From: Devosia sp.
GTDB taxonomy: Bacteria > Pseudomonadota > Alphaproteobacteria > Rhizobiales > Devosiaceae
DNA length: 64,000 nt
Assembly: GCF_048261455.1 (NCBI RefSeq)
Contig: NZ_JBLXGA010000002.1
Location: 170,648 to 234,647, forward strand
Direction: 5' to 3'
Shown here: in pieces, positions 1 through 64,000 of the stretch
Numbering within the stretch: position 1 is the first letter of the stretch
How the letters are laid out: each line of letters opens with the position of its first letter
Program-made: the position numbers and the translations under genes
The notes under the pieces: model-generated
Told to the model about the DNA's origin: nothing
Databases searched by the model: none
What the model saw: only the letters and a program-made list of their open reading frames with translations

Positions 1-1068
1 GCCATCGGGATCGTAGAAGAGGCAGGATTCGATACCGGTGGTGGTGACGGGACCGGAATTGAACAGCATGTATTGCAGCCCGTTCAGCACCATTTTCAAC
101 CCGCGATCCTGGCCGTAATAGCCGGACTTGCCCCTGGTGGTCGCGATCACCGGGACCTCGTGGTGGTCCTGCAGGTTGTGGCCGACGCCGGAGAGATCGG
201 CGGTGACGGGGATCTGGAAATCGGCCAGATGATCGGCCGGACCGAGCCCCGAGAGCAGCATGAGCTTGGTGGAATTATAGGTGCCGGCGGCGACCAGCAC
301 CTCGCCATCGGTGCGCGCCTCGTGCGGTTCGTCTTGCGCCGTGTAGCGCACGCCGACCGCACGGCCGTTCTCGACGATGATGCGATCGACGCGGGCGCCG
401 GTGACGATCTTCAGCCTGTGGTCGCGACGCAGCGGATCGAGGAAGGCACGGCGCGCGTCGGAGCGCTGCTTGTGGGCACCGCGCTGGCCGAAACTGTGCT
501 GCATGATGCCGACACCGGACTGGCCGGCGCCATTGAAATCTGGGTTGTAGTCATGCCCCAGGCCCTGGGCGGCCAGCATGAACTGCTCGGTGGTGGGCGA
601 AATGTGCCCCGGCTCGGACACCCGCAACCGGCCGGAAATGCCGTGGAAGCGGTTGTTGAAGCGCGCATTGGATTCGAGCGTGGTGAAATGGGGCAGCATG
701 TCCTCGTAGGACCAGTCGGGGGCATTGCCGAGGCCGGCGGCCCAGCCGTCGTAATCCTCGGCCTGGCCGCGCATATAGACCATGGCGTTGACGGCGCTGC
801 CGCCGCCCAGAACCTTGGCCACCGGCACGGTGGGCGCACGGCCGCCGAGCTGCGGCTGCGGCACGGATTTGTGCATTTCGAGGAAGGTGTCGCGGCCCAG
901 ATATTTCATGTAGCCGGCCGGCATGGCCATGATCGGGTTGGTGCGTTTGGGCCCGCGCTCGAGCAGCAGCACGGAATAGCCGAACTCGCCGACAAGGCGC
1001 GATGCGGCCACCGAGGCCGCCGAGCCGCCGCCACAAATGATGAAATCGTATGCCCGCGCCGCCGCCAT
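1..1068 (-). CDS. GMC-family FAD oxidoreductase (choline-dehydrogenase-like); N-terminal 356 codons only, runs off the left edge
   Basis: It is absent from the ORF track because no stop lies in the window. Reverse-complement translation from the ATG at 1068 gives MAAARAYDFIICGGGSAASVAASRLVGEFGYSVLLLERGPK (GxGxxG FAD fold) and later AKVLGGGSAVNAMVYMRG. A GGAGGG Shine-Dalgarno lies 7 nt upstream. The listed 73..1206 + ORF is its antisense shadow. Confidence 0.85.
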   Translation of the reverse strand, partial: MAAARAYDFIICGGGSAASVAASRLVGEFGYSVLLLERGPKRTNPIMAMPAGYMKYLGRDTFLEMHKSVPQPQLGGRAPTVPVAKVLGGGSAVNAMVYMRGQAEDYDGWAAGLGNAPDWSYEDMLPHFTTLESNARFNNRFHGISGRLRVSEPGHISPTTEQFMLAAQGLGHDYNPDFNGAGQSGVGIMQHSFGQRGAHKQRSDARRAFLDPLRRDHRLKIVTGARVDRIIVENGRAVGVRYTAQDEPHEARTDGEVLVAAGTYNSTKLMLLSGLGPADHLADFQIPVTADLSGVGHNLQDHHEVPVIATTRGKSGYYGQDRGLKMVLNGLQYMLFNSGPVTTTGIESCLFYDPDG

Positions 1069-1350
1069 GCCGAAGCCCTCCTGCAGGTATTTGTAGCGAG
1101 GGCAGAAGGACTTGAACAGACGGGGCGGGGGGATGATCGGACGATGGCCGGTGCGCACCGGACGCCATCAGCAACGCCGTGCGGCTTGGCGGCGAACCAA
1201 TGGTAACGCTGACAGACGGTTGGAGCCTGCCGATCAGCCGCAGCTGGCTACCAGCGGCGCGCGCGGCTGGACTGAAGATCTGAGCGCCCATCGCGATTTC
1301 TCGCCGATAGGTTTTTTGCCCGCAGACCCTGGTGCTGAGCGCGTCAACGC

Positions 1351-1413
1351 TGTCACCCATGTGCAACAACTACGCGGTAGCGCTGATTTTCCGCGATGGC
1401 AACGATTGTCACC
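1351..1413 (+). promoter_or_regulatory. Conserved bipartite upstream element of barrel paralogue A (TGTCACCCATGTGCAAC-N36-GATTGTCACC)
   Basis: The same two boxes occur with identical 36-nt spacing upstream of paralogues B and C. The second box ends 47-49 nt before each start codon. Confidence 0.45.
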
Positions 1414-1460
1414 GGTGCCGACAGGTGTAAGTCCTGCAATGAATTTAAGGGAGAGATTTA

Positions 1461-2345
1461 ATGAAGTTGCTGATATTCGAGGCGGTCTTGATGGCCGGTG
1501 TGTTGTCGGTGGGGGCAGCGCAGGCTGCAGACCTGGTCATCTATCCCGAGGCAACCTCGGACTATGCTGCCGAGCCGGCGGTGTCCGGCGTCAATGGCAA
1601 GCTGGAGCTCGACCTCGGCTATCTGACAGACCCCGAGAGCGCGATGTTCCGCGGCGCTGGCTCGATCTCCGTCCCGGTCGGCGACATGTTCGGGCTGCAA
1701 GGCGATATTTCAGTCGAAAACTCTGCTGGCGACTGGTCGGTTGGCGGAGCGCTGCACGCCTTCACCCGCGATCCGTCCAGCTATCTGCTCGGCATCACCG
1801 CCGGCGTCGTGCGCAACGACAATGCCACTTTGGCGGCCATCGGACCCGAAGCCGAAGTCTATCTCGGCCAGCTCAGCTTCGAGGGCTGGGGTGGCTGGGC
1901 CTCGCTCGACTATGACGATGCGACGCCCGATCTGGACGGCGGTTTCGCCATCGGCGACCTGGCCTACTACGCGACCGACGACTGGCGGGTCAGCATTGGT
2001 GGCGCCTCGATCCTGGGCGAAAACTCACTGAACCTTGCCACCGAATATCAGTTTGCGCCGGAACTGGGCCTGGCGCTGTCCGGCGAGGCCCGCTGGCACG
2101 ACACGGGCGCCGTTTCCGCCATGGTGGGCCTCAAGGGCTATCTCGGCACGCCAGGCAAGAGCCTGATCGATCGCCATCGCCAGGATGATCCGCCGAACCG
2201 GGCGCTTGACCTCGCTGCCGGTGCGGGAGATCTGATGTCCGCAATATCCACGGCGCCCGACGACGGGCCCAAGAGTGATGCCGACTGCGAGCTAGACGAA
2301 GTCTTTGACGAGCAGACCCAGACCTGTGTCAAGTACCCTATTTGA
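1461..2345 (+). CDS. Secreted beta-barrel outer-membrane-protein-like paralogue A with variable C-terminal tail
   Basis: The signal peptide is MKLLIFEAVLMAGVLSVGAAQA followed by ADLVIYPE. The core has an alternating beta-strand pattern ending in VGLKGYL. It then carries the conserved hinge PGKSLIDRHRQDDPPNRAL and a unique 45-aa acidic tail with 2 Cys. It is paralogous to 2787, 5370 and 7769. Confidence 0.85.
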   Translation: MKLLIFEAVLMAGVLSVGAAQAADLVIYPEATSDYAAEPAVSGVNGKLELDLGYLTDPESAMFRGAGSISVPVGDMFGLQGDISVENSAGDWSVGGALHAFTRDPSSYLLGITAGVVRNDNATLAAIGPEAEVYLGQLSFEGWGGWASLDYDDATPDLDGGFAIGDLAYYATDDWRVSIGGASILGENSLNLATEYQFAPELGLALSGEARWHDTGAVSAMVGLKGYLGTPGKSLIDRHRQDDPPNRALDLAAGAGDLMSAISTAPDDGPKSDADCELDEVFDEQTQTCVKYPI

Positions 2346-2380
2346 CGCTATCGACCAGGCGCCGCGCCTCACCAGACGAT

Positions 2381-2411
2381 CGCCGCTCCTTCGGGGGCGG
2401 CGTTCTTTTTT
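2381..2411 (+). terminator. Rho-independent terminator after paralogue A
   Basis: The hairpin CGCCGCTCC-TTCG-GGGGCGGCG is followed by a TTCTTTTTT run. Confidence 0.7.
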
Positions 2412-2675
2412 GCGCATTGCCGTACGGGATTGCCCGACAGCTGGGTCACCGTTTGGCATCGCTCATCCTACGCGCCGAGTCTCCGTTCGCCCCGTGCCGT
2501 TGGACCGTTCAGCGCTGAGGCTAGTTAGCGGGAAGGGTGCGGTCGTGGCCATATCGAGATTTGGGGCGATTGCATTGAAGCCGCGCGGCTGGACTGAGGT
2601 TCTGAACGCCTCAACTTTATTTACGCTCGGCCCTGTCATGTTCGGGCACACGTGCTTGCCCGACGTCTGTATCGA

Positions 2676-2737
2676 GTCACCCATTTGCAACGGTTGCACC
2701 TGAACACTTTCTTGCCGCGCCTGTAGAGATTGTCACC
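2676..2737 (+). promoter_or_regulatory. Conserved bipartite upstream element of paralogue B (GTCACCCATTTGCAAC-N36-GATTGTCACC)
   Basis: See 1351..1413. Between the boxes, TGAACA-N17-TAGAGA is a weak sigma70-like candidate. Confidence 0.45.
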
Positions 2738-2786
2738 AAGCCCCATCAGTGTATTTTTCTGAAAGGGAATTAAAGGAGAGGCGGCA

Positions 2787-3668
2787 ATGCGGCTGCGGGT
2801 ATTGAATACGGTCTTGATGGCCAGTGTGTTTTCGGTGGGTGCGGCAAATGCCGCAGACCTGATCATCTATCCCGAGCCGATGGCCGATTATGCTGCCGAT
2901 TTCGTCGCGCCGGCCGTCTCCGGGCTGAACGGCAAGCTTGAACTCGATCTCGGCTATCTCACCGATCCGTCGAGCGCTGTCTTCCGCGCCGCGGGCTCGA
3001 TTTCGGCGCCGGTTGGCGACATGTTCGGCCTGCAGGGCGATCTCTCCGTGCAGTCCTATGAGGGTGACTGGAGTTTCGGTGGCGCAGTGCACGGCTTCAC
3101 CCGTGACCCCTCGAGCTATCTACTCGGCGTGACGGGTGGCTTCGTTACCAGTTCCGAGTCCACTCTCATGGCGATTGGTCCGGAAGCGGAGCTCTACTTG
3201 GGACAGATCAGTCTTGAGGCCTGGGCCGGTTGGGCTTCCATCGACTATACCGATGTGCTGCAGCCGGACCTAAGTGGCATGTTCGCTATCGCCGACCTCG
3301 CCTATTACGCGACGGATGACTGGCGCGTCAGCATCGGCGGTTCGTCGATCCTCGGCGAGAACTCGCTGCGGCTGGCCACCGAATACCAGTTTGCGCCGGA
3401 GATGGGCCTTGGGGTCAGCGGCGAAGCGCGCTGGCATGATACCGGCGCGGTTGCCGCCATGGTCGGGCTCAAGGGCTATATCGGCGAGCCCGGCAAGAGC
3501 CTGATCGATCGCCATCGTCAGGACGATCCGCCGAACCGGGCGCTCAGCCTGTTCTCGGGGGCGAGCGAACTGATCCATGATGGCGCGTACTGCGGCGAAG
3601 GCGAAAAGTACGTGCTAGTTGATACCGACACATACGACTGCGAGAGCATCTCAGACATACCGAAGTGA
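2787..3668 (+). CDS. Secreted beta-barrel OMP-like paralogue B
   Basis: The signal peptide MRLRVLNTVLMASVFSVGAANA is followed by ADLIIYPEP. An AAAGGAGAGG RBS precedes the start. It has the same core and hinge as A. Its unique 40-aa tail is SLFSGASELIHDGAYCGEGEKYVLVDTDTYDCESISDIPK. Confidence 0.85.
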   Translation: MRLRVLNTVLMASVFSVGAANAADLIIYPEPMADYAADFVAPAVSGLNGKLELDLGYLTDPSSAVFRAAGSISAPVGDMFGLQGDLSVQSYEGDWSFGGAVHGFTRDPSSYLLGVTGGFVTSSESTLMAIGPEAELYLGQISLEAWAGWASIDYTDVLQPDLSGMFAIADLAYYATDDWRVSIGGSSILGENSLRLATEYQFAPEMGLGVSGEARWHDTGAVAAMVGLKGYIGEPGKSLIDRHRQDDPPNRALSLFSGASELIHDGAYCGEGEKYVLVDTDTYDCESISDIPK

Positions 3669-3791
3669 CATCAGCTGCCGGCACAAAGGCATGTGAGCGG
3701 AGCTGACTACTTGCCGCACTACAGCGCGGTGCATTAACTCAAGGTTGATGCTTTCCGCATGTGGTTCATACCGCAGACCTTGTTTAAGCAG

Positions 3792-5108
3792 TTATGTCTG
3801 GGACGGGCGCCACTCGTTGACATATTCCAGAAATTTACCGGCTGCCGTGGTTTCTATCCGCGGCAGCCGTATCATTTTGACTGCTGCGTCATCGAAAAAG
3901 ATCTCGCGAAAGGCCGCCTCGGCCTGATGTTCGTCGCCGAGCCGCGCGGTATCGCGCGGCACATATCGTATCTCGAAATCCAGAGGCCCCACCTGCGCGA
4001 TCTGCCACATTGTCGCGTCCAGCGCTTCCCGGGCAGAATCGGGCAGCATGCGGGCCGCCGCGCGACCATCGGGATGCGTGAAGATGGCCATGGACCGCCC
4101 GGAGATGGATTTCAGCAAGGGCAGGACACGCCCGCATGAACAGGGCGGGGCGAAGGCGGCAATGTCGCCCTGGTCGTAACGGATCAACGGCTGGATGGTG
4201 CTGACAAACGGCGTGATGACGACGCGCCCCTCCACACCGACCGGGCACGGGGCACCCTCGGCATCCACGATCTCCAGAAACAGGTTCTCTGCGCTGACAT
4301 GAAGTCCCGGGCCGTCGGGACAGGGATGCGCCATGTGACCGCCTTCCTTGGAACTGTAGTGTTCCAGGCAGGCAGCGCCGAACACCCGCCGGAAAGCCGC
4401 CTTATCGTCGGCACCGACGTGTTCCCCGTGGGCGAAAATGCTCTCGAGGCTGGCGAAAATACCGAGCCGCTCTGCCTCGAGCGCCAGAGTGTGAACATTC
4501 TTGGGCACAGAGGAATAGTAGGCGGTCGCTGTGCGCGACAGAAACTCAAGTGTCTCCTCGGAGGTGAAGCGCCGCGATATGGTGAAGGATCTGCCGGCCC
4601 GTGCGGCAGCATCCCAGGGCGGCCCCCAGATACCCGTCTGCTTGCCGTCGGGGTACAGGGCATCGGGATCGAAACCGCCGCGCGCGGTGTAGGTCTTTGA
4701 CCAGTCGACGCCATGCCAGCGCTGCGCCCGCCAACGGATGGCTGCGGTGGCGAGCATCATCAGCCGGTTGGTGGAAATCTTGATCGGCAGGCCGGTCGAG
4801 CCCGAGGATTCAATGGTGCTGTAATCCCCGTGGCCACGCGGCCGGTTGCGCGCCAGCATGGCGTCGCGGTGGTCGCGCATGTCGGTGCGGGTGACGATCG
4901 GGATCTCGTGCCAGCGGTCCCAGTCGATGCCGCCGCCGGGGCGGAAGACGGAATCGAGGCGGTTTTCGTAGAAGGGCACGTTGGCGCGGGCATGGCGCAG
5001 AAGCTGCTCGAGCTGCTCGCGCTGATAGGCGACGAGCTGCGACGGAGACCAGTACTGGCTCTCCATCAGCATCTCGAAGAACTGTTGCTGCAACTCGTCT
5101 TCTGTCAT
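3792..5108 (-). CDS. PaaK/CapK/F390-synthetase-like adenylate-forming ligase, copy 1
   Basis: It carries the ANL-type nucleotide motif IESSGSTGLPIK and the C-terminal domain motif PPCSCGR..LPLL..ISGR. The start at 5108 (MTEDELQQQ) was chosen by identity with copy 2. The track's upstream extension to 5273 is Arg/Gly-rich junk. Confidence 0.8.
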   Translation of the reverse strand: MTEDELQQQFFEMLMESQYWSPSQLVAYQREQLEQLLRHARANVPFYENRLDSVFRPGGGIDWDRWHEIPIVTRTDMRDHRDAMLARNRPRGHGDYSTIESSGSTGLPIKISTNRLMMLATAAIRWRAQRWHGVDWSKTYTARGGFDPDALYPDGKQTGIWGPPWDAAARAGRSFTISRRFTSEETLEFLSRTATAYYSSVPKNVHTLALEAERLGIFASLESIFAHGEHVGADDKAAFRRVFGAACLEHYSSKEGGHMAHPCPDGPGLHVSAENLFLEIVDAEGAPCPVGVEGRVVITPFVSTIQPLIRYDQGDIAAFAPPCSCGRVLPLLKSISGRSMAIFTHPDGRAAARMLPDSAREALDATMWQIAQVGPLDFEIRYVPRDTARLGDEHQAEAAFREIFFDDAAVKMIRLPRIETTAAGKFLEYVNEWRPSQT

Positions 5109-5258
5109 CTCCCGACTAAATCGCGGTCCGCCGCGGGGCGCAAGACGAGGCGGTGGCGCCGAGCCTCTATCACCAGTTCGAACGCATCGCCTCGATGATC
5201 TGCCGAGCCAAGGCGCCGCCCTCCTCGTGCGGACGATCCTGCCCGACCTCTGTATGGC

Positions 5259-5320
5259 GTTACCCGTTTGCAACAGCCGTATTTGAACACTCCCTTTCGT
5301 TGCCTATGGCGATTGTCACC
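5259..5320 (+). promoter_or_regulatory. Conserved bipartite upstream element of paralogue C (GTTACCCGTTTGCAAC-N36-GATTGTCACC)
   Basis: See 1351..1413. TTGAAC-N16-TATGGC lies between the boxes. The following ~55-nt 5' leader is nearly identical to that of paralogue B. Confidence 0.45.
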
Positions 5321-5369
5321 AAGCCCCATAAGTGTATTTTTCTGAAAGGGAAATTAAGGAGAGGCGGCG

Positions 5370-6224
5370 ATGCGGCTGCGGGTATTGAATACGGTCTTGA
5401 TGGCCAGTGTGTTTTCGGTGGGCGCGGCGAATGCCGCAGACCTCATCATCTATCCTGAACCGATGGCCGATTACGCCGCCGATTTCGCGGCGCCTGCAGT
5501 GTCCGGGGTGAACGGCAAACTGGAATTCGACCTCGGCTATCTCACCGACCCCTCGAGTGCGATTTTCCGCGCTGCGGGCTCGATTTCGGCGCCAGTGGGC
5601 GACATGTTCGGCCTGCAGGGCGATCTCTCCGTGCAGTCCTATGAGGGTGACTGGAGTTTCGGTGGCGCAGTGCACGCCTTCACCCGCGACCCGTCGAGCT
5701 ACCTGCTCGGTGTGACTGCCGGTGTGGTCTCGACAGGCGATTCCACCCTGTTCGCCGTCGGCCCCGAAGCTGAACTCTATCTCGGCCAGATCAGCATCGA
5801 GGCCTGGGCTGGTTACGCAGCGCTTGAATATGACGATGCCGGGCTGACCGATCTGAGCGGCGGGTTTGCGATAGCCGACCTGGCCTATTATGCGACGGAC
5901 GACTGGCGGGTGAGCATCGGCGGTTCGTCGATCCTCGGCGAGAACTCGCTGAACATTGCAACCGAATATCAGTTTGCCCCGGAAATGGGTCTGGCGCTCT
6001 CCGGCGAGGCCCGCTGGCACGACACCGGCGCCGTTGCCGCCATGGTGGGGCTCAAGGGCTATATCGGCGAGCCGGGCAAGAGCCTGATCGATCGCCACCG
6101 CCAGGACGACCCGCCGAACCGGGCACTCAACCTGTTCTCGGGTGCCAGCGGTCTGATCTCGGAAGAGTACGAGGAGCCAGAAGAAGATCTGAAAGATCCG
6201 CCGCAGGACCTCGAGCCCACTTAG
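5370..6224 (+). CDS. Secreted beta-barrel OMP-like paralogue C
   Basis: The signal peptide and first ~110 aa are almost identical to B. It has the same hinge. Its unique 31-aa acidic tail is NLFSGASGLISEEYEEPEEDLKDPPQDLEPT. Confidence 0.85.
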   Translation: MRLRVLNTVLMASVFSVGAANAADLIIYPEPMADYAADFAAPAVSGVNGKLEFDLGYLTDPSSAIFRAAGSISAPVGDMFGLQGDLSVQSYEGDWSFGGAVHAFTRDPSSYLLGVTAGVVSTGDSTLFAVGPEAELYLGQISIEAWAGYAALEYDDAGLTDLSGGFAIADLAYYATDDWRVSIGGSSILGENSLNIATEYQFAPEMGLALSGEARWHDTGAVAAMVGLKGYIGEPGKSLIDRHRQDDPPNRALNLFSGASGLISEEYEEPEEDLKDPPQDLEPT

Positions 6225-6255
6225 GCAATCGATTTTAGTCGTTGTTTGATCAACC

Positions 6256-7566
6256 TTAGCTCAACGATTGCCACTCGTTCACATATTGAAGATATTTTCC
6301 GGCTGCCGTGGGTTCGATCCGCGGCAGCCGGATGCATTTGACCCGCGCGTCTTCGAAGTAGATTGCCTTAAAGGCGGCTATCGCCGCCGTTTCATCGCCA
6401 GGTCTGTCTGGATCGTTCGGTACATAGCGGATGTCGAAATCGAGCGGCCCAACTTGCGCGACCTGCCAGATGGTCGCACCGAGACCGTTGCGGACGGCCT
6501 CGGGCAACATGCCGGATGCGCGACGACCGTCTGGATGAGTGAAGAACGCTGTTTGTCGGCCTGAAATAGCCGCCAGGAGGGGTAGTCCGCGCCCACAACT
6601 GCAGGGCGGCGCAAGAGCGGCGATGTCGCCCTGATCATAGCGAATGAGCGGCTGCGTGGTGCTGGTAAAAGGCGTAATGACCACGCGGCCTTCGACACCG
6701 ACGGCGCAAGGTTTCCCGTTCTCGTCAACGATCTCCAACAGGAGGTTCTCCGCGCCGACGTGCAGACCAGCGCTACTCGGGCAGGGGTGCGCCATCTGCC
6801 CGCCTTCCTTGGAGCTGTACTGTTCGAAACAGATCGCCCCGAATGCCCGCCGGTACGCCTGCTTGTCGTCCATTTCGACTTGCTCGCCATGCGTGATCAC
6901 CGCATGCAGTGGTAGATCCAACCCTTCCCGCTCAGCAGCAAGCGCGAGCACATGTGCCGGCTTCGGACCAGCGCGCAAATAGCTAGCGCCTACGCTGGAC
7001 ATGACGTCCACCATTTGCTCTGCAGTCAACTTGCGGTCCATCAGATATGCGGTGCCGAGTTGCGCTGAGCTGAGCCAAGGCGGGCCCCAAGGGCCGTCTG
7101 ATCGGTAGCCACGATCCTCCCGAACCTCACCGACATAGCGCGCGGCATACGTCTTGGACCAGTCAAAGTCGTGCCAGGTTTGTGCGCGATATCGAACAGC
7201 GCGCGTGGCCAGCATCATCAGACGGTTCGTGGTGATTTTGATCGGCAATCCCGTAGAGCCAGAGGATTCAATGGTGCTGTACTTCCCGTGCCCCGTCGGG
7301 ACGCGCTGCGCCAGCATGGCGTCGCGGTGGTCGCGCATGTCGGTGCGGGTGACGATCGGGATCTCGTGCCAGCGGTCCCAGTCGATGCCGCCGCCGGGGC
7401 GGAAGACGGAATCGAGGCGGTTTTCGTAGAAGGGCACGTTGGCGCGGGCATGGCGCAGAAGCTGCTCGAGCTGCTCGCGCTGATAGGCGACGAGCTGCGA
7501 CGGAGACCAGTACTGGCTCTCCATCAGCATCTCGAAGAACTGTTGCTGCAACTCGTCTTCAGTCAT
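6256..7566 (-). CDS. PaaK/CapK/F390-synthetase-like adenylate-forming ligase, copy 2
   Basis: This is a 436-aa ORF with the motifs IESSGSTGLPIK and PPCSCGRGLPLL. The first 86 aa are identical to copy 1. Confidence 0.8.
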   Translation of the reverse strand: MTEDELQQQFFEMLMESQYWSPSQLVAYQREQLEQLLRHARANVPFYENRLDSVFRPGGGIDWDRWHEIPIVTRTDMRDHRDAMLAQRVPTGHGKYSTIESSGSTGLPIKITTNRLMMLATRAVRYRAQTWHDFDWSKTYAARYVGEVREDRGYRSDGPWGPPWLSSAQLGTAYLMDRKLTAEQMVDVMSSVGASYLRAGPKPAHVLALAAEREGLDLPLHAVITHGEQVEMDDKQAYRRAFGAICFEQYSSKEGGQMAHPCPSSAGLHVGAENLLLEIVDENGKPCAVGVEGRVVITPFTSTTQPLIRYDQGDIAALAPPCSCGRGLPLLAAISGRQTAFFTHPDGRRASGMLPEAVRNGLGATIWQVAQVGPLDFDIRYVPNDPDRPGDETAAIAAFKAIYFEDARVKCIRLPRIEPTAAGKYLQYVNEWQSLS

Positions 7567-7768
7567 CCCTCGACTAAATCGCGGTCCGCCGCGCGAGGCA
7601 AGAGACGAGGCGGCAAGTCACGGATTGCCGCTTTGCTGCGCCAGCCGGCCGCGAGTCACATTTCCGCAACTCCCGCGGCGAAGGATTTCGTCACATCTGC
7701 CAGAGGCTTGCCGCTTAAGCAGAGATATGTACGTAATTTCTCCAGACTATGTTTACTGGGGGCTTTAC

Positions 7769-8623
7769 ATGCGACTGCGTATCCTCGGCGTCGCGCTGCT
7801 CGGCACCGCCTTGTGCGGAACCGGCGTGCAGGCGGCCGATCTCATCATCTATCCGGAGCCAATGGCGGATTATGCCGCCGATTTCGTCGCGCCGGCCGTG
7901 TCCGGTGTAAACGGCAAGCTGGAACTCGATCTCGGCTATCTCACCGATCCGTCGAGCGCCATCTTCCGCGCTGCGGGCTCGATTTCGGCACCAGTGGGCG
8001 ACATGTTCGGCCTGCAGGGCGACCTGTCCTTGCAGTCCGAGGACGGCGACTGGTCGGTTGGCGGCGCGGTTCACGGGTTCACCCGCGACCCATCCAGCTA
8101 TCTGCTGGGCATTACCGCCGGCGTGCTGCGCAACGACGACGCCATGCTGACGGCGATCGGCCCCGAAGCTGAACTCTATCTTGGCCAGATCAGTCTTGAG
8201 GCCTGGGCCGGCTGGGCCATGGTCGACTACGACGTTGCCATCCCCGACGAGAACGGCATGTTCGCCATCGCCGACCTCGCCTGGTACGCGACGGACGACT
8301 GGCGGCTGAGCCTCGGTGGGGCCTCGATCCTAGGTGAGAATTCGCTGCGGCTCGCAACCGAATACCAGTTTGCGCCGGAGATGGGGCTATCCGTGTCGGC
8401 CGAGAGCCGCTTTCATGACAGTGGCGCGGTCGCCGCCATGGTTGGGCTCAAGGGCTATTTCGGCGAGCCGGGCAAGAGCCTGATCGCCCGCCATCGCCAG
8501 GATGACCCGCCGAACCGGGCGCTCAGCCTGGCGGGTGGCGCTGGCGATTTGCTCGAGATCCAGTCGGACCAGATTGTCGTCCCGCCGCCCCCGCCCCCGG
8601 AGCAGTCGGAGCTGCCGGACTAA
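7769..8623 (+). CDS. Secreted beta-barrel OMP-like paralogue D
   Basis: The start was set at the ATG at 7769 (MRLRILGVALLGTALCGTGVQA followed by ADLIIYPEP) by alignment with A-C. The hinge is PGKSLIARHRQDDPPNRAL. Its unique 32-aa tail contains PPPPPP. Confidence 0.8.
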   Translation: MRLRILGVALLGTALCGTGVQAADLIIYPEPMADYAADFVAPAVSGVNGKLELDLGYLTDPSSAIFRAAGSISAPVGDMFGLQGDLSLQSEDGDWSVGGAVHGFTRDPSSYLLGITAGVLRNDDAMLTAIGPEAELYLGQISLEAWAGWAMVDYDVAIPDENGMFAIADLAWYATDDWRLSLGGASILGENSLRLATEYQFAPEMGLSVSAESRFHDSGAVAAMVGLKGYFGEPGKSLIARHRQDDPPNRALSLAGGAGDLLEIQSDQIVVPPPPPPEQSELPD

Positions 8624-8720
8624 ACCGAGTGCGAGAATCAGCCGCCGACCTCCGCACTACGCCTGCCGCGATCGGAACAGGAACCGGCTAGAACTTCGCG
8701 AGATGCATCCCATAGTCCGA

Positions 8721-8749
8721 ATCCCCCGGCAAAGCCCGGGGGATTTTTG
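8721..8749 (+). terminator. Rho-independent terminator downstream of paralogue D
   Basis: The hairpin CCCCCGG-CAAAG-CCCGGGGG is followed by ATTTTT. Confidence 0.7.
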
Positions 8750-8780
8750 CATTCGAAGGTAAGTTCGCGTCGCGGCGTGG

Positions 8781-9794
8781 TTAGGGCCGCGGGCGGGTGT
8801 CGCGGGCTGCGGCGCGGCGCGCCTGCTTGAGCTGGCGATTGTGCGCGGCACGGGCCGCGGCGTCATCGCCCAGATGCGCTTCGCCCCGTTCTCGCGCCAG
8901 CTGCATCTGGCGTTCGCGCTCCAGCGCGCGGGCGGTGTTGCCTGTGTCGTGACAGGTCTGGCAGATGCCGTCCTGCAGCGCATCGGGCGCCATCGGGGTA
9001 CGGCAGGCGCGGCAGAGTTCGGCCTGCCCCTCCTGGAGCCCATGGGTTACCGAGACGCGCTCGTCGAAAACGAAGCACTCGCCAGCGAAGCGGCTTTCGG
9101 CTTCCGGCACGGTTTCGAGATATTTCAGGATGCCGCCCTGCAAGTGAAACACCTCGGGGAAGCCCTGCTCCAGCATATAGGCCGAGGCCTTTTCGCAGCG
9201 GATGCCGCCGGTGCAGAACATCGCGACCTTCGGCGTTTTCTTCGGGTCGAGCTTCGCCACATAGTCCTTGAACTCGGTGAAGCTCGCCGTGTGCGGATCG
9301 GCGGCGCGGGCGAAACTGCCGAGCGCCACCTCGTAGTCGTTGCGGGTATCGATCACCAGCACGTCGTTGCGGTCGATCAGCGCGTTCCAGTCCTTTGGCG
9401 CGACATAGGTGCCGACGCGGCGTGAGGGGTCGGCCTGGGGCGCGCGCAGCGTGACGATCTCGGGTTTCAGCCGCACCTTCATGCGGTGAAAGGGCATCTC
9501 GTCCGACCACGAATATTTGGCCTCGGCCCCGGCCAGCCGGCCGGCCCACAGCCGGTCGGTCTCGAACCAGGCGGCCAGCGCGTCGATCGCTTCGGGCGTC
9601 CCCGCCACGGTGCCGTTGATGCCTTCCGGCGCGAGAATGAAAGTGCCGCGAATGCCGCGGGCGCAACAGAACCGGGCCAGTTCCGGCTGCAGCGCGGCGC
9701 AATCGGGCAGCGCGGCGAACCTGTAGAGGGCCAGAACCTTGAAGGGCTTTGGCGTTTCGGGCAGGGTGGCGGAACTGTCAACGGGCGCGATCAT
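8781..9794 (-). CDS. trhO: Rhodanese-domain tRNA uridine(34) hydroxylase (YceA/TrhO family)
   Basis: It shows the family-typical N-terminus KVLALYRF, the rhodanese active-site loop FCTGGIRCEKA and a C-terminal Cys cluster. Confidence 0.8.
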   Translation of the reverse strand: MIAPVDSSATLPETPKPFKVLALYRFAALPDCAALQPELARFCCARGIRGTFILAPEGINGTVAGTPEAIDALAAWFETDRLWAGRLAGAEAKYSWSDEMPFHRMKVRLKPEIVTLRAPQADPSRRVGTYVAPKDWNALIDRNDVLVIDTRNDYEVALGSFARAADPHTASFTEFKDYVAKLDPKKTPKVAMFCTGGIRCEKASAYMLEQGFPEVFHLQGGILKYLETVPEAESRFAGECFVFDERVSVTHGLQEGQAELCRACRTPMAPDALQDGICQTCHDTGNTARALERERQMQLARERGEAHLGDDAAARAAHNRQLKQARRAAARDTRPRP

Positions 9795-9955
9795 GATGGG
9801 CCGGATGTATCATCCGGCTGGCATGACGGGCAACTTCGATACATCGGAACCGTTTGGAACCAGTCACGGGGCTGGTGGCGGGTGGCATTGCCTGCCCGTC
9901 GCGCCATCCGATCGCAAGCTGCAAAGCACAGACCAAAGAGGGAGGCCAACGCGCC

Positions 9956-10882
9956 ATGAAGACCTATCAGATACCCAATTCCGAGCTCGCGCTGCCGGCC
10001 GTCATCGCCGGGCTGATGCGCATCAAGGAGATGAGCGACGCCGAGATCCGCGAACTGGTCGGCGCGGCGATGGACGCCGGCGTGACGATGATCGACCATG
10101 CCGATGTCTATGGCGGCGACCACCTGTGCGAGCGCCGCTTCGGCGAGGCGATGCAGCTGAGCGCCAGCGACCGCGAGAAGATGGTCATTCAGTCCAAGGT
10201 CGGCATCCGCAAGGGGTTCTTCGACTTTTCGTCCGAGCACATCCTGAGCTCGGTGGACGAGTCGCTGAAGGCGCTAAATACCGACTATCTCGACGTGCTG
10301 TTGCTGCACCGTCCAGACACGCTGGTGGAGCCCGAGGATGTCGCCAAGGCCTTCGACACGCTGCACGCCGCCGGCAAGGTGCGCCATTTCGGCGTCTCCA
10401 ACCAGACGCCGGGGCAGATGGAGCTATTGAAAGGCACGCTGAACCAGCCGCTGCTGTTCAACCAGGTGCAGCTGTCGATCACTCACGCCAATCTCATTGC
10501 GCAGGGCATTGCGGTGAACATGGACGGGCTCGACCAGTCGATCTCGCGCGATGTGGGCCTACTCGACTATGCGCGGCTCAACGGCGTGACGCTGCAGGCC
10601 TGGTCGCCGTTCCAGGCCGGGTTCTTCAATGGCGTCTTCGTCGGCGACCGCGAGAACTATGCCGAATTGAACGACGTTCTGGACGAACTGGCGGAAACGC
10701 ATGGCGTCACGCCGACCGGCATCGCGGTGGCGTGGATCACCCGTCATCCGGCCAATATTCAGGTCGTGCTCGGCACCACGAAGCCGTCGCGGGTGCGCGA
10801 ATGCGCGGCGGGAGCCGACGTGCAGCTCAGCCGCGAAGACTGGTACCGGCTGTTCCGCGCCGCCGGCCACAAGGTGCCGTAA
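9956..10882 (+). CDS. Aldo/keto reductase (YdhF-like)
   Basis: MKTYQIPNSELALPAVIAGLMRI... DHADVYG ... LLLHRPD are AKR motifs. The start at 9956 follows a GAGGGAGG RBS. Confidence 0.8.
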   Translation: MKTYQIPNSELALPAVIAGLMRIKEMSDAEIRELVGAAMDAGVTMIDHADVYGGDHLCERRFGEAMQLSASDREKMVIQSKVGIRKGFFDFSSEHILSSVDESLKALNTDYLDVLLLHRPDTLVEPEDVAKAFDTLHAAGKVRHFGVSNQTPGQMELLKGTLNQPLLFNQVQLSITHANLIAQGIAVNMDGLDQSISRDVGLLDYARLNGVTLQAWSPFQAGFFNGVFVGDRENYAELNDVLDELAETHGVTPTGIAVAWITRHPANIQVVLGTTKPSRVRECAAGADVQLSREDWYRLFRAAGHKVP

Positions 10883-10999
10883 TGGCGTCCGGGGCGGCCG
10901 CGCGCCGCCCCCTCACCCGCCGGCCCGAGAATGTGCGGCGGGCCGCATTTGACGACGACGGCGCGCCGTGGGCCGCCAGGACATATCAGGAGAGACTTC

Positions 11000-12022
11000 A
11001 TGACCTATCGGGCCAGCGACGACCGCTATGGCGAAATGCCGTACCGGCGCACCGGCAGATCCGGGCTGATGCTGCCGGCGATCTCGCTGGGGCTGTGGCA
11101 GAATTTCGGCGGCAGCCGCGACTATCCCAGCGCCTTCGAAATGCTCGGCTATGCCTTCGACAAGGGCGTCACGCATTTCGACCTCGCCAATAACTACGGC
11201 CCGCCGCCGGGCTCTGCCGAGGAACTGTTCGGCCAGGTGATGGCGCGGGACTTCCGGCCCTATCGCGACGAGATGGTGATTTCGTCCAAGGCCGGGTGGC
11301 CGATGTGGGATGGCCCCTATGGCGACCACGGCTCGCGCAAATATCTTATCGCCTCGGCGGACCAGAGCCTCAAGCGGATGGGTCTCGACTATGTCGATAT
11401 CTTTTATTCGCACCGGTTCGATCCGGAGACGCCGCTCGAAGAAACCATGGGCGCCCTGGCGCAGCTGCACCGGCAGGGCAAGGCGCTCTATGTCGGCATT
11501 TCCAGCTACCCCGCCGAGCAGACGCGCGAGGCGCACCGAATTTTGAAGGAGATGGGCGTTCCCTGCCTCATCCACCAGCCGAGCTATTCGATCCTAAACC
11601 GCTGGATCGAGGATGACGACACGATCGGCGTCTGCGACGAACTGGGGATCGGCATGATCGCCTTCTCGCCGCTGCAGCAGGGCATCCTGTCGGGCAAGTA
11701 CAACCGACGCGACGACCTCGGCGGCACCCGCGCCTCCGAGAACTATTCGCTGAACGCCAGCCGGCTGGAGCCGCGCGTGCTAGATGCCGTCGAAAAGCTG
11801 GGCGCCATCGCCGAAGCGCGCGGGCAGAGCATGGTGCAACTGGCGCTGGCCTGGGTGCTGCGGCGCAAGGAGATCACCTCGGCGCTGATCGGCATCCGCA
11901 CGCTGGACCAGCTCAAGGACTGCCTCGGGGTGCTCGACAACCTGAGCCTCGACGACGCCGAAATCGCGGCGATCGACGCGGCGGTCAAGGACGGGCTGAC
12001 CGACAACCGCCCGCAGGTGTGA
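11000..12022 (+). CDS. Aldo/keto reductase (YghZ/Tas-like)
   Basis: MTYRASDDRYGEMPYRRTGRSGLMLPAISLGLWQNFGG ... FDLANNYGPPPGSAE. A CAGGAGAG RBS lies before the ATG at 11000. Confidence 0.8.
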   Translation: MTYRASDDRYGEMPYRRTGRSGLMLPAISLGLWQNFGGSRDYPSAFEMLGYAFDKGVTHFDLANNYGPPPGSAEELFGQVMARDFRPYRDEMVISSKAGWPMWDGPYGDHGSRKYLIASADQSLKRMGLDYVDIFYSHRFDPETPLEETMGALAQLHRQGKALYVGISSYPAEQTREAHRILKEMGVPCLIHQPSYSILNRWIEDDDTIGVCDELGIGMIAFSPLQQGILSGKYNRRDDLGGTRASENYSLNASRLEPRVLDAVEKLGAIAEARGQSMVQLALAWVLRRKEITSALIGIRTLDQLKDCLGVLDNLSLDDAEIAAIDAAVKDGLTDNRPQV

Positions 12023-12062
12023 GCGGGCGGGCCGCGTCCTGACAGGTTGCCGGCAGTCAGCG

Positions 12063-12085
12063 CCTTCTCCCCTTGTGGGAGAAGG
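12063..12085. repeat. Intergenic hairpin CCTTCTCCC-CTTGT-GGGAGAAGG
   Basis: This is a perfect 9-bp stem in the gap between the convergent AKR and pheT genes. It is the REP-like motif class common in Rhizobiales intergenic DNA. Confidence 0.5.
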
Positions 12086-12120
12086 AAGAAGGGCGTGAGG
12101 CACAGAGGCACACCATCCAG

Positions 12121-12228
12121 GATGTCACCCCGGCGAAAGCCGGGGCCCATCCTGGATGGCTACCGCATCCACACCTTCTCGGCGCGACATCTGAAGATGG
12201 ATCCCGGCACAAGGCCGGGATGACACCG
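12121..12228. repeat. Two-hairpin MITE/REP-like element, copy 1
   Basis: The element runs GATGTCACCCCGGC-loop-GCCGGGGCCCATCC ... ATCCCGGC-loop-GCCGGGATGACACCG. The termini are imperfect inverted repeats. A second copy lies at 59819..59928. Confidence 0.65.
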
Positions 12229-12241
12229 AGAGTTCGTGCCC

Positions 12242-14653
12242 CTACCCCCGGAGCGTGCCGCCCGTCGCCTTGGTAACGGCGGCGACGACGTTTCTCGCAA
12301 CCTTTTCGATTTCCTCGTCGGTCAGGGTCTTGTCCTGCGGCTGCAGGGTGACCGCGAGGCCGACCGACTTCTTGCCCTCGCCGACACCCTTGCCCTCGAA
12401 GACGTCGAAGACATTGACGTTCGAGATCAGGGTCTTGTCGGCACCTCGGGCGGCCTTGAGCAGGGTTGCCGCCGGCACGTCGCTGTCGACGACGAAGGCG
12501 AAATCGCGGTTGAGCGGCATCTGGTCGGAGAGTGACAGCGCCGGCTTGGCGCGGCTCGACTTGCGGCGCGGCTCGGGGATGGCGTCGAGATCGAGTTCGA
12601 AGGCGACGACCGGGCCCGTGAGATCGTAGAGCTCCAGCACATCGGGGTGCACTTCGCCGAACCAGCCGATGATCAGCTTGGGGCCCATCTGGATGCGCCC
12701 GCCGCGGCCGGGATGGCTCCAGCCGGCGGCGTCTGCCGTCACCTGCAGCTTGTCGATATCGAGGCCCATGGCATCGAGCAGCGCGCCGAGATCGGCCTTG
12801 GCGTCGAAGACATCCGGAGTCTTGCTGACGCCGCGCCAGTCGCGCGGGGCGCCCATGCGCAGGCCCGAGGCATAGGTGCGCTGGCCATCGGGATTGACCG
12901 AGGCGAAGACCTGGCCGACCTCGAACAGCTTCAGCTCGTTGATGCCGCGTGCGGTGTTGCGCTGCAGCGCTCCGAGCAGGCCCGGCAGCAGCGAAGGCCG
13001 CATGTCGGTCAGTTCGGAGGCGATCGGGTTGGCGAGTTTCAGCTCGGGCGAACCGCCGCCGAAGCGCTCGGCTTCCTTTGCCGAAATGAAGGACCAGTTG
13101 ACCGCCTCGTCGAGACCGCGGGCGGCCAGAACGCGCCGCGCCAGACGGCGGCGGTTCTGCATGGTGGTGAGGATGCGCGGGGCAACGGTGGTGAGCCGCG
13201 GCAGCGGATCGACCGGGATGTTGTCGACGCCCACCATGCGCATCACCTCTTCGGCGAGGTCGGCCTTCATGGTGACATCGGGACGCCAGGAGGGGACCAG
13301 CACCTTGCGGGTTTCGCCATCGCCTTCGACCTCGAAGCCGAGGCGTTCGAGCACGGCCGTGATCTCTTCAGGCGCGCGGGAGAGACCGGTGAGGCGGCGC
13401 ACTTCAGACAGCGGGAAGTCGATCTCGGTTTCGGGGAAGACATCGGCGCCGGAAATGGCGTGTTCCATCGGCTCGCCACCGCAGAGCTCGAGCACCAGAC
13501 GGGTCGCGAGTTCAAGGCCGGGCTCGGTCAGCGCAGGATCAACCGAGCGCTCCAGCCGATAGCGGGCATCGGAAACGATGCCGGTCTTGCGGCCCGACTG
13601 GGCGATCAGGTCCGGGTCCCAGCTCGCCGATTCCATGAAGACATTGGTGGTCTCATCGGTGACGCCCGAGCGGATGCCGCCCATGATGCCGCCGAGGCAG
13701 AGCGGGCCCTGATTGTCGGCGATCACCGTCATCGTGTCGTCGAGCGGGTAGATCTTGTTGTCGAGCGCGTCGAGGGTTTCGCCTTCGCGGGCATTGCGCA
13801 GCACCATGGTGCCGGCGACCTTGTCGGCGTCATAGGCGTGCAGCGGCCGGCCCCAGCCGAGCGACACGAGATTGGTGATGTCCACCACCTTGTTGATGGG
13901 GCGCAGGCCGACGGCGCGCAGGCGCTGCTGCAGCCAGTCGGGCGACGGGCCGTTGACGATGCCGACGATCAGCCGACCGGCGAACTTGCGGATCGCCTTG
14001 GGCTGACCTTCGGCGAAGTCATGCGCCAGGGGCGCGATGGCGCTCTTGCCCTTCGAGGGCACCGGCGACATGTCGGTCGGCTTCAGCGTGCCGAGGCCAA
14101 AGGCTGCGAGATCGCGAGCGATGCCATAAACGCCGGTCGCGTCGCCACGGTTGGGGGTGATCGAGATGTCGATCACTGCGCCGCCGAGCTTGGCATAATC
14201 GACATAGGAAATGCCGACCGGCGCATCCTCGGGCAGTTCGATGATGCCGTCATGGTCGTCGCTGAGCTCGAGCTCGGCGGCCGAACACAGCATGCCGTTC
14301 GAGGGCTCGCCGCGGATGACGACGCCGCCCTTCAAGGTGAAATCCTTGCCCGGGATATAGGTGCCGGGCGCCGCGAAAACCGACTTGATGCCGGTGCGCG
14401 CATTGGGCGCGCCGCAGACCACGTCGATCAGTTCGCCGGTGCCGGCATCGACCTTGCAAAGGTTCAGATGGTCGGAATTGGGATGCGGCTTCGCCTCGAC
14501 CACCTTCGCCACGACGAAGGGGCGCAGGGCCTCGGCAGGATCGGAGACGTCTTCGACCTCGAGGCCGATTTCGGTCAGCGCCTTGGCGATCTCTTCGACG
14601 CTCGCTTCGGTTTCGAGATGGTCCTTCAGCCACTCCAGGGTGAATTTCATCAT
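12242..14653 (-). CDS. pheT: Phenylalanine--tRNA ligase beta subunit
   Basis: The 803-aa product begins MMKFTLEWLKDHLE. It shows the tRNA-binding, B3/4, B5 and FDX-ACB domain order typical of PheT. Confidence 0.95.
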   Translation of the reverse strand: MMKFTLEWLKDHLETEASVEEIAKALTEIGLEVEDVSDPAEALRPFVVAKVVEAKPHPNSDHLNLCKVDAGTGELIDVVCGAPNARTGIKSVFAAPGTYIPGKDFTLKGGVVIRGEPSNGMLCSAAELELSDDHDGIIELPEDAPVGISYVDYAKLGGAVIDISITPNRGDATGVYGIARDLAAFGLGTLKPTDMSPVPSKGKSAIAPLAHDFAEGQPKAIRKFAGRLIVGIVNGPSPDWLQQRLRAVGLRPINKVVDITNLVSLGWGRPLHAYDADKVAGTMVLRNAREGETLDALDNKIYPLDDTMTVIADNQGPLCLGGIMGGIRSGVTDETTNVFMESASWDPDLIAQSGRKTGIVSDARYRLERSVDPALTEPGLELATRLVLELCGGEPMEHAISGADVFPETEIDFPLSEVRRLTGLSRAPEEITAVLERLGFEVEGDGETRKVLVPSWRPDVTMKADLAEEVMRMVGVDNIPVDPLPRLTTVAPRILTTMQNRRRLARRVLAARGLDEAVNWSFISAKEAERFGGGSPELKLANPIASELTDMRPSLLPGLLGALQRNTARGINELKLFEVGQVFASVNPDGQRTYASGLRMGAPRDWRGVSKTPDVFDAKADLGALLDAMGLDIDKLQVTADAAGWSHPGRGGRIQMGPKLIIGWFGEVHPDVLELYDLTGPVVAFELDLDAIPEPRRKSSRAKPALSLSDQMPLNRDFAFVVDSDVPAATLLKAARGADKTLISNVNVFDVFEGKGVGEGKKSVGLAVTLQPQDKTLTDEEIEKVARNVVAAVTKATGGTLRG

Positions 14654-15078
14654 GAACCTCGTGGTTGGAAATAGCAGATACCGTTCAGCGCGACCTGCGC
14701 GCCAAGGGCCGTGAAAGGATCGGGAACGTGCTCGGGGTCCGGCCCCAGGGCAATGCGCAGCACGAGGCCGAGATCGGAGGTATGGGCGATCAGCTGATCG
14801 GCGCCATTGGGCTTGTAGCGAATGGTCAGCGGCAGGCCGTTGTGCAGGCTGTTGCCGTCTTCATATTCCCACAACAGGTTCTGGTCGGTGATGACATCGA
14901 GCTGCCAGTCGCCGCCCTCCAGCTCCTCGACCTCGCCGGCGCGGGGGCCCGACCAATATTCGACGCGGCGCACCAGGCAGGTATAGGTGCCCGCCGGCGC
15001 GCCATGCGGCAGCGGCTTTTTCTCGACGGGCTTTTTCCCGGCCATATGCAGCAATGCCACGACCCCGAAGCCCCTCAT
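14650..15078 (-). CDS. Small hypothetical protein, translationally coupled between exonuclease gene and pheT
   Basis: ATGA overlaps occur at both ends (15075-15078 and 14650-14653). An alternative start lies at 15045 (MAGKKPVEKK). I recognise no motif. Confidence 0.55.
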   Translation of the reverse strand: MRGFGVVALLHMAGKKPVEKKPLPHGAPAGTYTCLVRRVEYWSGPRAGEVEELEGGDWQLDVITDQNLLWEYEDGNSLHNGLPLTIRYKPNGADQLIAHTSDLGLVLRIALGPDPEHVPDPFTALGAQVALNGICYFQPRGS

Positions 15079-15728
15079 TTGTAAACGCTCTCGGTTGCCT
15101 CGATCTTCGGCAGGCCGCCGGAAATCTCGAACAGTTTGGCCAGCACATTGGCAAAGCCGCGCGCGTCGTCGATGGCACGGTGCGTGTGCTCGATATGGCC
15201 GTACCATTCGGGCGGCACGCGCTGCATGCCCCACTGCAGATATTCCGCGCCGCGCAGCGTGCCGGCCATAGTGTAGAGGCAGACGCCGCCACCGCGGAAG
15301 ATCTGGCGCGACTTGTAGGGCCCACCGAGCACTCGCGTGCCAGCGAAGGTGGACAGGTAATGATCCATCCACAGCCCGTCGAAGATCATCGGCGCAGCGG
15401 CAAACACCTTGAAGCCAGGCAGGCTGTCGACCCAGTCGGCAAAGCGCGGCATGACGATTTCCGGCGCTTCGGGATTGTTGGTCGCGTGCGCCCAGGCTTC
15501 GGGCTGGGTCTGCCACCAGGCCATGGTGTTGGGGTCAGGCGCGCGGTCTGTGCGCGGCTTCAGCACCGCGTCGAACTCGCCGAGCACCTTGCCTGTGACG
15601 TCGCAGGCGACCGAGGCGAAGCTCAGCATCGAGCTCTGCAACGGGTCGTGACCGTCGGACTCAATATCGGTCACGACAAACGTGGTGACCGGCGGCTCTT
15701 CGTCGAGGATGGGCGGCTGCAGGCTCAT
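15075..15728 (-). CDS. DEDDh-type 3'-5' exonuclease domain protein
   Basis: The ExoI motif is FVVTDIESDG and the ExoIII motif is HRAIDDA. The start at 15728 overlaps the ASCH gene stop (ATGA). Confidence 0.7.
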   Translation of the reverse strand: MSLQPPILDEEPPVTTFVVTDIESDGHDPLQSSMLSFASVACDVTGKVLGEFDAVLKPRTDRAPDPNTMAWWQTQPEAWAHATNNPEAPEIVMPRFADWVDSLPGFKVFAAAPMIFDGLWMDHYLSTFAGTRVLGGPYKSRQIFRGGGVCLYTMAGTLRGAEYLQWGMQRVPPEWYGHIEHTHRAIDDARGFANVLAKLFEISGGLPKIEATESVYK

Positions 15729-16126
15729 CGGGTGAGGTCCTCGACGAGGCGGAAGCGCTCGCACAGCAGCATCATGTCTTCGCTCCAGCCGCCATTGCGT
15801 TCGAAATAGTCCCGATGGCCCTCGCGCCAGTCGGCCAGGGTCAACAGGCCCTCGCCCTCATCGCGGGCAAAGGCTTCGTCAATCTCGTCGAAGCGACGCT
15901 CGGTGACCTCGAGGGTTTCGATCAGCGCACCAGGGCGCCCCTTGCCGTCGAGAATGACGTCGCGCCGGCCGACAACCGGGCGCGCCTCGCCACCCGGACC
16001 GAAATCGCGCAGGGCGCCACAGGTCGCGGTCTTCTTGCCGGCCAGCACCAGCCCGAGCAGCTCATCGGCCATTTCCGGGCTATCGCCGAAGGCAAAGGTG
16101 ACGGTGCCGGTCTGTTGATCGCTCAT
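15725..16126 (-). CDS. ASCH (PUA-like) domain protein
   Basis: The 133-aa product reads ELLGLVLAGKKTATCGAL ... ETLEVTERRFDEIDEAFARDEGEG ... WREGHRDYF, which is typical ASCH architecture. Confidence 0.65.
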   Translation of the reverse strand: MSDQQTGTVTFAFGDSPEMADELLGLVLAGKKTATCGALRDFGPGGEARPVVGRRDVILDGKGRPGALIETLEVTERRFDEIDEAFARDEGEGLLTLADWREGHRDYFERNGGWSEDMMLLCERFRLVEDLTR

Positions 16127-16142
16127 GCCATTGCCCCAAACA

Positions 16143-17273
16143 TCAGCTGCTGAGGCCGCCGAACAGCGTCGGCAGGTCGAGCGGGCGGAAGCCGTAGTGA
16201 TCGAGCCAGCGCTTGTCGGCGTCGAAGAAGGCGCGCAGGTCGTTCATGCCGTATTTCAGCATGGCGAGCCGGTCGATGCCGATGCCCCAGGCGAAGCCCT
16301 GGTAGACGTCGGGGTCGAGCCCGCAATTGCGCAGGACGTTGGGGTGCACCATGCCGCAGCCGAGCACTTCCAGCCAGTCGCTGCCCTGCCCGATCTTCAC
16401 GTCCGGGCCGGAGCGGTCGCATTGCACGTCGACCTCCATCGAGGGTTCGGTGAAGGGGAAGAAGCTGGGGCGGAACCGCAGCGTCACGTCGTCGATCTCG
16501 AAGAAGGCCTTGAAGAACTCCTCGAGCACCCAGCGCAGCTGGCCGATATGGCTGGTCTTGTCGATCACCAGACCCTCGACCTGATGGAACATGGGCGTGT
16601 GGGTCTGATCGGAATCGTGCCGGTAGGTGCGGCCCGGGCAGACGACGCGGATCGGCGGCTCGACGGCCGGGGTGAGATAGGGCGCGGCGGGCTTTTCGTT
16701 GGTCTTCAGCATCGAACGCACCTGCACCGGCGAGGTGTGGGTGCGCAGCACGCGCTTCACCCCGTCGGCCGACGGCGCCATGAAGAAGGTGTCGTGCATC
16801 TCGCGCGCCGGGTGCCCCTCGGGGAAGTTCAGCGCGGTGAAATTGTACCAGTCGGTCTCGATTTCCGGGCCTTCGGCAATGGAAAAGCCCATGTCCGAGA
16901 AGATCGCGGTGATCTCGTCCATCACCTGGCTGACGGGGTGGATGCGGCCTTCGGCGGTGGGCGGGGTACCGACCGGCAGGGTGACATCGACCCGCTCGGC
17001 AGCGAGGCGCGCATCGAGCGCGGCGCGGGCCAGTTCGGCGGCACGCGCTTCGATCAGGCCGGCCATTTCCGTCTTCAGCCCGTTGATCGCGGCACCGGCG
17101 CTCTTGCGCTCCTCGGGCTGCATCTTGCCGAGCGTTGCCAGCAAGGCGGAGACGGAGCCCTTCTTGCCGAGGGCGCCGACGCGCACGGCCTCGATCTGCG
17201 TCTGATCGCTGGCAGCCGCCACAGCGGCGGTGATCTCGGTGCGAAGGGTATCGATCTGGGCGTCGAGAGACAT
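16143..17273 (-). CDS. pheS: Phenylalanine--tRNA ligase alpha subunit
   Basis: [14 protein letters not shown]... [15 protein letters not shown] ... [12 protein letters not shown] ... [14 protein letters not shown] are class II motifs. The start was trimmed from the track ORF. Confidence 0.95.
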
Positions 17274-17340
17274 TGGGGTTCTTCCGTATTCGTCGTCTTG
17301 GCTGCGAGCGGCCTGCGAACGCAAGCACACGGCGGAAAGC

Positions 17341-17375
17341 AAAAAGCCCCGCGCCACCCGTCGGGGCGGCGCAAG
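17341..17375 (-). terminator. Hairpin plus T-run between rplT and pheS
   Basis: The minus strand reads GCGCCGCCCCGACGGGTGGCGCGGGGC followed by TTTTTG. Confidence 0.55.
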
Positions 17376-17408
17376 GCTTAGCTCAAGGCCTCTTAAAAGG
17401 CGAGGTGC

Positions 17409-17810
17409 TTAGGCGGAAACGCGCTCGTGCGTCGTCTTTTCGACGTCGCCGAGATAGTTGAGCGCGGTCTTGGCCTGGGCAACCAGCGCTGCGAACGCTG
17501 CGGGCTCGGTGATCGCGAGATCAGAGAGCACCTTGCGGTCGACAGCGATATCAGCCTTCAAGAGGCCGTCGATAAATCGACCGTAGGTCAGGCCGTGCTC
17601 GCGGACAGCGGCGTTGATGCGCTGGATCCACAGGGCGCGGAAGTTGCGCTTTTTGGCGCGACGATCGCGGTAAGCGTACTGGCCGGCCTTATCGACAGCG
17701 GCCTTGGCCGTGCGGATGGTGTTCTTGCGGCGACCATAAAAGCCCGAAGCTGCCTTCAGAACCTTCTTGTGACGGGCGTGGGCGGTAACGCCTCTTTTAA
17801 CGCGTGACAT
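17409..17810 (-). CDS. rplT: 50S ribosomal protein L20
   Basis: [36 protein letters not shown]. Confidence 0.95.
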
Positions 17811-17824
17811 TGTTCACTGGCTCC

Positions 17825-18025
17825 TTAGCGATTGTAGGGCATGTACCACTTCACCAGACCTTCATCGCCCTTCTTGAGCACCTTGGTGCCGCGGTGGGAG
17901 CGAATGTAGTCGGCGCTGTGGCTGATAAGCCGGTGACGCTTGCCTGCGACGCCTGCCTTGACGCGGCCTGTCGCAGTCATCTTGAAGCGCTTTTTAGCGC
18001 CCGATTTGGTCTTCATTTTGGGCAT
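17825..18025 (-). CDS. rpmI: 50S ribosomal protein L35
   Basis: [23 protein letters not shown]. The start was set at 18025 within the longer track ORF. Confidence 0.9.
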
Positions 18026-18159
18026 TTTGCTCATCCTGTTAGAGGTGGTCCGGAGGACCAGCATTCGAGACTGCCACGGCATGCCTGTTGGCCGGGCGGC
18101 CCGCTAGAAGGCGCGTCTATAGGGGCAATTTTGACCGAAGGCAAGGGCGCTGGAGGCGC

Positions 18160-18627
18160 TCAGTCGCGGATTTCCGCTGCCAGCATGGCCAGTGCATCAA
18201 CGAGCAGCGCGGACTCGGTGCGGCCCAGCGAGGCCGTGGCCTTGCGTTCGGCCGCTGCGACGGCCGCTGCAGCCTCAGGTAGCACGGATCGCGCGCGTTC
18301 GCTGAGATAAAGTCCCTGGGCGCGGCCCTTGCCCAAGGTGCTGCGCTCGATCCAGCCATCGGCGGACAAGGCGCTAAGGGTGCGGGCCACGCCGGGCTGT
18401 TCGAGTTCGAGCCTGAGGGCCAGTTCGGCCTGGGTCAGCCCCTCGCGCGCGGCGATCTCGTTCAGAGCGATGAACTGGGCCGGATGCAGGCCATGCGGGG
18501 CAAGCGCATCGCGCAGCACGACGGCGAGGCGTCGCGCCAAAAGCGCTGAGACCTGAAACAGGCTGTCCTTGAAGTCAGGCGAAACCGGCATGAGAGCCAC
18601 CAGACGAATAACTGCAGGGCGTAGCAT
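18160..18627 (-). CDS. MarR-family transcriptional regulator
   Basis: The winged-helix core reads LTQAELALRLELEQPGVARTLSALSADGWIER. An alternative start is MPVSPDF. Confidence 0.8.
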   Translation of the reverse strand: MLRPAVIRLVALMPVSPDFKDSLFQVSALLARRLAVVLRDALAPHGLHPAQFIALNEIAAREGLTQAELALRLELEQPGVARTLSALSADGWIERSTLGKGRAQGLYLSERARSVLPEAAAAVAAAERKATASLGRTESALLVDALAMLAAEIRD

Positions 18628-18658
18628 AACGTGTTCTGATTAACTGGGCCTTAGCCGC

Positions 18659-19432
18659 TCAGGCAAGGATATCCGACCAGGCCCGGGTGGCGCGCACGGC
18701 GGCGGCGGCATCACGGATGGCAAGCTTCTGCCCGCGGGTCAGTTCGTCCGACACCAGGTTGATGGCATGCGAGGGGTCGAGTGCCGCCCGGGCGAAAAAG
18801 TGCTTTTCGAGATAACCGAAGGTCACCCAGACATTGTCGGCCAGTTCCCCGGTGGGGCGCCCCCGCAGCGCCGCCAGCACACTGAGCTCCAGATAGAATG
18901 ACGGAAAATCGAGCCCGAGCTTGTCGCGCCACAGCTTCAGCACGCGGATCTCCTCCAGCCGACCGCTGTCGCGGATGGCGCGGCTGTTGCGGGCCAGATT
19001 GGATTTCATCGAGGTGTCGCGCCGCACCGAGTAGAGCTCGTGCATCTCGCTGGTGAAGCTCTCGCGCTTGACCGGCACCAGATCGACCAGCGTGCCATCG
19101 AGATCGACCGCGAGCGAGACGTTGCGCCGCCGCGTCGGGTATCCAGCGCGCTGCAGCGCACTTTCCATCGAGCGATAGATCACCGGTACGGCGTGGGGCG
19201 TGCGGGGGCTCAAGGCAACGGCGAAGTCGATAGCAATGCCGCCGATGTTGGCGGTGCGCTTTTGCACGGCACCAACAGGAAAGATTTCGAGCAGGTGCCG
19301 CCCGGCCCAGTCGGCGCACAGTTCATGGACGCGGCCTTCAAGTAGGCGCAGATTGGCTTCTGTCTCGACCGCGACTGCCTCGCGTTCGAGAATTTTTCGC
19401 AGATATCCGGAGGGAGACACGGTCACCACCAA
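18659..19432 (-). CDS. Orphan Pol-beta-superfamily nucleotidyltransferase with OAS/cGAS-like helical C-domain
   Basis: The N-domain carries PVGAVQKRTANIGGIAIDFAV ... VDLVPV. The C-domain carries IRVLKLWRDK..FPSFYLELSVL. An AT-rich stretch lies immediately upstream. Confidence 0.6.
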   Translation of the reverse strand: MVVTVSPSGYLRKILEREAVAVETEANLRLLEGRVHELCADWAGRHLLEIFPVGAVQKRTANIGGIAIDFAVALSPRTPHAVPVIYRSMESALQRAGYPTRRRNVSLAVDLDGTLVDLVPVKRESFTSEMHELYSVRRDTSMKSNLARNSRAIRDSGRLEEIRVLKLWRDKLGLDFPSFYLELSVLAALRGRPTGELADNVWVTFGYLEKHFFARAALDPSHAINLVSDELTRGQKLAIRDAAAAVRATRAWSDILA

Positions 19433-19520
19433 TTAAAATCGGATTAAGTAGATACATAAAAAAATAAATCTGAAACCGCTTTTGCAATATCTGGTTAGCG
19501 GATGCGAGTCCCCGGGACCC

Positions 19521-19552
19521 AAAAACAAAAGGGGCGACCCGAAGGCCGCCCC
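19521..19552 (-). terminator. Rho-independent terminator after infC
   Basis: The minus strand reads GGGGCGGCC-TTCG-GGTCGCCCC followed by TTTTGTTTTTGG. Confidence 0.8.
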
Positions 19553-19577
19553 ATAAACGATCAAAACTGTGTGCGCC

Positions 19578-20114
19578 TTACTTCGGCGCGAGAACCATCA
19601 CCATCTGGCGGCCCTCGGAGCGCGGCGCGGATTCGACCTTGGCCTTCTCGTCGACTTCCGACTGCACCTTGCGCAGCAGATCCATGCCGATGTCCTGATG
19701 CGCCATCTCACGGCCACGGAAACGCATGGTCACCTTGACGCGGTCACCGTCCTCGAGGAACTTGTGAACCTTCTTCATCTTGGTGTCGTAGTCATGCGTG
19801 TCGATGTTCGGCCGCATCTGGATTTCCTTGACCTCGATCACCTTCTGCTTCTTGCGCGCCTCGGAAGCTTTCTTCTGGGCGGCGTACTTGAAGCGGCCAA
19901 GATCGAGCATCTTGGCGACCGGTGGGTTCGCGTTCGGGGAAATAATGACCAGATCGAGCCCCTGGTCCTGCGCTTCGGTCAGCGCATCGCGGGTTCGAAT
20001 CACACCACGGTTGGTGCCCTCGCCGTCGATCAGCTGGACGTCGGCGGAGGTGATATCTTCATTGGAAAGCGGCCCATCCTTCTGGGGCGCTACGGGTCTC
20101 ATGGGACGACGAAT
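19578..20114 (-). CDS. infC: Translation initiation factor IF-3
   Basis: PQKDGPLSNEDITSADVQLIDGEG...KMLDLGRFKY. The track ORF starts at the ATG at 20102. An in-frame ATT at 20114 with an AAGGAA RBS would give IRRPMRPVAPQ (see finding). Confidence 0.9.
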   Translation of the reverse strand: MRRPMRPVAPQKDGPLSNEDITSADVQLIDGEGTNRGVIRTRDALTEAQDQGLDLVIISPNANPPVAKMLDLGRFKYAAQKKASEARKKQKVIEVKEIQMRPNIDTHDYDTKMKKVHKFLEDGDRVKVTMRFRGREMAHQDIGMDLLRKVQSEVDEKAKVESAPRSEGRQMVMVLAPK

Positions 20115-20319
20115 GGCAGACGTTCCTTCAATTGTTACCAGGACGGCGGGAAATCGCGCCTAAAATCGTGCTGGGACCGGCATAAGTCAACAGCCAAGCG
20201 TGACCGGAATCGGCAAACTTGCCCGATTGGGTCGCTGCACTAACGATTAACACGCCAAAGTGTTGCTGCGGCGTGCACAAACCGGCACAAACCCGGTGTG
20301 ACGAGGGCATGAGTGAGGC

Positions 20320-21111
20320 ATGGTGGGGGGTCCGGAGTTCCTGAGCGTAGGCAGCGATGCCCGGCAGATCGCCGTGCTGCGCCGCACCGGACGCGCGCCG
20401 GGCCTGTTCTGGCTGTCGGGCTATCGCTCCGAAATGGTGGGGCTGAAGGCCGAGGCGCTCGATGCGTTCGGGGCCGAACTGGGTCTTGCCGTCACCCGCT
20501 TCGACTATTCGGGCCATGGCCAGTCGGGCGGTGATTTTCTCGACGGCACGATCAGCCGCTGGCTCGAAGAGGCCCTGGCGGTGTTTTCGACCACCAAAGG
20601 GCCGCAGATCATCGTCGGCTCATCGATCGGCGGCTGGATCGCGCTGCTGCTCGCCCGGGCGCTGCGCAAGTCTGCGCCCGACCGGGTGAAAGCGCTGATC
20701 CTCATAGCACCAGCCGTCGATGCGACAGCTGAACTGATGCAGAAGCGCCTGAGCACGGCCGAGCAGCACATTCTCAAGCGCGACGGCGTCGTCTACCGCG
20801 CCTCGCAGTATTCGGACACGCCCTACCCCTACACCCGGGCGCTGCTGGAGGACGGGCGCAACCATCTGCTGTTCGGCCGCGGCATCGAGACCGGCTGCCC
20901 GGTGACCATCCTGCAGGGCGCCAAGGACCCGGACGTGCCGCCGGAGCACGCGATGAAACTGGTCCAGCACCTGCTGATCGACCCCACGACGCTGACCCTC
21001 ATCCCCGATGGCGACCATCGGCTGAGCCGCGACAGCGACCTCGAACTGCTGCGCGAGGCGGTGAAGCGGCAGGTCGGCGCCCCGGCGCTGCAATTGCGCA
21101 TGGAGCTTTAG
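20320..21111 (+). CDS. Alpha/beta-fold hydrolase
   Basis: It has the nucleophile elbow GSSIGG and a C-terminal DGDHR. The product is 263 aa. Confidence 0.7.
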   Translation: MVGGPEFLSVGSDARQIAVLRRTGRAPGLFWLSGYRSEMVGLKAEALDAFGAELGLAVTRFDYSGHGQSGGDFLDGTISRWLEEALAVFSTTKGPQIIVGSSIGGWIALLLARALRKSAPDRVKALILIAPAVDATAELMQKRLSTAEQHILKRDGVVYRASQYSDTPYPYTRALLEDGRNHLLFGRGIETGCPVTILQGAKDPDVPPEHAMKLVQHLLIDPTTLTLIPDGDHRLSRDSDLELLREAVKRQVGAPALQLRMEL

Positions 21112-21608
21112 GCGGGGCGCAGGGCGGCGTTGCGCATGCGGATCGCAGAGAATGCCAGCCCGGAAGCCGTGACGACATCATGGAGCGGCCACAGCGAATC
21201 GAGGACTCTCAACTGCGCGCCGCGGGCGGCAATCCGCGCCGGCAGGTCGGTCTCGAGACGCGCCGCGACCGGGGTCACCGGCGTCTCGCTGATCCAGTAG
21301 CCGGCCACCGGATCGATGTTGCGGAAGCTTTCGGCCGGCATATCGTAGACCCAGACGCTGGCGGCGTTTACCCGGGCCGCCCAGGCCTGCTCGATGGCGA
21401 CGACGGCTGCCGCACCCCCGAGCAGCGCCAGTTCGTCCGGCGTCGCATCCGGGCCCGGGTGGAAGCAAAGCCGCGGGCAGTCGCGTGGCAGCAGGTAATT
21501 GACGAGCGTCCGCTCCTCGACAGCCCAGACCTTGGCCACGCCATCCGCCGCCGGCCGCGGCACGAAACGCGCGATGCCGGACGTTTCGCTGACGTGGAGC
21601 AGCTTCAC
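21108..21608 (-). CDS. Hypothetical protein
   Basis: This is a 166-aa ORF whose GTG start overlaps the GNAT stop (GTGA). I recognise no motif. Confidence 0.5.
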   Translation of the reverse strand: MKLLHVSETSGIARFVPRPAADGVAKVWAVEERTLVNYLLPRDCPRLCFHPGPDATPDELALLGGAAAVVAIEQAWAARVNAASVWVYDMPAESFRNIDPVAGYWISETPVTPVAARLETDLPARIAARGAQLRVLDSLWPLHDVVTASGLAFSAIRMRNAALRPA

Positions 21609-22261
21609 GACAGGCTGAGGCGCGCCCTCTGCACGCCATCGGTGTCAAAATTCTCCGGGGCGAGCCAGCGTTCGTATTCGGCGCGGATTTTGGGCCAGTC
21701 GCCATCCAGCATGGCGAACCAGGCGGTGTCGCGGTTTTCGCCCTTCTGGATCATGTGCTGGCGGAACGTGCCCTCATAGGTGAACCCGAAGCGCCTGGCG
21801 GCGCTGATGGAGGGGGCATTGCGATCATTGCACTTCCACTCGAAGCGCCGGTAGCCGAGCTCATCGAAGATGTAGCGCGCGCTGAGATAAAGCGCTTCGG
21901 TGGCGCGCCGGGTGCGGGCCATGGCCGGCCCCCAGTAGATCGAGCCGATCTCGATGACGCCATGCTCGGGGACGATGCGCATCAGCGCCTGCCGGCCCAT
22001 GGCGCGGCCAGTGGCGCGATCGACCACCGCGAAGTGCAGCGGATCGTCGACCGGCATCGCGGCCGCGACCCAGGCGTCCATCTCGTCGGCGTCGGCCGGT
22101 GCCGACTCGAACAGATAGCGGTAGCGCGCGGCCGCATCCGGATCGGCGGACGCGACGTAGAGATCGGCCGCGTGCTCGGGGCGCAGCGGCTCGAGGCGGA
22201 CATATTGCCCCTCGAGTACGATGCGCGCCGGGCGCCCGCTAGCCGGCTGCGGCGCACTCAC
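21605..22261 (-). CDS. GNAT N-acetyltransferase (RimJ/RimL-like)
   Basis: VRLEPLRPEHAADLY ... RRFEWKCNDRNAPSISAARRFGFTYEGTFRQH. The GTG start at 22261 overlaps the upstream stop (GTGA). The longer track ORF runs into the upstream gene. Confidence 0.7.
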   Translation of the reverse strand: MSAPQPASGRPARIVLEGQYVRLEPLRPEHAADLYVASADPDAAARYRYLFESAPADADEMDAWVAAAMPVDDPLHFAVVDRATGRAMGRQALMRIVPEHGVIEIGSIYWGPAMARTRRATEALYLSARYIFDELGYRRFEWKCNDRNAPSISAARRFGFTYEGTFRQHMIQKGENRDTAWFAMLDGDWPKIRAEYERWLAPENFDTDGVQRARLSLS

Positions 22262-23130
22262 TGATGCGTCTCCCAGATGGCGTTCAGCCCCTCGCGATAG
22301 GTCGGAAAACGCAGCTCGGTATCGAGCGCTGCGAGCAGGCGTTTCGAGGACACGCGCTTGTTGTCGGAATAAAAGCTGCGCGCCATGGGGCTGAGCGGCG
22401 CGGTCTCGAAGGGCGTGTCCGGCGGCGGCGCAACGCCCATCAGGTCGGCTGCGTAGCTGACCAGATCCTGCGGCGGCGCGGGCTCCGTATCGGTGAGGTT
22501 GTAGGTGCCGGCCAGGCGGGCGCGGGCGGCCAGCGCGGTGATTTCGCCGATATCGGTGACATGGATGCGGTTGAACACCTGCCCCGGCTTGACGATGCGG
22601 CGGGCGGTGCCGGCGCGCAGCTTGTCGAAGGCGGAACGGCCCGGCCCGTAGATGCCGGCGAGACGCTCGATGAACAGCGGCACCCCACGCTCTTTCGCAT
22701 AGTCGCGCCAGGCCTCTTCGGCCGCAACGCGCTGCTTCGAGCGCGGATTGACGGGCCGCGTCGGCGCATCCTCGTCGATCCACTGGCCGCCGAAATCCCC
22801 ATAGACGCCGACGGTCGAGAAATAGCCGATCCATTCGAGGTTTTCGGCCGCATCGAGATCGGCCCGGTGCAGGTTCAGCGCCGCGTCGCCGCGCTCGTCG
22901 GGCGGAATCGAGAGAATGACATGCGTCGCCTGGCGCAGGTCGGCCGACAGCGTCGGGCCGGGCACTTCGCCATCGAAGACATGCATGTCGTAGCTCGTGT
23001 CGGCCCAGTCTTCCGCAGATTCGAGGCTGCGGGTGGTGCCGGCGACGGGAATGTCCTGGTTTTCGAGATTGCGCAGCGCCTGTGCGGTCGCGCGCGAGGA
23101 ATAGCCCATGCCAAAAAAGAAGAGGCGCAC
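22258..23130 (-). CDS. NAD(P)-binding Rossmann-fold epimerase/SDR-like protein
   Basis: MRLFFFGMGYSSRA ... the 290-aa product has an atypical SDR layout. Confidence 0.6.
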   Translation of the reverse strand: MRLFFFGMGYSSRATAQALRNLENQDIPVAGTTRSLESAEDWADTSYDMHVFDGEVPGPTLSADLRQATHVILSIPPDERGDAALNLHRADLDAAENLEWIGYFSTVGVYGDFGGQWIDEDAPTRPVNPRSKQRVAAEEAWRDYAKERGVPLFIERLAGIYGPGRSAFDKLRAGTARRIVKPGQVFNRIHVTDIGEITALAARARLAGTYNLTDTEPAPPQDLVSYAADLMGVAPPPDTPFETAPLSPMARSFYSDNKRVSSKRLLAALDTELRFPTYREGLNAIWETHQ

Positions 23131-23146
23131 TTTTACTACCTTTCAG

Positions 23147-24316
23147 TCAGCGCGCGTCGGCTGGGACGACCGCGTTCCATTCTTCACGGACGGATGTGTC
23201 GCGCTCTGCGGGCAAAAAGGCAAGTTTCAGGGCTGCGGCTTTTTCGGCCTCGGCCAGCCGGCGAGTGGCCCAGACGGCGGCACCGCGGATCAGCGGGTCG
23301 GGATCCGTCAGCCTTTGCTCGGCGAGCGGCGCGAGGGCGCGGCTTTGCGAGTTGCCGAGGGCGATCAGCACATTGCGCAGGAAACGGGCATGCCCCAGCC
23401 GCTTGACCGGGGAGCCGGCGAACAGGGCCCGAAAGCCCGGGTCGTCCAGCTGCGCGAGATCGGCCAGCGCCGGGGCCCTGAGATACTCGCGGGCCTGCAG
23501 CTTCATCTCGCGGGTTTGCGTCGCGAACTTGTTCCACGGGCAGACGGCGAGGCAATCGTCGCAGCCATAGATGCGGTTGCCCATGGCGATGCGGAATTCG
23601 TGCGGGATGGCGCCCTTGAGCTCGATGTTGAGATAGGCGAGGCAGCGCCGCGCATCGAGCTGGAAGGGCGCCGGGAAGGCATTGGTGGGGCAGATATCGA
23701 GGCAGCGCCGGCACGAGCCGCAGCTTTCAGCATGCGGCGCATCGGGCGGCAGCGCCATGTCTGTCATGATGGCGCCCAGAAACAGCCAGGAGCCGAATTC
23801 GCGACTGACCAGCACCGTGTGCTTGCCCTGCCAGCCGATACCGGCTGCTTCGCCGAGCGGCTTTTCCATCACCGGGGCGGTATCGACAAAGACCTTCACC
23901 TCAGCCCCGGCGCGCCGATGCAAGAGCCCCGCGAGCTCCTTCAGCTTGCCCTTGATCAGGTCGTGGTAATCCCGATTGCGGGCATAGACCGAGATATTGC
24001 CGGTCTCGCGCTCGCCGAGCTGCGCCAGCGGATCGCTATCGGGTCCATAGTTGACGCCGAGCATGATGATGGCGCGCGCCTCGGGCCAGAGGCCCGCCGG
24101 TGCTTCCCGCCGTGCGGCGGTTTCGGCCATCCAGTCCATGTCGCCATGCCAGCCGCGCTCAAGCGCCACTTGCAGTTTTTCGGGCAGGTCGGGCCGGGCA
24201 TCGGCCGCCGCAATGCCGAAGGCATCAAAGCCCAGCGCCTTGGCGCGGCTTTTGAGTTCGGCAATGAGTTTTGTCTGATCCACCCGCGGCAGCGTATCAG
24301 AAATCGAGGTCGGCAT
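23147..24316 (-). CDS. queG: Epoxyqueuosine reductase
   Basis: It has two 4Fe-4S motifs (CGSCRRCLDICPT and CDDCLAVCPWN) and a HEAT-like C-terminus. The start is uncertain because it overlaps the GST gene by 20 nt. Confidence 0.85.
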   Translation of the reverse strand: MPTSISDTLPRVDQTKLIAELKSRAKALGFDAFGIAAADARPDLPEKLQVALERGWHGDMDWMAETAARREAPAGLWPEARAIIMLGVNYGPDSDPLAQLGERETGNISVYARNRDYHDLIKGKLKELAGLLHRRAGAEVKVFVDTAPVMEKPLGEAAGIGWQGKHTVLVSREFGSWLFLGAIMTDMALPPDAPHAESCGSCRRCLDICPTNAFPAPFQLDARRCLAYLNIELKGAIPHEFRIAMGNRIYGCDDCLAVCPWNKFATQTREMKLQAREYLRAPALADLAQLDDPGFRALFAGSPVKRLGHARFLRNVLIALGNSQSRALAPLAEQRLTDPDPLIRGAAVWATRRLAEAEKAAALKLAFLPAERDTSVREEWNAVVPADAR

Positions 24317-24974
24317 AGCCCTTTGACGGCATCATGCCGGAGATGCGGTCGTTCAGCAGAGTGCGGAAGGCCGGACGCGACTTGATGCGGGCATACCATT
24401 GCCGCGTTTCGGGCGAGGAATCCCAGGCCACGTCGCCGAGATAGTCGAGGCTGCTCAGGTGCGCGGCCAGCGCGAAATCGGCGAGCGTCATGTCGTCGCC
24501 GGCCATCCATTCGCGCGAGGCGAAGAGCCAGTTGAAATAGAGCAGATGCTCGCCGAGGTTGGCCTTGGCGACGCGCAGCACGCCGGGCTCTGGCGTCGCG
24601 CCGCGCTGGTCGCGCTTGACGATCTTTTCCTCGAGCACGTAGCGGGTCACTTCGTCATTGAGCTTGATCAGCACCCATTCGAGCAGGCGCCACATCTCGG
24701 CCTTGTCGCGCGGCGACGCGGGGATCAGCCCCGGCACCGAGGTCGGCGCATAGGCGTCTTCGACCGCATGAAGCACGGCCAGCGTGCCGACGATCGGCGG
24801 TTCGCCGTCCTCGAACAGCACGGGCACGGTGCCCGCCGGATTGATGTCGAGCAGCCGGGCCTCGCGGGCCCAGGGCTTGATGTCCTCAAGCTCCGCAGTA
24901 ACGCCATATTCGGCGAACATCAGGCGGACGAGGCGGGACGCGGGATCCAGCCGGTGATGAAGCAACCTGGTCAT
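24297..24974 (-). CDS. Glutathione S-transferase family protein
   Basis: A thioredoxin-like N-domain (NPAGTVPVL) is followed by a helical C-domain. The product is 225 aa. Confidence 0.7.
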   Translation of the reverse strand: MTRLLHHRLDPASRLVRLMFAEYGVTAELEDIKPWAREARLLDINPAGTVPVLFEDGEPPIVGTLAVLHAVEDAYAPTSVPGLIPASPRDKAEMWRLLEWVLIKLNDEVTRYVLEEKIVKRDQRGATPEPGVLRVAKANLGEHLLYFNWLFASREWMAGDDMTLADFALAAHLSSLDYLGDVAWDSSPETRQWYARIKSRPAFRTLLNDRISGMMPSKGYADLDF

Positions 24975-25065
24975 ATCAGCGGGTGGCGCTATTCCTTGGC
25001 GATGGCCGGCAAATCGGGCTAGAAGCAGCCCAAAGCGGCGACGATGAGATTGAGTAGGAGATGAA

Positions 25066-25878
25066 TTGAACGGCGATCAAGGTCTTTTTGTGCCGCTCCT
25101 GCTCGGCATCATCGAAGGGGTTACCGAATTCCTGCCGGTTTCCTCCACCGCACACCTGCTGCTGGCCGGCAAGTTCCTGGGGTTCGACAGCCCCGGACGG
25201 GTGTTCGAAGTGCTTATCCAGCTCGGCGCCATCCTTGCCATCGTGGTCGTCTATTTCAGCCGGCTGATCGCCATTGCGCGCGACGCAATCGCCCGCAAAC
25301 CGGGGGCCCTTCGCTTCATCCTGGGCATCGTCCTGGCCTCGTTCCCGGCGGCGTTGGCCGGAGTGCTGGCACACGATTTCATCAAGACGGTTATCTATGA
25401 GTCGCCGGTGGTGATCTGCGTGTCGCTGATCGTCGGCGGGCTGGTGCTGCTCTATGTCGACCAGTTGAAGCTGACGCCGAAATATACCGATATCTACAGC
25501 TTTCCGCCGCTGCTGTGCCTTTATGTCGGGCTGTTCCAGGTGCTGGCGCTGGTGCCGGGCGTCTCGCGCTCAGGCGCCACCATCGTCGGCGCCCTGTTGC
25601 TTGGCACCGACAAGCGCTCTGCGGCCGAGTTCACCTTCTTCCTGGCATTGCCGATCATGAGCGGCGCCTTTGCCTACGAGCTCTACAAGAGCCGCGAGTT
25701 CATCACCAGCGAGGTGGGCTTCAGCGTCGTCATCGGCTTTGCCGCCGCGTTCGTCACCGCATTCTTCGTGGTGCGCTATCTGCTGGATTACGTGTCGAAG
25801 CGCGGCTTTGCGCTGTTCGCCTACTGGCGCATTTTCGTCGGCGCCATCGGGCTATGGGGCGTCCTGCTGTTCGGCTGA
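25066..25878 (+). CDS. uppP: Undecaprenyl-diphosphate phosphatase
   Basis: It has the EGVTEFLPVSSTAH and PGVSRSGATI motifs. The start codon is TTG. Confidence 0.9.
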   Translation: MNGDQGLFVPLLLGIIEGVTEFLPVSSTAHLLLAGKFLGFDSPGRVFEVLIQLGAILAIVVVYFSRLIAIARDAIARKPGALRFILGIVLASFPAALAGVLAHDFIKTVIYESPVVICVSLIVGGLVLLYVDQLKLTPKYTDIYSFPPLLCLYVGLFQVLALVPGVSRSGATIVGALLLGTDKRSAAEFTFFLALPIMSGAFAYELYKSREFITSEVGFSVVIGFAAAFVTAFFVVRYLLDYVSKRGFALFAYWRIFVGAIGLWGVLLFG

Positions 25879-25950
25879 ACGGCGCCTGCCCCATCGGTCC
25901 TTCAAGGCGGTGTCCGGCTGAACCCGGCGCCGCCTTTTACCTGCGCGGGA

Positions 25951-26916
25951 TCAGACCGTCTGGCGGTCGAACTGGCCGTTCTTGCGGAAGCGCCACAGAT
26001 AGCTCGGCACGATCGCCTCGATGGCGGTCGGCACGATGCCGAAGGCGGAGATATCGCGGTTCTCGGCAATCGCCTCGTCCGAGACGACATTGTCGACCTG
26101 CAGCAGGTCCACCTGATCGGAGGTGATCAGCGGCGGGAAGGGCAGGATGGCGAAGGGCACGGCCATCAGCTTGCCGAGCCCTGCCGGGATCGGCAGGATC
26201 AGGTTGCCGCGCTGGGTTTCGGCCACCACGGTCTCCAGCACCTCGCGATGGGTGACGACCTCGGGGCCGCCGATCTCGTAGATGCGGCCGCCGGGCACGG
26301 CACCTTCAGCGGCGCGAACGATCACCTCGGCCAGATCGCCGACATAGACCGGCTGGAAGCGGGTCTTGCCGCCGATCAGCGGCAGCACCGGCGACAGGCG
26401 CGACAGGGCGCCATAAAGGTTGAAGAAGCCATCGCCCGAGCCGAAGACGATCGAGGGCCGCAGGATGATCGCATTGGGGAAGCCGGCGAGAATCTCTTCC
26501 TCGCCCAGCGCCTTGGAGCGCGCATAGGCGGAGACGCTTTGCGTGTCGGCACCGATGGCCGAGACCTGCACCAGCGATTTGACGCCGGCGGCCGTGGCGG
26601 CCTGGGCGATATTGCGGGCGCCCATGGTGTGCACGGCGCGGAAGCGCTGCTTGCCGCTCTCATGGCCGACGCCGACGAGATTGATGACGATATCGGCGCC
26701 GTGCACGGCGCGCTGCACCGATTCGAGATTGCGGATATTGGCCTGGATCGGCATCACCTGGCCGACGGTACCCAGCGGGCGCACGTGACCGGCCAGATCG
26801 GGGCGGCGCACCGCCACCCGCACGCGCCAGCCCTTGCGGGCCAGCAACTGGATCATCTGGGTGCCGATAAAGCCCGAGCCACCGAAAACCGTGACGACAG
26901 TGTCGGAAGGTTGCAT
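25951..26916 (-). CDS. NAD(P)H-binding NDUFA9-like / NmrA-like SDR protein
   Basis: MQPSDTVVTVFGGSGFIGTQMIQLL. The start was trimmed to 26916. Confidence 0.7.
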   Translation of the reverse strand: MQPSDTVVTVFGGSGFIGTQMIQLLARKGWRVRVAVRRPDLAGHVRPLGTVGQVMPIQANIRNLESVQRAVHGADIVINLVGVGHESGKQRFRAVHTMGARNIAQAATAAGVKSLVQVSAIGADTQSVSAYARSKALGEEEILAGFPNAIILRPSIVFGSGDGFFNLYGALSRLSPVLPLIGGKTRFQPVYVGDLAEVIVRAAEGAVPGGRIYEIGGPEVVTHREVLETVVAETQRGNLILPIPAGLGKLMAVPFAILPFPPLITSDQVDLLQVDNVVSDEAIAENRDISAFGIVPTAIEAIVPSYLWRFRKNGQFDRQTV

Positions 26917-27084
26917 GGGCGCGGGGCTCCGTTTTCGCGTTAGGCCAAGGCCTAATAGCGCGCGTCCCCCGATGTGTCGAGTGGGGTGCGCGCCTGCATC
27001 TGCGACACAAAGTTTCGCTTCGCTGCACAGGGCGCATTGACAAGCTGCGGGCCATTGCCTAGGAGACGCGCGCCCCATCGGATT

Positions 27085-27169
27085 GCCCTGGTGGCGGAAT
27101 TGGTAGACGCGCACGGTTCAGGTCCGTGTGTCGCAAGACGTGGAAGTTCGAGTCTTCTCCAGGGCACCA
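27085..27169 (+). tRNA. tRNA-Leu (anticodon CAG)
   Basis: The acceptor stem is GCCCTGG/CCAGGGC. The anticodon arm is CACGG-TTCAGGT-CCGTG. It has a long variable arm, a TTCGAGT T-loop and an encoded CCA. Length is 85 nt. Confidence 0.9.
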
Positions 27170-27181
27170 ATGGCCAGCGCC

Positions 27182-27218
27182 AAAAACGGCCTCCCGCAAG
27201 GGGGGCCGTTTTGCGTTT
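27182..27218. terminator. Hairpin terminator after tRNA-Leu, possibly bidirectional
   Basis: AAAAACGGCCTCCC-GCAA-GGGGGGCCGTTTTGCGTTT. Confidence 0.65.
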
Positions 27219-27254
27219 GGGGCGTATGGCGTGCCGGTGGTCCGGGCAGCGGCG

Positions 27255-27590
27255 CTATTCGCAGCCGATGCCGTCGTTGTCGGCGTCGAGATTGTACGGA
27301 TCGTTGCCGTTGACGATCTGAACCGGTCCGGCGAAGCTGTCGCAGTTGCGGTCATCGGTGATGGCTGCACCTGCGCTGCCGGCGCCATAGTGTCGCCGTG
27401 TGACCTTCAGGAAACCCGGTGCACCCGGCAGGATCACGAAGGACGGCAGGCCCGTGGCAGTGCGCTGCATCTCGGGCGGCGGATATTCGTAATGCACGAA
27501 GGACCCGTCATCACGGAACTGCGCGGCGCTCGCGGCACCGGTATAGAGAAGCAGCGCAAGCGCGCTCAGCATGACAAATCTCTTCGACAT
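27255..27590 (-). CDS. Secreted Excalibur calcium-binding-domain protein
   Basis: It has a signal peptide and the C-terminal sequence NCDSF...DPYNLDADNDGIGCE. Confidence 0.75.
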   Translation of the reverse strand: MSKRFVMLSALALLLYTGAASAAQFRDDGSFVHYEYPPPEMQRTATGLPSFVILPGAPGFLKVTRRHYGAGSAGAAITDDRNCDSFAGPVQIVNGNDPYNLDADNDGIGCE

Positions 27591-27672
27591 GGCCAGCCCT
27601 CAGCTGGTCAATAGTCTTGCCCGCAATGCTGAAGATCATGTTTCGAGAGGGCTGCGCATTGCTGCGCGCGAG

Positions 27673-28362
27673 CTATTCTGCCGGAATGTGCCGCGAGTCT
27701 GTCTGGTGCGGGCTGTACCGGCGCGACGGCGCGGAGCGCACCATGGCCAAACCCGCAAGGCCGAACCACAGCGTGCTGCCGAGCAGGAACACACTGGCGC
27801 CCTGGATCGCGAGGGGCGGCACTACTGGCGAGATGCCGGCGACGCCGACGGCGATGCCCAGATAGCACAGCGGCCGTGGCAGACCTCCACGCAGCAGGGC
27901 AAAGCTCATCAGCACGAGCCAGAGGCCGCCGAGGATCGTATCGCCCTGGTTGAGCGCCCGGTCAAAGGCCGTCAGGACATTGTAGACATCCATGGCATCC
28001 TCGCGGCTGATGCGCGAAAGGTCCGTGACGAAATCGGGGCTGGTGGTGCCAAGCAAGCCCGTCGCGAAACGCGCCGTCGCCCAGAGCAGGCTGAACCCCA
28101 GAATGACATAGGCGAGCATTTCCGCGCGGTGGCGGATCTCGTAGGCGAGCGCCACACTGACCGGGATGAGCAGCAGCGCCATGACGATGCCCGTCAGCAG
28201 GAACCACAGGTAAACGGAAGTCCGGTGGTTGGTGTAGACGGCAAAGACATCGGCAGTGGGGTCGTTAAACCCGGCGGGCGTGAGCACGACATTTGATAAA
28301 ACGATCGCTATCGCCGATGCGAGCGCAAGCACGATCGCAGCCACTCCGCCAAATCGCCGCAT
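27673..28362 (-). CDS. Integral membrane protein of unknown function
   Basis: The 229-aa product has about six hydrophobic segments. Confidence 0.55.
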   Translation of the reverse strand: MRRFGGVAAIVLALASAIAIVLSNVVLTPAGFNDPTADVFAVYTNHRTSVYLWFLLTGIVMALLLIPVSVALAYEIRHRAEMLAYVILGFSLLWATARFATGLLGTTSPDFVTDLSRISREDAMDVYNVLTAFDRALNQGDTILGGLWLVLMSFALLRGGLPRPLCYLGIAVGVAGISPVVPPLAIQGASVFLLGSTLWFGLAGLAMVRSAPSRRYSPHQTDSRHIPAE

Positions 28363-28807
28363 CCCCTCAACCTCCTACGCCAGTTCTGCACGCGCGCGTC
28401 ACCACACGACGATGACGGGCTCCTCACGCGATGGCGGAATGGATTGCGGGTCCGCTATGGACAAGTCACGCAGCGGCTGCGCTTTGAACCACGTTCCGAA
28501 TCGGCGACTGACTCCCAGCAGCCACCGACCATCACGCGTATTATGATAACGCCGTCTTCGAAAATGACAACGTCAGACTAGTATAACGTGATCTACGCAG
28601 CACGATTTACAGATATGGATCGCCCGCCTGAGGGGTAATACGGATACGTGAAACAGCCCAGCGCCGGATGCTGCGCGTTATTCGGTTGATTGGGGCACAC
28701 GGATCGCGCTTCGTCTCGGACGTCGAACGGACGGCCAAGAGCCACAAAGACACGCTGCGTTGAATATTCCGACTGAGGAAGACAACTTTCGCTCTCGCCG
28801 ACGCGAT

Positions 28808-29371
28808 TCAGTCGAGCCGCTTGACCATGTAGCGGGCGCCCTCTTCGTAACTCAGCAGCTTGCCGTAGAGATCGGGCACTTCGGCGACGACGAAGCCATG
28901 CTTTTGCCAGAAGGGCACCGAGCCGTTGACAGCAACCAGGGTCATGGTGGGATAGCCGCCCACTTCGGCATGCTTGATCAGCGCGCTGACGATCTGGCTG
29001 GCGGCGCCGACGCGGCGGGCGACTGGCAGCAGCGCGAGATCGTGCAGGTAATAGGTGTCGGGCTCGGCCGGCAGGCGCTCGAGCAGCGTGTTCAGCGCCG
29101 GCAGCGTGCCATAGCGCCAGGGGTGGGAGATGACATAGCCGGCGGGCTTGTCGGTGATCTCCAGCAGGTAGCAGCCATTGTGGTAGAGCAGCTGACGCTC
29201 GGCCAGCACCTCGGGCGCCTCGAAGAAATCGGGATGAACGACATCGGCGATCTTTTCGACTTCGGCCATGTCGTAGCCGGTCATGGCGCGCCAGGCGACC
29301 GTCTTGTGCAGCATTATCGAGCCCCCGGAAAAAGGGCCCGCACCGAAGTGCGAGCCCAGGATTTGCGGCAC
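28808..29371 (-). CDS. GNAT-family acetyltransferase
   Basis: YYLHDLALLPVARRVGAASQIV ... FWQKHGF. The start is uncertain, with several in-frame Met codons. Confidence 0.6.
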   Translation of the reverse strand: MPQILGSHFGAGPFSGGSIMLHKTVAWRAMTGYDMAEVEKIADVVHPDFFEAPEVLAERQLLYHNGCYLLEITDKPAGYVISHPWRYGTLPALNTLLERLPAEPDTYYLHDLALLPVARRVGAASQIVSALIKHAEVGGYPTMTLVAVNGSVPFWQKHGFVVAEVPDLYGKLLSYEEGARYMVKRLD

Positions 29372-29395
29372 TCAACCTCCGACAGGAGGCGAGGC

Positions 29396-31105
29396 TCAGT
29401 TCTGTTCGCGATCCTTGAGGGCAGCGCCCAGGATGTCGCCGAGCGAAGCGCCCGAGTCCGACGAACCGTAATTGGCCACGGCTTCCTTCTCCTCGGCGAT
29501 TTCCAGCGCCTTGATGGAGAGGTTGATGCGGCTGGTCTTGCGGTCGAAGACGGTGACGCGCGCGTCGACCTTCTCGCCCTTGGAGAAACGCTCCGGACGC
29601 TGGTCGTTGCGGTCGCGGCTGAGATCGGCACGACGGATGAACGCAGTCATCTCGCCACCTTCGATCTTCACCTCGATGCCGCCATCGTTGACCTCGGTCA
29701 CGATGCCGGTGACGACGGAGCCCTTGCGGATGCCATCACCGCCGGTGTCGACGGCATCGCCGGCCGACAGCTGCTTGATGCCCAGCGAGATGCGTTCCTT
29801 GTCGACATCGACGTCCAGCACCCGAGCCTGAACCATGTCGCCACGGTTGTACTCTTCGAGGGCCAGTTCGCCTGGCTTCTGCCAGTCGAGATCGGACAGG
29901 TGCACCATGCCGTCGACATCGCCGTCGAGGCCGATGAACAGGCCGAATTCGGTCTTGTTCTTGACTTCGCCTTCGATGGTCGCACCGATCGGGAACTTCT
30001 CGGCGAAGCTCTCCCACGGGTTCGACAGGGTCTGCTTGAGACCGAGCGAGATGCGGCGCTTGTCGGGATCGACCTCGAGCACCATGACTTCCACTTCCTG
30101 GGAGGTGGAGACGATCTTGCCCGGGTGGACGTTCTTTTTGGTCCAGCTCATCTCCGAGACGTGGATCAGGCCTTCGATGCCCGGCTCCAGCTCGACGAAT
30201 GCACCGTAGTCGGTGATGTTGGTCACGCGGCCGGTGAACTTGGCGCCGACCGGGTACTTGGCGGCAATGCCATCCCACGGATCAGCCTGCAGCTGCTTCA
30301 TGCCCAGCGAGATGCGGTGGCTCTCGTGGTTGATGCGGACGATCTGCACCTTGATGGTCTCGCCGATCGACAGCACTTCGGTCGGGTGATTGACTCGGCG
30401 CCAGGCGATGTCGGTGACGTGCAGCAGGCCGTCGATGCCGCCGAGATCAACGAACGCACCGTAATCGGTGATGTTCTTGACCACGCCGTCGACAACCTGG
30501 CCCTCTTCGAGCTGCTGGACGATCTCGGAACGCTGCTCGGCGCGGCTTTCCTCGAGAATGGCACGGCGCGACACGACGATATTGCCGCGACGCTTGTCCA
30601 TCTTCAGGATCTGGAAGGGCTGCGGCACATTCATCAGCGGGCCGATGTCGCGGATCGGGCGGATATCCACCTGCGAACGCGGCAGGAAGGCCACGGCACC
30701 TTCGAGGTCGACGGTGAAGCCACCCTTGACCTGGTTGAAGATGATGCCTTCGACGCGCTCGTTCTTGGCGTACAGATCCTCGAGCTTGACCCAGCTTTCT
30801 TCGCGGCGGGCCTTTTCACGGCTGAGAACGGCTTCGCCAACCGCGTTCTCGACGCGATCGACATAGACCTCGACTTCCGATCCGACCTGGATGGTGCCGT
30901 CACGGCCGGCCTGGCCGAATTCCTTGAGCGCAACGCGCCCCTCGGTCTTGAGACCGACGTCGACGATGGCGAGATCCTTCTCGATCGCCACGACCCGTCC
31001 CTTGACAACGGCGCCTTCCAGCGGCTCGTTCTCAAGGAAGGAATCCATCAGCATGGACTCGAAATCGTCCATGGATACAGTTTCAACTGCCAAAATCTTC
31101 TCCAT
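29396..31105 (-). CDS. rpsA: 30S ribosomal protein S1
   Basis: The 569-aa product has six S1 repeats (VKGRVVAIEKDLAIVDVGLKTEG, ...). The 788-aa + ORF across it is an antisense shadow. Confidence 0.95.
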   Translation of the reverse strand: MEKILAVETVSMDDFESMLMDSFLENEPLEGAVVKGRVVAIEKDLAIVDVGLKTEGRVALKEFGQAGRDGTIQVGSEVEVYVDRVENAVGEAVLSREKARREESWVKLEDLYAKNERVEGIIFNQVKGGFTVDLEGAVAFLPRSQVDIRPIRDIGPLMNVPQPFQILKMDKRRGNIVVSRRAILEESRAEQRSEIVQQLEEGQVVDGVVKNITDYGAFVDLGGIDGLLHVTDIAWRRVNHPTEVLSIGETIKVQIVRINHESHRISLGMKQLQADPWDGIAAKYPVGAKFTGRVTNITDYGAFVELEPGIEGLIHVSEMSWTKKNVHPGKIVSTSQEVEVMVLEVDPDKRRISLGLKQTLSNPWESFAEKFPIGATIEGEVKNKTEFGLFIGLDGDVDGMVHLSDLDWQKPGELALEEYNRGDMVQARVLDVDVDKERISLGIKQLSAGDAVDTGGDGIRKGSVVTGIVTEVNDGGIEVKIEGGEMTAFIRRADLSRDRNDQRPERFSKGEKVDARVTVFDRKTSRINLSIKALEIAEEKEAVANYGSSDSGASLGDILGAALKDREQN

Positions 31106-31261
31106 TGCGCCCGGTGGCTTGTGTGAAATGGCCCGTCTGCCATCGTTCGATACGAACGATCCGGTGCGCCGGCGCGCGAGCCATGAGTCTAGTGGATGAA
31201 ATCCGCCGCCTGGTGGTCTGCCTCAGAACGGGGATCCGGCCATCGGAATTGGATTGGAAGC

Positions 31262-31903
31262 TCAGGGCTTCTCCCGACGTGCCACGACCCCGTCGACGAT
31301 GGCGACGGCTGCGCGGAGTGCGGCCTGTATATCGAGAAGCGTCGTATCCAGCAAGTGGGCATCGTCGGCCTTGTAGAAGCCGCCGTTAGGGTTGGCACTG
31401 TCGCGCGCGTCGCGCTCCTCGATCTGGTGATAGAGCGCGTAGCGGTCGACGGTGAGGCCGCGTGCCTCGAGCTGACGGGCACGGCGCTCCATGCGGGCCT
31501 TGGAATCGGCGACGATGAACAGCTTCACATCGGCTTCGGGGCAGACGACGGTGCCGATGTCGCGCCCGTCGAGCACGGCGCCGCCCGGCTGCAGGGCGAA
31601 ATTGCGCTGATAGTCGCGCATCGCCTCGCGCACTTCGCGGATGACCGCCACATGCGAGGCCAGGACGCCGGCGCCGGCGCTAGTGAGCTGTTTGCGTTCT
31701 GGCAGTTGGCCCGGCTTCAGGGCGCGGGCGGCGGCGATGGCGCGCTCGGTGAAATCAGGGCTTTCGAGGTCGTCGGCAACCATCAGCCCGACGGCACGAT
31801 AGAGCAGCCCGGTATCGAGATGCGGCAGCTGGTAGTGCTCGGCGAGGCCTTCGGCCAGTGTCCCTTTGCCGGACGCGGCCGGTCCATCCACTGCAATGAT
31901 CAT
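31262..31903 (-). CDS. cmk: Cytidylate kinase
   Basis: MIIAVDGPAASGKGTLAEGLAEHYQLPHLDTGLLYR. The start was trimmed to 31903. Confidence 0.9.
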   Translation of the reverse strand: MIIAVDGPAASGKGTLAEGLAEHYQLPHLDTGLLYRAVGLMVADDLESPDFTERAIAAARALKPGQLPERKQLTSAGAGVLASHVAVIREVREAMRDYQRNFALQPGGAVLDGRDIGTVVCPEADVKLFIVADSKARMERRARQLEARGLTVDRYALYHQIEERDARDSANPNGGFYKADDAHLLDTTLLDIQAALRAAVAIVDGVVARREKP

Positions 31904-32080
31904 GCCCGTCCCCGCGCGGTCCCAAACCGGCGCCGTGTTAACATCAAGTGCGGCCCTTCTGCCAGCCCGGGCGCCGCTCACCCGCAAATGGGCCAATTAG
32001 GGTTTGACAGGGCCGGGCTTTCACCCTAACCGAGCCGCTTACCCGGTGGGGCTTGCCCCGCAAATGTAAAGAGGCTGCAA

Positions 32081-32512
32081 TTGGACAAGGATGCTCGCGG
32101 GACCAAACGGGAAGATCCCGAAACCGGCAAGAAGTTCTACGATCTGAACAAGGATCCGATCGTATCGCCCTATACCGGTAAATCCTATCCACGTTCCTTC
32201 TTCGAAGAGACCGTTGCGGTCCGTCACAAGGCTGCGGCCGAAGTGAAGGAAAAGCCGGTCGCAGAGGAAGAGGAAGAGCTGGAAGTCGTGGCCGAGGCCG
32301 CGCCCGATGGCCCGGAGATCGTTTCGCTCGAGGAAGCCGACGCCGAGGAATCCGGTGACGATACCGACAGCGAGAACATCCCCGATGTGGATGGCGTCGA
32401 TGACGATGTCGAAGATCTCGGCGAGGACGATGCCGACGTTTTCCTCGAAGAAGACGAGGATGACGACGACGATCTGGACTTCCCGGTCAAGGACGATACC
32501 GACGACCGCTAA
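32081..32512 (+). CDS. FYDLN_acid (TIGR02300-like) protein
   Basis: GTKREDPETGKKFYDLNKDPIVSPYTGKSYP is followed by a long acidic tail. The start codon is TTG. Confidence 0.75.
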   Translation: MDKDARGTKREDPETGKKFYDLNKDPIVSPYTGKSYPRSFFEETVAVRHKAAAEVKEKPVAEEEEELEVVAEAAPDGPEIVSLEEADAEESGDDTDSENIPDVDGVDDDVEDLGEDDADVFLEEDEDDDDDLDFPVKDDTDDR

Positions 32513-32668
32513 GCGGCGTCACAAAAACCCAAAATAGGCTCTTGCAACCGCCGGGCCAGATGGGTAGATAGCACCGCGCTGCGACGGAAACCGCCGCAGT
32601 GCAAATCCCAAAGACGCAAAGGGTCCTGCCCGCCGCGTCGCCGGATGTGATCGAGGTAGATCACGGAT

Positions 32669-32746
<78 letters not shown>

Positions 32747-32956
32747 CCTCACCCGCCAGGGCTGAGACACCACCACACTCCCGCTGCATCGTAGAACGAC
32801 CCGGCGCTTGAGCGCTGTCGGGCGGCTTCTGCTGCGCACCACAAGACGCCTCGCCGGCGCGCGCCACCCTGCGGGGCCTTGCCCGTGCGGACCCGCCGTG
32901 TCTTGCTGACGCGATGTGGGACCGGAGTGCTTTCGGGTGGCCCTGGCTTGGAGGGG

Positions 32957-34201
32957 ATGGCGAACCTGCGCAATCAGCTCGACATCGCAATCGTCGGCGC
33001 GGGACCGGGCGGTCTCGCCACGGCGCTGTTCCTGCACCGGGCGGGCCACAGGGCCACGGTCTTCGAGCGCTTCGACACCGCGCATCCGGTTGGCTCGGGC
33101 CTGATGCTGCAACCGACGGGGCTCGCGGTGCTGCAGGCGCTCGGGCTGGACGGTCAGATCGGCCAGCTGGGTGCCCGAGTGGATCGGCTGACCGGCACGG
33201 ATTCGCGCTCGGGTCGCACAGTGCTCGACGTCGGCTATGCGCCGCTCGGACCCAATGTCCATGCGCTGGCGGTCCACCGCGCGGCGCTATTCAATGTGCT
33301 GCATAGTGCCGTGCAGCGAAAGGGCATCGCGCTGGTCACGGGGTTCACCGCCACCGCGATGACAACAGGCGAGACCGGCCATTGGCTGCAGAGCGATAGG
33401 GGGCGCGAGGGGCCGTTCGATCTGATCGTCGATGCCTCGGGCGCGCGATCCCCCTTGCGGGTGGCGGCGCGCTTTCCCCCCAAACCACGGCCGCTCACCT
33501 ATGGGGCAATCTGGAGCACCGTTCCGTGGGTCGATTCGGGGTTCGACCGGCACGCCCTCAGCCAGCGCTATCGCAAATCGAGCGTGATGATCGGCGTGCT
33601 GCCGGTTGGAAGGCAAACCGGCGACGGCCCGGAGCTCGCCGCGTTCTTCTGGAGCCTCAAGCCGGAGAGCTATGACGGGTTGCGGGCGCGGGGCATTGCC
33701 GCCTGGCACGACGAGGTGCTGTCACACTGGCCGGAGACTGCGCCGCATCTGAGCCATATGGCGAGCTTCGAACAGATGAACCTTGCCCGCTATGCGCATG
33801 AAACCCTGCGAGTGCCCGCCGGCACCGGCATCGGCTTTGTCGGCGACAGCGCCCATTGCACCAGCCCGCAACTCGGCCAGGGCGCCAATATGGCGCTGCT
33901 CGATGCGGCGGCGCTGGCGACGGCCCTCGACCGCGCCGGCTCCGTCGCGGAAGCGCTGGAGCTCTATTGCCGGTTCCGCCGCTGGCACGTGCGGTTCTAC
34001 CAATTCATGTCGCTGGCGCTGACGCCTTTTTACCAGTCCGACAGCCGGACCCTGCCGTTCGTCCGCGACGTCCTCGTCTCCGGTATCGGAAAGCTGCCCC
34101 CCGTTGCCGCGCTGCTGGCGCAGCTGGTTTCGGGCCAGATGCTGCGTCCCTTGCGCGCCATCAGCCTCGCCCCCGTCACTTCGGCAGATCGCGCTGCATG
34201 A
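32957..34201 (+). CDS. FAD-dependent monooxygenase
   Basis: It has DIAIVGAGPGGLATALFL (GxGxxG) and GDSAHCTSPQLGQGANMAL motifs. The start at 32957 follows GGAGGGG. Confidence 0.8.
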   Translation: MANLRNQLDIAIVGAGPGGLATALFLHRAGHRATVFERFDTAHPVGSGLMLQPTGLAVLQALGLDGQIGQLGARVDRLTGTDSRSGRTVLDVGYAPLGPNVHALAVHRAALFNVLHSAVQRKGIALVTGFTATAMTTGETGHWLQSDRGREGPFDLIVDASGARSPLRVAARFPPKPRPLTYGAIWSTVPWVDSGFDRHALSQRYRKSSVMIGVLPVGRQTGDGPELAAFFWSLKPESYDGLRARGIAAWHDEVLSHWPETAPHLSHMASFEQMNLARYAHETLRVPAGTGIGFVGDSAHCTSPQLGQGANMALLDAAALATALDRAGSVAEALELYCRFRRWHVRFYQFMSLALTPFYQSDSRTLPFVRDVLVSGIGKLPPVAALLAQLVSGQMLRPLRAISLAPVTSADRAA

Positions 34202-34298
34202 AGGCGGCAAAAGCCTCCTTGAAATCGGCATGCCAGCGCGACAGCGCCGGGCGGCCGAGGATGATGTCCAGCGCATTCCAGTAGATGCGCTTGTGGTG
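34176..34298 (-). pseudogene. Truncated duplicate of the 3' end of the SDR gene at 35213..36058
   Basis: It encodes HHKRIYWNALDIILGRPALSRWHADFKEAFAAFMQRDLPK. This is near-identical to the last 40 aa of the intact SDR. No upstream SDR sequence is present. Confidence 0.75.
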
Positions 34299-34507
34299 GG
34301 TATTCGCAGCGTGCGAAAGAACTACTGGCACCGAAACAGTGATCTGTCTCTTGTCGGTCGCGACCGATGCGCCGAAACCGTTGCGCGCCGGTGACACCGC
34401 TAGCAAAATTGTGCGGCGCTTCCCCAAACACGTTGGACAGCAGAGTCGGCCATAAGCAATAGTGCTAGTCGATACCGAATCAACATACCTCTGTAAGGAC
34501 CGAATTC

Positions 34508-35125
34508 ATGACAAGATCTGCCCTGCTGGGGGGCGTTGCACTATTCGCCCTGTCTATGCCCGCCTTGGCCGCTGATCTGATCATCGACACGCCCGCTCCG
34601 ATGGCAATGGCGCCCGCCCATGAGACAGGCGTCTACGCCGAGTTTCTCGGCGGCGCCGCACTCCCGGCTACAATGATCTACGACACCGATGATGAATACG
34701 ATTATGCCGCTGGCTGGGCTGTGGCCGGCGTGCTTGGCTTTGCCACCGGTATCGATGGTCTGTCGCTTGAAGGTGACCTGTTCTACGCCTCGCGGGATTC
34801 GTCTCCTGACGAGAATGACGAGTACAACGTGACGACAGCGAGCGCCATGGCGGCCTTGAAGTACACTGTCGATCTCAACGACACCTTCTCCGTCTATGGA
34901 GCCGTCGGTCTTGGTGGCGTCTATTTGCGTGACGAAGAGATTGGCGGAGCCGTCGAGGCTGAAGGCTGGGGGGCTGGCTATCTCCTGAAGGCCGGTGTGA
35001 CCGCTCAGGTCGCTGATGCTGTGAGCCTGGTGGGCGAAATACGCCACGTGGAGTCTTTCGAACGCATTGACGACGAGCAGATCGGCACCACTTCCGTTCT
35101 CGCGGGTGTCAAGTTCGACTTCTGA
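34508..35125 (+). CDS. Omp25/OMP_b-brl-type small outer-membrane beta-barrel protein
   Basis: The signal peptide ...MPALA is followed by ADLIIDTP. The product shows an alternating strand pattern and a C-terminal GVKFDF with a terminal Phe. Confidence 0.8.
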   Translation: MTRSALLGGVALFALSMPALAADLIIDTPAPMAMAPAHETGVYAEFLGGAALPATMIYDTDDEYDYAAGWAVAGVLGFATGIDGLSLEGDLFYASRDSSPDENDEYNVTTASAMAALKYTVDLNDTFSVYGAVGLGGVYLRDEEIGGAVEAEGWGAGYLLKAGVTAQVADAVSLVGEIRHVESFERIDDEQIGTTSVLAGVKFDF

Positions 35126-35146
35126 TTCAAGTCGCAGCGCTTTTCC

Positions 35147-35176
35147 AAGGCCCCCGCACGGGGGCCTTTCTTTTGG
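35147..35176 (+). terminator. Rho-independent terminator after the OMP gene
   Basis: AAGGCCCCC-GCAC-GGGGGCCTT is followed by TCTTTTGG. Confidence 0.75.
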
Positions 35177-35212
35177 CAGGCCATTGGTTGCGCGCCATCG
35201 GCCTTGCCCCCG

Positions 35213-36058
35213 TCACTTCGGCAGATCGCGCTGCATGAAGGCGGCGAAAGCCTCCTTGAAATCGGCATGCCAGCGCGATAGCGCCGGGCGGTCGAGGATG
35301 ATGTCCATCGCATTCCAGTAGATGCGCTTGTGGTCGGTCTCGGGCGGGGTCTCGTCGTCCGGGCACAGGATGAAGAAGGCGTCGCGCGCCATCACGTCTG
35401 CCATGAACCCGATGACCTGCTCCGGCAGCCAGGCGCCCTGCTTGTGCGTAGCGTCGCCCGTCGTGGTCCAGCCGGGGATCAGCAGGTGCGCCGTCACCTG
35501 GCAGTCGGGGCGTTCGCGCAGATCGCGCGCCAGGTTCTGGCTATAGGCGTTCACCGCGGCTTTCGAAGTGTTGTAGGCCGGATTGCCGGGCGGGCTGGTC
35601 AGCCCCTGTTTGGAGCCGGTGTTGACGATCGCCCCCGGGCGCCCGGCTGACAGCATCTTGGGCAGGAAGGCCTGCACACCGTTGACGATGCCGAGCACGT
35701 TGACGGCGAACAGGCGCTGCCAGTTCTCGACCGGGTCGAGAATGCCGCCGGCGCCACCGGAAACGAAGGCCGCAGCGTTGTTCATCAGCAGGGTCGGCGC
35801 GCCGAAGCGGGTTTCCACCTCGCCCGCCAGTGCGGTCATGGCGTCGACCGACGCGACATCCAGCACCTTTGCCATGACGTTGTCCGCGCCAAGCGTCTCC
35901 GCCAGTTCGTCCGCGGTGGCGGCCAGCTTGGCCTCGTTCATGTCGGCGATGACCACGCGCATGCCGGTCGCCGCAGCCCGTCGGGCGGCCGCACGGCCAA
36001 TGCCGCTGGCGCCACCGGTGATGACGGCCACGCCGTCCTTTGCAAAAGCCTCGGCCAT
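35213..36058 (-). CDS. Short-chain dehydrogenase/reductase
   Basis: It has VAVITGGASGIGRAAA and the YNTSKAAV catalytic motif. The start at 36058 follows GGGAGG. Confidence 0.85.
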   Translation of the reverse strand: MAEAFAKDGVAVITGGASGIGRAAARRAAATGMRVVIADMNEAKLAATADELAETLGADNVMAKVLDVASVDAMTALAGEVETRFGAPTLLMNNAAAFVSGGAGGILDPVENWQRLFAVNVLGIVNGVQAFLPKMLSAGRPGAIVNTGSKQGLTSPPGNPAYNTSKAAVNAYSQNLARDLRERPDCQVTAHLLIPGWTTTGDATHKQGAWLPEQVIGFMADVMARDAFFILCPDDETPPETDHKRIYWNAMDIILDRPALSRWHADFKEAFAAFMQRDLPK

Positions 36059-36081
36059 TCCTGCCTCCCTGAGTTTCTGGT

Positions 36082-37581
36082 TCACGCCTTGCGCGGCGTC
36101 TCGTCGTCCGCTGGTGTCGCTGGCGCTTCCGTGTCCGGCTCGGCATCTGCAGAGGCAGGCTTCTGTGGCCCCATCATCTGATCGTCTGCCGCAGACGGTA
36201 CGACTGCTGGCGCGGTAGCAACCGTATTGGGCTCTTCCGCCGGTTCGGGCGCCGCCTCGGCGGTCTCGGTCTTTGCCGCATCGCGCTTTGCCGGGTGGGC
36301 CCGGCGCCAGGCGCGGTAGCGCACTTTCAGCCACCACAGCCCGTTCTGCACATTGCCGATCTCGTCGGCATAGGCCTCGGCAAGGGCGAGGCGATAGGAG
36401 GCATAGCTTTCGAGCCTCAGGGTCTCGACCCGGTGCATCAGCGCCGACCAGGCCGGCGACAGCAACAGGGTGATGGCGGTCACGGCGATGGCGAGACGAT
36501 ACAGGTCATCGCTCATCGCGCCCGCCGCGAGGCCCGCCGCCGCGAGGACGAAGGAGAACTCGCCGATCTGCGCCATCGAAAGGCCGGCGATCAGCGCCGT
36601 CTCCCGGTCCGAACCGGTGAGCCGCAGCAGCGCGACATTGAGCACGGTCTTGATGGCGATGACGATCAGCGCGGCAAACAGCACGAGGAGCAGGTTGCCC
36701 CAGACGAAGCCGAGGTCGATGAGCAGGCCGATCGAGAGAAAGAACACCACGACCAAGACGCTCTGGATCGGTTCGATCACCGGGATCACCCGGTTGCGCA
36801 GCGTCGAATTGCCGATGATCAGTCCGATGATGAAGGCGCCATAGGCCGGCGACAGACCCGCCAGACCGGATATCGCCGCCGCCCCGAAACAGAGCGCCAG
36901 CGAAACCAGCGCCAGCAGTTCGGTGCTGTCGCCCAGTTGCGCGTCGAAGGGCATCTTGAACTTGGGGCTGCGGCCCAGCCACCACAGCAGCAGCGTCAGC
37001 AAGCCGACGGCGAGGCCGATCTTCAGCGCCAGTTCGCCGGGATTGATCTCGCCCTCCTGCCCCAGCGAGGAGACGAGAATGAGCATGGGGACGACGGCAA
37101 TGTCCTGGGCGATCAGCACGCCGACCGCGATCCGGCCGGGCTTGCGGCGCAGCGCGCCCATGTCGTCGAGCATCTTCATCGCCACCACGGTGCTCGACAG
37201 CGTGAGGATGAAGCCCAGAACGAGGCCTTCGGCGAAGGTAGTGCCGATGGCAAAAGCGATCGCCGCGCCGAGGACGACACCGGCGGTCAATTGCCCGATA
37301 GCGACGGTCAGCGCCGGGCCGATGGTGGCGACGAAGGCCTTTAGCGACAGCTCGGTGCCGATGAAGAACAGCAGCAGCAGCAGGCCCATTTCGGCCAGCG
37401 CCGACACGCCCTCGCTGTTTTCGACCAGTCCCAGGCCGGTCGGGCCGAGCACCACGCCGGCAAGAATATAGCCCACCAGTGGCGGCTGTTTCAGCCGGAT
37501 CAGCATTAGCCCGGAGACCACCGCGACCACGACGACGATGGCAATCTCGACGAGCGGCACGCTGTGGGACATGTCTTCCAT
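36082..37581 (-). CDS. Cation:proton antiporter (CPA2/Kef-type membrane domain)
   Basis: The ~390-aa polytopic domain contains PPLVGYILAGVVLGPTGLG. A charged C-terminal tail follows. Confidence 0.8.
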   Translation of the reverse strand: MEDMSHSVPLVEIAIVVVVAVVSGLMLIRLKQPPLVGYILAGVVLGPTGLGLVENSEGVSALAEMGLLLLLFFIGTELSLKAFVATIGPALTVAIGQLTAGVVLGAAIAFAIGTTFAEGLVLGFILTLSSTVVAMKMLDDMGALRRKPGRIAVGVLIAQDIAVVPMLILVSSLGQEGEINPGELALKIGLAVGLLTLLLWWLGRSPKFKMPFDAQLGDSTELLALVSLALCFGAAAISGLAGLSPAYGAFIIGLIIGNSTLRNRVIPVIEPIQSVLVVVFFLSIGLLIDLGFVWGNLLLVLFAALIVIAIKTVLNVALLRLTGSDRETALIAGLSMAQIGEFSFVLAAAGLAAGAMSDDLYRLAIAVTAITLLLSPAWSALMHRVETLRLESYASYRLALAEAYADEIGNVQNGLWWLKVRYRAWRRAHPAKRDAAKTETAEAAPEPAEEPNTVATAPAVVPSAADDQMMGPQKPASADAEPDTEAPATPADDETPRKA

Positions 37582-37749
37582 GAAGCTCTCCTGCAGCGGC
37601 GATGGCGCGCCTGGGCTGTGCGGTGATGGCGCCGGCATGCGCCGGGGAAGGTTCGGCGGCCGTGCCGGCCGATTCAGATGTTAGAGCATCCTCAAGCACA
37701 TCGCCAAGCGCGGTTGCGCCAGCGCGCCCTCTGCCGCCCCTGGCCAGAG

Positions 37750-38862
37750 CTAAAGCGCGAGCGTTTCCATCAGTTCCCGCGCGGCGACGGCGCCGGCCCG
37801 ATTGGCGCCGATGGTCGAGGCGGACGGGCCATAGCCGACGAGATGGATGCGCGGGGCTTTGGCCACCTCGGTCGCGAGCCGGCCGGTCATGGTGATGCCG
37901 CCCGAGGCTTCGCGCAGATAGAGCGGCGCCAGATGATCGAGCGCCGAGCGAAAGCCGGTGCACCACAGGATCACATCGGCCGCCTGTTCGCGGCCATCGG
38001 CCCAGCGGATGCCGGTCTCGGTGAGCTCGGCGAACATTGGCTGGCGCTCGAGCGCGCCGCGCGCGCGCATCGCGGCAATGCGCGGGGTCATGTGCAGGCC
38101 GGTGACCGAGACCACCGAATTGGGCGGCAGGCCGGCGCGCACCCTTTTTTCGACCTGCGCTACGGCGGCGCGGCCCTGTTCGACGTCGAACGGCCCCTCG
38201 GCGAAGACCGGCGGGCGGCGGGTCACCCAGGTGGTGGCGGTCACCTGCGAGATCTCGTCGAGCAGTTGGATGGCGGAAATGCCGGCGCCAACGATCACCA
38301 CATGCTTCCCGGCAAAGGCCTCGGCGGTCTGGTAGTCCCGGGTGTGCAGCTGTCGGCCGCGAAATCGGTCCTGGCCCGGATAGTCGGGGATATAGGGCCG
38401 GGTCCAGGTGCCCGTGGCATTGACGAGACCGCGGGCAGCGAAGGCGCCGCGGTCGGTCTCGACCCGGAAGCGCCCGTTGCGTTCGGTCACCGTTTCCACC
38501 TCAACCGGCCGCGCCACATTGAGCCCGAAGCGCTCTTCATAGGCTGCGAAATAGCGCGGCACGGCGGCGGCGGCCTCCAGCGTTTCCGCACTGGTGTCGA
38601 CGGCATCGGAAAAGGGCATGCCCGGAAGGTCGTGAATGCGGTTGACGGTCGACAGCGTCAGCGAGGGCCAGCGGAACTGCCAGGCGCCGCCGGCCTGGGG
38701 CGCTTCATCGAGAATGATGAAGCCCGCGCCCGGTTTCAGCCCGCGCTGCACCAGATGATAGGCGGTCGACAGGCCCGCCTGTCCGGCGCCGATCACCACG
38801 ATCTCGGTCTTGATGGCGATGTTTTTGGCAATCGCTGTCGGCGCGGCGGCGGGGTCACTCAT
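37750..38862 (-). CDS. FAD/NAD(P)-binding flavoprotein (CzcO/COG2072-like)
   Basis: It has two dinucleotide motifs, VVIGAGQAGLSTA and VVIVGAGISAIQ. Confidence 0.7.
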   Translation of the reverse strand: MSDPAAAPTAIAKNIAIKTEIVVIGAGQAGLSTAYHLVQRGLKPGAGFIILDEAPQAGGAWQFRWPSLTLSTVNRIHDLPGMPFSDAVDTSAETLEAAAAVPRYFAAYEERFGLNVARPVEVETVTERNGRFRVETDRGAFAARGLVNATGTWTRPYIPDYPGQDRFRGRQLHTRDYQTAEAFAGKHVVIVGAGISAIQLLDEISQVTATTWVTRRPPVFAEGPFDVEQGRAAVAQVEKRVRAGLPPNSVVSVTGLHMTPRIAAMRARGALERQPMFAELTETGIRWADGREQAADVILWCTGFRSALDHLAPLYLREASGGITMTGRLATEVAKAPRIHLVGYGPSASTIGANRAGAVAARELMETLAL

Positions 38863-39003
38863 TGCCGGGATATGGGGGCGCGGCCCCGGCAAGTGCAAGC
38901 GGTGCGTCCCCTGCGGCTTGACTTGCGCGGCAAAATTTCCGATTGCACCGACCCCGCTCGCCGACCGCCCATGTGCCCGGTCGCGACCACAGCCCTTTCA
39001 GCG

Positions 39004-40278
39004 ATGAGACAGACAATGACGCGTGTGCACTGCGGCATGGATTTCGGCACCTCAAACTCCACCTTCGCCGTGGCAACCGAAGGCAGCGCGCCCCGCCTGC
39101 TGCCGCTTGAGGACGATCGGCCCACCCTGCCCTCGGCGCTCTTTTTCTCCTTCGAGGACCCGGGCATCTATTTCGGCCGCGAAGCGGTCAGCCAATATGT
39201 CTCCGGCATCGACGGGCGGCTGATGCGGGCGCTGAAAAGCGTGCTCGGCACGACGCTGTTCGCCGATCGTACCCGGGTCAAACAGCACGCTTACGGCTTT
39301 GGCGAGATCATCGGCCTGTTCATCGCGCAGCTGAAGGCGCGGGCCGAGACAGCGCTGGGTGAGGAGACGCGTGCGGTGGTCTGCGGGCGGCCGGTGCGTT
39401 TTGTCGATGACGATGACAGCGCCGATGCCGCAGCACAGGACCAGTTGGCGGCAGCCGTGAGAGCCCAGGGGTTCTCCGAGGTCGAGTTCCAGTTCGAGCC
39501 CATCGCGGCGGCGCTCGACTATGAGCAGCAGGTCTCGGGCGAGGAACTGGGGCTGGTCGCCGATATCGGTGGCGGCACTTCGGATTTCACGGTGATCCGC
39601 TTGTCGCCCGAGCGGGCGCGATCGCTCGACCGGCAAAGCGATATCCTCGCCACCGGGGGCGTTCATGTCGGCGGCACCGATTTCGACCGGCTGCTATCTT
39701 TGAAGAAAGTCATGCCGCTGATGGGGCTGGGCACCGGCACAGCCGACGGCAAGCGCAACCTGCCCGTCGCGCCCTATTATGATTTCGCCACCTGGCACCG
39801 GATCAACCGGCTCTACAGTGCGAAAATGCTGGCCGAGCTGCGCAGCACGCAAAAGGAAGCGCAGCACCCCGATCTCGTCGCGGCACTGGTGGCGCTGGTC
39901 GAGGAACGCCAGGGGCACCGGCTGGCCGGCCGGGTCGAAGAGGCCAAGATCGCGCTCAGCGAGGCTGACCAGACGCTGTTCCGCTTCACGACGCCGGATG
40001 TGCGTCTCGAAACCGGCATTACTGCCAGCGAGCTGACCGAGGCCCTCGACAGTGCCACCAGCGCGATCGCCGAAGCGATTGCCCGGACGCTGGCGGCAGC
40101 GGGGGTTGCGGGCGAACGGATCGACACGCTGATCCTGACCGGCGGCTCGACGCGCGTACCGGCCGTTGGGCGCGTGCTCAAGGCGCTGTTTCCGGCAGCA
40201 AAGGCGGTTGAAACCGACGCGTTCGGCAGTGTGGGGCTGGGGCTGGCGCTCGATGCGAAGCGCCGCTTCGGTGACTGA
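39004..40278 (+). CDS. Hsp70-family protein (YegD-like)
   Basis: It has CGMDFGTSNS, ADIGGGTSDF and LILTGGSTRVP motifs. The first 442 codons of the 866-aa track ORF are an antisense shadow. An alternative start lies at 39016. Confidence 0.8.
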   Translation: MRQTMTRVHCGMDFGTSNSTFAVATEGSAPRLLPLEDDRPTLPSALFFSFEDPGIYFGREAVSQYVSGIDGRLMRALKSVLGTTLFADRTRVKQHAYGFGEIIGLFIAQLKARAETALGEETRAVVCGRPVRFVDDDDSADAAAQDQLAAAVRAQGFSEVEFQFEPIAAALDYEQQVSGEELGLVADIGGGTSDFTVIRLSPERARSLDRQSDILATGGVHVGGTDFDRLLSLKKVMPLMGLGTGTADGKRNLPVAPYYDFATWHRINRLYSAKMLAELRSTQKEAQHPDLVAALVALVEERQGHRLAGRVEEAKIALSEADQTLFRFTTPDVRLETGITASELTEALDSATSAIAEAIARTLAAAGVAGERIDTLILTGGSTRVPAVGRVLKALFPAAKAVETDAFGSVGLGLALDAKRRFGD

Positions 40279-40281
40279 GGC

Positions 40282-42069
40282 TCAGGCGGCGTCGGAGACG
40301 GCGCGACGCGCCACGATCACCTGATTTCGTCCACCGGACTTGGCGGCATAGAGCGAGCGGTCCGCGCGCTCGATCAGATCGGACACGTCGCGGTCGTCAC
40401 GGCTTGCCAGCGCCACGCCGATCGAGGCGGTGACGGAAACAGCGACATGGTCGCGCGCGACATAGCGGCGCGAGGCGATGCGTGAGCGGATCCGTTCGGC
40501 GATCAGCTCGACGCCTTCCTTGTCGATCTTGCTCAGCAAGACGACAAACTCTTCACCGCCGAAGCGCGCCACCTTGTCGCCGTGGCGCACCTCCTGCTCG
40601 ATGGCCTGGCTGACGAAGGTGATCACGTCATCGCCCACCGCATGGCCATAGGTGTCATTGACCCGCTTGAAGTGGTCGATGTCGATGATCAGCATGCCGA
40701 AGTCGTGGCCGCTGCGGTTGAACTGAACCATCGCTTCTTCCGCAAATGTCAGGAAGGCCCGGCGGTTGAGCAATTGCGTCAGCGGATCGGTGTCGGCCAG
40801 CACCTGCAGGTTGGAGATGCGCTCGCCAAGCCGACGGGTTCGCTCGTCCATGTGCTGCTGCAACTGGGCTGCCGCCGCGCGCGCACTTTCTCCCGCGTCC
40901 TCAGCGGTGCCCAGGCGGCGCAGCAGGGCGCGGATGGAGGTCGAGAGCTGCCGAATGTCGCTCGAGCCATGTTCGCGCTCGATCATCGTGGCGTCGGGGG
41001 TGCGCCCGATGCGGTCGACCTGCTCGGCTAGCTGGCGCAGCGGGCTCGTTAGACGCCGAGCCAGTACGACGCCCAGCATGCTGGCCAGCAGCGCGATCAG
41101 CACGCCCACGCCCAGTATCGTCATCGACAGGGCGTCGGCATCAGCAAAAGCCGTCGCCACGGGGCGCCGTGCCACCACGATCCAGCCTAGTGGCTTGCCC
41201 CCGACCTGAAGCGCCATTCTGGTTGCTGCGGTGATGGTCCGCGGGCCGGTGTCATCGATAAACACGGTAGGGTGCCCGGTCGTGATGGCGTTGATGCGCT
41301 CGGGTGGCAGCGGTGCCGTGCCATAGCCGGGCCCGAACAGCACACGCCCGTCGGCCCTAAGAATCCACAAGTCGTTTTGCAAGTCGGCGTCGAGTGTCGC
41401 GAGAACGCCGGCGCGGCTCGCGTCGAGATGTGCCAGGTCCACATGCGTGCCAAGCACGCCAATCTGCCGCCCGTCTTTTGCCAGAACCGGCAGCGCGATA
41501 TCGAGAAGCCGGCCCGGTCCGGCCGCGCTATTGACGGGCAGGCGGTCGGACAGCAACTCGGCGGAATGCGCATCCACGAGTGTCGGCCGCTGCAGACCGT
41601 CCGAAAACCACGCGCTGCCGACCACCGACTCGCCTTCCAGCAGCCCGCCGGTCGCCGCATCGACACGGCCATCGGTGCCGGCAAAGCCGATCCAGACGAA
41701 TTCGGGGTGTGCGCGCTGAAGGCCTTCGAACATGTCGCGCAGCGGCGCGCCGCCGGCTCTGAAGACCGGCTCAAGCGGCTCGAGACCGACGACATCGGTT
41801 ACGGAGCGAACGTGTCCGCTGATGATGCGGTCGAGACCTGAGGTGATGTTGGCGCTGAAAGCCGACATCTGCGCGCTGGCGCGGTCCACGGCCTGGTTGC
41901 GGGCAATGTCGGCGACAATCCCGACGCAGGTCGCCACCACAAGGACGCAGAGTGTGACCAGAAGCATGGCAGTCTGCTGGCCGAGACTGAGCCTGTCCCG
42001 CCACACGCCCAATCTGGAAACTATCCGATTCACTCGCCATCCCCTCACGTCGCCGCATGGGTAACGCAA
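40282..42069 (-). CDS. Sensor diguanylate cyclase (periplasmic sensor, HAMP-like linker, GGDEF)
   Basis: It has an N-terminal TM segment, a ~250-aa extracytoplasmic region, a second TM segment and then RFGGEEFVVLL. The start is uncertain. Confidence 0.8.
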   Translation of the reverse strand: MRYPCGDVRGWRVNRIVSRLGVWRDRLSLGQQTAMLLVTLCVLVVATCVGIVADIARNQAVDRASAQMSAFSANITSGLDRIISGHVRSVTDVVGLEPLEPVFRAGGAPLRDMFEGLQRAHPEFVWIGFAGTDGRVDAATGGLLEGESVVGSAWFSDGLQRPTLVDAHSAELLSDRLPVNSAAGPGRLLDIALPVLAKDGRQIGVLGTHVDLAHLDASRAGVLATLDADLQNDLWILRADGRVLFGPGYGTAPLPPERINAITTGHPTVFIDDTGPRTITAATRMALQVGGKPLGWIVVARRPVATAFADADALSMTILGVGVLIALLASMLGVVLARRLTSPLRQLAEQVDRIGRTPDATMIEREHGSSDIRQLSTSIRALLRRLGTAEDAGESARAAAAQLQQHMDERTRRLGERISNLQVLADTDPLTQLLNRRAFLTFAEEAMVQFNRSGHDFGMLIIDIDHFKRVNDTYGHAVGDDVITFVSQAIEQEVRHGDKVARFGGEEFVVLLSKIDKEGVELIAERIRSRIASRRYVARDHVAVSVTASIGVALASRDDRDVSDLIERADRSLYAAKSGGRNQVIVARRAVSDAA

Positions 42070-42193
42070 AGCGCGTAAGGTGGGGAGACCGATTACTTCC
42101 TGTTCCTAGTCAATCACTCAAGTCGTGGTTAACAAAGTCTTCGCAAGCCTTAGCAGACAGAAGTCCGGCTAAGCCGTTCTACGGCGGCGATCC

Positions 42194-42526
42194 TTACAGA
42201 AAGTCATCGCGGCGCGGGGTAAAACTGTCGACGAGGCGGCCCGGCTCCAGCGCTACGACGCCGTGGGTGACGCCGGAGGGCACGATGAAACCGCCCCCTG
42301 CGGCAACGATCTGCGTCTCATCGCCAATCGTGACCTCGAAGCGTCCTTCGGCGACATAGGAGTTCTGGACATGCGGGTGCGTATGCGGAGCGCCGACGGC
42401 ACCGGCTTCGAAGCTGAACTCGACCAGCATCAGTTCGGGCAGATCGAGGATCACCCGGCGGGTCGATCCGTCGAGCCGGGTCAGCTTGCCCTCATGCGGG
42501 CCGGCAAAGAGTTTCGGGGCGGACAT
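42194..42526 (-). CDS. Cupin-domain protein
   Basis: The 110-aa product carries GAPHTHPHVQNSYV ... VPSGVTHG. Confidence 0.7.
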   Translation of the reverse strand: MSAPKLFAGPHEGKLTRLDGSTRRVILDLPELMLVEFSFEAGAVGAPHTHPHVQNSYVAEGRFEVTIGDETQIVAAGGGFIVPSGVTHGVVALEPGRLVDSFTPRRDDFL

Positions 42527-42549
42527 GGGGCACTTCCTCGATTTGCGGA

Positions 42550-43320
42550 TCAGGCGGGCGTGGCGCGGCGGCGCTGGTGCTCGCGATAGCGTTCCTGGCT
42601 GTTGACCAGATGGAGCCGCATGGTGCTGCGCGCCCTGTCCGGGTCGCCATCACCGATGGCGGTCAGGACGTCCAGATGCTCGCGATGCACGGTTGCCAGC
42701 ATCTCGGCTTCCCGCGCCGGGTCGCCGGGATAGATCGAGCCGACATCGCCGGGGATGGCGCGCCGGCCCATGGCGTCGAGCAGTTCGACATAGAACGGAT
42801 TGCCTGTCGCCTGGGCGATGGCGCGGTGAAAGGCGAAATCGGCCGGCCCGGTCTGCTTGCCCTCGCGCAGCAGGCGATCGAACTCCAGATAGGCCTCGTG
42901 CATCTCGGCTTCCTGGGTCGGGTTGCGGCGCTCGGCCGCCAGCGCGGCGCCCTCCACCTCCATCGCCAGCCGCACTTCGAGCATGTTGAGCGCATTCGAG
43001 ACCCGGCGCGCCAGTTCGCCCGCCATGGCGCCGAAGCTGGGCAGCGGGTGGTCGGCAACGAACACCCCTGCCCCCTGGCGCGGCACCACCAGCCCATCGG
43101 CCGCAAGAGTGGCGATCGCCTCGCGCACCACGGTGCGCGACACGCCGAAGATCTCGGTCAGCCGTTGCTCGGTGGGCAGTTTCTCGCCGGCCGAGAGCTC
43201 GCCCCGCATCAACTGCTCGCGCAGCGTCTCGGCGACGCGCACCGAGAGCTTTTCGCGCGGCGCTGCAGACCTGCGCATGTCGTTAAACCCTCCCGCGGCG
43301 ATCCCGGGGGTCGGGCTCAC
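42550..43320 (-). CDS. GntR/FadR-family transcriptional regulator
   Basis: The wHTH reads LPTEQRLTEIFGVSRTVVREAIATL. An FCD-type C-domain follows. The GTG start overlaps the uxaC stop (GTGA). Confidence 0.8.
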   Translation of the reverse strand: MSPTPGIAAGGFNDMRRSAAPREKLSVRVAETLREQLMRGELSAGEKLPTEQRLTEIFGVSRTVVREAIATLAADGLVVPRQGAGVFVADHPLPSFGAMAGELARRVSNALNMLEVRLAMEVEGAALAAERRNPTQEAEMHEAYLEFDRLLREGKQTGPADFAFHRAIAQATGNPFYVELLDAMGRRAIPGDVGSIYPGDPAREAEMLATVHREHLDVLTAIGDGDPDRARSTMRLHLVNSQERYREHQRRRATPA

Positions 43321-44723
43321 AGCCGATACGCCTGCTTGACCAGGCGATAGGCGAGATCATGCGCCACTTCGTGCGCTTCGTCCTCCTCCAATCGATGCTC
43401 GGTGACGAGCCGCGCGAGGAAAGCGCAATCGATACGGCGCGCCACATCGTGCCGGGCCGGGATGGAGGGGAAGGCGCGGGTGTCGTCGTTGAAGCCGACG
43501 GTATTGTAGAACCCCGCCGTTTCGGTCGCCATCTCGCGGAAGCGCCGCATGCCCTCCGGGCTGTCGTGAAACCACCAGGGCGGGCCGAGCTTCAGCGCAG
43601 GATAGACGCCCGCCAGCGGCGCCAGTTCGCGCGCATAGGAGGTTTCGTCGAGGGTGAAGAGGATCACCGACAGGTCCGGCTCGGTGCCGACGACGTCAAG
43701 CAGCGGTTTCAGCGCACCGACGTAATCGGTCTGGGTCGGGATATCGAAGCCCTTGTCGCGGCCGAAGCGCGTCATCATCGCAGGGGAATGATTGCGCCAC
43801 GAGCCCGGATGGATCTGCAGCACCAGCCCGTCATCGACGCTCATCTTGGCCATTTCGGTCAGCATCTGGGCGCGGAACAGGGCCTTTTCGGCGGCATTTG
43901 CCGTGCCCGTCCGCACCTTGTCGAACAGCAGCGAAGCCGCATTGGCCGACAGGTTGGCAGTATCGGCCGTCGGATGCCCGTGATCGGACGAGGTGGCGCC
44001 ATGCTTGATGAAGAACGCCCGGCGCTGGCGATGCGCCTCGAGATAGCCGGCCCAGCTGCCGGTATCTTCGCCGGTGATCTCGCCCAGCCGGTCGAGGTTC
44101 TGGTCGAAGCCGTCGAAATCGGGGTCGACCACCGAATCCGGGCGATAGGCCGGCACGACGCGGCCGTTCCAGCCGCTCTGGGCAATCATTTCGTGCCATC
44201 TGAGGTCGTCGAGCGCCGCGTCGGTGGTGGAGATCACCTCGAGATTGAAGCGCTCGAACAGCTGGCGCGGCCGGTAGGCGTCGGTCAGCAGCAGTTCGGC
44301 GATCCGGTCATAGGTCGCGTCCGCGTTCGCCGGGGTCAGGCGCTCGGTGATGCCGAACAGGGTGGCCAACGTATGGTCCATCCACATGCGGGTCGGCGTG
44401 CCGCGGAACAGATAGTAGTTTTCGGCGAAGCGGCGCCAGATGGTGCGCCCGTCGGTTTCGACCGCGCTGCCATCGGCGGTCGGCACGCCGAGATCCTCGA
44501 GGCGGACGCCCTGCGAGAACAGCATGCGGAACACGTAGTGATCCGGCACGATCAGCAATTGGGCGGGATCGGGGAAATGCGCGTTCTCGGCATACCAGCG
44601 CGGATCGGTATGGCCGTGCGGCGAAACCAGCGGCAGGTCCTTCACCGTTTCATAAAGTGCCCGCGCCACGCCGCGCGCCTTCGGCTCGGCGTCAAACAGC
44701 CGGTCGTCGTGTAGTATCGTCAA
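43317..44723 (-). CDS. uxaC: Glucuronate isomerase
   Basis: LPLVSPHGHTDPRW...IVPDHYVFRML. The TTG start at 44723 was chosen because GGAGGG lies 6 nt upstream. Confidence 0.85.
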   Translation of the reverse strand: MTILHDDRLFDAEPKARGVARALYETVKDLPLVSPHGHTDPRWYAENAHFPDPAQLLIVPDHYVFRMLFSQGVRLEDLGVPTADGSAVETDGRTIWRRFAENYYLFRGTPTRMWMDHTLATLFGITERLTPANADATYDRIAELLLTDAYRPRQLFERFNLEVISTTDAALDDLRWHEMIAQSGWNGRVVPAYRPDSVVDPDFDGFDQNLDRLGEITGEDTGSWAGYLEAHRQRRAFFIKHGATSSDHGHPTADTANLSANAASLLFDKVRTGTANAAEKALFRAQMLTEMAKMSVDDGLVLQIHPGSWRNHSPAMMTRFGRDKGFDIPTQTDYVGALKPLLDVVGTEPDLSVILFTLDETSYARELAPLAGVYPALKLGPPWWFHDSPEGMRRFREMATETAGFYNTVGFNDDTRAFPSIPARHDVARRIDCAFLARLVTEHRLEEDEAHEVAHDLAYRLVKQAYRL

Positions 44724-44921
44724 GTCAGTCCCTCCACCTAACCAACTGGTTACCAAGCAGACGCGCGATGTCAACGCATGAGGGGCGCCTCAGCGTTGCA
44801 AAGCGGGAACTTTGCCCAGCCGATCCCGCCCCGGCACGGCCTGCGGCTTGTGTTTTGCCGCCCGAAGGCTCAGGTACTTGGGCCCGTGGCAGGACCCCTG
44901 CCGCACAACCAGCGAGGCACC

Positions 44922-45071
44922 ATGGCGCGCAAGCCCAATTACGACTTCGAACGACGCGAACGCGAACGGCTGAAGAAGATCAAGGCTGCGGAAAAGGCCG
45001 AGGCCAAGGCAAAGCCGGCCGAAGACGCCGATGCCGGGGATACGCCTGGCACGCCCCCGTCCGAGGACTAG
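44922..45071 (+). CDS. Small charged protein (49 aa) abutting rsgA
   Basis: MARKPNYDFERRERERLKKIKAAEKAEAKAKP... Its stop codon is immediately followed by the rsgA ATG. Confidence 0.5.
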   Translation: MARKPNYDFERRERERLKKIKAAEKAEAKAKPAEDADAGDTPGTPPSED

Positions 45072-46031
45072 ATGACGGCGGCGCGCGATGCAGCGCTGGC
45101 GCGGCTCGGCTGGTCGGGGTTTTTCGCAGATCAGCTGACCACAGACGATGAAGCGCTGGCGCCGGCGCGCATCGACGCGGTGCATCGCGGGCGACTGTCC
45201 GCCCTGACGCCGAAGGGCCAGATCAGGCTCGAGCCGCCGGTCAATACCAGTACGGCCGAATTCGCCGTCGGCGACTGGGTGCTCATCGATCCGGCAACCG
45301 GTCTCTGCGACCGGCTGCTCGAGCGCAAGACGCTGCTGCAGCGGCCCAGCGAAGGCCGCCGGCCGCTCCAGCTGGTCGCCGCCAATGTCGATACGCTGTT
45401 CATCGCCGCTTCGTGCAATGCCGATTTCAACCCGGCCCGGCTCGAACGCTATCTGAGTTTTGCCAATGACGCGGGCACCGATCCGGTGATCGTGCTCACC
45501 AAGGCCGATACCGCCGACGATCCCGAACGCTTCGCACGCGAGGCCGCCGCTCTGCAGCGCGACCTGGCGGTGGTCACCGTCAATGCGCGCGCCGCCGATG
45601 CGGCAGAGGCGCTGGCGCCCTGGTGCGGGCCGGGGGCCACCGTCGCGCTGGTCGGCTCGTCGGGCGTCGGCAAGTCGACGCTGGTCAACACGCTGATCGG
45701 CGAAGACTGGCAGGCCACCGGCGCCATCCGCGCCAGCGATGCGCGCGGCCGGCACACCACCACGGCGCGCTCGCTGCATCCGATGGCCGGCGGCGGCTGG
45801 GTGATCGACACGCCGGGCATCCGCAGCCTCCACATCAAGGACATGGCCGAAGGCATCGACCTGCTGTTCGCCGAGATCACCGAACTCGCGCCGCTGTGCA
45901 AGTTCCGCGACTGCAGCCACACCCACGAACCCGGCTGCGCCGTCCTCAAGGCCGTCGCCAACGGCACACTCGACCCGGAGCGCCTCAAGCGCTGGCAGAA
46001 ACTCCAGAGCGAAAGCCGTGGCGGGCGGTAG
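45072..46031 (+). CDS. rsgA: Ribosome small-subunit-dependent GTPase A
   Basis: It shows the circularly permuted GTPase order (TKAD ... GSSGVGKSTLVN ... DTPG) and the C-terminal zinc knuckle CKFRDCSHTHEPGC. Confidence 0.9.
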   Translation: MTAARDAALARLGWSGFFADQLTTDDEALAPARIDAVHRGRLSALTPKGQIRLEPPVNTSTAEFAVGDWVLIDPATGLCDRLLERKTLLQRPSEGRRPLQLVAANVDTLFIAASCNADFNPARLERYLSFANDAGTDPVIVLTKADTADDPERFAREAAALQRDLAVVTVNARAADAAEALAPWCGPGATVALVGSSGVGKSTLVNTLIGEDWQATGAIRASDARGRHTTTARSLHPMAGGGWVIDTPGIRSLHIKDMAEGIDLLFAEITELAPLCKFRDCSHTHEPGCAVLKAVANGTLDPERLKRWQKLQSESRGGR

Positions 46032-46170
46032 CGGCGCCGTGCGCAGATGCGCGCCTGGCGACGGTGCGGCCTCCCGTTTGTTTGCTCTCCAGCCCTTTCC
46101 AAATACGCGACTGAACAATTGCGGTGGTGCCACCCGGCGCATAGCGTGGCGTTGGGTCGGGGAGCGGTAC

Positions 46171-47079
46171 ATGGGTTTCGGCATATTCATTCACCGAGCG
46201 GACTCGATCTACGCGGATAGCCCGGCGACGCGGTACCAGTTTCCGAAGCAGTATCTCGGCCGCGCCGAACGCTGTGTCGGCGACTGGGTCATTTATTACG
46301 AACCTACCAAGGTGCCTCAGTCGCGCGGCTACTACGCCGTCGCTCAGGTCCAAGATATTGTCCCGGATACCAGCGCACAGGACATGTACCTCGCGCTGAT
46401 TACGCCGGGCTCATATCTCGAATTTGCAGAACCCGTGCCTTTCAACCTGCCCGATGGCCCTGCCGAAACCGGATTGGTCAATGCGCAAGGGGGCTTCTCG
46501 GGGACCCGGCAAGCGGCGGTTCGGGCGCTGTCGCCGGGCGATTTCAACCGGATCGTCAGCCGGGGAACTGACGAGACCGACCTGGTTCTACCAAGGGTCG
46601 ACGCCGCGACGCCGCAGCTCGAACCGTTTCAGTGGAACGACGCCGATCAGGCGCAATTCGCGCTCGACGACCGTATCCGCATCCCAACGCTTGGATCACG
46701 CATTGTGCGCGACCGCGTGTTCCGCAAGGTGGTGCTGCGCGCCTATGACGCCCGCTGTGCTGTCACTGGAATCAAACTGATCAATGGCGGCGGGCGCGCC
46801 GAAGTCGATGCAGCGCATATCCGCTCCGTCGAAGCCAATGGCCCGGACATCGTCACCAATGGCATTGCGCTCTCGGGCACCGCGCACTGGATGTTTGACC
46901 GCGGGATGATCGCGGTTGAAGATGACCTGACGATCAGCATTTCTCGCCAGGTCAACGATCGCGACAGCGTGGAGGGCCTAATCAACCGCAGCGGCCGCCT
47001 GATCGGCCCGGAGTTGGCCCGAGACCGTCCACACCCCGCGTTCCTCGCTTGGCACCGCGAGAACTGCTTCAAGCACTAG
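46171..47079 (+). CDS. HNH nuclease with an unrecognised ~150-aa N-terminal module (putative modification-dependent restriction enzyme)
   Basis: The C-terminal HNH_2-type motif is CAVTG...DAAHIRSV..NG...NGIALSGTAHWMFDRG. The N-terminal ~150 aa read YQFPKQYLGRAERCVGDWVIYYEP. Confidence 0.65.
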   Translation: MGFGIFIHRADSIYADSPATRYQFPKQYLGRAERCVGDWVIYYEPTKVPQSRGYYAVAQVQDIVPDTSAQDMYLALITPGSYLEFAEPVPFNLPDGPAETGLVNAQGGFSGTRQAAVRALSPGDFNRIVSRGTDETDLVLPRVDAATPQLEPFQWNDADQAQFALDDRIRIPTLGSRIVRDRVFRKVVLRAYDARCAVTGIKLINGGGRAEVDAAHIRSVEANGPDIVTNGIALSGTAHWMFDRGMIAVEDDLTISISRQVNDRDSVEGLINRSGRLIGPELARDRPHPAFLAWHRENCFKH

Positions 47080-47414
47080 TGAAACGCCCGGACCTCGACC
47101 GGGACGCGGCAGGCGACAGCGGCCTTTTTGGCCCAGCCGAGCGCCGCATCCATGTCGGCGACCTCGAGGATCCAGAAGCCGCCGATCATCTCACGGGTTT
47201 CGGCATAGGGGCCGTCGGTGACGCTGAGGGCGCCGTTCGGCCCCCTGCGGACCGATTTGGCCCGCGTGCCCGGCTGCAGGCCGCCGGCGAAAAGCCGGAT
47301 GCCAGCCTCGGTCATTTCGCGATTGAGGGCGGAAATCTCTTCCCCCATCTCAGGGGGTTCGGCCGAGCCGTCGTAGTCGACGGGGTGCTGAATGGCGACC
47401 AGGAATTGCGGCAT
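47076..47414 (-). CDS. YciI-family protein
   Basis: MPQFLVAIQHP...DGPYAETREMIGGFWILEV. Confidence 0.75.
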   Translation of the reverse strand: MPQFLVAIQHPVDYDGSAEPPEMGEEISALNREMTEAGIRLFAGGLQPGTRAKSVRRGPNGALSVTDGPYAETREMIGGFWILEVADMDAALGWAKKAAVACRVPVEVRAFH

Positions 47415-47541
47415 GGGGCTGTCCCTTTTTGGTGCTATCGTGCCGGCACCGCGCCTACACGTCACCTACCCGACGCCGCAGCCTGCGCGATATCGACAAA
47501 AGGCGACAGAAATTTCTTTGGCCGCCCGCGCGCGTCCGCCG

Positions 47542-48525
47542 CTATTCGCAAATCCGCGCAGTGCACCTCTTGCCGTGGCAGCCGAGGTCGATGTGGAAAT
47601 GGTCGCCGTGCAGCGCATTGGCCTCGGGCCCGAGCACGGTGGTGAAGCTCGAGCAGGCAGCGCCGTGCGCATAGCGCAGGAACCGGCCCTCGAAGGCATC
47701 CGGGTCGCTCCAGCCGCCGTCGATCATCACCGTGCGCCCATCCTCGAGCCGGAATCCCATGATATCGAGCGCGTCGGCGAAGGCGTGAAAGCTCAGATTA
47801 CCGGTTTTGGCATTATTAACGCGGCGGCACATGTAGGAGGTGCTGATGATGATCTCCTTGAGCCGGGTGTTCTCCCGCCCGATGAGCCAGCTGTCGACCG
47901 CCTCGACCCACACCGGCAGCGCCGAGGCCATGCCACAATCGGTGATGGCGGCGCTGGAGAGCGGTATCATGCGGCCGTTGGCGGACACCGCGGTCACCGA
48001 CAACGGCGATTGCGTGCCGCAGGCCCCGTCGGCGATCGGCGCGAGCATTTTCGCCTCGACCCGGCCGAGCATCATGGCAGGACACGCTGTCTGATAGACC
48101 CGCGGCGGCGCGGTGACCTCGGGCTCAGCATATTGCTGCACCACCTCGTCGGCGGGGATTTCGCCGCTACCGGTATCGCGGGGTTCTGCATCGGGGGCTG
48201 CCGCATCGGGCCGCGGGCGCGGCAGGGGCACGTCGCCCTCCTCCGCGTCCGGCACGGCTTCAGCGACGCCCTCCTCACCTTCCGGCGCGGCCTCGGGCGA
48301 GGGGCTATCCGCGGGCGTATCGGCTTCGGCCGCCGACTCTGCCGCCGCTTCGGGTTCGGGCAATGGCGTGCCGAGATCCTCTGGCCGGCTGCGCGGCAGC
48401 GGCGGGCCGTCGGTATTGGCGGGGGTAGCAACGCTGTCGCCCGCAGCGGGCGGCGGGGCCGCCGTCTCCTGGGCAAAAGCGGGGCCGGCAATCAGGCAAA
48501 ATATCAGGGGGATCAAAAATCGCAT
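47542..48525 (-). CDS. Secreted extensin-like protein (Pro/Glu/Ala-rich linker plus extensin-like C-terminal domain)
   Basis: The signal peptide is MRFLIPLIFCLIAGPAFA. A ~110-aa PEA-rich region follows. The C-domain ends GDHFHIDLG. Confidence 0.65.
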   Translation of the reverse strand: MRFLIPLIFCLIAGPAFAQETAAPPPAAGDSVATPANTDGPPLPRSRPEDLGTPLPEPEAAAESAAEADTPADSPSPEAAPEGEEGVAEAVPDAEEGDVPLPRPRPDAAAPDAEPRDTGSGEIPADEVVQQYAEPEVTAPPRVYQTACPAMMLGRVEAKMLAPIADGACGTQSPLSVTAVSANGRMIPLSSAAITDCGMASALPVWVEAVDSWLIGRENTRLKEIIISTSYMCRRVNNAKTGNLSFHAFADALDIMGFRLEDGRTVMIDGGWSDPDAFEGRFLRYAHGAACSSFTTVLGPEANALHGDHFHIDLGCHGKRCTARICE

Positions 48526-48574
48526 GCCAGCTGAACGTCCTGTGCCCCCGGGAGGTTGCGGCGGCAAGGCAGTG

Positions 48575-49939
48575 TCATGAAACCTTGCTCGCAAAGAACA
48601 GCCGCTTGAGGTCCTGGGACCAGTCCAGCCGGTCACTGACAACAACTTCCACCTCGAACGCCGTGTCCGTCGCCGTTCGAATGAGTTGACGCAGCTTTTG
48701 GCGTACGTCTGCCTCAAGCGGATCCTTCCGGCTGATCTCGACGGTCAGGACCTCCCGGCTGTACTGGCGGACGCGACACTCGTCGAAGGCGGCAATTTTC
48801 ATCACCGAGCGTGTGGACAGATAGAACGGGATCAGCCGACCATCCGGATGGCGGACGAAGCTCTTGCCGCGGCCATAGATGTGCGACAGCGTCGTGCCAT
48901 CATGCCCACACGGGCACTGCCGGTGCACCTGCCCGAGGTCGCCGATGTCGTAGCGCAGGATCGGGGTGGCATAGGCGTTGAGGCCGGTCACCAGCAACCG
49001 GCTAACCGTCGCGCCCTGATACTCGGCCGTGACGGAGGGGTCGGCCTCGACGATCACATTGCTATGCGCGACATGGAAATAGCCGGGCATATGCCGGCAC
49101 TCATAGGCGATTGGTCCGGTCTCGCCGGAGGAATAGTTCGCGTAGGAGCGAACGCCCAATCGGGCGAAGGCCGCCACCATCGCCTCGCTGCGATAGTCCG
49201 AGGTGTGCATCCAGGCCTTGACCCCCAGCTCGGCCAATAGCGCGTCGCCGCCATGCTCATGCAGCAGTTCGACGAAGCGGCTGGTGCTGACGAGATAGCC
49301 GACCGGGGCTTCCCGCATGGCCGCGACAACGTCCTCAATCGCGCCGTCGGCGAAGCTGTGAATGATCTCGCGATTGGTCCCATTGGCGAAGAGCCGCGCC
49401 AGATCGCCGGCCCAGTTCTCGCTGCGGCGGACGACCACCGGACCCTGCATGGCGCCCAGATTGAGCGCCGGATTGATCTGCACCCGGTTCTCCGACAGCG
49501 GGAGATCGTTGACGAAATACTGCGCCAGGCTGCGCTGGACGTTGTAATAGCCGTTCGCGCCGCTGGTGTAGACGCGCACCGGCGTGCCGGTCGACCCTGT
49601 GGACGCATAGCTCCTCTTTCCCCCGCTCTCCTCGGGAACCAGGCTCCCATCCGCCTCGCTCTGTGCCGCCAGTTCGCCGCGCGTCAGGGCCGGCAGCGCG
49701 GCGAAGCCGTCGGATGCCGACAGGATACGTTCTCGCCACCAGGCCGATTTCTGCGCCGCATGGCGCAGCACATTGCCCAATTGCGCCCGCTGCCAGGTTT
49801 CTCGCGCCGCCCGGTCGCCATTCTCGAGCAGTTGCATCGCCGAAATATTGGACAGCTGCATCTGCACATCACGGGGCACCAACTCCAAGGGGTTGGTCGA
49901 AAAGGCTGAAGAGATGAGGGATCGTTCGTGCAGGTTCAC
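48575..49939 (-). CDS. PaaK/CapK/F390-synthetase-like adenylate-forming ligase, copy 3 (divergent)
   Basis: It has YASTGSTGTPVRVY and CPCGHDG..LSHIYGRG motifs and the same overall layout as copies 1 and 2. The start is uncertain, either GTG at 49939 or ATG at 49861. Confidence 0.75.
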   Translation of the reverse strand: MNLHERSLISSAFSTNPLELVPRDVQMQLSNISAMQLLENGDRAARETWQRAQLGNVLRHAAQKSAWWRERILSASDGFAALPALTRGELAAQSEADGSLVPEESGGKRSYASTGSTGTPVRVYTSGANGYYNVQRSLAQYFVNDLPLSENRVQINPALNLGAMQGPVVVRRSENWAGDLARLFANGTNREIIHSFADGAIEDVVAAMREAPVGYLVSTSRFVELLHEHGGDALLAELGVKAWMHTSDYRSEAMVAAFARLGVRSYANYSSGETGPIAYECRHMPGYFHVAHSNVIVEADPSVTAEYQGATVSRLLVTGLNAYATPILRYDIGDLGQVHRQCPCGHDGTTLSHIYGRGKSFVRHPDGRLIPFYLSTRSVMKIAAFDECRVRQYSREVLTVEISRKDPLEADVRQKLRQLIRTATDTAFEVEVVVSDRLDWSQDLKRLFFASKVS

Positions 49940-50014
49940 GGATCGGCTCGATTGTGGCTTTCAGACGGCAGGGAAATCATCGTATGGCTGGTATCGTTAT
50001 CAGGAGATTTTTTT

Positions 50015-50701
50015 ATGTTTTACAGCCATTTTCGCCGGTCGCGCAGAACCACACTTTCGCTGATGTGCGCCACGTCCGTGATTGCCATTTCAGCCAGCGC
50101 CGTGGCGCAGGCCCAGGACATGTCGGGTTTCTATGCCGGCATTCACGCCGGCGCGGCAATGGGCACATTGTCGGGCAACGTCACGGCCAACAACGGTTCC
50201 GGCGTGCTGGCCGATGCCGATTCACTGGGCCCCGTTGCTGGTGTTCAGCTGGGCTACAATTTCGCGACTGGTTCCGACCTGCTCATCGGCGCGGAACTGA
50301 GCGCCTCCTTCGGTCATGCGAGCGACAGCCAGACGCTGGAAAATTTCGGCAATGCGTCCATACCCCGCTATGTCGAGCGCGAGTTGACCGGGCTCGCCCT
50401 AGCGCAGGGCAAGTTCGGGTGGTCGACTGGCGACCTGTCCCTCTACGGGCTAGCCGGCGTGGCCGTCGCGACCGGCACCCTGTCCGATACCGAAGGCAGC
50501 GCCAGCTACTCCGGCGACACGTTCTATAATGGCTGGACCCTTGGCGCCGGTATCGATCTGGCCCTCACCGAAAACGTCTCGATCGGCGCCGCGTACAATT
50601 ATGTCGATCTGTCGGCCACCGATACCGAACCGACGGGGACCATCGTCGAGCAGGAGCTCGACAGCCACATCGGCAAGCTCGTTCTGAACTATCACTTCTG
50701 A
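50015..50701 (+). CDS. Omp25/Omp31/OMP_b-brl-type outer-membrane beta-barrel protein
   Basis: A CAGGAG RBS precedes the start. The signal peptide is ...SAVAQA. FYAGIHAGAAMG is the first strand. The C-terminal LVLNYHF ends in Phe. Confidence 0.85.
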   Translation: MFYSHFRRSRRTTLSLMCATSVIAISASAVAQAQDMSGFYAGIHAGAAMGTLSGNVTANNGSGVLADADSLGPVAGVQLGYNFATGSDLLIGAELSASFGHASDSQTLENFGNASIPRYVERELTGLALAQGKFGWSTGDLSLYGLAGVAVATGTLSDTEGSASYSGDTFYNGWTLGAGIDLALTENVSIGAAYNYVDLSATDTEPTGTIVEQELDSHIGKLVLNYHF

Positions 50702-50777
50702 GGCGGGAAACTTGCTGGCCTGCGTCGGGTGACGACGCGGGCCATGCGAGATCGGCTCCGATCAACAATTTATCAGT

Positions 50778-50810
50778 CGTCATGCCCGGGCTTGACCCGG
50801 GCAGCCATGG
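50778..50810. repeat. REP-like hairpin GTCATGCCCGGGC-TTGA-CCCGGGCAGCCATGG
   Basis: This is a palindromic GC stem related to the terminal hairpins of the two-hairpin element. Confidence 0.5.
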
Positions 50811-50889
50811 CGCAATCGCATCGGACCTCGATCGACTGTCCGGAAATCTCGGGGCGGGCCCGTCGTATCACGCTTGGTTGAGACCCGCG

Positions 50890-51834
50890 CTACCCCTCCC
50901 GCCGCCCAATGAAGTAGTCGCGGACGCCCTGCGCAAGGGCGTCCTGCCCCTCTGCCCAGGACCAGGTGCCGTTTTCGGCGCGGCGCAGGTGGCGGCGCGG
51001 GTCGAAGCCGGCGGCCGCAGTGATGTGATGGCGCTTGCCATACTTGCGGTTGCGCAAATCGCCATGCCACATGTGATAGGCCGTCTGCTCGATCGCCCGG
51101 AACGGCGCAAACAGGCCAGCACGCCGAGCGCGTTCCGCCCAGTCCACGATACAGGCGAATTCGAACGGATTGGCCTGACGATGAATAAAACCCTCGTCGA
51201 GCAGGCCGAGCGCCGCGCACATCATGATCGCATCGCCGCCACCGACGATTGCCGCATCGTAGAGGCCGTCTTCGAGACTCTTTCGCCGTGCCGCCAGCGC
51301 CATGCCGGTGGCAGAAACGTTGCCATGCGCGCGTCGGCTCGCTGGATCGTAGCAGGCCCGCAGCGCCTCTGCCCCGCGCCCTTCGCCCGCCGCAAGTCCA
51401 AGCGACGGCTCGCGCAGCAGCGCCGAAGCCTGCCGCGCAGTCTCGGCCGTCCAGCCTGAGGCGTCCCCGGGGGGCAAGTGCACCACCTCGCGGAACAGGT
51501 GCAAAAGTCCGCCGTCCTGTTGCAATGCCGAGATGGCGCTTTGCAGCCAATCGTGGCGCGAGAAGATCACGTCGCAGTCGACCCAGGCGACGAATTCCAC
51601 ATGCGCCGGCAGGGCGGCGATCCCGATATTGATCAACCGCTCCTTCTGCCAGATGAACGGCTCTCCATCGCGGCTCAGCAGGATCTCGGCATCATCTTCA
51701 CCCAACTGCCGGCTGCCGGGCGCGGAAAGCTCCACCGTCAACAGCGGCGCCGCGAGATTGCGGCGAAAGGCGCGGTAGTTCTCCAGCCGGTTCCGCGACC
51801 CGGTCGGATTGAAATAGGAGGTGACGACCCACAT
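50890..51834 (-). CDS. Hypothetical protein, possibly a GT-A-like glycosyltransferase
   Basis: MWVVTSYFNPTGSRNR ... VAWVDCDV (a DxD-like motif). The family assignment is tentative. The start was chosen just downstream of the ydcF-like stop. Confidence 0.45.
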   Translation of the reverse strand: MWVVTSYFNPTGSRNRLENYRAFRRNLAAPLLTVELSAPGSRQLGEDDAEILLSRDGEPFIWQKERLINIGIAALPAHVEFVAWVDCDVIFSRHDWLQSAISALQQDGGLLHLFREVVHLPPGDASGWTAETARQASALLREPSLGLAAGEGRGAEALRACYDPASRRAHGNVSATGMALAARRKSLEDGLYDAAIVGGGDAIMMCAALGLLDEGFIHRQANPFEFACIVDWAERARRAGLFAPFRAIEQTAYHMWHGDLRNRKYGKRHHITAAAGFDPRRHLRRAENGTWSWAEGQDALAQGVRDYFIGRREG

Positions 51835-51847
51835 CGGGCTTGCCGGA

Positions 51848-52441
51848 TCACGAGGCACAACGTTGCTCCCTGAGCTCGGGTGGGAGCGCATGGGGAAAGT
51901 AGCGACCGAGCTTTGCGACTTCGCCCAGCACGTCACGGCGGCCGCGCGCCGTCAAATGCCAGTCGTCGGGTCCGAAATACTGACTCGGGTAGCCTTGATG
52001 GCCCAACGCCACCGTGTCCGGGACCACCGTGCGCGCGGTGATCAACGCACGCGTCACATGATAGGAGATCCCCACGACATTGACGGCCTCCACGCGATAC
52101 GGCAGCGCTGCCACCATCGCCCAGCTGAAGGCGATGTTCTCGCCCGTATGGCGGGCGCGCGGCTCGCACAGCACCCTATCCGGCGGCACGCCATGCGCCA
52201 GCGCCGCCTCGGCCATCGCCATAGCCTCGGGGCGGCCGATCCGCGCATTGTATCCGCCGGTGAAGATCAGTTTGCCCGCAATCTGCTGGTCATGAAGCTG
52301 GAGGGCGGCGGCCAGCGGATTCTTCCACAGGGTCATGCCGAGCACGATGGTGTAGTCGGCACGCGCCGGCGCCGCCGGCGGGAACACCAGTTCCGTGATC
52401 AGACGCCTGGCACGGGCATCGAGAGGCAACATGGCGGGCAA
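51848..52441 (-). CDS. YdcF/DUF218 (ElyC/SanA-like) family protein
   Basis: ADYTIVLGMTLW ... LIFTGGYN ... CEPRARHTGENI. Confidence 0.7.
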   Translation of the reverse strand: MPAMLPLDARARRLITELVFPPAAPARADYTIVLGMTLWKNPLAAALQLHDQQIAGKLIFTGGYNARIGRPEAMAMAEAALAHGVPPDRVLCEPRARHTGENIAFSWAMVAALPYRVEAVNVVGISYHVTRALITARTVVPDTVALGHQGYPSQYFGPDDWHLTARGRRDVLGEVAKLGRYFPHALPPELREQRCAS

Positions 52442-52508
52442 TACTCACAAAATATCGCCCTACATAGTCTGCGCCGCAGCCCGAACTCAAGCCCGGCGCG
52501 GCGGCTCG

Positions 52509-52982
52509 TCACCCGCAGATGGCGAGGACCTTTCTGATCGCGGCGGCGGAGCCGCTGGCGCCGAACTCGTGGCTGTCGAGATAGTCGAGCTTGCCCGCGG
52601 CGGTCTGGCGGGCATAGGCGACGCGCATGGCGGTTTTCGCTTGCATTGCCAGCTTGGCCCATTGCTGGGTCACCGGCCCGCGCACGATCACCGAGCTGCC
52701 ATCGGCGTGGATCAGCGGCATGTCCTGGGCGAAAAACGTGCTGCCGCCGGGCGGATCGGGGGTGAGCGCCACGCTCATCGTGCTGCCGCCGGCGACGTCG
52801 CGGTGCGGGGCGCGGACCCAGTAGCCCATGGCGAGATCGCCGCCGCGGCAGGCGAAATGCAGCTGCGCCGCGCCATCATCGACATAGGCGATGGGGATGG
52901 CGCCGCCCTCATATTGCCAGTCGGCGGCCAGCGCCGCCCCCGGCACCAGCAGGGCCAGCATCACCGCACACAGTCTCAGCAT
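52509..52982 (-). CDS. Secreted hypothetical protein
   Basis: A GAGGAG RBS precedes the start. The signal peptide is [19 protein letters not shown]. The product is 157 aa. Confidence 0.55.
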
Positions 52983-53188
52983 CGATATCTCCTCGCGGCG
53001 CCGCGCCGGCCGGCGACAGATCAACGTCATTGCCGTGGCAAATCTGGGGCGGGCGGCGCACCAAAGCCACACCTCGCCCCTCCCCGCCGGCACCGACCCG
53101 GCCACGCCGCCATGCGCAGAACGCAGGCACGTGTTTACCGCGCGTAAACCACCTTTGCGACCCGTCAGAACCCTGCTATCAGCCGCAC

Positions 53189-54994
<1,806 letters not shown>

Positions 54995-55145
54995 GCTCCC
55001 GTCCTTTTCTGTAATTTGTCGGCGCGAAGGCTCTTTGCGACTTCACGGCTGTCGACTCGAGGGCTTTCTACCTATGTAATGGAGAATTCCACCTAGCGCT
55101 TAGAACATAATGGAACTAGCTTCTCCCTAAGGGGGAGCTTGGGCC

Positions 55146-56183
55146 ATGGATGCTCTTAATTCTGGAAAGGACACTGAGCGGAAACGACTATCACCGACTG
55201 ACTATTGGAATCCAATTGCCGAGTGTGAACGTCGCATCGATGTGCTGTCCGATGCACTCCACGATTTCTGGCAACCTGATCCTGCCCCGTCGGAGCCCCC
55301 CTCGGCGGAGCCATCCGGATCGCCCCCGCCGAGTGACTTCTGGTACATTGGCGCATCTCCTGTTGCCTCTGACGTGCCCCCAGTTGACTGGGGAGCGCAG
55401 TCTGCCCTTCCTTGGTTTGACCCAGACTTATCTAGCAACCCCTTTATCCTTGATGATGCACCTCTTGGTCGTTCATTGGCCGAGCGAAGAAGCCGCTGGC
55501 TCGTACAGCTGCTAGATATTCCGGAACAGCGCCGACGTCAGCGTTTGGCTTCCTTCTTTCATGAAGTCTTTGCGGCCTTTCCCCTTCAGCAGACCTTTAA
55601 AGCACTTTCAGACATGGCCGTTTCGGGTGTTGATGCGGATTCAATGCGAAACGGCTGCGCGTTCCGCATCGAGTTTCTGGATACCCCAAAGCTAGCAGCG
55701 CGACGGTCCTTCCGGGCGCGTCAACCTGCGCCATATCATGACCCTGCGGCGATGTTGTCATGGAAGCGCGCGGTACGATTGGCGGAGCTCTGCAACGGCG
55801 GAGAGCTCGTTGATGCAATTGATGAAGACTGGCATCGCGAATGGCTGGCGCTGTCTTTCGGGGAGCCGCTGTACTGGTCGTATTTAGACTTTATCGAGTG
55901 GCGATTGTTCTCCGCGAGCCTCGGCTATCTCGAGCCTGAGCTTCAAAGTTATAGAACTGAGTGGACGGATGTCCGACTGCCTTCACTTTCTATATCAGCC
56001 AGACGTTTTTCCCATGCCATTGGGTTGCGATGGGGACCAACCGATGTGATTGGCACCTGTCAAGAATCAAGAAGTCACTTTGATTATGTTAGGAGAGGAC
56101 GTGGAAACCTTAAAGCCGGTACTGGACTGCTGGGTGAAAGAAACCTCCACAGGTCATTTGGGTCGCGTAGTACAACATCTTAG
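55146..56183 (+). CDS. Hypothetical protein (345 aa), first gene of the low-GC island
   Basis: An AAGGGGGAG RBS precedes the start. The N-terminal ~110 aa are Pro/Ser/Asp-rich with W-containing short motifs. The C-terminal ~220 aa look helical. I recognise no motif. The last ~33 codons overlap the helicase ORF. Confidence 0.6.
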   Translation: MDALNSGKDTERKRLSPTDYWNPIAECERRIDVLSDALHDFWQPDPAPSEPPSAEPSGSPPPSDFWYIGASPVASDVPPVDWGAQSALPWFDPDLSSNPFILDDAPLGRSLAERRSRWLVQLLDIPEQRRRQRLASFFHEVFAAFPLQQTFKALSDMAVSGVDADSMRNGCAFRIEFLDTPKLAARRSFRARQPAPYHDPAAMLSWKRAVRLAELCNGGELVDAIDEDWHREWLALSFGEPLYWSYLDFIEWRLFSASLGYLEPELQSYRTEWTDVRLPSLSISARRFSHAIGLRWGPTDVIGTCQESRSHFDYVRRGRGNLKAGTGLLGERNLHRSFGSRSTTS

Positions 56184-58920
56184 TGACAATCAGGTTCGCG
56201 TGGAGTTTGGACCTGATCTGCCACACCGCGCTCTAGGCTTGGACGACTTCTCTTGCGGGATACAGCCCGGATTTATCGTGCAGGATGTTCCCCTGTCAGC
56301 ATCTCGCAAGACGTTAGGGGTAGGCACCGCAATAGCAGTGCGAACCATCTCTTCCCTTGAACAAGTATCTGTCCAGTTTCACGCGACCGGCGACACACGT
56401 TGGATTCCATATGAGCGGCTTGCGCGAATAATGGATCCGAAACTCCAATATGTTCGCGGTGAAATGAAATTTCGAGACAGCGGCGAGCGGACAGCCCTCA
56501 ACCTGATGGCACATGCTCTTCGCACTTGGAACGAGTCGACGGGAGCTCTGGATCGCCTAGACGTCGACCCACTTCCGCACCAAATCACACTTGTCCATCG
56601 CATACTTAGTTCCGGTAATACAAACTGGCTGATAGCCGATGACGTTGGCCTCGGAAAGACGATTGAGGTCGGATTACTCCTGGGAGCGCTCGAGCGAAGG
56701 CAGAACATCCGCCGTATACTGATTATTGTTCCGTCTGGCCTGACCCGTCAGTGGAAAGATGAAATGCTGACGAAGTTTAATCGGCTATTTCGCATATTTG
56801 GACGAGATTTCGACGTCGAACGGCCGAATGAGTGGGGCCTCTACGAGAGGGTTATCGTATCCCTGGACCTCGCAAAGCCCCGAACAAATGATGACGACGG
56901 CAGTGATTTCTCTACTCGGTTTGGCTCGATACTCGCAGCTGGTAAATGGGACGTTGTGATCTTTGATGAGGCACATCGGCTGTCTCGGGATGCAACCGGC
57001 CGGACGACACTACGGTACAAGTTAGCGAAAGCGCTTCGAGAGCGCTCGGATTCAGTTTTGCTTCTGACGGGAACACCGCACCAAGGAGATGTTGGGCGCT
57101 TTCAAAACCTACTTAAGCTTGCGAGGCCGGATCTCGGAGAAGCAATTGAGGACATTGAGGGGGACCCGTCTGTTGTTGCAGATATCGTTCTGCGCAACCG
57201 CAAGATTGACGTGGTCGATGCCGAGGGTCACTTCATCTTCCAAGGCGTTCTGGTTCGCCGCGCCGAAATTCCCAATAGCCCGGAGACGATCGAACTCGAG
57301 CGAAGATTGAGCCTTTACCTTCGGCGTGGCTACCGTGCTGGTGACAGCATTGGTGGGCGTTCCGGTAGAGCAATCGGCTTTGTCATGACGATTTACCGCA
57401 AGCTAGCTTCTTCTTCGGTATGGGCGCTTTTGGTAGCCATGACCAAGCGGAAGCAACGCCTGCTTGGGGAAATACCGAGCGGTCCTTCGACAATAGAACT
57501 CGACGTAGAGGCTCAATTCGAGATTGAGGAAGACAACGACGACCTGGCGGACGCCAACATTGAGGGGGCGACGGGTCTCTTCTTTGAAGACGAACTAAGA
57601 GACCTAGACGCCGTACTCTCGCAAGCCCGAGCGAGCATTTCGGCCGACCGCAAAATTCTTGAGCTTGAAAAGCTGATAGCCGACCTCGTCGTAGCTCAGC
57701 ACAGAAAGGTGCTCATATTCACAGAGTATCGTGCAACGCAATCTTATATACAGGACCGCATAGAAAGAGAACTTGATCGGAGATCAGCATTAATACATGG
57801 CGGGATGACCGTGGACGAAAAACAAGCCGCGATCTCCGATTTTGACGCCAATACACAAATACTTATTTCTACTGAAGCAGGAGGGGAAGGCCTCAACTTA
57901 CAACGGCACTGTCACGTACTAGTGAATTACGACCTCCCATGGAATCCGGCACGGTTGCAGCAGAGGATAGGTCGGCTTTACAGATATGGCCAGAAAGAGA
58001 AGGTTGTTGTTATTAATATTGCTTCTAAAGATACTATCGACAACCAGGTACTAACTACAGTTCTCGAGCGACTAGAGGCCGTCGTCAGGCAGATGGGACC
58101 CGTAAGTGCCGAGTACGATGAACGGCACCATTCGGAAGTTCTGGGAGATCTTCTCGACCGTCTAGACATTAACGATCTACTCGAGGAAGCTAGAAGTGGC
58201 GGCGTTGAACGAACGGCCCAGAGAGTTGATGATGCCATTCAACGAGCACGCGATTCCAAGCGTCTTCAAGATGACATCCTAGCAAACATTTCAACTCTAG
58301 ACGGAAACAGCTGGCAACGGCTAGGAGCCTTTACTACGCGCGACCTTGCATTATTTATTAAGCGTGCTGCGGCATTGCTAAATATAGAAGTGAATGAGTT
58401 TGACAATGTGGAGCGTTTTGATCTTCGATTACCTGAGCGGCTTCGCGGACGCTTCTCTGAGTTCGCCAACCGGACTTCCGTTGAGGTGCGCACAAATAGG
58501 ACAGGTTCATCCGGCCGTATATTGCTAGATTTTTCATCTACCTTTGTTTCCTATCTCGTTACGTCAGTAACCCGCCCAGAATTCGGAGGTGGGTTCGGCG
58601 CAATCGCAGCGGGGGAGGAGCACCTACTGATTGCGGCAATGCTCATTCACTTTCAGAATGAGCAAGGCCAGCATCGGGGAGCCGATTTGGTGGCCGCGTC
58701 ACGGGATCAGAGTGGGCACATCGAAGTGGACAACTCACGTCTTCGAACTCTTTTTGAGAGAGTTCAACGTACTGGGTTGATTGAGGCCAGTGATCCAAAG
58801 GATCGAATGGATCGGATTGAGGCAGTTCTCGACCGCATCGAGACTCGGGTCGCAGCGCTTTCGGAAATTACAAGGCACGCTGGCGGCATCTTCCCAGTAG
58901 GTATCGTACAACTGGACTAG
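56086..58920 (+). CDS. RapA/HepA-like SNF2-family ATPase
   Basis: Two N-terminal Tudor/SH3-like modules precede the ATPase core. The core carries PHQ, ADDVGLGKT (motif I), VIFDEAHRL (II), LLLTGTP (III), STEAGGEGLNLQ (V) and QQRIGRLYRYGQ (VI). A ~300-aa C-domain follows. The size and order match E. coli RapA. The start is ambiguous among TTG 56050, ATG 56086 and GTG 56101. Confidence 0.85.
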   Translation: MLGEDVETLKPVLDCWVKETSTGHLGRVVQHLSDNQVRVEFGPDLPHRALGLDDFSCGIQPGFIVQDVPLSASRKTLGVGTAIAVRTISSLEQVSVQFHATGDTRWIPYERLARIMDPKLQYVRGEMKFRDSGERTALNLMAHALRTWNESTGALDRLDVDPLPHQITLVHRILSSGNTNWLIADDVGLGKTIEVGLLLGALERRQNIRRILIIVPSGLTRQWKDEMLTKFNRLFRIFGRDFDVERPNEWGLYERVIVSLDLAKPRTNDDDGSDFSTRFGSILAAGKWDVVIFDEAHRLSRDATGRTTLRYKLAKALRERSDSVLLLTGTPHQGDVGRFQNLLKLARPDLGEAIEDIEGDPSVVADIVLRNRKIDVVDAEGHFIFQGVLVRRAEIPNSPETIELERRLSLYLRRGYRAGDSIGGRSGRAIGFVMTIYRKLASSSVWALLVAMTKRKQRLLGEIPSGPSTIELDVEAQFEIEEDNDDLADANIEGATGLFFEDELRDLDAVLSQARASISADRKILELEKLIADLVVAQHRKVLIFTEYRATQSYIQDRIERELDRRSALIHGGMTVDEKQAAISDFDANTQILISTEAGGEGLNLQRHCHVLVNYDLPWNPARLQQRIGRLYRYGQKEKVVVINIASKDTIDNQVLTTVLERLEAVVRQMGPVSAEYDERHHSEVLGDLLDRLDINDLLEEARSGGVERTAQRVDDAIQRARDSKRLQDDILANISTLDGNSWQRLGAFTTRDLALFIKRAAALLNIEVNEFDNVERFDLRLPERLRGRFSEFANRTSVEVRTNRTGSSGRILLDFSSTFVSYLVTSVTRPEFGGGFGAIAAGEEHLLIAAMLIHFQNEQGQHRGADLVAASRDQSGHIEVDNSRLRTLFERVQRTGLIEASDPKDRMDRIEAVLDRIETRVAALSEITRHAGGIFPVGIVQLD

Positions 58921-58945
58921 GTTCCGCAGTCAGACGAGAGCTTAT

Positions 58946-59000
58946 CCCCACCCCACTCCCCCACTCCCCCACTCCCCCACTCCCCCACTCCCCCACCCCT
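58946..59000. repeat. Octanucleotide tandem repeat (CCCCCACT), about 6 units
   Basis: The sequence reads cccca ccccact, then cccccact four times, then cccccac ccct. The minus strand carries eight G4-5 tracts. Confidence 0.95.
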
Positions 59001-59038
59001 ATCCTCGCCCCAGCACAATCCCTCGCGAGGACCCAACC

Positions 59039-59770
59039 ATGACCCCACCTCTCATCCCCGAAACCGCCCGCGCGCATGAGGCGCTCACTCCCCGCGTCAC
59101 GGCCCTGCTGAAACAGGTCGAGCGCGCGGCCGCCAAGACCCCCGAGGCGCCGATCCCCGTCGCGACGCGGGATGTGGCGCAGGTGCTGTTTCGCGAGGCG
59201 CGGAAAATTCTCGGGCGCGAGGTGAAACGCTGGGCGGGGCGGGCGTTCGGCTCGCTCGGCGGGTTGAGCGTGGGGCTCGGGCAGCTGGCCGCCGGGCTCG
59301 AGGCCTTCGAGGCGGCGCATTTGGGCTATTCGCAAAAAGCCAAATGCGTGGTGTGGCACGTCGCGGGGCCGGTGCTGCCGGTGACGCGGCTCAAGCCGCC
59401 CGGGGTCGCGACCGGGCCGGGGGCGGCGGCAGACGACAAGGCCAGCGCGGCGCGTCAGCAACTGACCCGGCTGGTCATGGCGCGCTATGCCGCCGGGTAT
59501 GACCAGGGTTATCGCCACGCCAAGGAGGGCCTGCCGCCCGCGGCCGAATATGCCGAGCGGGTGTGGAACAGCCTGCTGCGGCACGGCGGCGACGACAAGG
59601 CGACGCGGAAGCGCGAGTTGAAGCGGCTCTATGGCACGGCGACGCCGCCATCGCACCTGATGCCCATCGGCTCGGAGCCCGGCGAATGGCAGCGGATCCA
59701 GCGCGCCCGCTGGGAGGCCCGCAAGGCGGCGCTCAGCGCCAATGAAGCGGAGGCCGGTGCGGGTGACTAA
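59039..59770 (+). CDS. Hypothetical protein (243 aa)
   Basis: A GAGGA RBS precedes the start. The gene is high-GC with a codon-like third-position bias. I recognise no motif. Confidence 0.55.
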   Translation: MTPPLIPETARAHEALTPRVTALLKQVERAAAKTPEAPIPVATRDVAQVLFREARKILGREVKRWAGRAFGSLGGLSVGLGQLAAGLEAFEAAHLGYSQKAKCVVWHVAGPVLPVTRLKPPGVATGPGAAADDKASAARQQLTRLVMARYAAGYDQGYRHAKEGLPPAAEYAERVWNSLLRHGGDDKATRKRELKRLYGTATPPSHLMPIGSEPGEWQRIQRARWEARKAALSANEAEAGAGD

Positions 59771-59818
59771 GGGGTTGCACCGGCCTCCTATTTGAAGAGT
59801 GGAGCGCACTGCACACTC

Positions 59819-59928
59819 GATGTCACCCCGGCCTCCGCGCCGGGGCCCATCCCGAGGTCTTTCCACCCTCTCTGCACGTGCTGTCCCATCTCAAGCTGAA
59901 TCCCGGCTCGGGGGCCGGGATGACACCG
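59819..59928. repeat. Two-hairpin MITE/REP-like element, copy 2
   Basis: It has the same termini as 12121..12228 (GATGTCACCCCGGC...GCCGGGGCCCATCC and ATCCCGGC...GGCCGGGATGACACCG). Confidence 0.65.
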
Positions 59929-60414
59929 TGCAAGGCCGCAGAACACCCACTTATCCCCGCCCGCAAAACCCGGCGCATACTGGTCCCGCCTCACCGCATT
60001 GGGCGGATCGATACGAACGGTTGTGGCGGGGCGCCGGGTGGGCGGGGAGTCGTCCCCGTCCGGGCGGAAAGCGTCTCGGGACGGGCCGGTTCGCCGGTCA
60101 AGCCGCTATCGACGCGAGGGAGGATGCCTGGGGCGCCTCCCGAGGGTTGCATGCCGCTCCCCAAGAGCGGCCGGACGGGCCGGCAACGACGGGGTAATCC
60201 CGGTTGTCGCGCTCCCCAGCAGCCTCGCGATGCGGCAGGGGATGCACCCCACCTCATGCGCCATAGGCCAAAAATCCCGGTCGTGCCGGTGAGGCGAGGC
60301 TTCACCACTTTTGCGGACGACCGCACGAGGCCAAGCCTCGCCGGCACCGCCTGACCTGCCGCGTACCCCGACGGGCTTTCGCCTGCCGGGTTGGGGGTGC
60401 GTGGGGTGCACACG

Positions 60415-60452
60415 AAAAAGGCCGGCACCCATCGGGCACCGGCCTTTCAAAA
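60415..60452 (-). terminator. Terminator after the FKBP gene, possibly bidirectional
   Basis: GGCCGG..CCC-loop-GGG..CCGGCC is flanked by AAAAA on one side and TTTCAAAA on the other. Confidence 0.6.
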
Positions 60453-60469
60453 CCTCGGTGAGGCGCGGC

Positions 60470-60907
60470 TTACGCCGCCTTCACCACGTCGACCAGCTCG
60501 ACGTCGAAGACCAGTTCATGGCCGGCGAGCGGGTGGTTGGTGTCGAGCTTGACGCTCTTGTCGTCGAAATCGACCACGGTGATCGGCATCACCTGGCCAT
60601 CGGCCGTGCGGGCCTGCAGCTGGGCGCCGACCTTGAGGTCGAGCTCGGCCGGGACGCCGGAGCGGTCGATGGTCTGGATCGCCTCTTCGCGGCGCGGGCC
60701 ATAGGCGGCCTCGGGCGGGATGGTGACGGTGCTCTTTTCGCCGGTCTCCATGCCTTCGAGGTGCTGGTCGAGCCCGGGGATCACCTGGCCGGCGCCGAGG
60801 GTGAACTGCAGCGGCTCGCGGCCGGCGGAGCTGTCGAACTGGGTGCCGTCGGTGAGGCGGCCGGTGTAATTGATGCGAACGGTGTCGCCAGTGCTGGCCT
60901 TGGTCAT
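60470..60907 (-). CDS. FKBP-type peptidyl-prolyl cis-trans isomerase (SlyD-like, with IF insert)
   Basis: VRINYTGRLTDGTQFDSS...LQFTLGAGQVIPGLDQHLEGM ... HPLAGHELVFDVELVDV. Confidence 0.8.
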   Translation of the reverse strand: MTKASTGDTVRINYTGRLTDGTQFDSSAGREPLQFTLGAGQVIPGLDQHLEGMETGEKSTVTIPPEAAYGPRREEAIQTIDRSGVPAELDLKVGAQLQARTADGQVMPITVVDFDDKSVKLDTNHPLAGHELVFDVELVDVVKAA

Positions 60908-61099
60908 GACAGTGCCTTTCGGAATTCTCTGCATTTTGACGGCCCGCCGCGAGGCGCCGCGGTGCGTCTTCAATCAGCCGCGCGGCACATTTTGGCTCAC
61001 GGGCGCGAACCCCTAATGTAGGAGCCGAAACCGCGATGTAAACCGCAGGGCCCGGATTTTCCGGGCGACGGGGCCTGCAGAAGCGCCCTAAATGCCGGG

Positions 61100-61624
61100 T
61101 TACGGCGCGGCGGTCATGTCGTCATTGCGGGCCGCCGGGGCGCGCTGGGCCTTGGTCCGGTCGAGCTCCTTCACCAGTTCGTCGACCGGCGGGGCATAGA
61201 TGAAACCGAAGCTGACGCAGCCATCCTTGCCGTCCACCGCATGGTGCAGCCGGTGCGCCTGGTAGAGCCGCTTCAGGTAGCCCTTGCGCGGAATATACTT
61301 GAACGGCCAGCGCTGGTGCACCAGCCCGTCATGGGCGATGAAATAGAGCACGCCATAAACGGTGATCCCCACCGCCACCCACCACAGCGGCGCCCACAAC
61401 AGGCTGCCGGCGGCGAACAGGCCAACGGCGAAGACGGCGAAGATCACGGCATAGAGGTCGTTCTTCTCCAGCCCCGGCTCATGCGGCTCGTGGTGGGACT
61501 TGTGCCAGCCCCAGCCCAGTTCGCCATGCATGATGTATTTATGCGTCCACCAGGCGAAGAACTCCATGAAAGCCACGGTGCCCACAACGATCACAAGCGG
61601 CACCAACACGGATAGAACGTCCAT
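61100..61624 (-). CDS. crtZ: Beta-carotene 3-hydroxylase
   Basis: The His boxes and AHDGLVHQRWPFKYIPRKGYLKRLYQAHRLHHAVDGKDGCVSFGFIYAPP closely match Pantoea CrtZ as I recall it. Confidence 0.85.
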   Translation of the reverse strand: MDVLSVLVPLVIVVGTVAFMEFFAWWTHKYIMHGELGWGWHKSHHEPHEPGLEKNDLYAVIFAVFAVGLFAAGSLLWAPLWWVAVGITVYGVLYFIAHDGLVHQRWPFKYIPRKGYLKRLYQAHRLHHAVDGKDGCVSFGFIYAPPVDELVKELDRTKAQRAPAARNDDMTAAP

Positions 61625-61969
61625 TGTCGCGATTCCTCTGGTCGGCATTTTCGTCTGCCCTGACCATAGGCTAGCGCCGAATTGCGGCGGATTCCACAGT
61701 GCGGGCACGATCTGGGGCTGTTGCGCGGCAAAACGTGACCATCCTGCCGCATACACCGAAGCCCGCGCCACAGGGGAGGCAAGGCCAGAGCGTGTCGCGC
61801 GGATTGCCCCCCGCATACGGCGCTACTTATCCCCGCAGCAGTGCGTCGGAATATGATGGCCTTGGATTGAGCGGCGAGCCGGGTGCTTTTGGTGAAAGGT
61901 CTCTTTGGGAAGTGTTCTTCGGCGCGCATCCCTGCCTTGGGAACGCGCGCCGCCGGCGTCTGGTCGAGA

Positions 61970-62317
61970 TCAGTTCAGAGCGGCGAGCTCGAGCTGGCAG
62001 GCCTGGGCCAGGGCCCGGTTCGGCGAGTCGGCGCCCATCGGGGTCGCCCAGCCGGCCTTTTCCACGACGCCGCGGCGGGCATAGGACGTGGCTTCGTTGA
62101 ATTCGGCCATCGTCGCGGCCGACCCGGGCGCGGTGGCACGGTTCAGGCAATAGGGGGTGAGGGCGTCAACGACGGCCGTCTCGGCAGTTTCGTTCGCAAG
62201 TTCGGTGGCGGAGCCGCCCGTCATCCAGCCACTGAAGCCAAATCCGAAGATGGAAATTGCAATAGCGCCAACAGCCGCGCCCATCAGGCCCGGCTTCACC
62301 CATTGAGGAATATTCAT
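61970..62317 (-). CDS. Small membrane-anchored hypothetical protein
   Basis: MNIPQWVKPGLMGAAVGAIAISIFGFGF forms a TM helix. A soluble domain with 2 Cys follows. Confidence 0.5.
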   Translation of the reverse strand: MNIPQWVKPGLMGAAVGAIAISIFGFGFSGWMTGGSATELANETAETAVVDALTPYCLNRATAPGSAATMAEFNEATSYARRGVVEKAGWATPMGADSPNRALAQACQLELAALN

Positions 62318-62524
62318 GAAATCATGTCCGATCGTGTCAGACCGACGCGCGGTAATGCGCGCAAGCACCACACGGTTAACACGAAACGGCCACAAACCCG
62401 GCACGAATACGTGCCGAGTAGGCCTATTGAGCCGAAAGGCGCTCCGGTCGGGACGCTCAGACGGGGAGTGAGGCCGCGGGCACGCATAGGCGCCCGCAGC
62501 GAAAAGCTCTGCCAGCAGGGCGGC

Positions 62525-63397
62525 TTAGACTTTGCCGGCGGCCTTCAGATCGGCCCACACGTCATCGTGAGGCTCGTAGCCAATCCAGCGGGCAGCTTCC
62601 TCGAGGTCCCAGGCCATGCCGGTGTTGTTCGACATGCCGTTGACCACCACGGCCGGGCCGGGCCAGGTGTCGGTGCCGGCGCGCAGCGCGGCTTCCATCA
62701 GGCGCAGATGATCGGGATCGGACAGCCACATGTTGCGGAACCACTTAAGGTTCACAGCCTGCGCTGTCCGGTCCGTCTCCCCCACATCGCCGCCACCGCC
62801 ACCGGTCAGGGTCACGGCCTGGTTGGCGCCGGCCTGGCACCAGCCGATACGGGTCGCGACGGCAGTGATGCGGCCGTCGGTGGCATTGGCGCGGGCGATG
62901 CACTCGCGCTCGCCCAGCATCTTGGTCGCGCCATAGGCGCTGCCCCAGCGATAGCCGTCGGGGGTGAAATAGCGCGTGCCGCTCATCTGCGGAGTCTGCA
63001 TACGCAGCTTGCCGTCGCCGGGGATCGGCGCGTCCTTGTAGCCGCCCATGGCGTGGTTCGACGAGGCAAAGACAAAGCGGCAGGGCCTGGTGCCGCCACC
63101 GGCGTTTTCGAGCAGATTGGCGGTCATGTCGAAGCTCTTGGCGCTCTCGTCCCAGGTCGAGGTTGGCGCCGGATTGGCGGAGGCGTAGTGGACAATGCCG
63201 TCGGCCGCGGCAACCGGCTCGCGCCAGCGGCTGTCGGCGGCGTCGGAAAGATCGGCGACGACCGCGGTGGTCTTGGGGCCGGTGGTGAACGGCACCACGT
63301 CGATCCCGGTGATGGCCTCGCACCAGTCGGCGGCTTCGAGGTGGGCGCGCAGCTTGCTGCCCAGATTGCCGGCCGCGCCGGTCACAATAATTCGCAT
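62525..63397 (-). CDS. NAD-dependent epimerase/dehydratase family protein
   Basis: MRIIVTGAAGNLGSKL. A GGAGG RBS precedes the start at 63397. Confidence 0.75.
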   Translation of the reverse strand: MRIIVTGAAGNLGSKLRAHLEAADWCEAITGIDVVPFTTGPKTTAVVADLSDAADSRWREPVAAADGIVHYASANPAPTSTWDESAKSFDMTANLLENAGGGTRPCRFVFASSNHAMGGYKDAPIPGDGKLRMQTPQMSGTRYFTPDGYRWGSAYGATKMLGERECIARANATDGRITAVATRIGWCQAGANQAVTLTGGGGGDVGETDRTAQAVNLKWFRNMWLSDPDHLRLMEAALRAGTDTWPGPAVVVNGMSNNTGMAWDLEEAARWIGYEPHDDVWADLKAAGKV

Positions 63398-63462
63398 GCT
63401 ATGTCCTCCTGTCGCGATCGCGTATAACACCTGACCACCGCTCAGAAAACGGAGAGACGCAG

Positions 63463-64000
63463 ATGCAGATTGGAATTGTTGGCCTCGGCCGAATGGGCGG
63501 AAATATCGCGCGACGGCTGATGCAGGCCGGGCATGATTGCGTGGTCTACGACATCGACGCGGCGGCGCGTGCGGAGCTCGAAGCCGATGGCGCGCGCCCT
63601 GCCGATACGCTCGAAAGCCTGGTCGGCGGGCTGACGGAATCGCCGCGCGCCATCTGGGTCATGCTGCCCGCCGGCAAGATCACCGAAGGGACCGTGGCGC
63701 ATCTCGGTTCGTGCCTTGGCGAAGGCGACATGATCATCGATGGCGGCAACAGCTACTACAAGGATGACATCCGGCGCGCCGCCGAACTGAAGAAGTCCGG
63801 CATTCATTACCTCGACGTCGGCACCTCTGGTGGTGTGTGGGGGCTGGAGCGTGGCTATTGCCTGATGATCGGCGGCGACGCCGATGCGGTGCGCCACCTC
63901 GACCCGATCTTTGCAACGCTGGCCCCCGGTCTTGGTGAGATCGAACGCACGATCCGCAATGCGGATGCCGATCCGCGCGCCGAGCAGGGCTATATCCATG
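63463..64000 (+). CDS. gnd: Decarboxylating 6-phosphogluconate dehydrogenase (short Gnd-like), 5' part; runs off the right edge
   Basis: It is absent from the track because no stop lies in the window. My translation gives MQIGIVGLGRMGGNIARRLMQAGHDCVVYDI...IIDGGNSYYKDD...YLDVGTSGGVWG. A GGAGAG RBS precedes the start. Confidence 0.8.
   Translation, partial: MQIGIVGLGRMGGNIARRLMQAGHDCVVYDIDAAARAELEADGARPADTLESLVGGLTESPRAIWVMLPAGKITEGTVAHLGSCLGEGDMIIDGGNSYYKDDIRRAAELKKSGIHYLDVGTSGGVWGLERGYCLMIGGDADAVRHLDPIFATLAPGLGEIERTIRNADADPRAEQGYIH

Follow-up and report, generated by a model that had tools for sequence, protein, structure and literature searches.

Across many related bacteria, mainly Hyphomicrobiales, a family of predicted outer-membrane barrel proteins (B) and one subfamily of PaaK-like adenylate-forming ligases (L) are encoded as a conserved two-gene module, and in Devosia sp. 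this module has been amplified in tandem at its ancestral chromosomal site. The window analysed here, a stretch of 64,000 nt (GCF_048261455.1 NZ_JBLXGA010000002.1:170648-234647), carries this array. We are confident of the existence, linkage and anatomy of the B-L module and, since B and L are neighbours across many related bacteria, they probably work together.

The Devosia array and its chromosomal site

The array and its flanks comprise the following features.

1..1062, minus strand: 3' portion of a GMC oxidoreductase gene that continues beyond the window edge and marks the left boundary of the ancestral site
1152..1274, plus strand: 41-aa remnant of a LytTR-domain gene (tblastn against the LytTR protein of Devosia sp. 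A16)
1461..2345, plus strand: B1, barrel paralogue with a Cys pair in its tail; no ligase adjoins it (family HMM score 432 bits)
2381..2402, plus strand: terminator-like hairpin 3' of B1, a 9-bp GC-rich stem followed by a T run (consensus match only)
2730..2757, plus strand: promoter-like site upstream of B2 (TTGTCA-16-TATTTT)
2787..3668, plus strand: B2, barrel paralogue, also with a Cys pair in its tail; convergent with L1 (ORF, AlphaFold2, Foldseek)
3792..5108, minus strand: L1, PaaK-like adenylate-forming ligase of the barrel-associated subfamily (NCBIfam and PDB matches; 636 bits on the subfamily HMM)
5370..6224, plus strand: B3, barrel paralogue with an acidic tail without Cys, convergent with L2 (ORF, alignment)
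6256..7566, minus strand: L2, PaaK-like ligase, paralogue of L1 (profile and sequence comparison)
7769..8623, plus strand: B4, barrel paralogue with a Pro-rich tail without Cys, no ligase downstream (ORF, alignment)
8781..9794, minus strand: UPF0176/rhodanese gene, right boundary of the ancestral site (Pfam)

The earlier note on this DNA had described four secreted paralogues and two PaaK-like ligases, and the ORFs B1-B4, L1 and L2 bear this out, as do the signal peptides and the VGLKGY[LIF] end of the core in all four barrels, the SSGSTGLPIK and CSCGR motifs in both ligases, the spacing of successive barrel starts (2583 and 2399 bp) and the divergent regions of 200-260 bp (261 bp between L1 and B3, 202 bp between L2 and B4). 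The tandem two-gene module that it proposed is supported by paralogy, by self-BLAST and by a sister array on a related metagenomic contig (L171). B1-B4 are 71-84% identical to one another in protein and 74-83% in DNA, and L1 and L2 share 71% identity, residues 1-85 being identical and the greatest divergence lying around residues 140-235. Self-BLAST indicates that duplication within the array is old and mosaic (72-89% DNA identity), so the array is not an assembly artefact. The comparable array of L171 includes a ligase remnant and a barrel gene 86% identical to B4; B-L-B-L and B-L-L arrays were seen as well. No ligase remnant was found near B1, and no frameshifted remnant of the Cys hairpin in the other frames of B3.

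The same GMC and UPF0176/AKR genes enclose the array here and single modules in other Devosia. The GMC gene product is 79% identical over 354 aa to that of Devosia sp. A16 (tblastn), and a GMC gene also borders the barrel gene at loci L001 and L003-L005; the UPF0176/rhodanese gene is 75% identical to its A16 orthologue. The LytTR remnant matches the C-terminus of the A16 LytTR protein (49% identity, E 6e-7, tblastn), and in other Devosia a LytTR gene stands past the ligase. DUF6622 and LysR, found in A16, are missing from the array site.

Every barrel gene has a promoter-like upstream region of its own, and B and L are predicted to be separately transcribed: conserved upstream blocks are common to all four barrel genes, and the site upstream of B2 recurs identically upstream of B3 (5313-5340). 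The terminator-like hairpin is seen after B1 only, not after the other barrel genes. As B and L are convergent and, on this prediction, separately transcribed, co-expression is not implied.

The barrel and ligase families

B1-B4 match no family in Pfam (KdgM, FadL and invasin_beta included) or NCBIfam, and the B profile matches no PDB sequence; the family nonetheless comprises about 1,400 clusters at 50% identity. An N-terminal segment resembling a signal peptide ends in AxA and is followed by ADL (cleavage site judged by eye), and A-AD is found within the first 60 residues in 109/120 B homologues. The AlphaFold2 model of B2 (pLDDT 88) has 12 strands, post-barrel helices and a terminal hairpin, and its Foldseek neighbours are outer-membrane barrels of 12 to 18 strands: the invasin/intimin beta-domain is the top match (E 3.7e-8), and KdgM, NanC, autotransporter beta-domains and the COG4313 channel 4rl8 are also found. 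B is thus best described, from model and sequence, as an exported outer-membrane protein family with a signal peptide, a mature Ala-Asp N-terminus and a predicted 12-stranded barrel. The assignment of the four barrels to Omp25/OMP_b-brl in the earlier note is rejected, as B1-B4 have no PF13505 match at E up to 1 and 12 predicted strands rather than about eight.

The most conserved part of B lies outside the barrel. A near-invariant post-barrel segment, KSLI(D/R)RHR(Q/E)DDP(P)NR, has a mean conservation of 0.81. In the barrel strands the mean is 0.80 in the periplasmic halves and 0.58 in the extracellular ones, and it falls to 0.24 in the hypervariable tail, about 30-50 residues long, that ends the protein, usually with one Cys pair (2 or 4 tail Cys in 111/117 motif-bearing homologues). 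After the motif, some family members bear collagen repeats, Peptidase_S74 intramolecular-chaperone domains, DUF4215 or a 437-aa Ser-rich stalk, which suggests that the C-terminus of B is passenger-like.

In these respects B resembles the inverse autotransporters (type Ve: intimin, invasin), with a predicted N-terminal 12-stranded barrel, a conserved linker-like segment, a C-terminal extension, invasin as its top Foldseek match and relatives with fibre-type C-terminal domains. The defining domain of invasin_beta comprises barrel plus linker (PMC4943183). However, the sequences are unrelated, B having no invasin_beta match, and its 'passenger' is only 30-50 residues long and lacks LysM or Big domains; translocation of the B tail is putative. 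The best geometric superposition is with KdgM (TM 0.77-0.78 normalised to KdgM, rmsd 3.9-4.0 A, 188 columns). KdgM and NanC share the 12-stranded fold, a similar size and the short loops of the B model, but they have no sequence or Pfam kinship with B, lack the post-barrel motif and Cys tail, and belong to sugar-acid catabolic loci, which are absent around B. An Ala-Asp mature N-terminus, predicted for all four B, is also the motif of peptidoglycan-linked Rhizobiales OMPs (PMC10787603), in which the covalent link to meso-diaminopimelate via L,D-transpeptidases is a feature of the known system.

The assignment of L1 and L2 as PaaK-like is supported by profile matches, the P-loop and the catalytic Lys, and full-length homology places them in the PaaK-like branch of the ANL superfamily of adenylate-forming enzymes (PaaK, NatL2, AjiA1 and B. 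thetaiotaomicron 4r1l). The L family profile matches the solved PaaK-like enzymes 4r1l (2e-30), 6siw (4e-27) and 6wuq (1e-25). Within the subfamily the P-loop SSGSTG is conserved and K424, the C-terminal catalytic Lys, is invariant, as are Cys262, His269 and the CxCGR motif; ATP-dependent carboxylate adenylation is predicted. Unlike the characterised enzymes, L falls under every curated equivalog cut-off and stands in no paa or natural-product cluster, and its subfamily is defined by linkage to B. Phenylacetate-CoA ligase PaaK itself was rejected as an identity (scores of 40-72 bits, the TIGR02155 and NF041878 cut-offs being 646 and 700), and the match to a FadD-type model is remote (27 bits). 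Across 160 loci only B is conserved beside L, with no paa catabolic cluster around it, and no polysaccharide biosynthesis locus was found around L1/L2.

Linkage across genomes and a second module

Among 86 B genes, on contigs from one genome per species, 48 have an L-type ligase at most 600 bp away, convergent in 42/48. From the ligase side, in metagenomes, B adjoins 27/35 assessable subfamily ligases but 0/24 remoter PaaK-like relatives. The refuting outcome named in the earlier note, adjacency as a one-off duplication artefact, is not borne out by these counts. Adjacency is found in Devosia, Aestuariivirga, Rhodobiaceae, Hyphomicrobium and one Caulobacter; the neighbourhoods differ, B and L being the sole gene families common to two synteny backgrounds and to the Caulobacter locus, where the gene order is different. 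In several lineages B and L have been duplicated together, and two or three ligases often follow one barrel. The conserved arrangement is tail-to-tail, B then L, the two stop codons being separated by a few to about 120 bp; the divergent regions, which the earlier note took for a conserved link between barrel and ligase, are instead by-products of the array.

For 33/86 B genes, some of them at contig ends, no ligase lies within 10 kb, and the same is true of B1 and B4 here. Barrels beside a ligase and those without one are alike in tail length, Cys content, net charge and C-terminal residue. Ligase adjacency is more frequent with the AD extension (41/45, against 18/29 for other barrels; Fisher p 0.006, without phylogenetic correction). 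Conserved with the B-L pair, we found neither an inner-membrane transporter or downstream catabolic gene, nor a glycosyltransferase, flippase or other envelope-biosynthesis gene.

A third occurrence of the pair had been claimed at 48.6-50.7 kb, where three genes are found.

48575..49939, minus strand: L3, PaaK-like ligase from another subfamily (27% identity to L1 and L2; subfamily HMM score 133 bits)
50012..50701, plus strand: O3, true OMP_b-brl barrel (PF13505, E 2.7e-16, 60.6 bits)
50890..51936, minus strand: U, protein conserved beside L3-type ligases (comparison with L165-L170)

The claim does not hold: L1 and L2 score about 630 bits on the HMM that gives L3 133, O3 matches PF13505 (as the four barrels do not) and has no match to the B-family HMM, and the locus has U as a third protein. 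U is 34-76% identical to the products of genes adjoining L3 homologues in L165-L170, has no match in Pfam, NCBIfam or PDB, and has no homologue near any B-L locus. L3 homologues likewise sit near OMP_b-brl genes, and L3-O3-U is a conserved module of its own, parallel to but distinct from B-L. Here the L3-type ligase stands beside DUF218 and U; elsewhere its module adjoins an Acyl_transf_3/SGNH gene, or inositol-phosphate synthase and nucleotidyltransferase genes, a setting that is no more than suggestive of a polysaccharide or envelope context.

Candidate functions of the pair

Our preference, a weak and tentative one, is that L modifies B. B would be a small protein that exports itself for display, on the plan of an inverse autotransporter; its invariant segment would plug or thread the pore and the variable knob would be shown beyond it. 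L would activate a carboxylate with ATP and form an amide or ester ending up on B before Sec export, by the logic of a dedicated cytoplasmic modifier encoded beside a type V protein, and duplication and divergence of both genes would diversify the displayed structure. In the precedent for such an arrangement, the product of aah, the gene immediately upstream of aidA, glycosylates the passenger of AIDA-I (PMC6555100). There too, a cytoplasmic enzyme gene adjoins the gene for an outer-membrane self-exporting protein, but modifiers of this type are glycosyltransferases and usually co-directional with their target, whereas L, encoded convergently with B, is an adenylate-forming ligase, and its modification of B is putative. 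A second precedent is VpsH, a PaaK/CapK-like protein that adds glycine to the repeat unit of a polysaccharide, VPS (PMC13463779), and so serves envelope modification instead of catabolism; likened to L by description, not sequence, it is encoded within a polysaccharide biosynthesis operon, unlike L1/L2. The divergence of L1 and L2 around residues 140-235 also speaks for modification of B by L, together with the linkage and anatomy of the module, the passenger-like C-terminus of B and the conserved P-loop and C-terminal Lys of L.

Several observations weigh against it. Barrel tails are alike with or without an adjacent ligase, many B genes (B1 and B4 among them) have no ligase nearby, B and L are convergent and separately transcribed, B has no match to the inverse-autotransporter Pfam family, and two or three ligases per barrel are more easily reconciled with a set of small-molecule substrates than with a single protein. 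We know of no adenylate-forming ligase that modifies a Sec substrate before export. It would be more specific, and quite improbable, that the post-barrel segment is a leader or recognition sequence for the ligase, L tailoring the disulfide-stapled tail in the cytoplasm and the barrel exporting or releasing its own tailored peptide, with tandem arrays yielding combinatorial surface or signal diversity.

The main rival to modification, possible though doubtful, is uptake coupled to activation (vectorial acylation), with B a small substrate-specific carboxylic-acid channel, L trapping the acid inside the cytoplasm as acyl-adenylate or acyl-CoA, and arrays widening the substrate range. This would suit the fold matches to KdgM and NanC, acidic-sugar channels with 12 strands, and to 4rl8, the aryl-CoA thioesters that PaaK-family enzymes typically produce, and the tandem ligases with their variable residues around 140-235, which fit diversified small-molecule specificity. 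Porin genes are also common in catabolic clusters; the P. putida paa region contains phaK, annotated as a phenylacetic-acid-specific porin, and the earlier view that no described pathway pairs the two families was to that extent overstated. FadL/FadD similarly combines an outer-membrane channel with a cytoplasmic acyl-activating ligase and no dedicated inner-membrane transporter. FadL, however, is a 14-stranded barrel with a hatch domain, and B matches neither FadL nor KdgM in Pfam, while L is as remote from FadD as its score indicates and far under the PaaK equivalog cut-offs. The lack of a transporter or catabolic gene conserved with the pair argues against uptake as well, as do traits of B not expected of a nutrient channel: a post-barrel segment that is invariant and better conserved than the barrel, a hypervariable disulfide tail, and relatives extended by collagen or Peptidase_S74 domains.

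Less probable still, and in our view unlikely, is that L forms an amide or ester with a carboxylate on an envelope precursor, cytoplasmic or lipid-linked (polysaccharide, LPS or a peptidoglycan unit), the modified polymer being needed for the anchoring or function of B. VpsH, whose substrate is lipid-linked, the genes beside L3 and its homologues, the Ala-Asp N-terminus used for peptidoglycan attachment in Rhizobiales OMPs and the enrichment of ligase adjacency with the AD extension are all consistent with it, but the B-L pair has no envelope-biosynthesis gene conserved beside it, U homologues are absent near B-L loci, and the analogy depends on a different ligase subfamily. That B and L are neighbours by inheritance, or through a regulatory link only such as overlapping convergent transcripts, would fit their closely spaced stop codons with 3' ends that may overlap, their separate transcription units and the sizeable minority of each family found without the other, but is improbable given that adjacency persists in two unrelated synteny backgrounds and in a different order in Caulobacter, is specific to one ligase subfamily and is duplicated as a unit.

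The B family is large yet absent from Pfam, NCBIfam and PDB, and its linkage to one ligase subfamily provides a testable handle on two families. If L modifies B, the module would represent a novel way of tailoring an outer-membrane protein ahead of its export; if the two genes serve uptake, they would define a new minimal route, made up of a channel and a ligase, by which soil Hyphomicrobiales take in carboxylic acids. The independent second ligase-OMP module in the window suggests a wider theme in Hyphomicrobiales.

The array and its history

The six genes that the earlier note placed in the array are all present as ORFs at the positions listed here, and the motifs and spacings it quoted for them are correct.

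1461-2345, + strand, barrel paralogue B1
2787-3668, + strand, barrel paralogue B2
3792-5108, - strand, PaaK-like ligase L1
5370-6224, + strand, barrel paralogue B3
6256-7566, - strand, PaaK-like ligase L2
7769-8623, + strand, barrel paralogue B4

At the protein level, the four barrels share 71-84% identity among themselves, and the two ligases 71%; NCBI entries for Devosia sp. are 100% identical to the proteins. DNA self-comparison of the array gave 72-89% identity in a mosaic pattern that is uneven along the ligase genes: their first 480 bp, together with the upstream DNA, are 89% identical between copies and the 3' part 72%, while the middle of the genes yields no blastn alignment between L1 and L2. 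The first 85 residues of the two ligases are exactly shared and divergence is greatest at about residues 140-235. The array therefore stems from an old duplication with some homogenisation; an assembly artefact or a recent duplication was rejected.

The array is flanked by a GMC oxidoreductase gene and by UPF0176 and aldo-keto reductase genes, as are the single modules of other Devosia. The DUF6622, LytTR and LysR genes found beyond the ligase in these other genomes are missing from the window, save for a 41-aa LytTR-domain gene remnant (1152-1274) between the GMC oxidoreductase gene and B1, so that formation of the array was accompanied by deletion or rearrangement. No ligase remnant was detected by tblastn next to B1 or B4, the two orphan barrels. 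The aldo-keto reductase genes form a pair of neighbours (9854-10882 and 10931-12022), of which the second shares 84% identity with the only orthologue in Devosia sp. A16, whereas the first is distantly paralogous to it (28%).

A sister array occupies the same site in a related metagenomic Devosia (contig L171, 1-3075). It consists of a ligase that shares 91% identity with L1, a barrel that shares 86% with B4, a remnant of 30 residues from a ligase N-terminus and another barrel, after which come UPF0176 and the same pair of aldo-keto reductase genes as in the window. Other loci carry B-L-B-L (L013) or B-L-B-L-L (L030) arrangements, B and L being the barrel family and the barrel-associated ligase subfamily, and B-L-L is found in many. 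The array gains and loses units.

Linkage of barrel and ligase genes across genomes

Adjacency of the two families is not a one-off of this array, as it recurs from both sides and across neighbourhoods. On the barrel side, a survey of one genome per species (79 loci, plus two non-redundant loci, for 86 barrel genes) found 48 barrels with an L-type ligase no more than 600 bp away, 42 of them convergent at the barrel 3' end; in five more the ligase is up to 10 kb distant, and for the other 33 there is none, some of these lying at contig ends. Taxa represented include Devosia, Aestuariivirga, Rhodobiaceae, Hyphomicrobium, Taklimakanibacter and one Caulobacter. On the ligase side, a metagenome scan covering 80 loci, from 58% down to 24% identity, showed a barrel adjoining 27 of the 35 assessable ligases that score within the subfamily, versus none of 24 remoter PaaK-like relatives. 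The refuting condition set in the earlier note, under which ligase homologues would usually lack a neighbouring barrel gene, thus does not overturn the pairing. Clustering of all ORFs further identified B and L as the only families common to two very different neighbourhoods:

Devosia: GMC - B - L - DUF6622 - LytTR - LysR
Aestuariivirga-like: aminotransferase - TerC - small secreted protein - B - L(-L) - EF-G-like

No third conserved partner gene was found in 81 barrel-centred loci or in the ligase-centred loci inspected. In a low-GC island elsewhere (L101, 2942-6021), one subfamily ligase lacks a barrel. By eye, the N-terminus of the 241-aa ORF after it looks sugar-transferase-like, and that of the protein before it prepilin-like.

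The conserved geometry of the pair is tail-to-tail. The divergent intergenic regions of 200-260 bp pointed out in the earlier note arise solely from the stacking of modules. Every barrel gene of the window has conserved upstream blocks of its own (1280-1470, 2600-2796, 5180-5379 and 7580-7778), with GTCACCC(A/G)T(T/G)TGCAAC about 100 bp before the gene, then GATTGTCACC and GTGTA; these common blocks may be the site of one regulator or sigma factor. In addition, an identical promoter-like site precedes B2 and B3, and a terminator-like hairpin lies 3' of B1.

The locus at 48.6-50.7 kb, previously regarded as a recurrence of the same pairing, turned out to be different, and was rejected as a copy of the B-L module since both its ligase and its barrel belong to other families.

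48575-49939, - strand, ligase L3
50012-50701, + strand, barrel O3
50890-51936, - strand, U, a protein of 348 residues
48575-52441, whole module: L3-type ligase, O3, U and DUF218

Identity of L3 to L1 and L2 is only 27%, and its score on the subfamily HMM is 133 bits where these two reach about 630; O3 is a true OMP_b-brl barrel with no relation to B. L3 homologues in a Devosia-like contig, Bradyrhizobium sp. 1 and other metagenomic contigs have an OMP_b-brl gene within one gene, and always a U homologue beside them; L3, O3 and U form a second, independent ligase-outer-membrane protein module with a third partner. One metagenomic contig of this type has two copies of U and nearby genes for inositol-1-phosphate synthase, HAD and nucleotidyltransferase proteins. 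U matched nothing in Pfam, NCBIfam or the PDB, and its AlphaFold2 model from the single sequence reached a pLDDT of 37; a GT-A glycosyltransferase fold would be a guess from sequence motifs. Just upstream of this module are genes for an HNH_2 endonuclease-domain protein (46018-47079) and an Extensin-like_C protein (47542-48717), and other Devosia also have a gene of the Extensin-like_C type, some 9 kb away from their B-L module. The region 54000-58920, of low GC content (0.52-0.58 versus about 0.65 elsewhere) and containing a 956-aa SNF2/helicase-family ORF with a GC3 of 0.51, is probably horizontally acquired.

The two protein families

L1 and L2 belong to the PaaK-like members of the ANL superfamily. 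Their best NCBIfam match is the DVU_1553 family (1e-34), their scores against the PaaK, FlxY, BagE and F390-related models are far under the cut-offs, and they fall within the PaaK-like branch but outside every curated equivalog. Neighbours in the PDB are 4r1l, 6siw (NatL2), 6wuq (AjiA1) and PaaK (2y27/2y4o). The P-loop, K424, C262, H269, C322 and C324 are conserved or invariant in the subfamily, and the last four of these residues could form a metal site. An Rfam search of positions 1-9000 revealed no riboswitch that might hint at a ligand.

The barrels had been taken for Omp25/OMP_b-brl proteins, an assignment we reject: B1-B4 match no Pfam or NCBIfam family, OMP_b-brl included, and are modelled with 12 strands. 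A profile of 55 family members likewise retrieved only noise from PDB sequences. The AlphaFold2 model built from the 55-member alignment (pLDDT 88, pTM 0.78) starts with a signal-peptide helix; some 25 further residues lead into 12 beta-strands with very short turns, after which come short helices at residues 239-263 and a terminal hairpin. With this model, Foldseek recovered 12-stranded outer-membrane barrels from the PDB, the best E-value being that of invasin and intimin beta-domains (3.7e-8) and the best TM-score that of KdgM and NanC (0.77), with further matches to OmpG, autotransporter beta-domains and FapF. B is a new unannotated family having only its predicted fold in common with known 12-stranded barrels.

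The family signature comprises a mature Ala-Asp N-terminus, an invariant PAVSGxNGK ahead of strand 1 and, past the last strand, a near-invariant (Y/F)FGxxxKSLI(D/R)RHR(Q/E)DDP(P)NRxLDLF. Another protein of the window, an OMP_b-brl protein (34508-35125), has the mature N-terminus ADLIID, and the Ala-Asp start seems general among outer-membrane proteins of this Devosia. Assuming standard topology, mean column conservation is 0.81 in the post-barrel segment and 0.80 in the periplasmic strand halves, versus 0.58 in the extracellular halves and 0.24 in the tail. Judging by how residues alternate along the strands, H102, R106, E133, E135, Y137, E144, D170, R180 and E199, all invariant, are predicted to point into the lumen close to the periplasmic rim, where such charged and aromatic residues could pair with the charged post-barrel segment. 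The tail, hardly conserved otherwise, contains 2 or 4 cysteines in 111 of 117 motif-bearing homologues; the six that have none include B3 and B4, and three-frame translation revealed no frameshifted remnant of a Cys hairpin in either.

An exhaustive profile search (E <= 1e-3) extended the family to 1,383 clusters at 50% identity, and of 149 new representatives that were examined, most retain the motif and a Cys-containing tail. In some relatives (P0435, P0440, P0442, P0443, P0424 and P0388), the post-barrel motif is followed by a long C-terminal extension, which consists of collagen triple-helix repeats, of Peptidase_S74, a domain acting as intramolecular chaperone in fibres and spikes, of Cys-rich DUF4215 repeats, or of a Ser-rich stalk of 437 residues bearing three Cys hairpins. 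Pfam scans of distant relatives identified these add-on domains only, the barrel itself remaining without a family. In this, the post-barrel region appears to behave as a variable passenger-like module.

Possible functions of the pair

The reading we tentatively place first is that B is a display protein and L its dedicated modifier, which would add an acyl or amide group to B before export. B is predicted to have an N-terminal barrel, then a segment conserved above the barrel itself, and finally a hypervariable or fibre-like C-terminus, an order that resembles an inverse autotransporter. There is a precedent in aah, a cytoplasmic enzyme encoded beside a type V protein, which acts on AIDA-I before its export (PMC6555100). 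However, barrels next to a ligase are no different from those lacking one in tail length, number of cysteines, charge or C-terminal residue, orphan barrels occur, and one barrel is often accompanied by several ligases.

Slightly less likely, B could be a channel for an acid that L then activates. KdgM and NanC provide the nearest barrel geometry, CoA thioesters are the usual product of PaaK-type enzymes, multiple ligases with a variable region suit substrate diversification, and porins are commonplace in catabolic clusters (e.g., phaK). Yet no transporter or catabolic gene travels with the pair and the post-barrel motif and tail of B are foreign to nutrient channels.

Modification of an envelope precursor by L is more doubtful still. 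It has a parallel in VpsH, a PaaK/CapK-like enzyme that adds glycine to a polysaccharide unit (PMC13463779), and would fit the Ala-Asp N-terminus of B, which in Rhizobiales serves peptidoglycan anchoring (PMC10787603); ligase adjacency is also somewhat enriched, uncorrected for phylogeny, among barrels with the Ala-Asp extension. Against this, genes of envelope biosynthesis show no linkage to the pair. That the recurrently adjacent B and L are not coupled at all appears quite improbable.

Our literature search returned no report of PaaK-like ligases linked with outer-membrane barrels, or of a Devosia outer-membrane protein with a phenylacetate-CoA ligase. In the B-L pair, B would be a type V-like protein and L its dedicated modifier, or else B a channel and L its activating ligase.

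Follow-up and report, generated by a model that had tools for sequence, protein, structure and literature searches.

Organization of the Locus

The window, a 64-kb stretch of Devosia DNA, contains a low-GC island at positions 54995-58920, in which two overlapping genes (gene 1 and gene 2) lie on the forward strand between lepA and a conserved gene for a 243-aa protein. Mean GC in the island is 0.529 (range 0.49-0.58 in 500-nt windows), compared with 0.649 (sd 0.033) in the remainder of the 64-kb window, where 500-nt GC windows reveal no further sustained low-GC stretch. The original prediction had described a sharp fall in GC past the lepA stop codon at 54994 and a return to high GC beyond a repeat. 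Both observations hold, with 0.53 inside against 0.65 outside and a GC of 0.72 regained by position 59000, and the underlying line counts of 26/60, 28/60, and 39/60 G+C were exact on recounting. GC3 is 0.51 in both gene 1 and gene 2 and 0.85 in lepA.

The lepA gene (elongation factor 4; 53180-54994, forward strand) matches the Pfam families GTP_EFTU, EFG_C, and LepA_C, ends with TAG at 54992-54994, and shares 84-86% nucleotide identity with lepA of other Devosia loci. It is a core gene outside the module and bounds a variable slot on the left. The left junction of the island falls directly past its stop codon, where a low-GC leader begins (54995-55145, forward strand), as defined by the GC drop and by comparison with a related locus (L001) that has the short blocks CCACCTAGCGC and ACTAGCTTC in common with it. 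The leader contains a ribosome-binding site, GGGGGAG; neither a consensus sigma-70 promoter nor an Rfam match was found on its strand.

The right border of the slot is a conserved element (58941-59013, forward strand) composed of CTTATCCCC, a C-rich tract, and then TATCCTCGCC. Within it, the unit CCCCACTC is repeated 5.8 times in tandem at 58951-58996 with 100% matching, which is a local expansion of the border element. The 243-aa gene lies immediately downstream (59039-59770, forward strand) and has a high GC of 0.725. It is named only from Devosia, and database profile searches returned no family match for it. Its homologues flank all slot variants, and it is the right flank of the slot, likewise outside the module. 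No flanking or terminal repeats and no integrase were found at the island. As originally predicted, searches of the island and its flanks with Pfam, PADLOC, and NCBIfam also found no recognizable nuclease, methylase, or integrase.

The Partner Protein Encoded by Gene 1

Gene 1 (forward strand) runs from an ATG at 55146 to a TAG at 56183, exactly as first called, and its 345-aa product has no match in Pfam, NCBIfam, PADLOC, PHROG, or PDB. It is nevertheless a genuine, conserved protein: close homologues number 7, and a profile search recovers 175 clusters (50% identity).

The N-terminus carries a cluster of short aromatic-acidic motifs (55200-55424, forward strand), namely DYWNP (55200-55214, residue 19), DFWQP (55263-55277, residue 40), DFW within DFWYIG (55335-55343, residue 64), DWG within VDWG (55386-55394, residue 80), and LPWFDP (55407-55424, residue 88). 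Repeated motifs of this kind had been noticed in the sequence, and they are conserved in homologues: invariant columns of an alignment of 7 sequences (A1) include D40, W42, P44, D64, W66, D81, W82, and L88-D92, and most closer members of the family have 1-3 copies of D[FY]WxP. In the structure model, pLDDT is <50 for residues 1-83, and the N-terminus is predicted to be disordered.

The best-conserved block is a core at approximately residues 105-265 (55458-55940, forward strand), which starts with AERRSRWLVQLLDIPEQRRR and is all that could be detected of the protein in distant members (profile positions 80-275). It is modelled as helices, residues 110-180 reaching a pLDDT of about 75-90, in line with the earlier description of a helical C-terminal part lacking a recognized motif. 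The whole model is poor (pLDDT 51), and no fold match was obtained with it. A search for a catalytic motif or enzymatic domain found none, and the only fusions among 48 long members of the family are to ankyrin (4) and SAM (1) domains. Gene 1 apparently encodes a fast-evolving, non-enzymatic adaptor or sensor, where "non-enzymatic" reflects absence of evidence, since the model is poor and lacks a fold match.

The SNF2 ATPase Encoded by Gene 2

Gene 2 (56101-58920, forward strand) encodes a 939-aa SNF2 ATPase with a RapA fold and with matches to the Pfam families SNF2-rel_dom and Helicase_C. The earlier call of an SNF2 gene ending at 58920 was correct, but its start at about 56086 has been replaced. 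The most likely start, judging from the sequence, is the GTG at 56101, which lies 6 nt past AGGAG and forms column 1 of the homologue alignment; the ATG at 56086 is less likely. With the start at GTG 56101, gene 1 and gene 2 overlap by 83 nt.

Two N-terminal beta-barrel (Tudor/SH3-like) modules occupy residues 1-110 (56101-56430, forward strand), with strands at residues 11-52 and 59-109 in the AlphaFold model (pLDDT about 83-93) and strong conservation in 52 homologues. The SNF2 core (residues 127-665; 56479-58095, forward strand) includes DDVGLGKT, DEAH, TGTP, and QQRIGRLYRYGQ. The full motif set recognized at first reading is present and is invariant or nearly so across the 52 homologues (alignment A2). 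Gene 2 is an intact SNF2 ATPase, in the favoured reading an active one, and by homology probably a dsDNA translocase. The C-terminal region (residues 666-939; 58096-58917, forward strand) contains a helical linker and alpha+beta domains, with no conserved PD-(D/E)xK motif or D...(D/E)xK triad in A2.

RapA recycles RNA polymerase, and the original prediction had likened the two Tudor/SH3-like modules and ~300-aa C-domain of gene 2 to the RapA/HepA plan. The AlphaFold model (pLDDT 83.6) bears this out. Its best Foldseek match is RapA (6bog, E 1.7e-34, compared with about 1e-19 for other SNF2 cores), in an alignment of ~1100 columns that takes in the C-terminal region, and the predicted fold corresponds to the whole length of E. 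coli RapA, both N-terminal barrels included. Among solved structures, RapA/HepA (6bog, 8t0l, 4s20) is also the closest by sequence (E 1e-34); it has the same order of two N-terminal beta barrels, SNF2 core, and C-terminal alpha+beta domains, and is of similar size (968 aa). However, identity to RapA in the structural alignment is about 17%, and gene 2 differs further in its foreign composition, its polymorphic locus, and its obligate upstream partner gene; rapA is not known to have such a partner.

By HMM score, gene 2 is nearest to the DrmD/BrxHII defence helicases. It passes no curated family cut-off, and the DrmD and BrxHII models outscore the RapA model in PADLOC and NCBIfam. The top NCBIfam match is DrmD (318 bits over residues 160-721; cut-off 610), whereas the RapA equivalog scores 173 bits (cut-off 576) and neither RapA_C nor Tudor_RapA is matched in Pfam. 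In PADLOC the top match is the BrxHI|BrxHII model (329 bits), and scores for DrmD and HmaA are 281 and 268 bits. Related SNF2 proteins also occur in PHROG families, for example phrog_23807 at 250 bits.

A Variable Slot in Devosia Chromosomes

Checked for polymorphism, the interval between lepA and the 243-aa gene was found to hold other cargo in related Devosia. Two loci (L017 and L018) carry the anti-phage system DarTG, with DarT and DarG both over the NCBIfam equivalog cut-offs; L016 carries dCTP-deaminase-like, Nmad2, and UDG-like genes; and L015 carries a 1302-aa gene without known function. All of this cargo is low in GC and ends at a common motif, the right border element, which closes every cargo in the window, L007, L015, L016, and L017, and in part in L001. 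Only five slot variants were seen, all occupied, with no empty site among them.

The interval is best explained as a "defence hotspot" with variable content in the Devosia chromosome, and the adjacency of the pair to lepA is a hotspot effect with no functional tie to lepA. Hotspots flanked by core genes have been described in Pseudomonas aeruginosa (core defence hotspots; PMC10250203) and E. coli (defence-island hotspots; PMC10121019), and the Devosia interval resembles them in its fixed position between conserved genes, its strain-variable low-GC defence cargo, and the lack of an evident integrase or terminal repeats. No mention of it was found in the defence-hotspot literature retrieved. The suggestion of a horizontally acquired cassette gains support from the variable low-GC cargo of the slot and from lowered GC and GC3 of the gene pair in 7/7 loci compared, and the 3.9-kb segment is horizontally acquired cargo.

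Conservation and Distribution of the Gene Pair

In every inspected locus, a relative of gene 1 lies directly upstream of, or overlaps, a relative of the helicase, although the match of the Deinococcus plasmid partner to the gene 1 family is marginal (E 2e-3). The pair is found in Devosia, Mesorhizobium, Bradyrhizobium, Sphingomonas, and Rhodopseudomonas, on the Nitrosococcus plasmid pNHAL01, and in metagenome loci. The pairing of a partner with a RapA-like motor, proposed from this locus, holds in the loci inspected. Overlaps of 4-83 nt between the two genes indicate translational coupling, and the pair is a translationally coupled module of two genes that is conserved as a unit. Loci with helicases at 71-80% identity share only 40-53% in gene 1, and this faster divergence of gene 1 resembles an arms-race signature. 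The distribution is patchy: among representatives of 185,579 species, only one other genome has the close gene 1 family.

These data bear on the explanation that gene 2 is an ordinary, vertically inherited rapA orthologue with gene 1 as an unrelated neighbor. The best PDB match is RapA and the pair adjoins a housekeeping gene, but the score below the RapA equivalog cut-off, the contrast in GC3 with lepA, the other cargo filling the slot in related Devosia, the rarity of the close gene 1 family, and the linkage of gene 1 to the helicase across distant taxa leave this explanation with hardly any probability. A housekeeping rapA is effectively refuted by a RapA equivalog score of 173 bits where 576 are required, by the polymorphic locus, and by the foreign GC3.

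Neighboring genes vary among loci and are often of the defence type. The Bradyrhizobium pair lies within the region of a conjugative element, where genes for a TrwC relaxase, a coupling protein, a type-ISP-like enzyme, and an HKD+Snf2 candidate also occur; the Nitrosococcus plasmid pair adjoins Dsr1, an HNH endonuclease, and a restriction endonuclease; the Sphingomonas pair adjoins a PLD-like gene and a transposase; and the Rhodopseudomonas pair lies among housekeeping genes. The conjugative region, the occurrence on plasmids, the low GC at every locus, and the related SNF2 proteins of phage families could indicate cargo of a selfish or mobile element that benefits the element and not the host, with an anti-defence or establishment role in transfer or an addiction-like one, left in a recombination hotspot. 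This is rather unlikely, as mobility genes are lacking within 8-10 kb of most loci, including the one described here, flanking repeats and an integrase are absent, no relatives were found in viral contigs, and the informative neighbors are genes for defence, not for transfer.

Comparison With Known Defence Systems

The helicases that match gene 2 best belong to multi-gene systems. DrmD of class 1 DISARM, which has several PADLOC models at 130-281 bits, is likewise a defence-associated SNF2 protein without a fused nuclease. However, gene 2 scores under the DrmD equivalog cut-off, DrmA, DrmB, DrmC, and DrmMI are absent from the window flanks and related loci, and none of the DISARM subunits is related to gene 1.

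BrxHII of type-3 BREX and the BREX-related (BR) helicases share with gene 2 a RapA-like plan, which comprises a Tudor domain, the SNF2 core, a degenerate REase-like domain, and an alpha+beta C-terminal domain; the equivalent C-terminal parts of RapA and BrxHII are described as an inactive REase fold and a RapA-specific domain (Rakesh and Krishnan, 2026; PMC12839542). RapA-type architecture is already known from defence helicases (PMC12839542). BrxHII is also of the same length class (about 940 aa). Differences are that a single Tudor domain is reported for BrxHII (PMC12839542), whereas gene 2 has two N-terminal barrels, that the BrxC/DUF499 ATPase, PglX-type methyltransferase, PglZ, BrxA, and BrxB are absent nearby, and that two genes, one a novel partner, make up the present module.

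HmaA of the Halomonas meridiana Hma system is an SNF2 helicase with a C-terminal PD-(D/E)xK nickase, has been shown by experiment to act against T4, and is encoded at an insertion hotspot for defence genes (PMC11232893). Its match to gene 2 is limited to the helicase core, the whole gene 2 protein has 939 aa against 1176 positions in the HmaA model, the C-terminal region of gene 2 lacks a conserved nuclease motif, and the HmaB methylase and HmaC ATPase are absent nearby.

The strong partial matches to DrmD, BrxHII, and HmaA, together with the usual action of such helicases in multi-gene systems (PMC12839542; PMC11232893), raise the question of whether a larger known system, be it DISARM, type-3 BREX, one related to BREX, or Hma, has been reduced to this pair. 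As a remnant or minimal offshoot, the pair would have lost the methylase, the ATPase, and other subunits and would be at most partly functional here. This is improbable. The two-gene layout occurs without a DISARM, BREX, or Hma partner in all inspected loci, across at least six named genera, both genes are intact, with helicase motifs invariant across 52 homologues, and gene 1 matches no subunit of these systems. The earlier statement that no system could be named also still applies, given that gene 1 has no PADLOC, NCBIfam, or Pfam model and that no paper describing the pair of gene 1 and the helicase was found.

Proposed Function

Two functions were weighed for the module, defence and transcription remodelling. 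For the latter, the tandem Tudor-like domains of the ATPase would bind RNA polymerase, gene 1 would be a regulatory adaptor that recruits or restrains the ATPase, and the module would aid the host or carrier element in recycling or displacing RNA polymerase under stress. RapA as the closest solved structure by both sequence and full-length fold, the two barrels shared with RapA rather than the one reported for BrxHII (PMC12839542), the absence of a nuclease or toxin domain, and the housekeeping context in Rhodopseudomonas agree with such a role. It is unlikely all the same, in view of the low RapA equivalog score without Pfam RapA_C or Tudor_RapA, the higher scores of defence-helicase profiles, the patchy distribution and persistently foreign composition, the occurrence of DarTG and further variable cargo in the same slot, and the defence genes that adjoin several loci. 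Context favours defence.

The low-GC segment is most likely foreign cargo in a Devosia hotspot that encodes a two-gene anti-phage or anti-plasmid system, a reading with a probability of roughly 0.6. Location and homology point to this function, as the slot holds the anti-phage system DarTG in a relative, the best profile matches are defence helicases rather than RapA, and several loci adjoin defence genes. On the other side, Pfam, PADLOC, and NCBIfam searches found no nuclease, toxin, or other recognizable effector. The setting of the Rhodopseudomonas pair, the lack of a phage link in viral contigs, and the lack of a PADLOC model for gene 1 also count against defence.

For a defence system, a mechanism may be proposed in which the conserved helical core of gene 1 probably docks on the helicase, while its variable N-terminus would recognize an invader-derived or invader-altered protein, or keep the motor in check. 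The N-terminal parts concerned would be the short motifs or, among distant members, an ankyrin or SAM domain. Once licensed, the ATPase would itself be the effector: it would translocate on the invading DNA and strip off or stall the proteins bound there, for example complexes engaged in transcription or replication, much as RapA acts on RNA polymerase. The module is a candidate defence system of an undescribed type, carried in a variable hotspot of Devosia chromosomes.

Composition and Gene Content of the Island

The original prediction was of a horizontally acquired two-gene cassette beside lepA, a candidate for defence or transcription remodelling. lepA occupies 53180-54994 on the forward strand, with its TAG stop at 54992-54994, and the shift in composition begins at the first base after this codon. 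Measured in 500-nt windows, mean GC is 0.529 (range 0.49-0.58) inside 54995-58920, against 0.649 (sd 0.033) in the remainder of the 64-kb window, where there is no second sustained GC dip. The G+C counts given earlier for single lines of the island (26/60 and 28/60) and of lepA (39/60) proved exact on recount. The predicted return to high GC after the repeat also held, with GC recovered to 0.72 by position 59000; this repeat, at 58951-58996, consists of 5.8 perfect tandem copies of CCCCACTC. Two ORFs fill the island, gene 1 (55146-56183; 345 aa) and the SNF2 helicase gene 2 (56101-58920), and both have a GC3 of 0.51 as compared with 0.85 for lepA. Together with the variable slot in which it lies, this composition upholds the horizontal acquisition of the module. 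A search of the island against Rfam gave nothing at E ≤ 1, and consensus promoters and terminators are no more numerous than expected from shuffled sequence.

The start of gene 2 is best placed at GTG 56101, since an AGGAG lies 6 nt upstream and this codon falls in the first column when 52 homologues are aligned, with the N-terminal residues P6, G21, and V23 nearly invariant among them. The ATG at 56086, which had been proposed as the start, lies 15 nt upstream of the favoured codon. With GTG 56101 as the start, gene 1 and gene 2 overlap by 83 nt, and as homologous loci have overlaps of 4-49 nt, this arrangement points to translational coupling. The exact-match database protein for gene 2, which is NCBI-sourced, is only 906 aa long and starts ~33 codons downstream, a choice presumably made to keep clear of gene 1. 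Starting there would remove window positions 56101-56199 and with them part of the first N-terminal barrel. The helicase of the Devosia locus L001 is likewise entered as 824 aa in an NCBI/UniRef-sourced entry.

Gene 2 Has the Fold of RapA

Gene 2 carries the Pfam domains SNF2-rel_dom and Helicase_C. Its SNF2 motifs DDVGLGKT, DEAH, TGTP, and QQRIGRLYRYGQ, all listed in the original prediction, are invariant or nearly so in the 52 homologues, and by this conservation the ATPase is judged to be intact. The nearest solved structure by sequence is RapA (E 1e-34). An AlphaFold model built on the 52 homologues (pLDDT 83.6, pTM 0.74) features two beta barrels at the N-terminus (residues 11-52 and 59-109), followed by the SNF2 core, a helical linker, and C-terminal alpha+beta domains. 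The best PDB matches of this model in Foldseek are full-length RapA structures (E 1.7e-34, ~1100 aligned columns), compared with about 1e-19 for other SNF2 cores. The two barrels, the C-terminal domains, and the full-length fold match thus confirm the RapA architecture first read from the sequence.

Despite this, gene 2 differs from RapA itself. The model predicts that gene 2 shares the tandem Tudor-like N-terminus, the SNF2 core, and the RapA-type C-terminal domains, but the sequence does not match Pfam RapA_C or Tudor_RapA, and it scores 173 bits, in two partial stretches, against the 576-bit cut-off of the RapA equivalog NF003426. RapA, a housekeeping ATPase that binds RNA polymerase and promotes its recycling, would also be expected as a vertically inherited core gene that shares the composition of its host and keeps a stable gene order, whereas gene 2 has a GC3 of 0.51 against 0.85 for lepA and sits in a polymorphic slot that holds DarTG or other cargo in related genomes. 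The possibility that gene 2 is an ordinary, vertically inherited rapA, for which its fold would speak, is therefore effectively refuted.

Judged by sequence profiles, the best matches of gene 2 are defence helicases. In PADLOC the BrxHI|BrxHII model scores highest (329 bits), followed by DrmD (281) and HmaA (268), and in NCBIfam DrmD exceeds RapA. Since its scores stay below the cut-offs, gene 2 belongs to none of the curated BrxHII, DrmD, HmaA, or RapA families. The RapA fold would also suit a pair that serves as a non-immune accessory of transcription remodelling; given these defence-helicase matches and the shared slot with DarTG, we regard such a role as unlikely.

Comparison With Known SNF2-Based Systems

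BrxHII of type-3 BREX and the BREX-related helicases have a RapA-like plan with one Tudor domain, instead of the two of RapA (PMC12839542). Gene 2 conforms to their plan of Tudor domain, SNF2 core, inactive REase, and alpha+beta C-terminal region, but has two N-terminal barrels where one Tudor domain is reported for BrxHII (PMC12839542). None of the partners expected of these systems (the BrxC or DUF499 ATPase, the PglX-type methyltransferase, and, for BREX itself, PglZ) is encoded in the window flanks or in any related locus. With respect to DISARM, gene 2 falls under both DrmD equivalog cut-offs (NF038317, 318 of 610 bits; NF038318, 175 of 950 bits), and neither the window flanks nor the related loci contain DrmA (a DUF1998-associated helicase), DrmB, the methyltransferase, or the DrmC that accompanies them in some systems. 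The match to HmaA covers the helicase core only (best stretch, positions 97-399 of 1176). HmaA has an active C-terminal PD-(D/E)xK nuclease, whereas no conserved D...(D/E)xK is seen in the C-terminal region of gene 2 among the 52 homologues; Hma further comprises the HmaB methylase and HmaC ATPase, and the window has no methylase or ATPase neighbours. The likeness to ZorD of type I Zorya is weaker, at 62-96 bits in stretches on the Helicase_C side. ZorD joins SNF2 to an Mrr-like nuclease and acts with ZorA, ZorB, and ZorC, but no ZorABC genes lie near gene 2.

Within the window, the module is flanked by housekeeping genes (lepA, DUF218, an outer-membrane protein, FKBP, a hydroxylase, and an epimerase). 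The profile scores of gene 2 could be read as the trace of a DISARM, BREX, or Hma system of which the pair is a remnant; with the partner genes of these systems missing, and with gene 1 conserved beside the helicase in other genomes, this is improbable.

Gene 1 Defines a New Partner Family

Gene 1 has no match in Pfam, PADLOC, NCBIfam, PHROGs, or PDB sequences, and a profile search against PDB sequences gave no fold. It is nevertheless judged a real gene on the strength of its homologues. Seven proteins of 40-53% identity can be aligned over its entire length, with many invariant columns, and a profile search of 1.84 billion representatives returned 175 clusters (at 50% identity) at E ≤ 0.001, 65 of them at E ≤ 1e-10. 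The concern that gene 1 might lack conserved homologues is thereby removed.

The protein has three parts. The N-terminus (~100 residues) is predicted to be disordered and contains DYWNP, DFWQP, DFW, DWG, and LPWFDP; these aromatic-acidic motifs, all but DYWNP noticed in the first reading, are invariant columns among close homologues, and most of the closer family members carry one to three copies of D[FY]WxP. A helical core follows at residues ~105-265, starting with AERRSRWLVQLLDIPEQRRR, and is the only part recognisable by profile search in distant members. The C-terminal tail is disordered and variable. An AlphaFold model of gene 1 has a mean pLDDT of 51 (about 75-90 in the core), and with this poor model Foldseek returned only noise (E of 2 or more). 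Fusions to Pfam domains in 48 long family members are limited to ankyrin repeats (four proteins) and SAM (one protein), both of which are protein-interaction modules. The PADLOC candidate PDC-M72A was rejected as an identity for gene 1, as the four distant members that match it do so via their ankyrin repeats and not via the family core. Nothing in the protein points to an enzyme, and this absence of enzymatic signs suggests that gene 1 is non-enzymatic. It also diverges far faster than the helicase in the same loci (40-53% vs. 71-80% identity).

The Pair Is a Conserved Two-Gene Module

Co-occurrence of gene 1 with a RapA-like gene, which had been proposed as a check, was borne out among the ~14 loci inspected. 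A helicase of ~945 aa lies directly downstream in every locus with a close gene-1 homologue, namely those of Devosia (L001) and Mesorhizobium (L002) and the metagenome loci L003, L005, L007, L008, and the P0004 contigs. A search from the helicase led to full-length relatives (44-80% identity) in Bradyrhizobium, Rhodopseudomonas, Sphingomonas, and Rhodospirillaceae. In all three of the helicase-led loci fetched, from Bradyrhizobium, Sphingomonas, and Rhodopseudomonas, an unannotated gene upstream of the helicase, abutting or overlapping it, shows homology to gene 1. The three upstream genes, of 333, 394, and 360 aa, give blastp E values of 2e-29, 1e-6, and 7e-13 and iterated-profile E values of 7e-90, 1.5e-37, and 5.5e-66. 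Helicases of ~40% identity are also encoded on two plasmids. On the Nitrosococcus halophilus plasmid pNHAL01, the 524-aa gene upstream of the helicase matches the iterated gene-1 profile (E 5.5e-18), and on a Deinococcus plasmid the upstream 1315-aa gene gives only a marginal match (E 2e-3). Gene 1 and the helicase together form a two-gene module that is conserved and translationally coupled.

Members of the close gene-1 family are rare, with one further genome among representatives of 185,579 species and two metagenome loci. The surroundings of the pair vary. The Bradyrhizobium pair is part of a conjugative-element region, where its neighbours are a type-ISP-like enzyme and an HKD+Snf2 protein with a match to a PADLOC candidate. 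Genes for Dsr1, an HNH endonuclease, and a restriction endonuclease are found close to the pair on pNHAL01, and a PLD-like gene and a transposase in Sphingomonas, whereas in Rhodopseudomonas the pair is set among housekeeping genes. The conjugative and plasmid settings would be compatible with a pair that serves a mobile element. In the Devosia window no integrase flanks the module, and no relatives occur in the viral contigs of IMG/VR; service to a mobile element is accordingly quite unlikely. A tblastn search with gene 1 against PLSDB found none of the close family on plasmids.

In the Mesorhizobium-type loci, a small secreted Cys-rich protein (113-123 aa) is encoded next after the helicase (L002 14095-15127; L003 7604-7945). 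This protein, which the Mesorhizobium locus has as two tandem paralogues, is unrelated to the gene that flanks the module in Devosia.

The Slot Between lepA and a Conserved Devosia Gene

The close family lies directly after lepA in four loci and 2 kb downstream of it in a fifth, and has other left neighbours in three (the L007, L008, and P0004 contigs). A functional or site-specific link to lepA was considered and rejected; these other neighbours, together with the unrelated cargo at the same place in Devosia, indicate that the adjacency is a hotspot effect. To the right of the module is a 243-aa gene (59039-59770; GC 0.725) that has no family in Pfam, NCBIfam, or PHROGs and for whose homologues Devosia is the only organism named in the database. 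This gene was considered as a third module gene, being homologous in the window, L001, and L007, but its high GC and its position beside all slot variants, including DarTG, identify it as a core flank.

Polymorphism at the lepA locus, which had been proposed as a check, was found, as related Devosia genomes carry different cargo between lepA and the 243-aa gene. The window and L001 have gene 1 and the SNF2 helicase. The related loci L017 and L018 have a YkuD-domain gene with DarT and DarG, both of which exceed their NCBIfam equivalog cut-offs. The chromosomal slot occupied by the module here is thus taken up by a validated defence system in other genomes. All cargos are low in GC (0.53-0.59), and their flanks range from 0.62 to 0.73. 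Anti-phage systems in general are located in variable islands, alternating or together with validated systems, and the pair shares this habit. The slot fits the pattern of “core defence hotspots” in other bacteria (PMC10250203; PMC10121019).

Two further variants hold other genes. The cargo of L015, a Devosia-like contig, is a 1302-aa protein on the minus strand (3954-7862), whose gene overlaps the lepA stop region at its 3′ end; it has no Pfam or NCBIfam match and a weak one to PADLOC PDC-S73 (E 3e-4), and may be another single-gene defence candidate. L016 carries a DUF2283 gene and, at 5146-7935, genes for Nmad2, a UDG-like protein, an unknown protein of 162 aa, and a dCTP-deaminase-like protein that scores 74 bits where the cut-off is 92.8. 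The latter genes, which have no PADLOC match, form a cluster of the nucleotide-modification or nucleotide-depletion type. In L016, moreover, 199 nt of the lepA 3′ end (2675-2873) recur as an exact direct duplication at 3458-3656, ~585 nt past the lepA stop. This duplicate codes for a 56-aa LepA_C fragment and encloses the DUF2283 gene. It looks like an insertion or recombination scar at the end of lepA, or a MAG assembly artefact; no lepA-like DNA is present within the slot of the window.

The exact right end of every cargo is marked by a conserved CTTATCCCC, a C-rich tract, and then TATCCTC, ~40-100 nt upstream of the core gene. This element spans 58941-59013 in the window, where the 8-mer repeat has expanded within it, and 4960-5015 in L007, and is also found in L015, L016, and L017. 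The element may serve the core gene as promoter or 5′ UTR, or may mark a border of recombination. L007 keeps the pair, the border element, and the core gene with an FKBP gene instead of lepA on the left, so the right border is the more constant anchor. The left border is not fixed, as in L001 lepA and the module are set apart by ~550 nt of non-coding DNA rich in GC and palindromes (9328-9880), whereas in the window the module follows directly on the lepA stop. Flanking direct or inverted repeats in the window are limited to short matches at chance level, and the nearest tRNA genes are 27 kb and 33 kb from the module.

A Candidate Defence Function

The module is horizontally acquired, and it joins a new partner family to a RapA-fold SNF2 ATPase that is intact. 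On its sequence and genomic setting, we estimate a probability of about 60% that the candidate module is an anti-phage or anti-plasmid system. In such a system, gene 1 would act as sensor or adaptor, with its conserved core docked on the helicase and its variable N-terminus, through the multivalent aromatic-acidic motifs, either contacting the trigger or restraining the motor. The ATPase would be the effector, remodelling or stripping protein-DNA complexes on invading DNA. A more specific and speculative form, which we consider doubtful, is nuclease-free immunity that works through the transcription machinery. Here the motor, with the tandem-Tudor architecture through which RapA binds RNA polymerase, would use ATP to evict or stall host-hijacked or phage-encoded RNA polymerase on invading DNA, the D[FY]WxP motifs of gene 1 would be the tether or release switch, and DNA would be neither cut nor modified.

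SNF2 motors in defence, and the RapA-like architecture of such motors, are already known. Neither the partner family nor the two-gene arrangement by itself appears in PADLOC v2, NCBIfam 2026, or Pfam, and no paper was found that names or describes the pair. If protective, the pair would be a compact addition to the SNF2-based defences that include DISARM, type-3 BREX and its relatives, Hma, and Zorya. To our knowledge, the contribution of the motor in DISARM and BREX is still largely unknown, and a motor with one non-enzymatic partner would offer a minimal setting for the role and licensing of a RapA-fold translocase in immunity. Protection would also give a first function to a family of ~175 clusters (at 50% identity) for which the databases offer no model, and RapA-derived, nuclease-free immunity, if true, would be a new mode with a new sensor family. 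The Devosia slot itself, whose C-rich right border is sharply conserved, is a usable hotspot that could be mined for further systems in these little-explored alphaproteobacteria of soil and rhizosphere.
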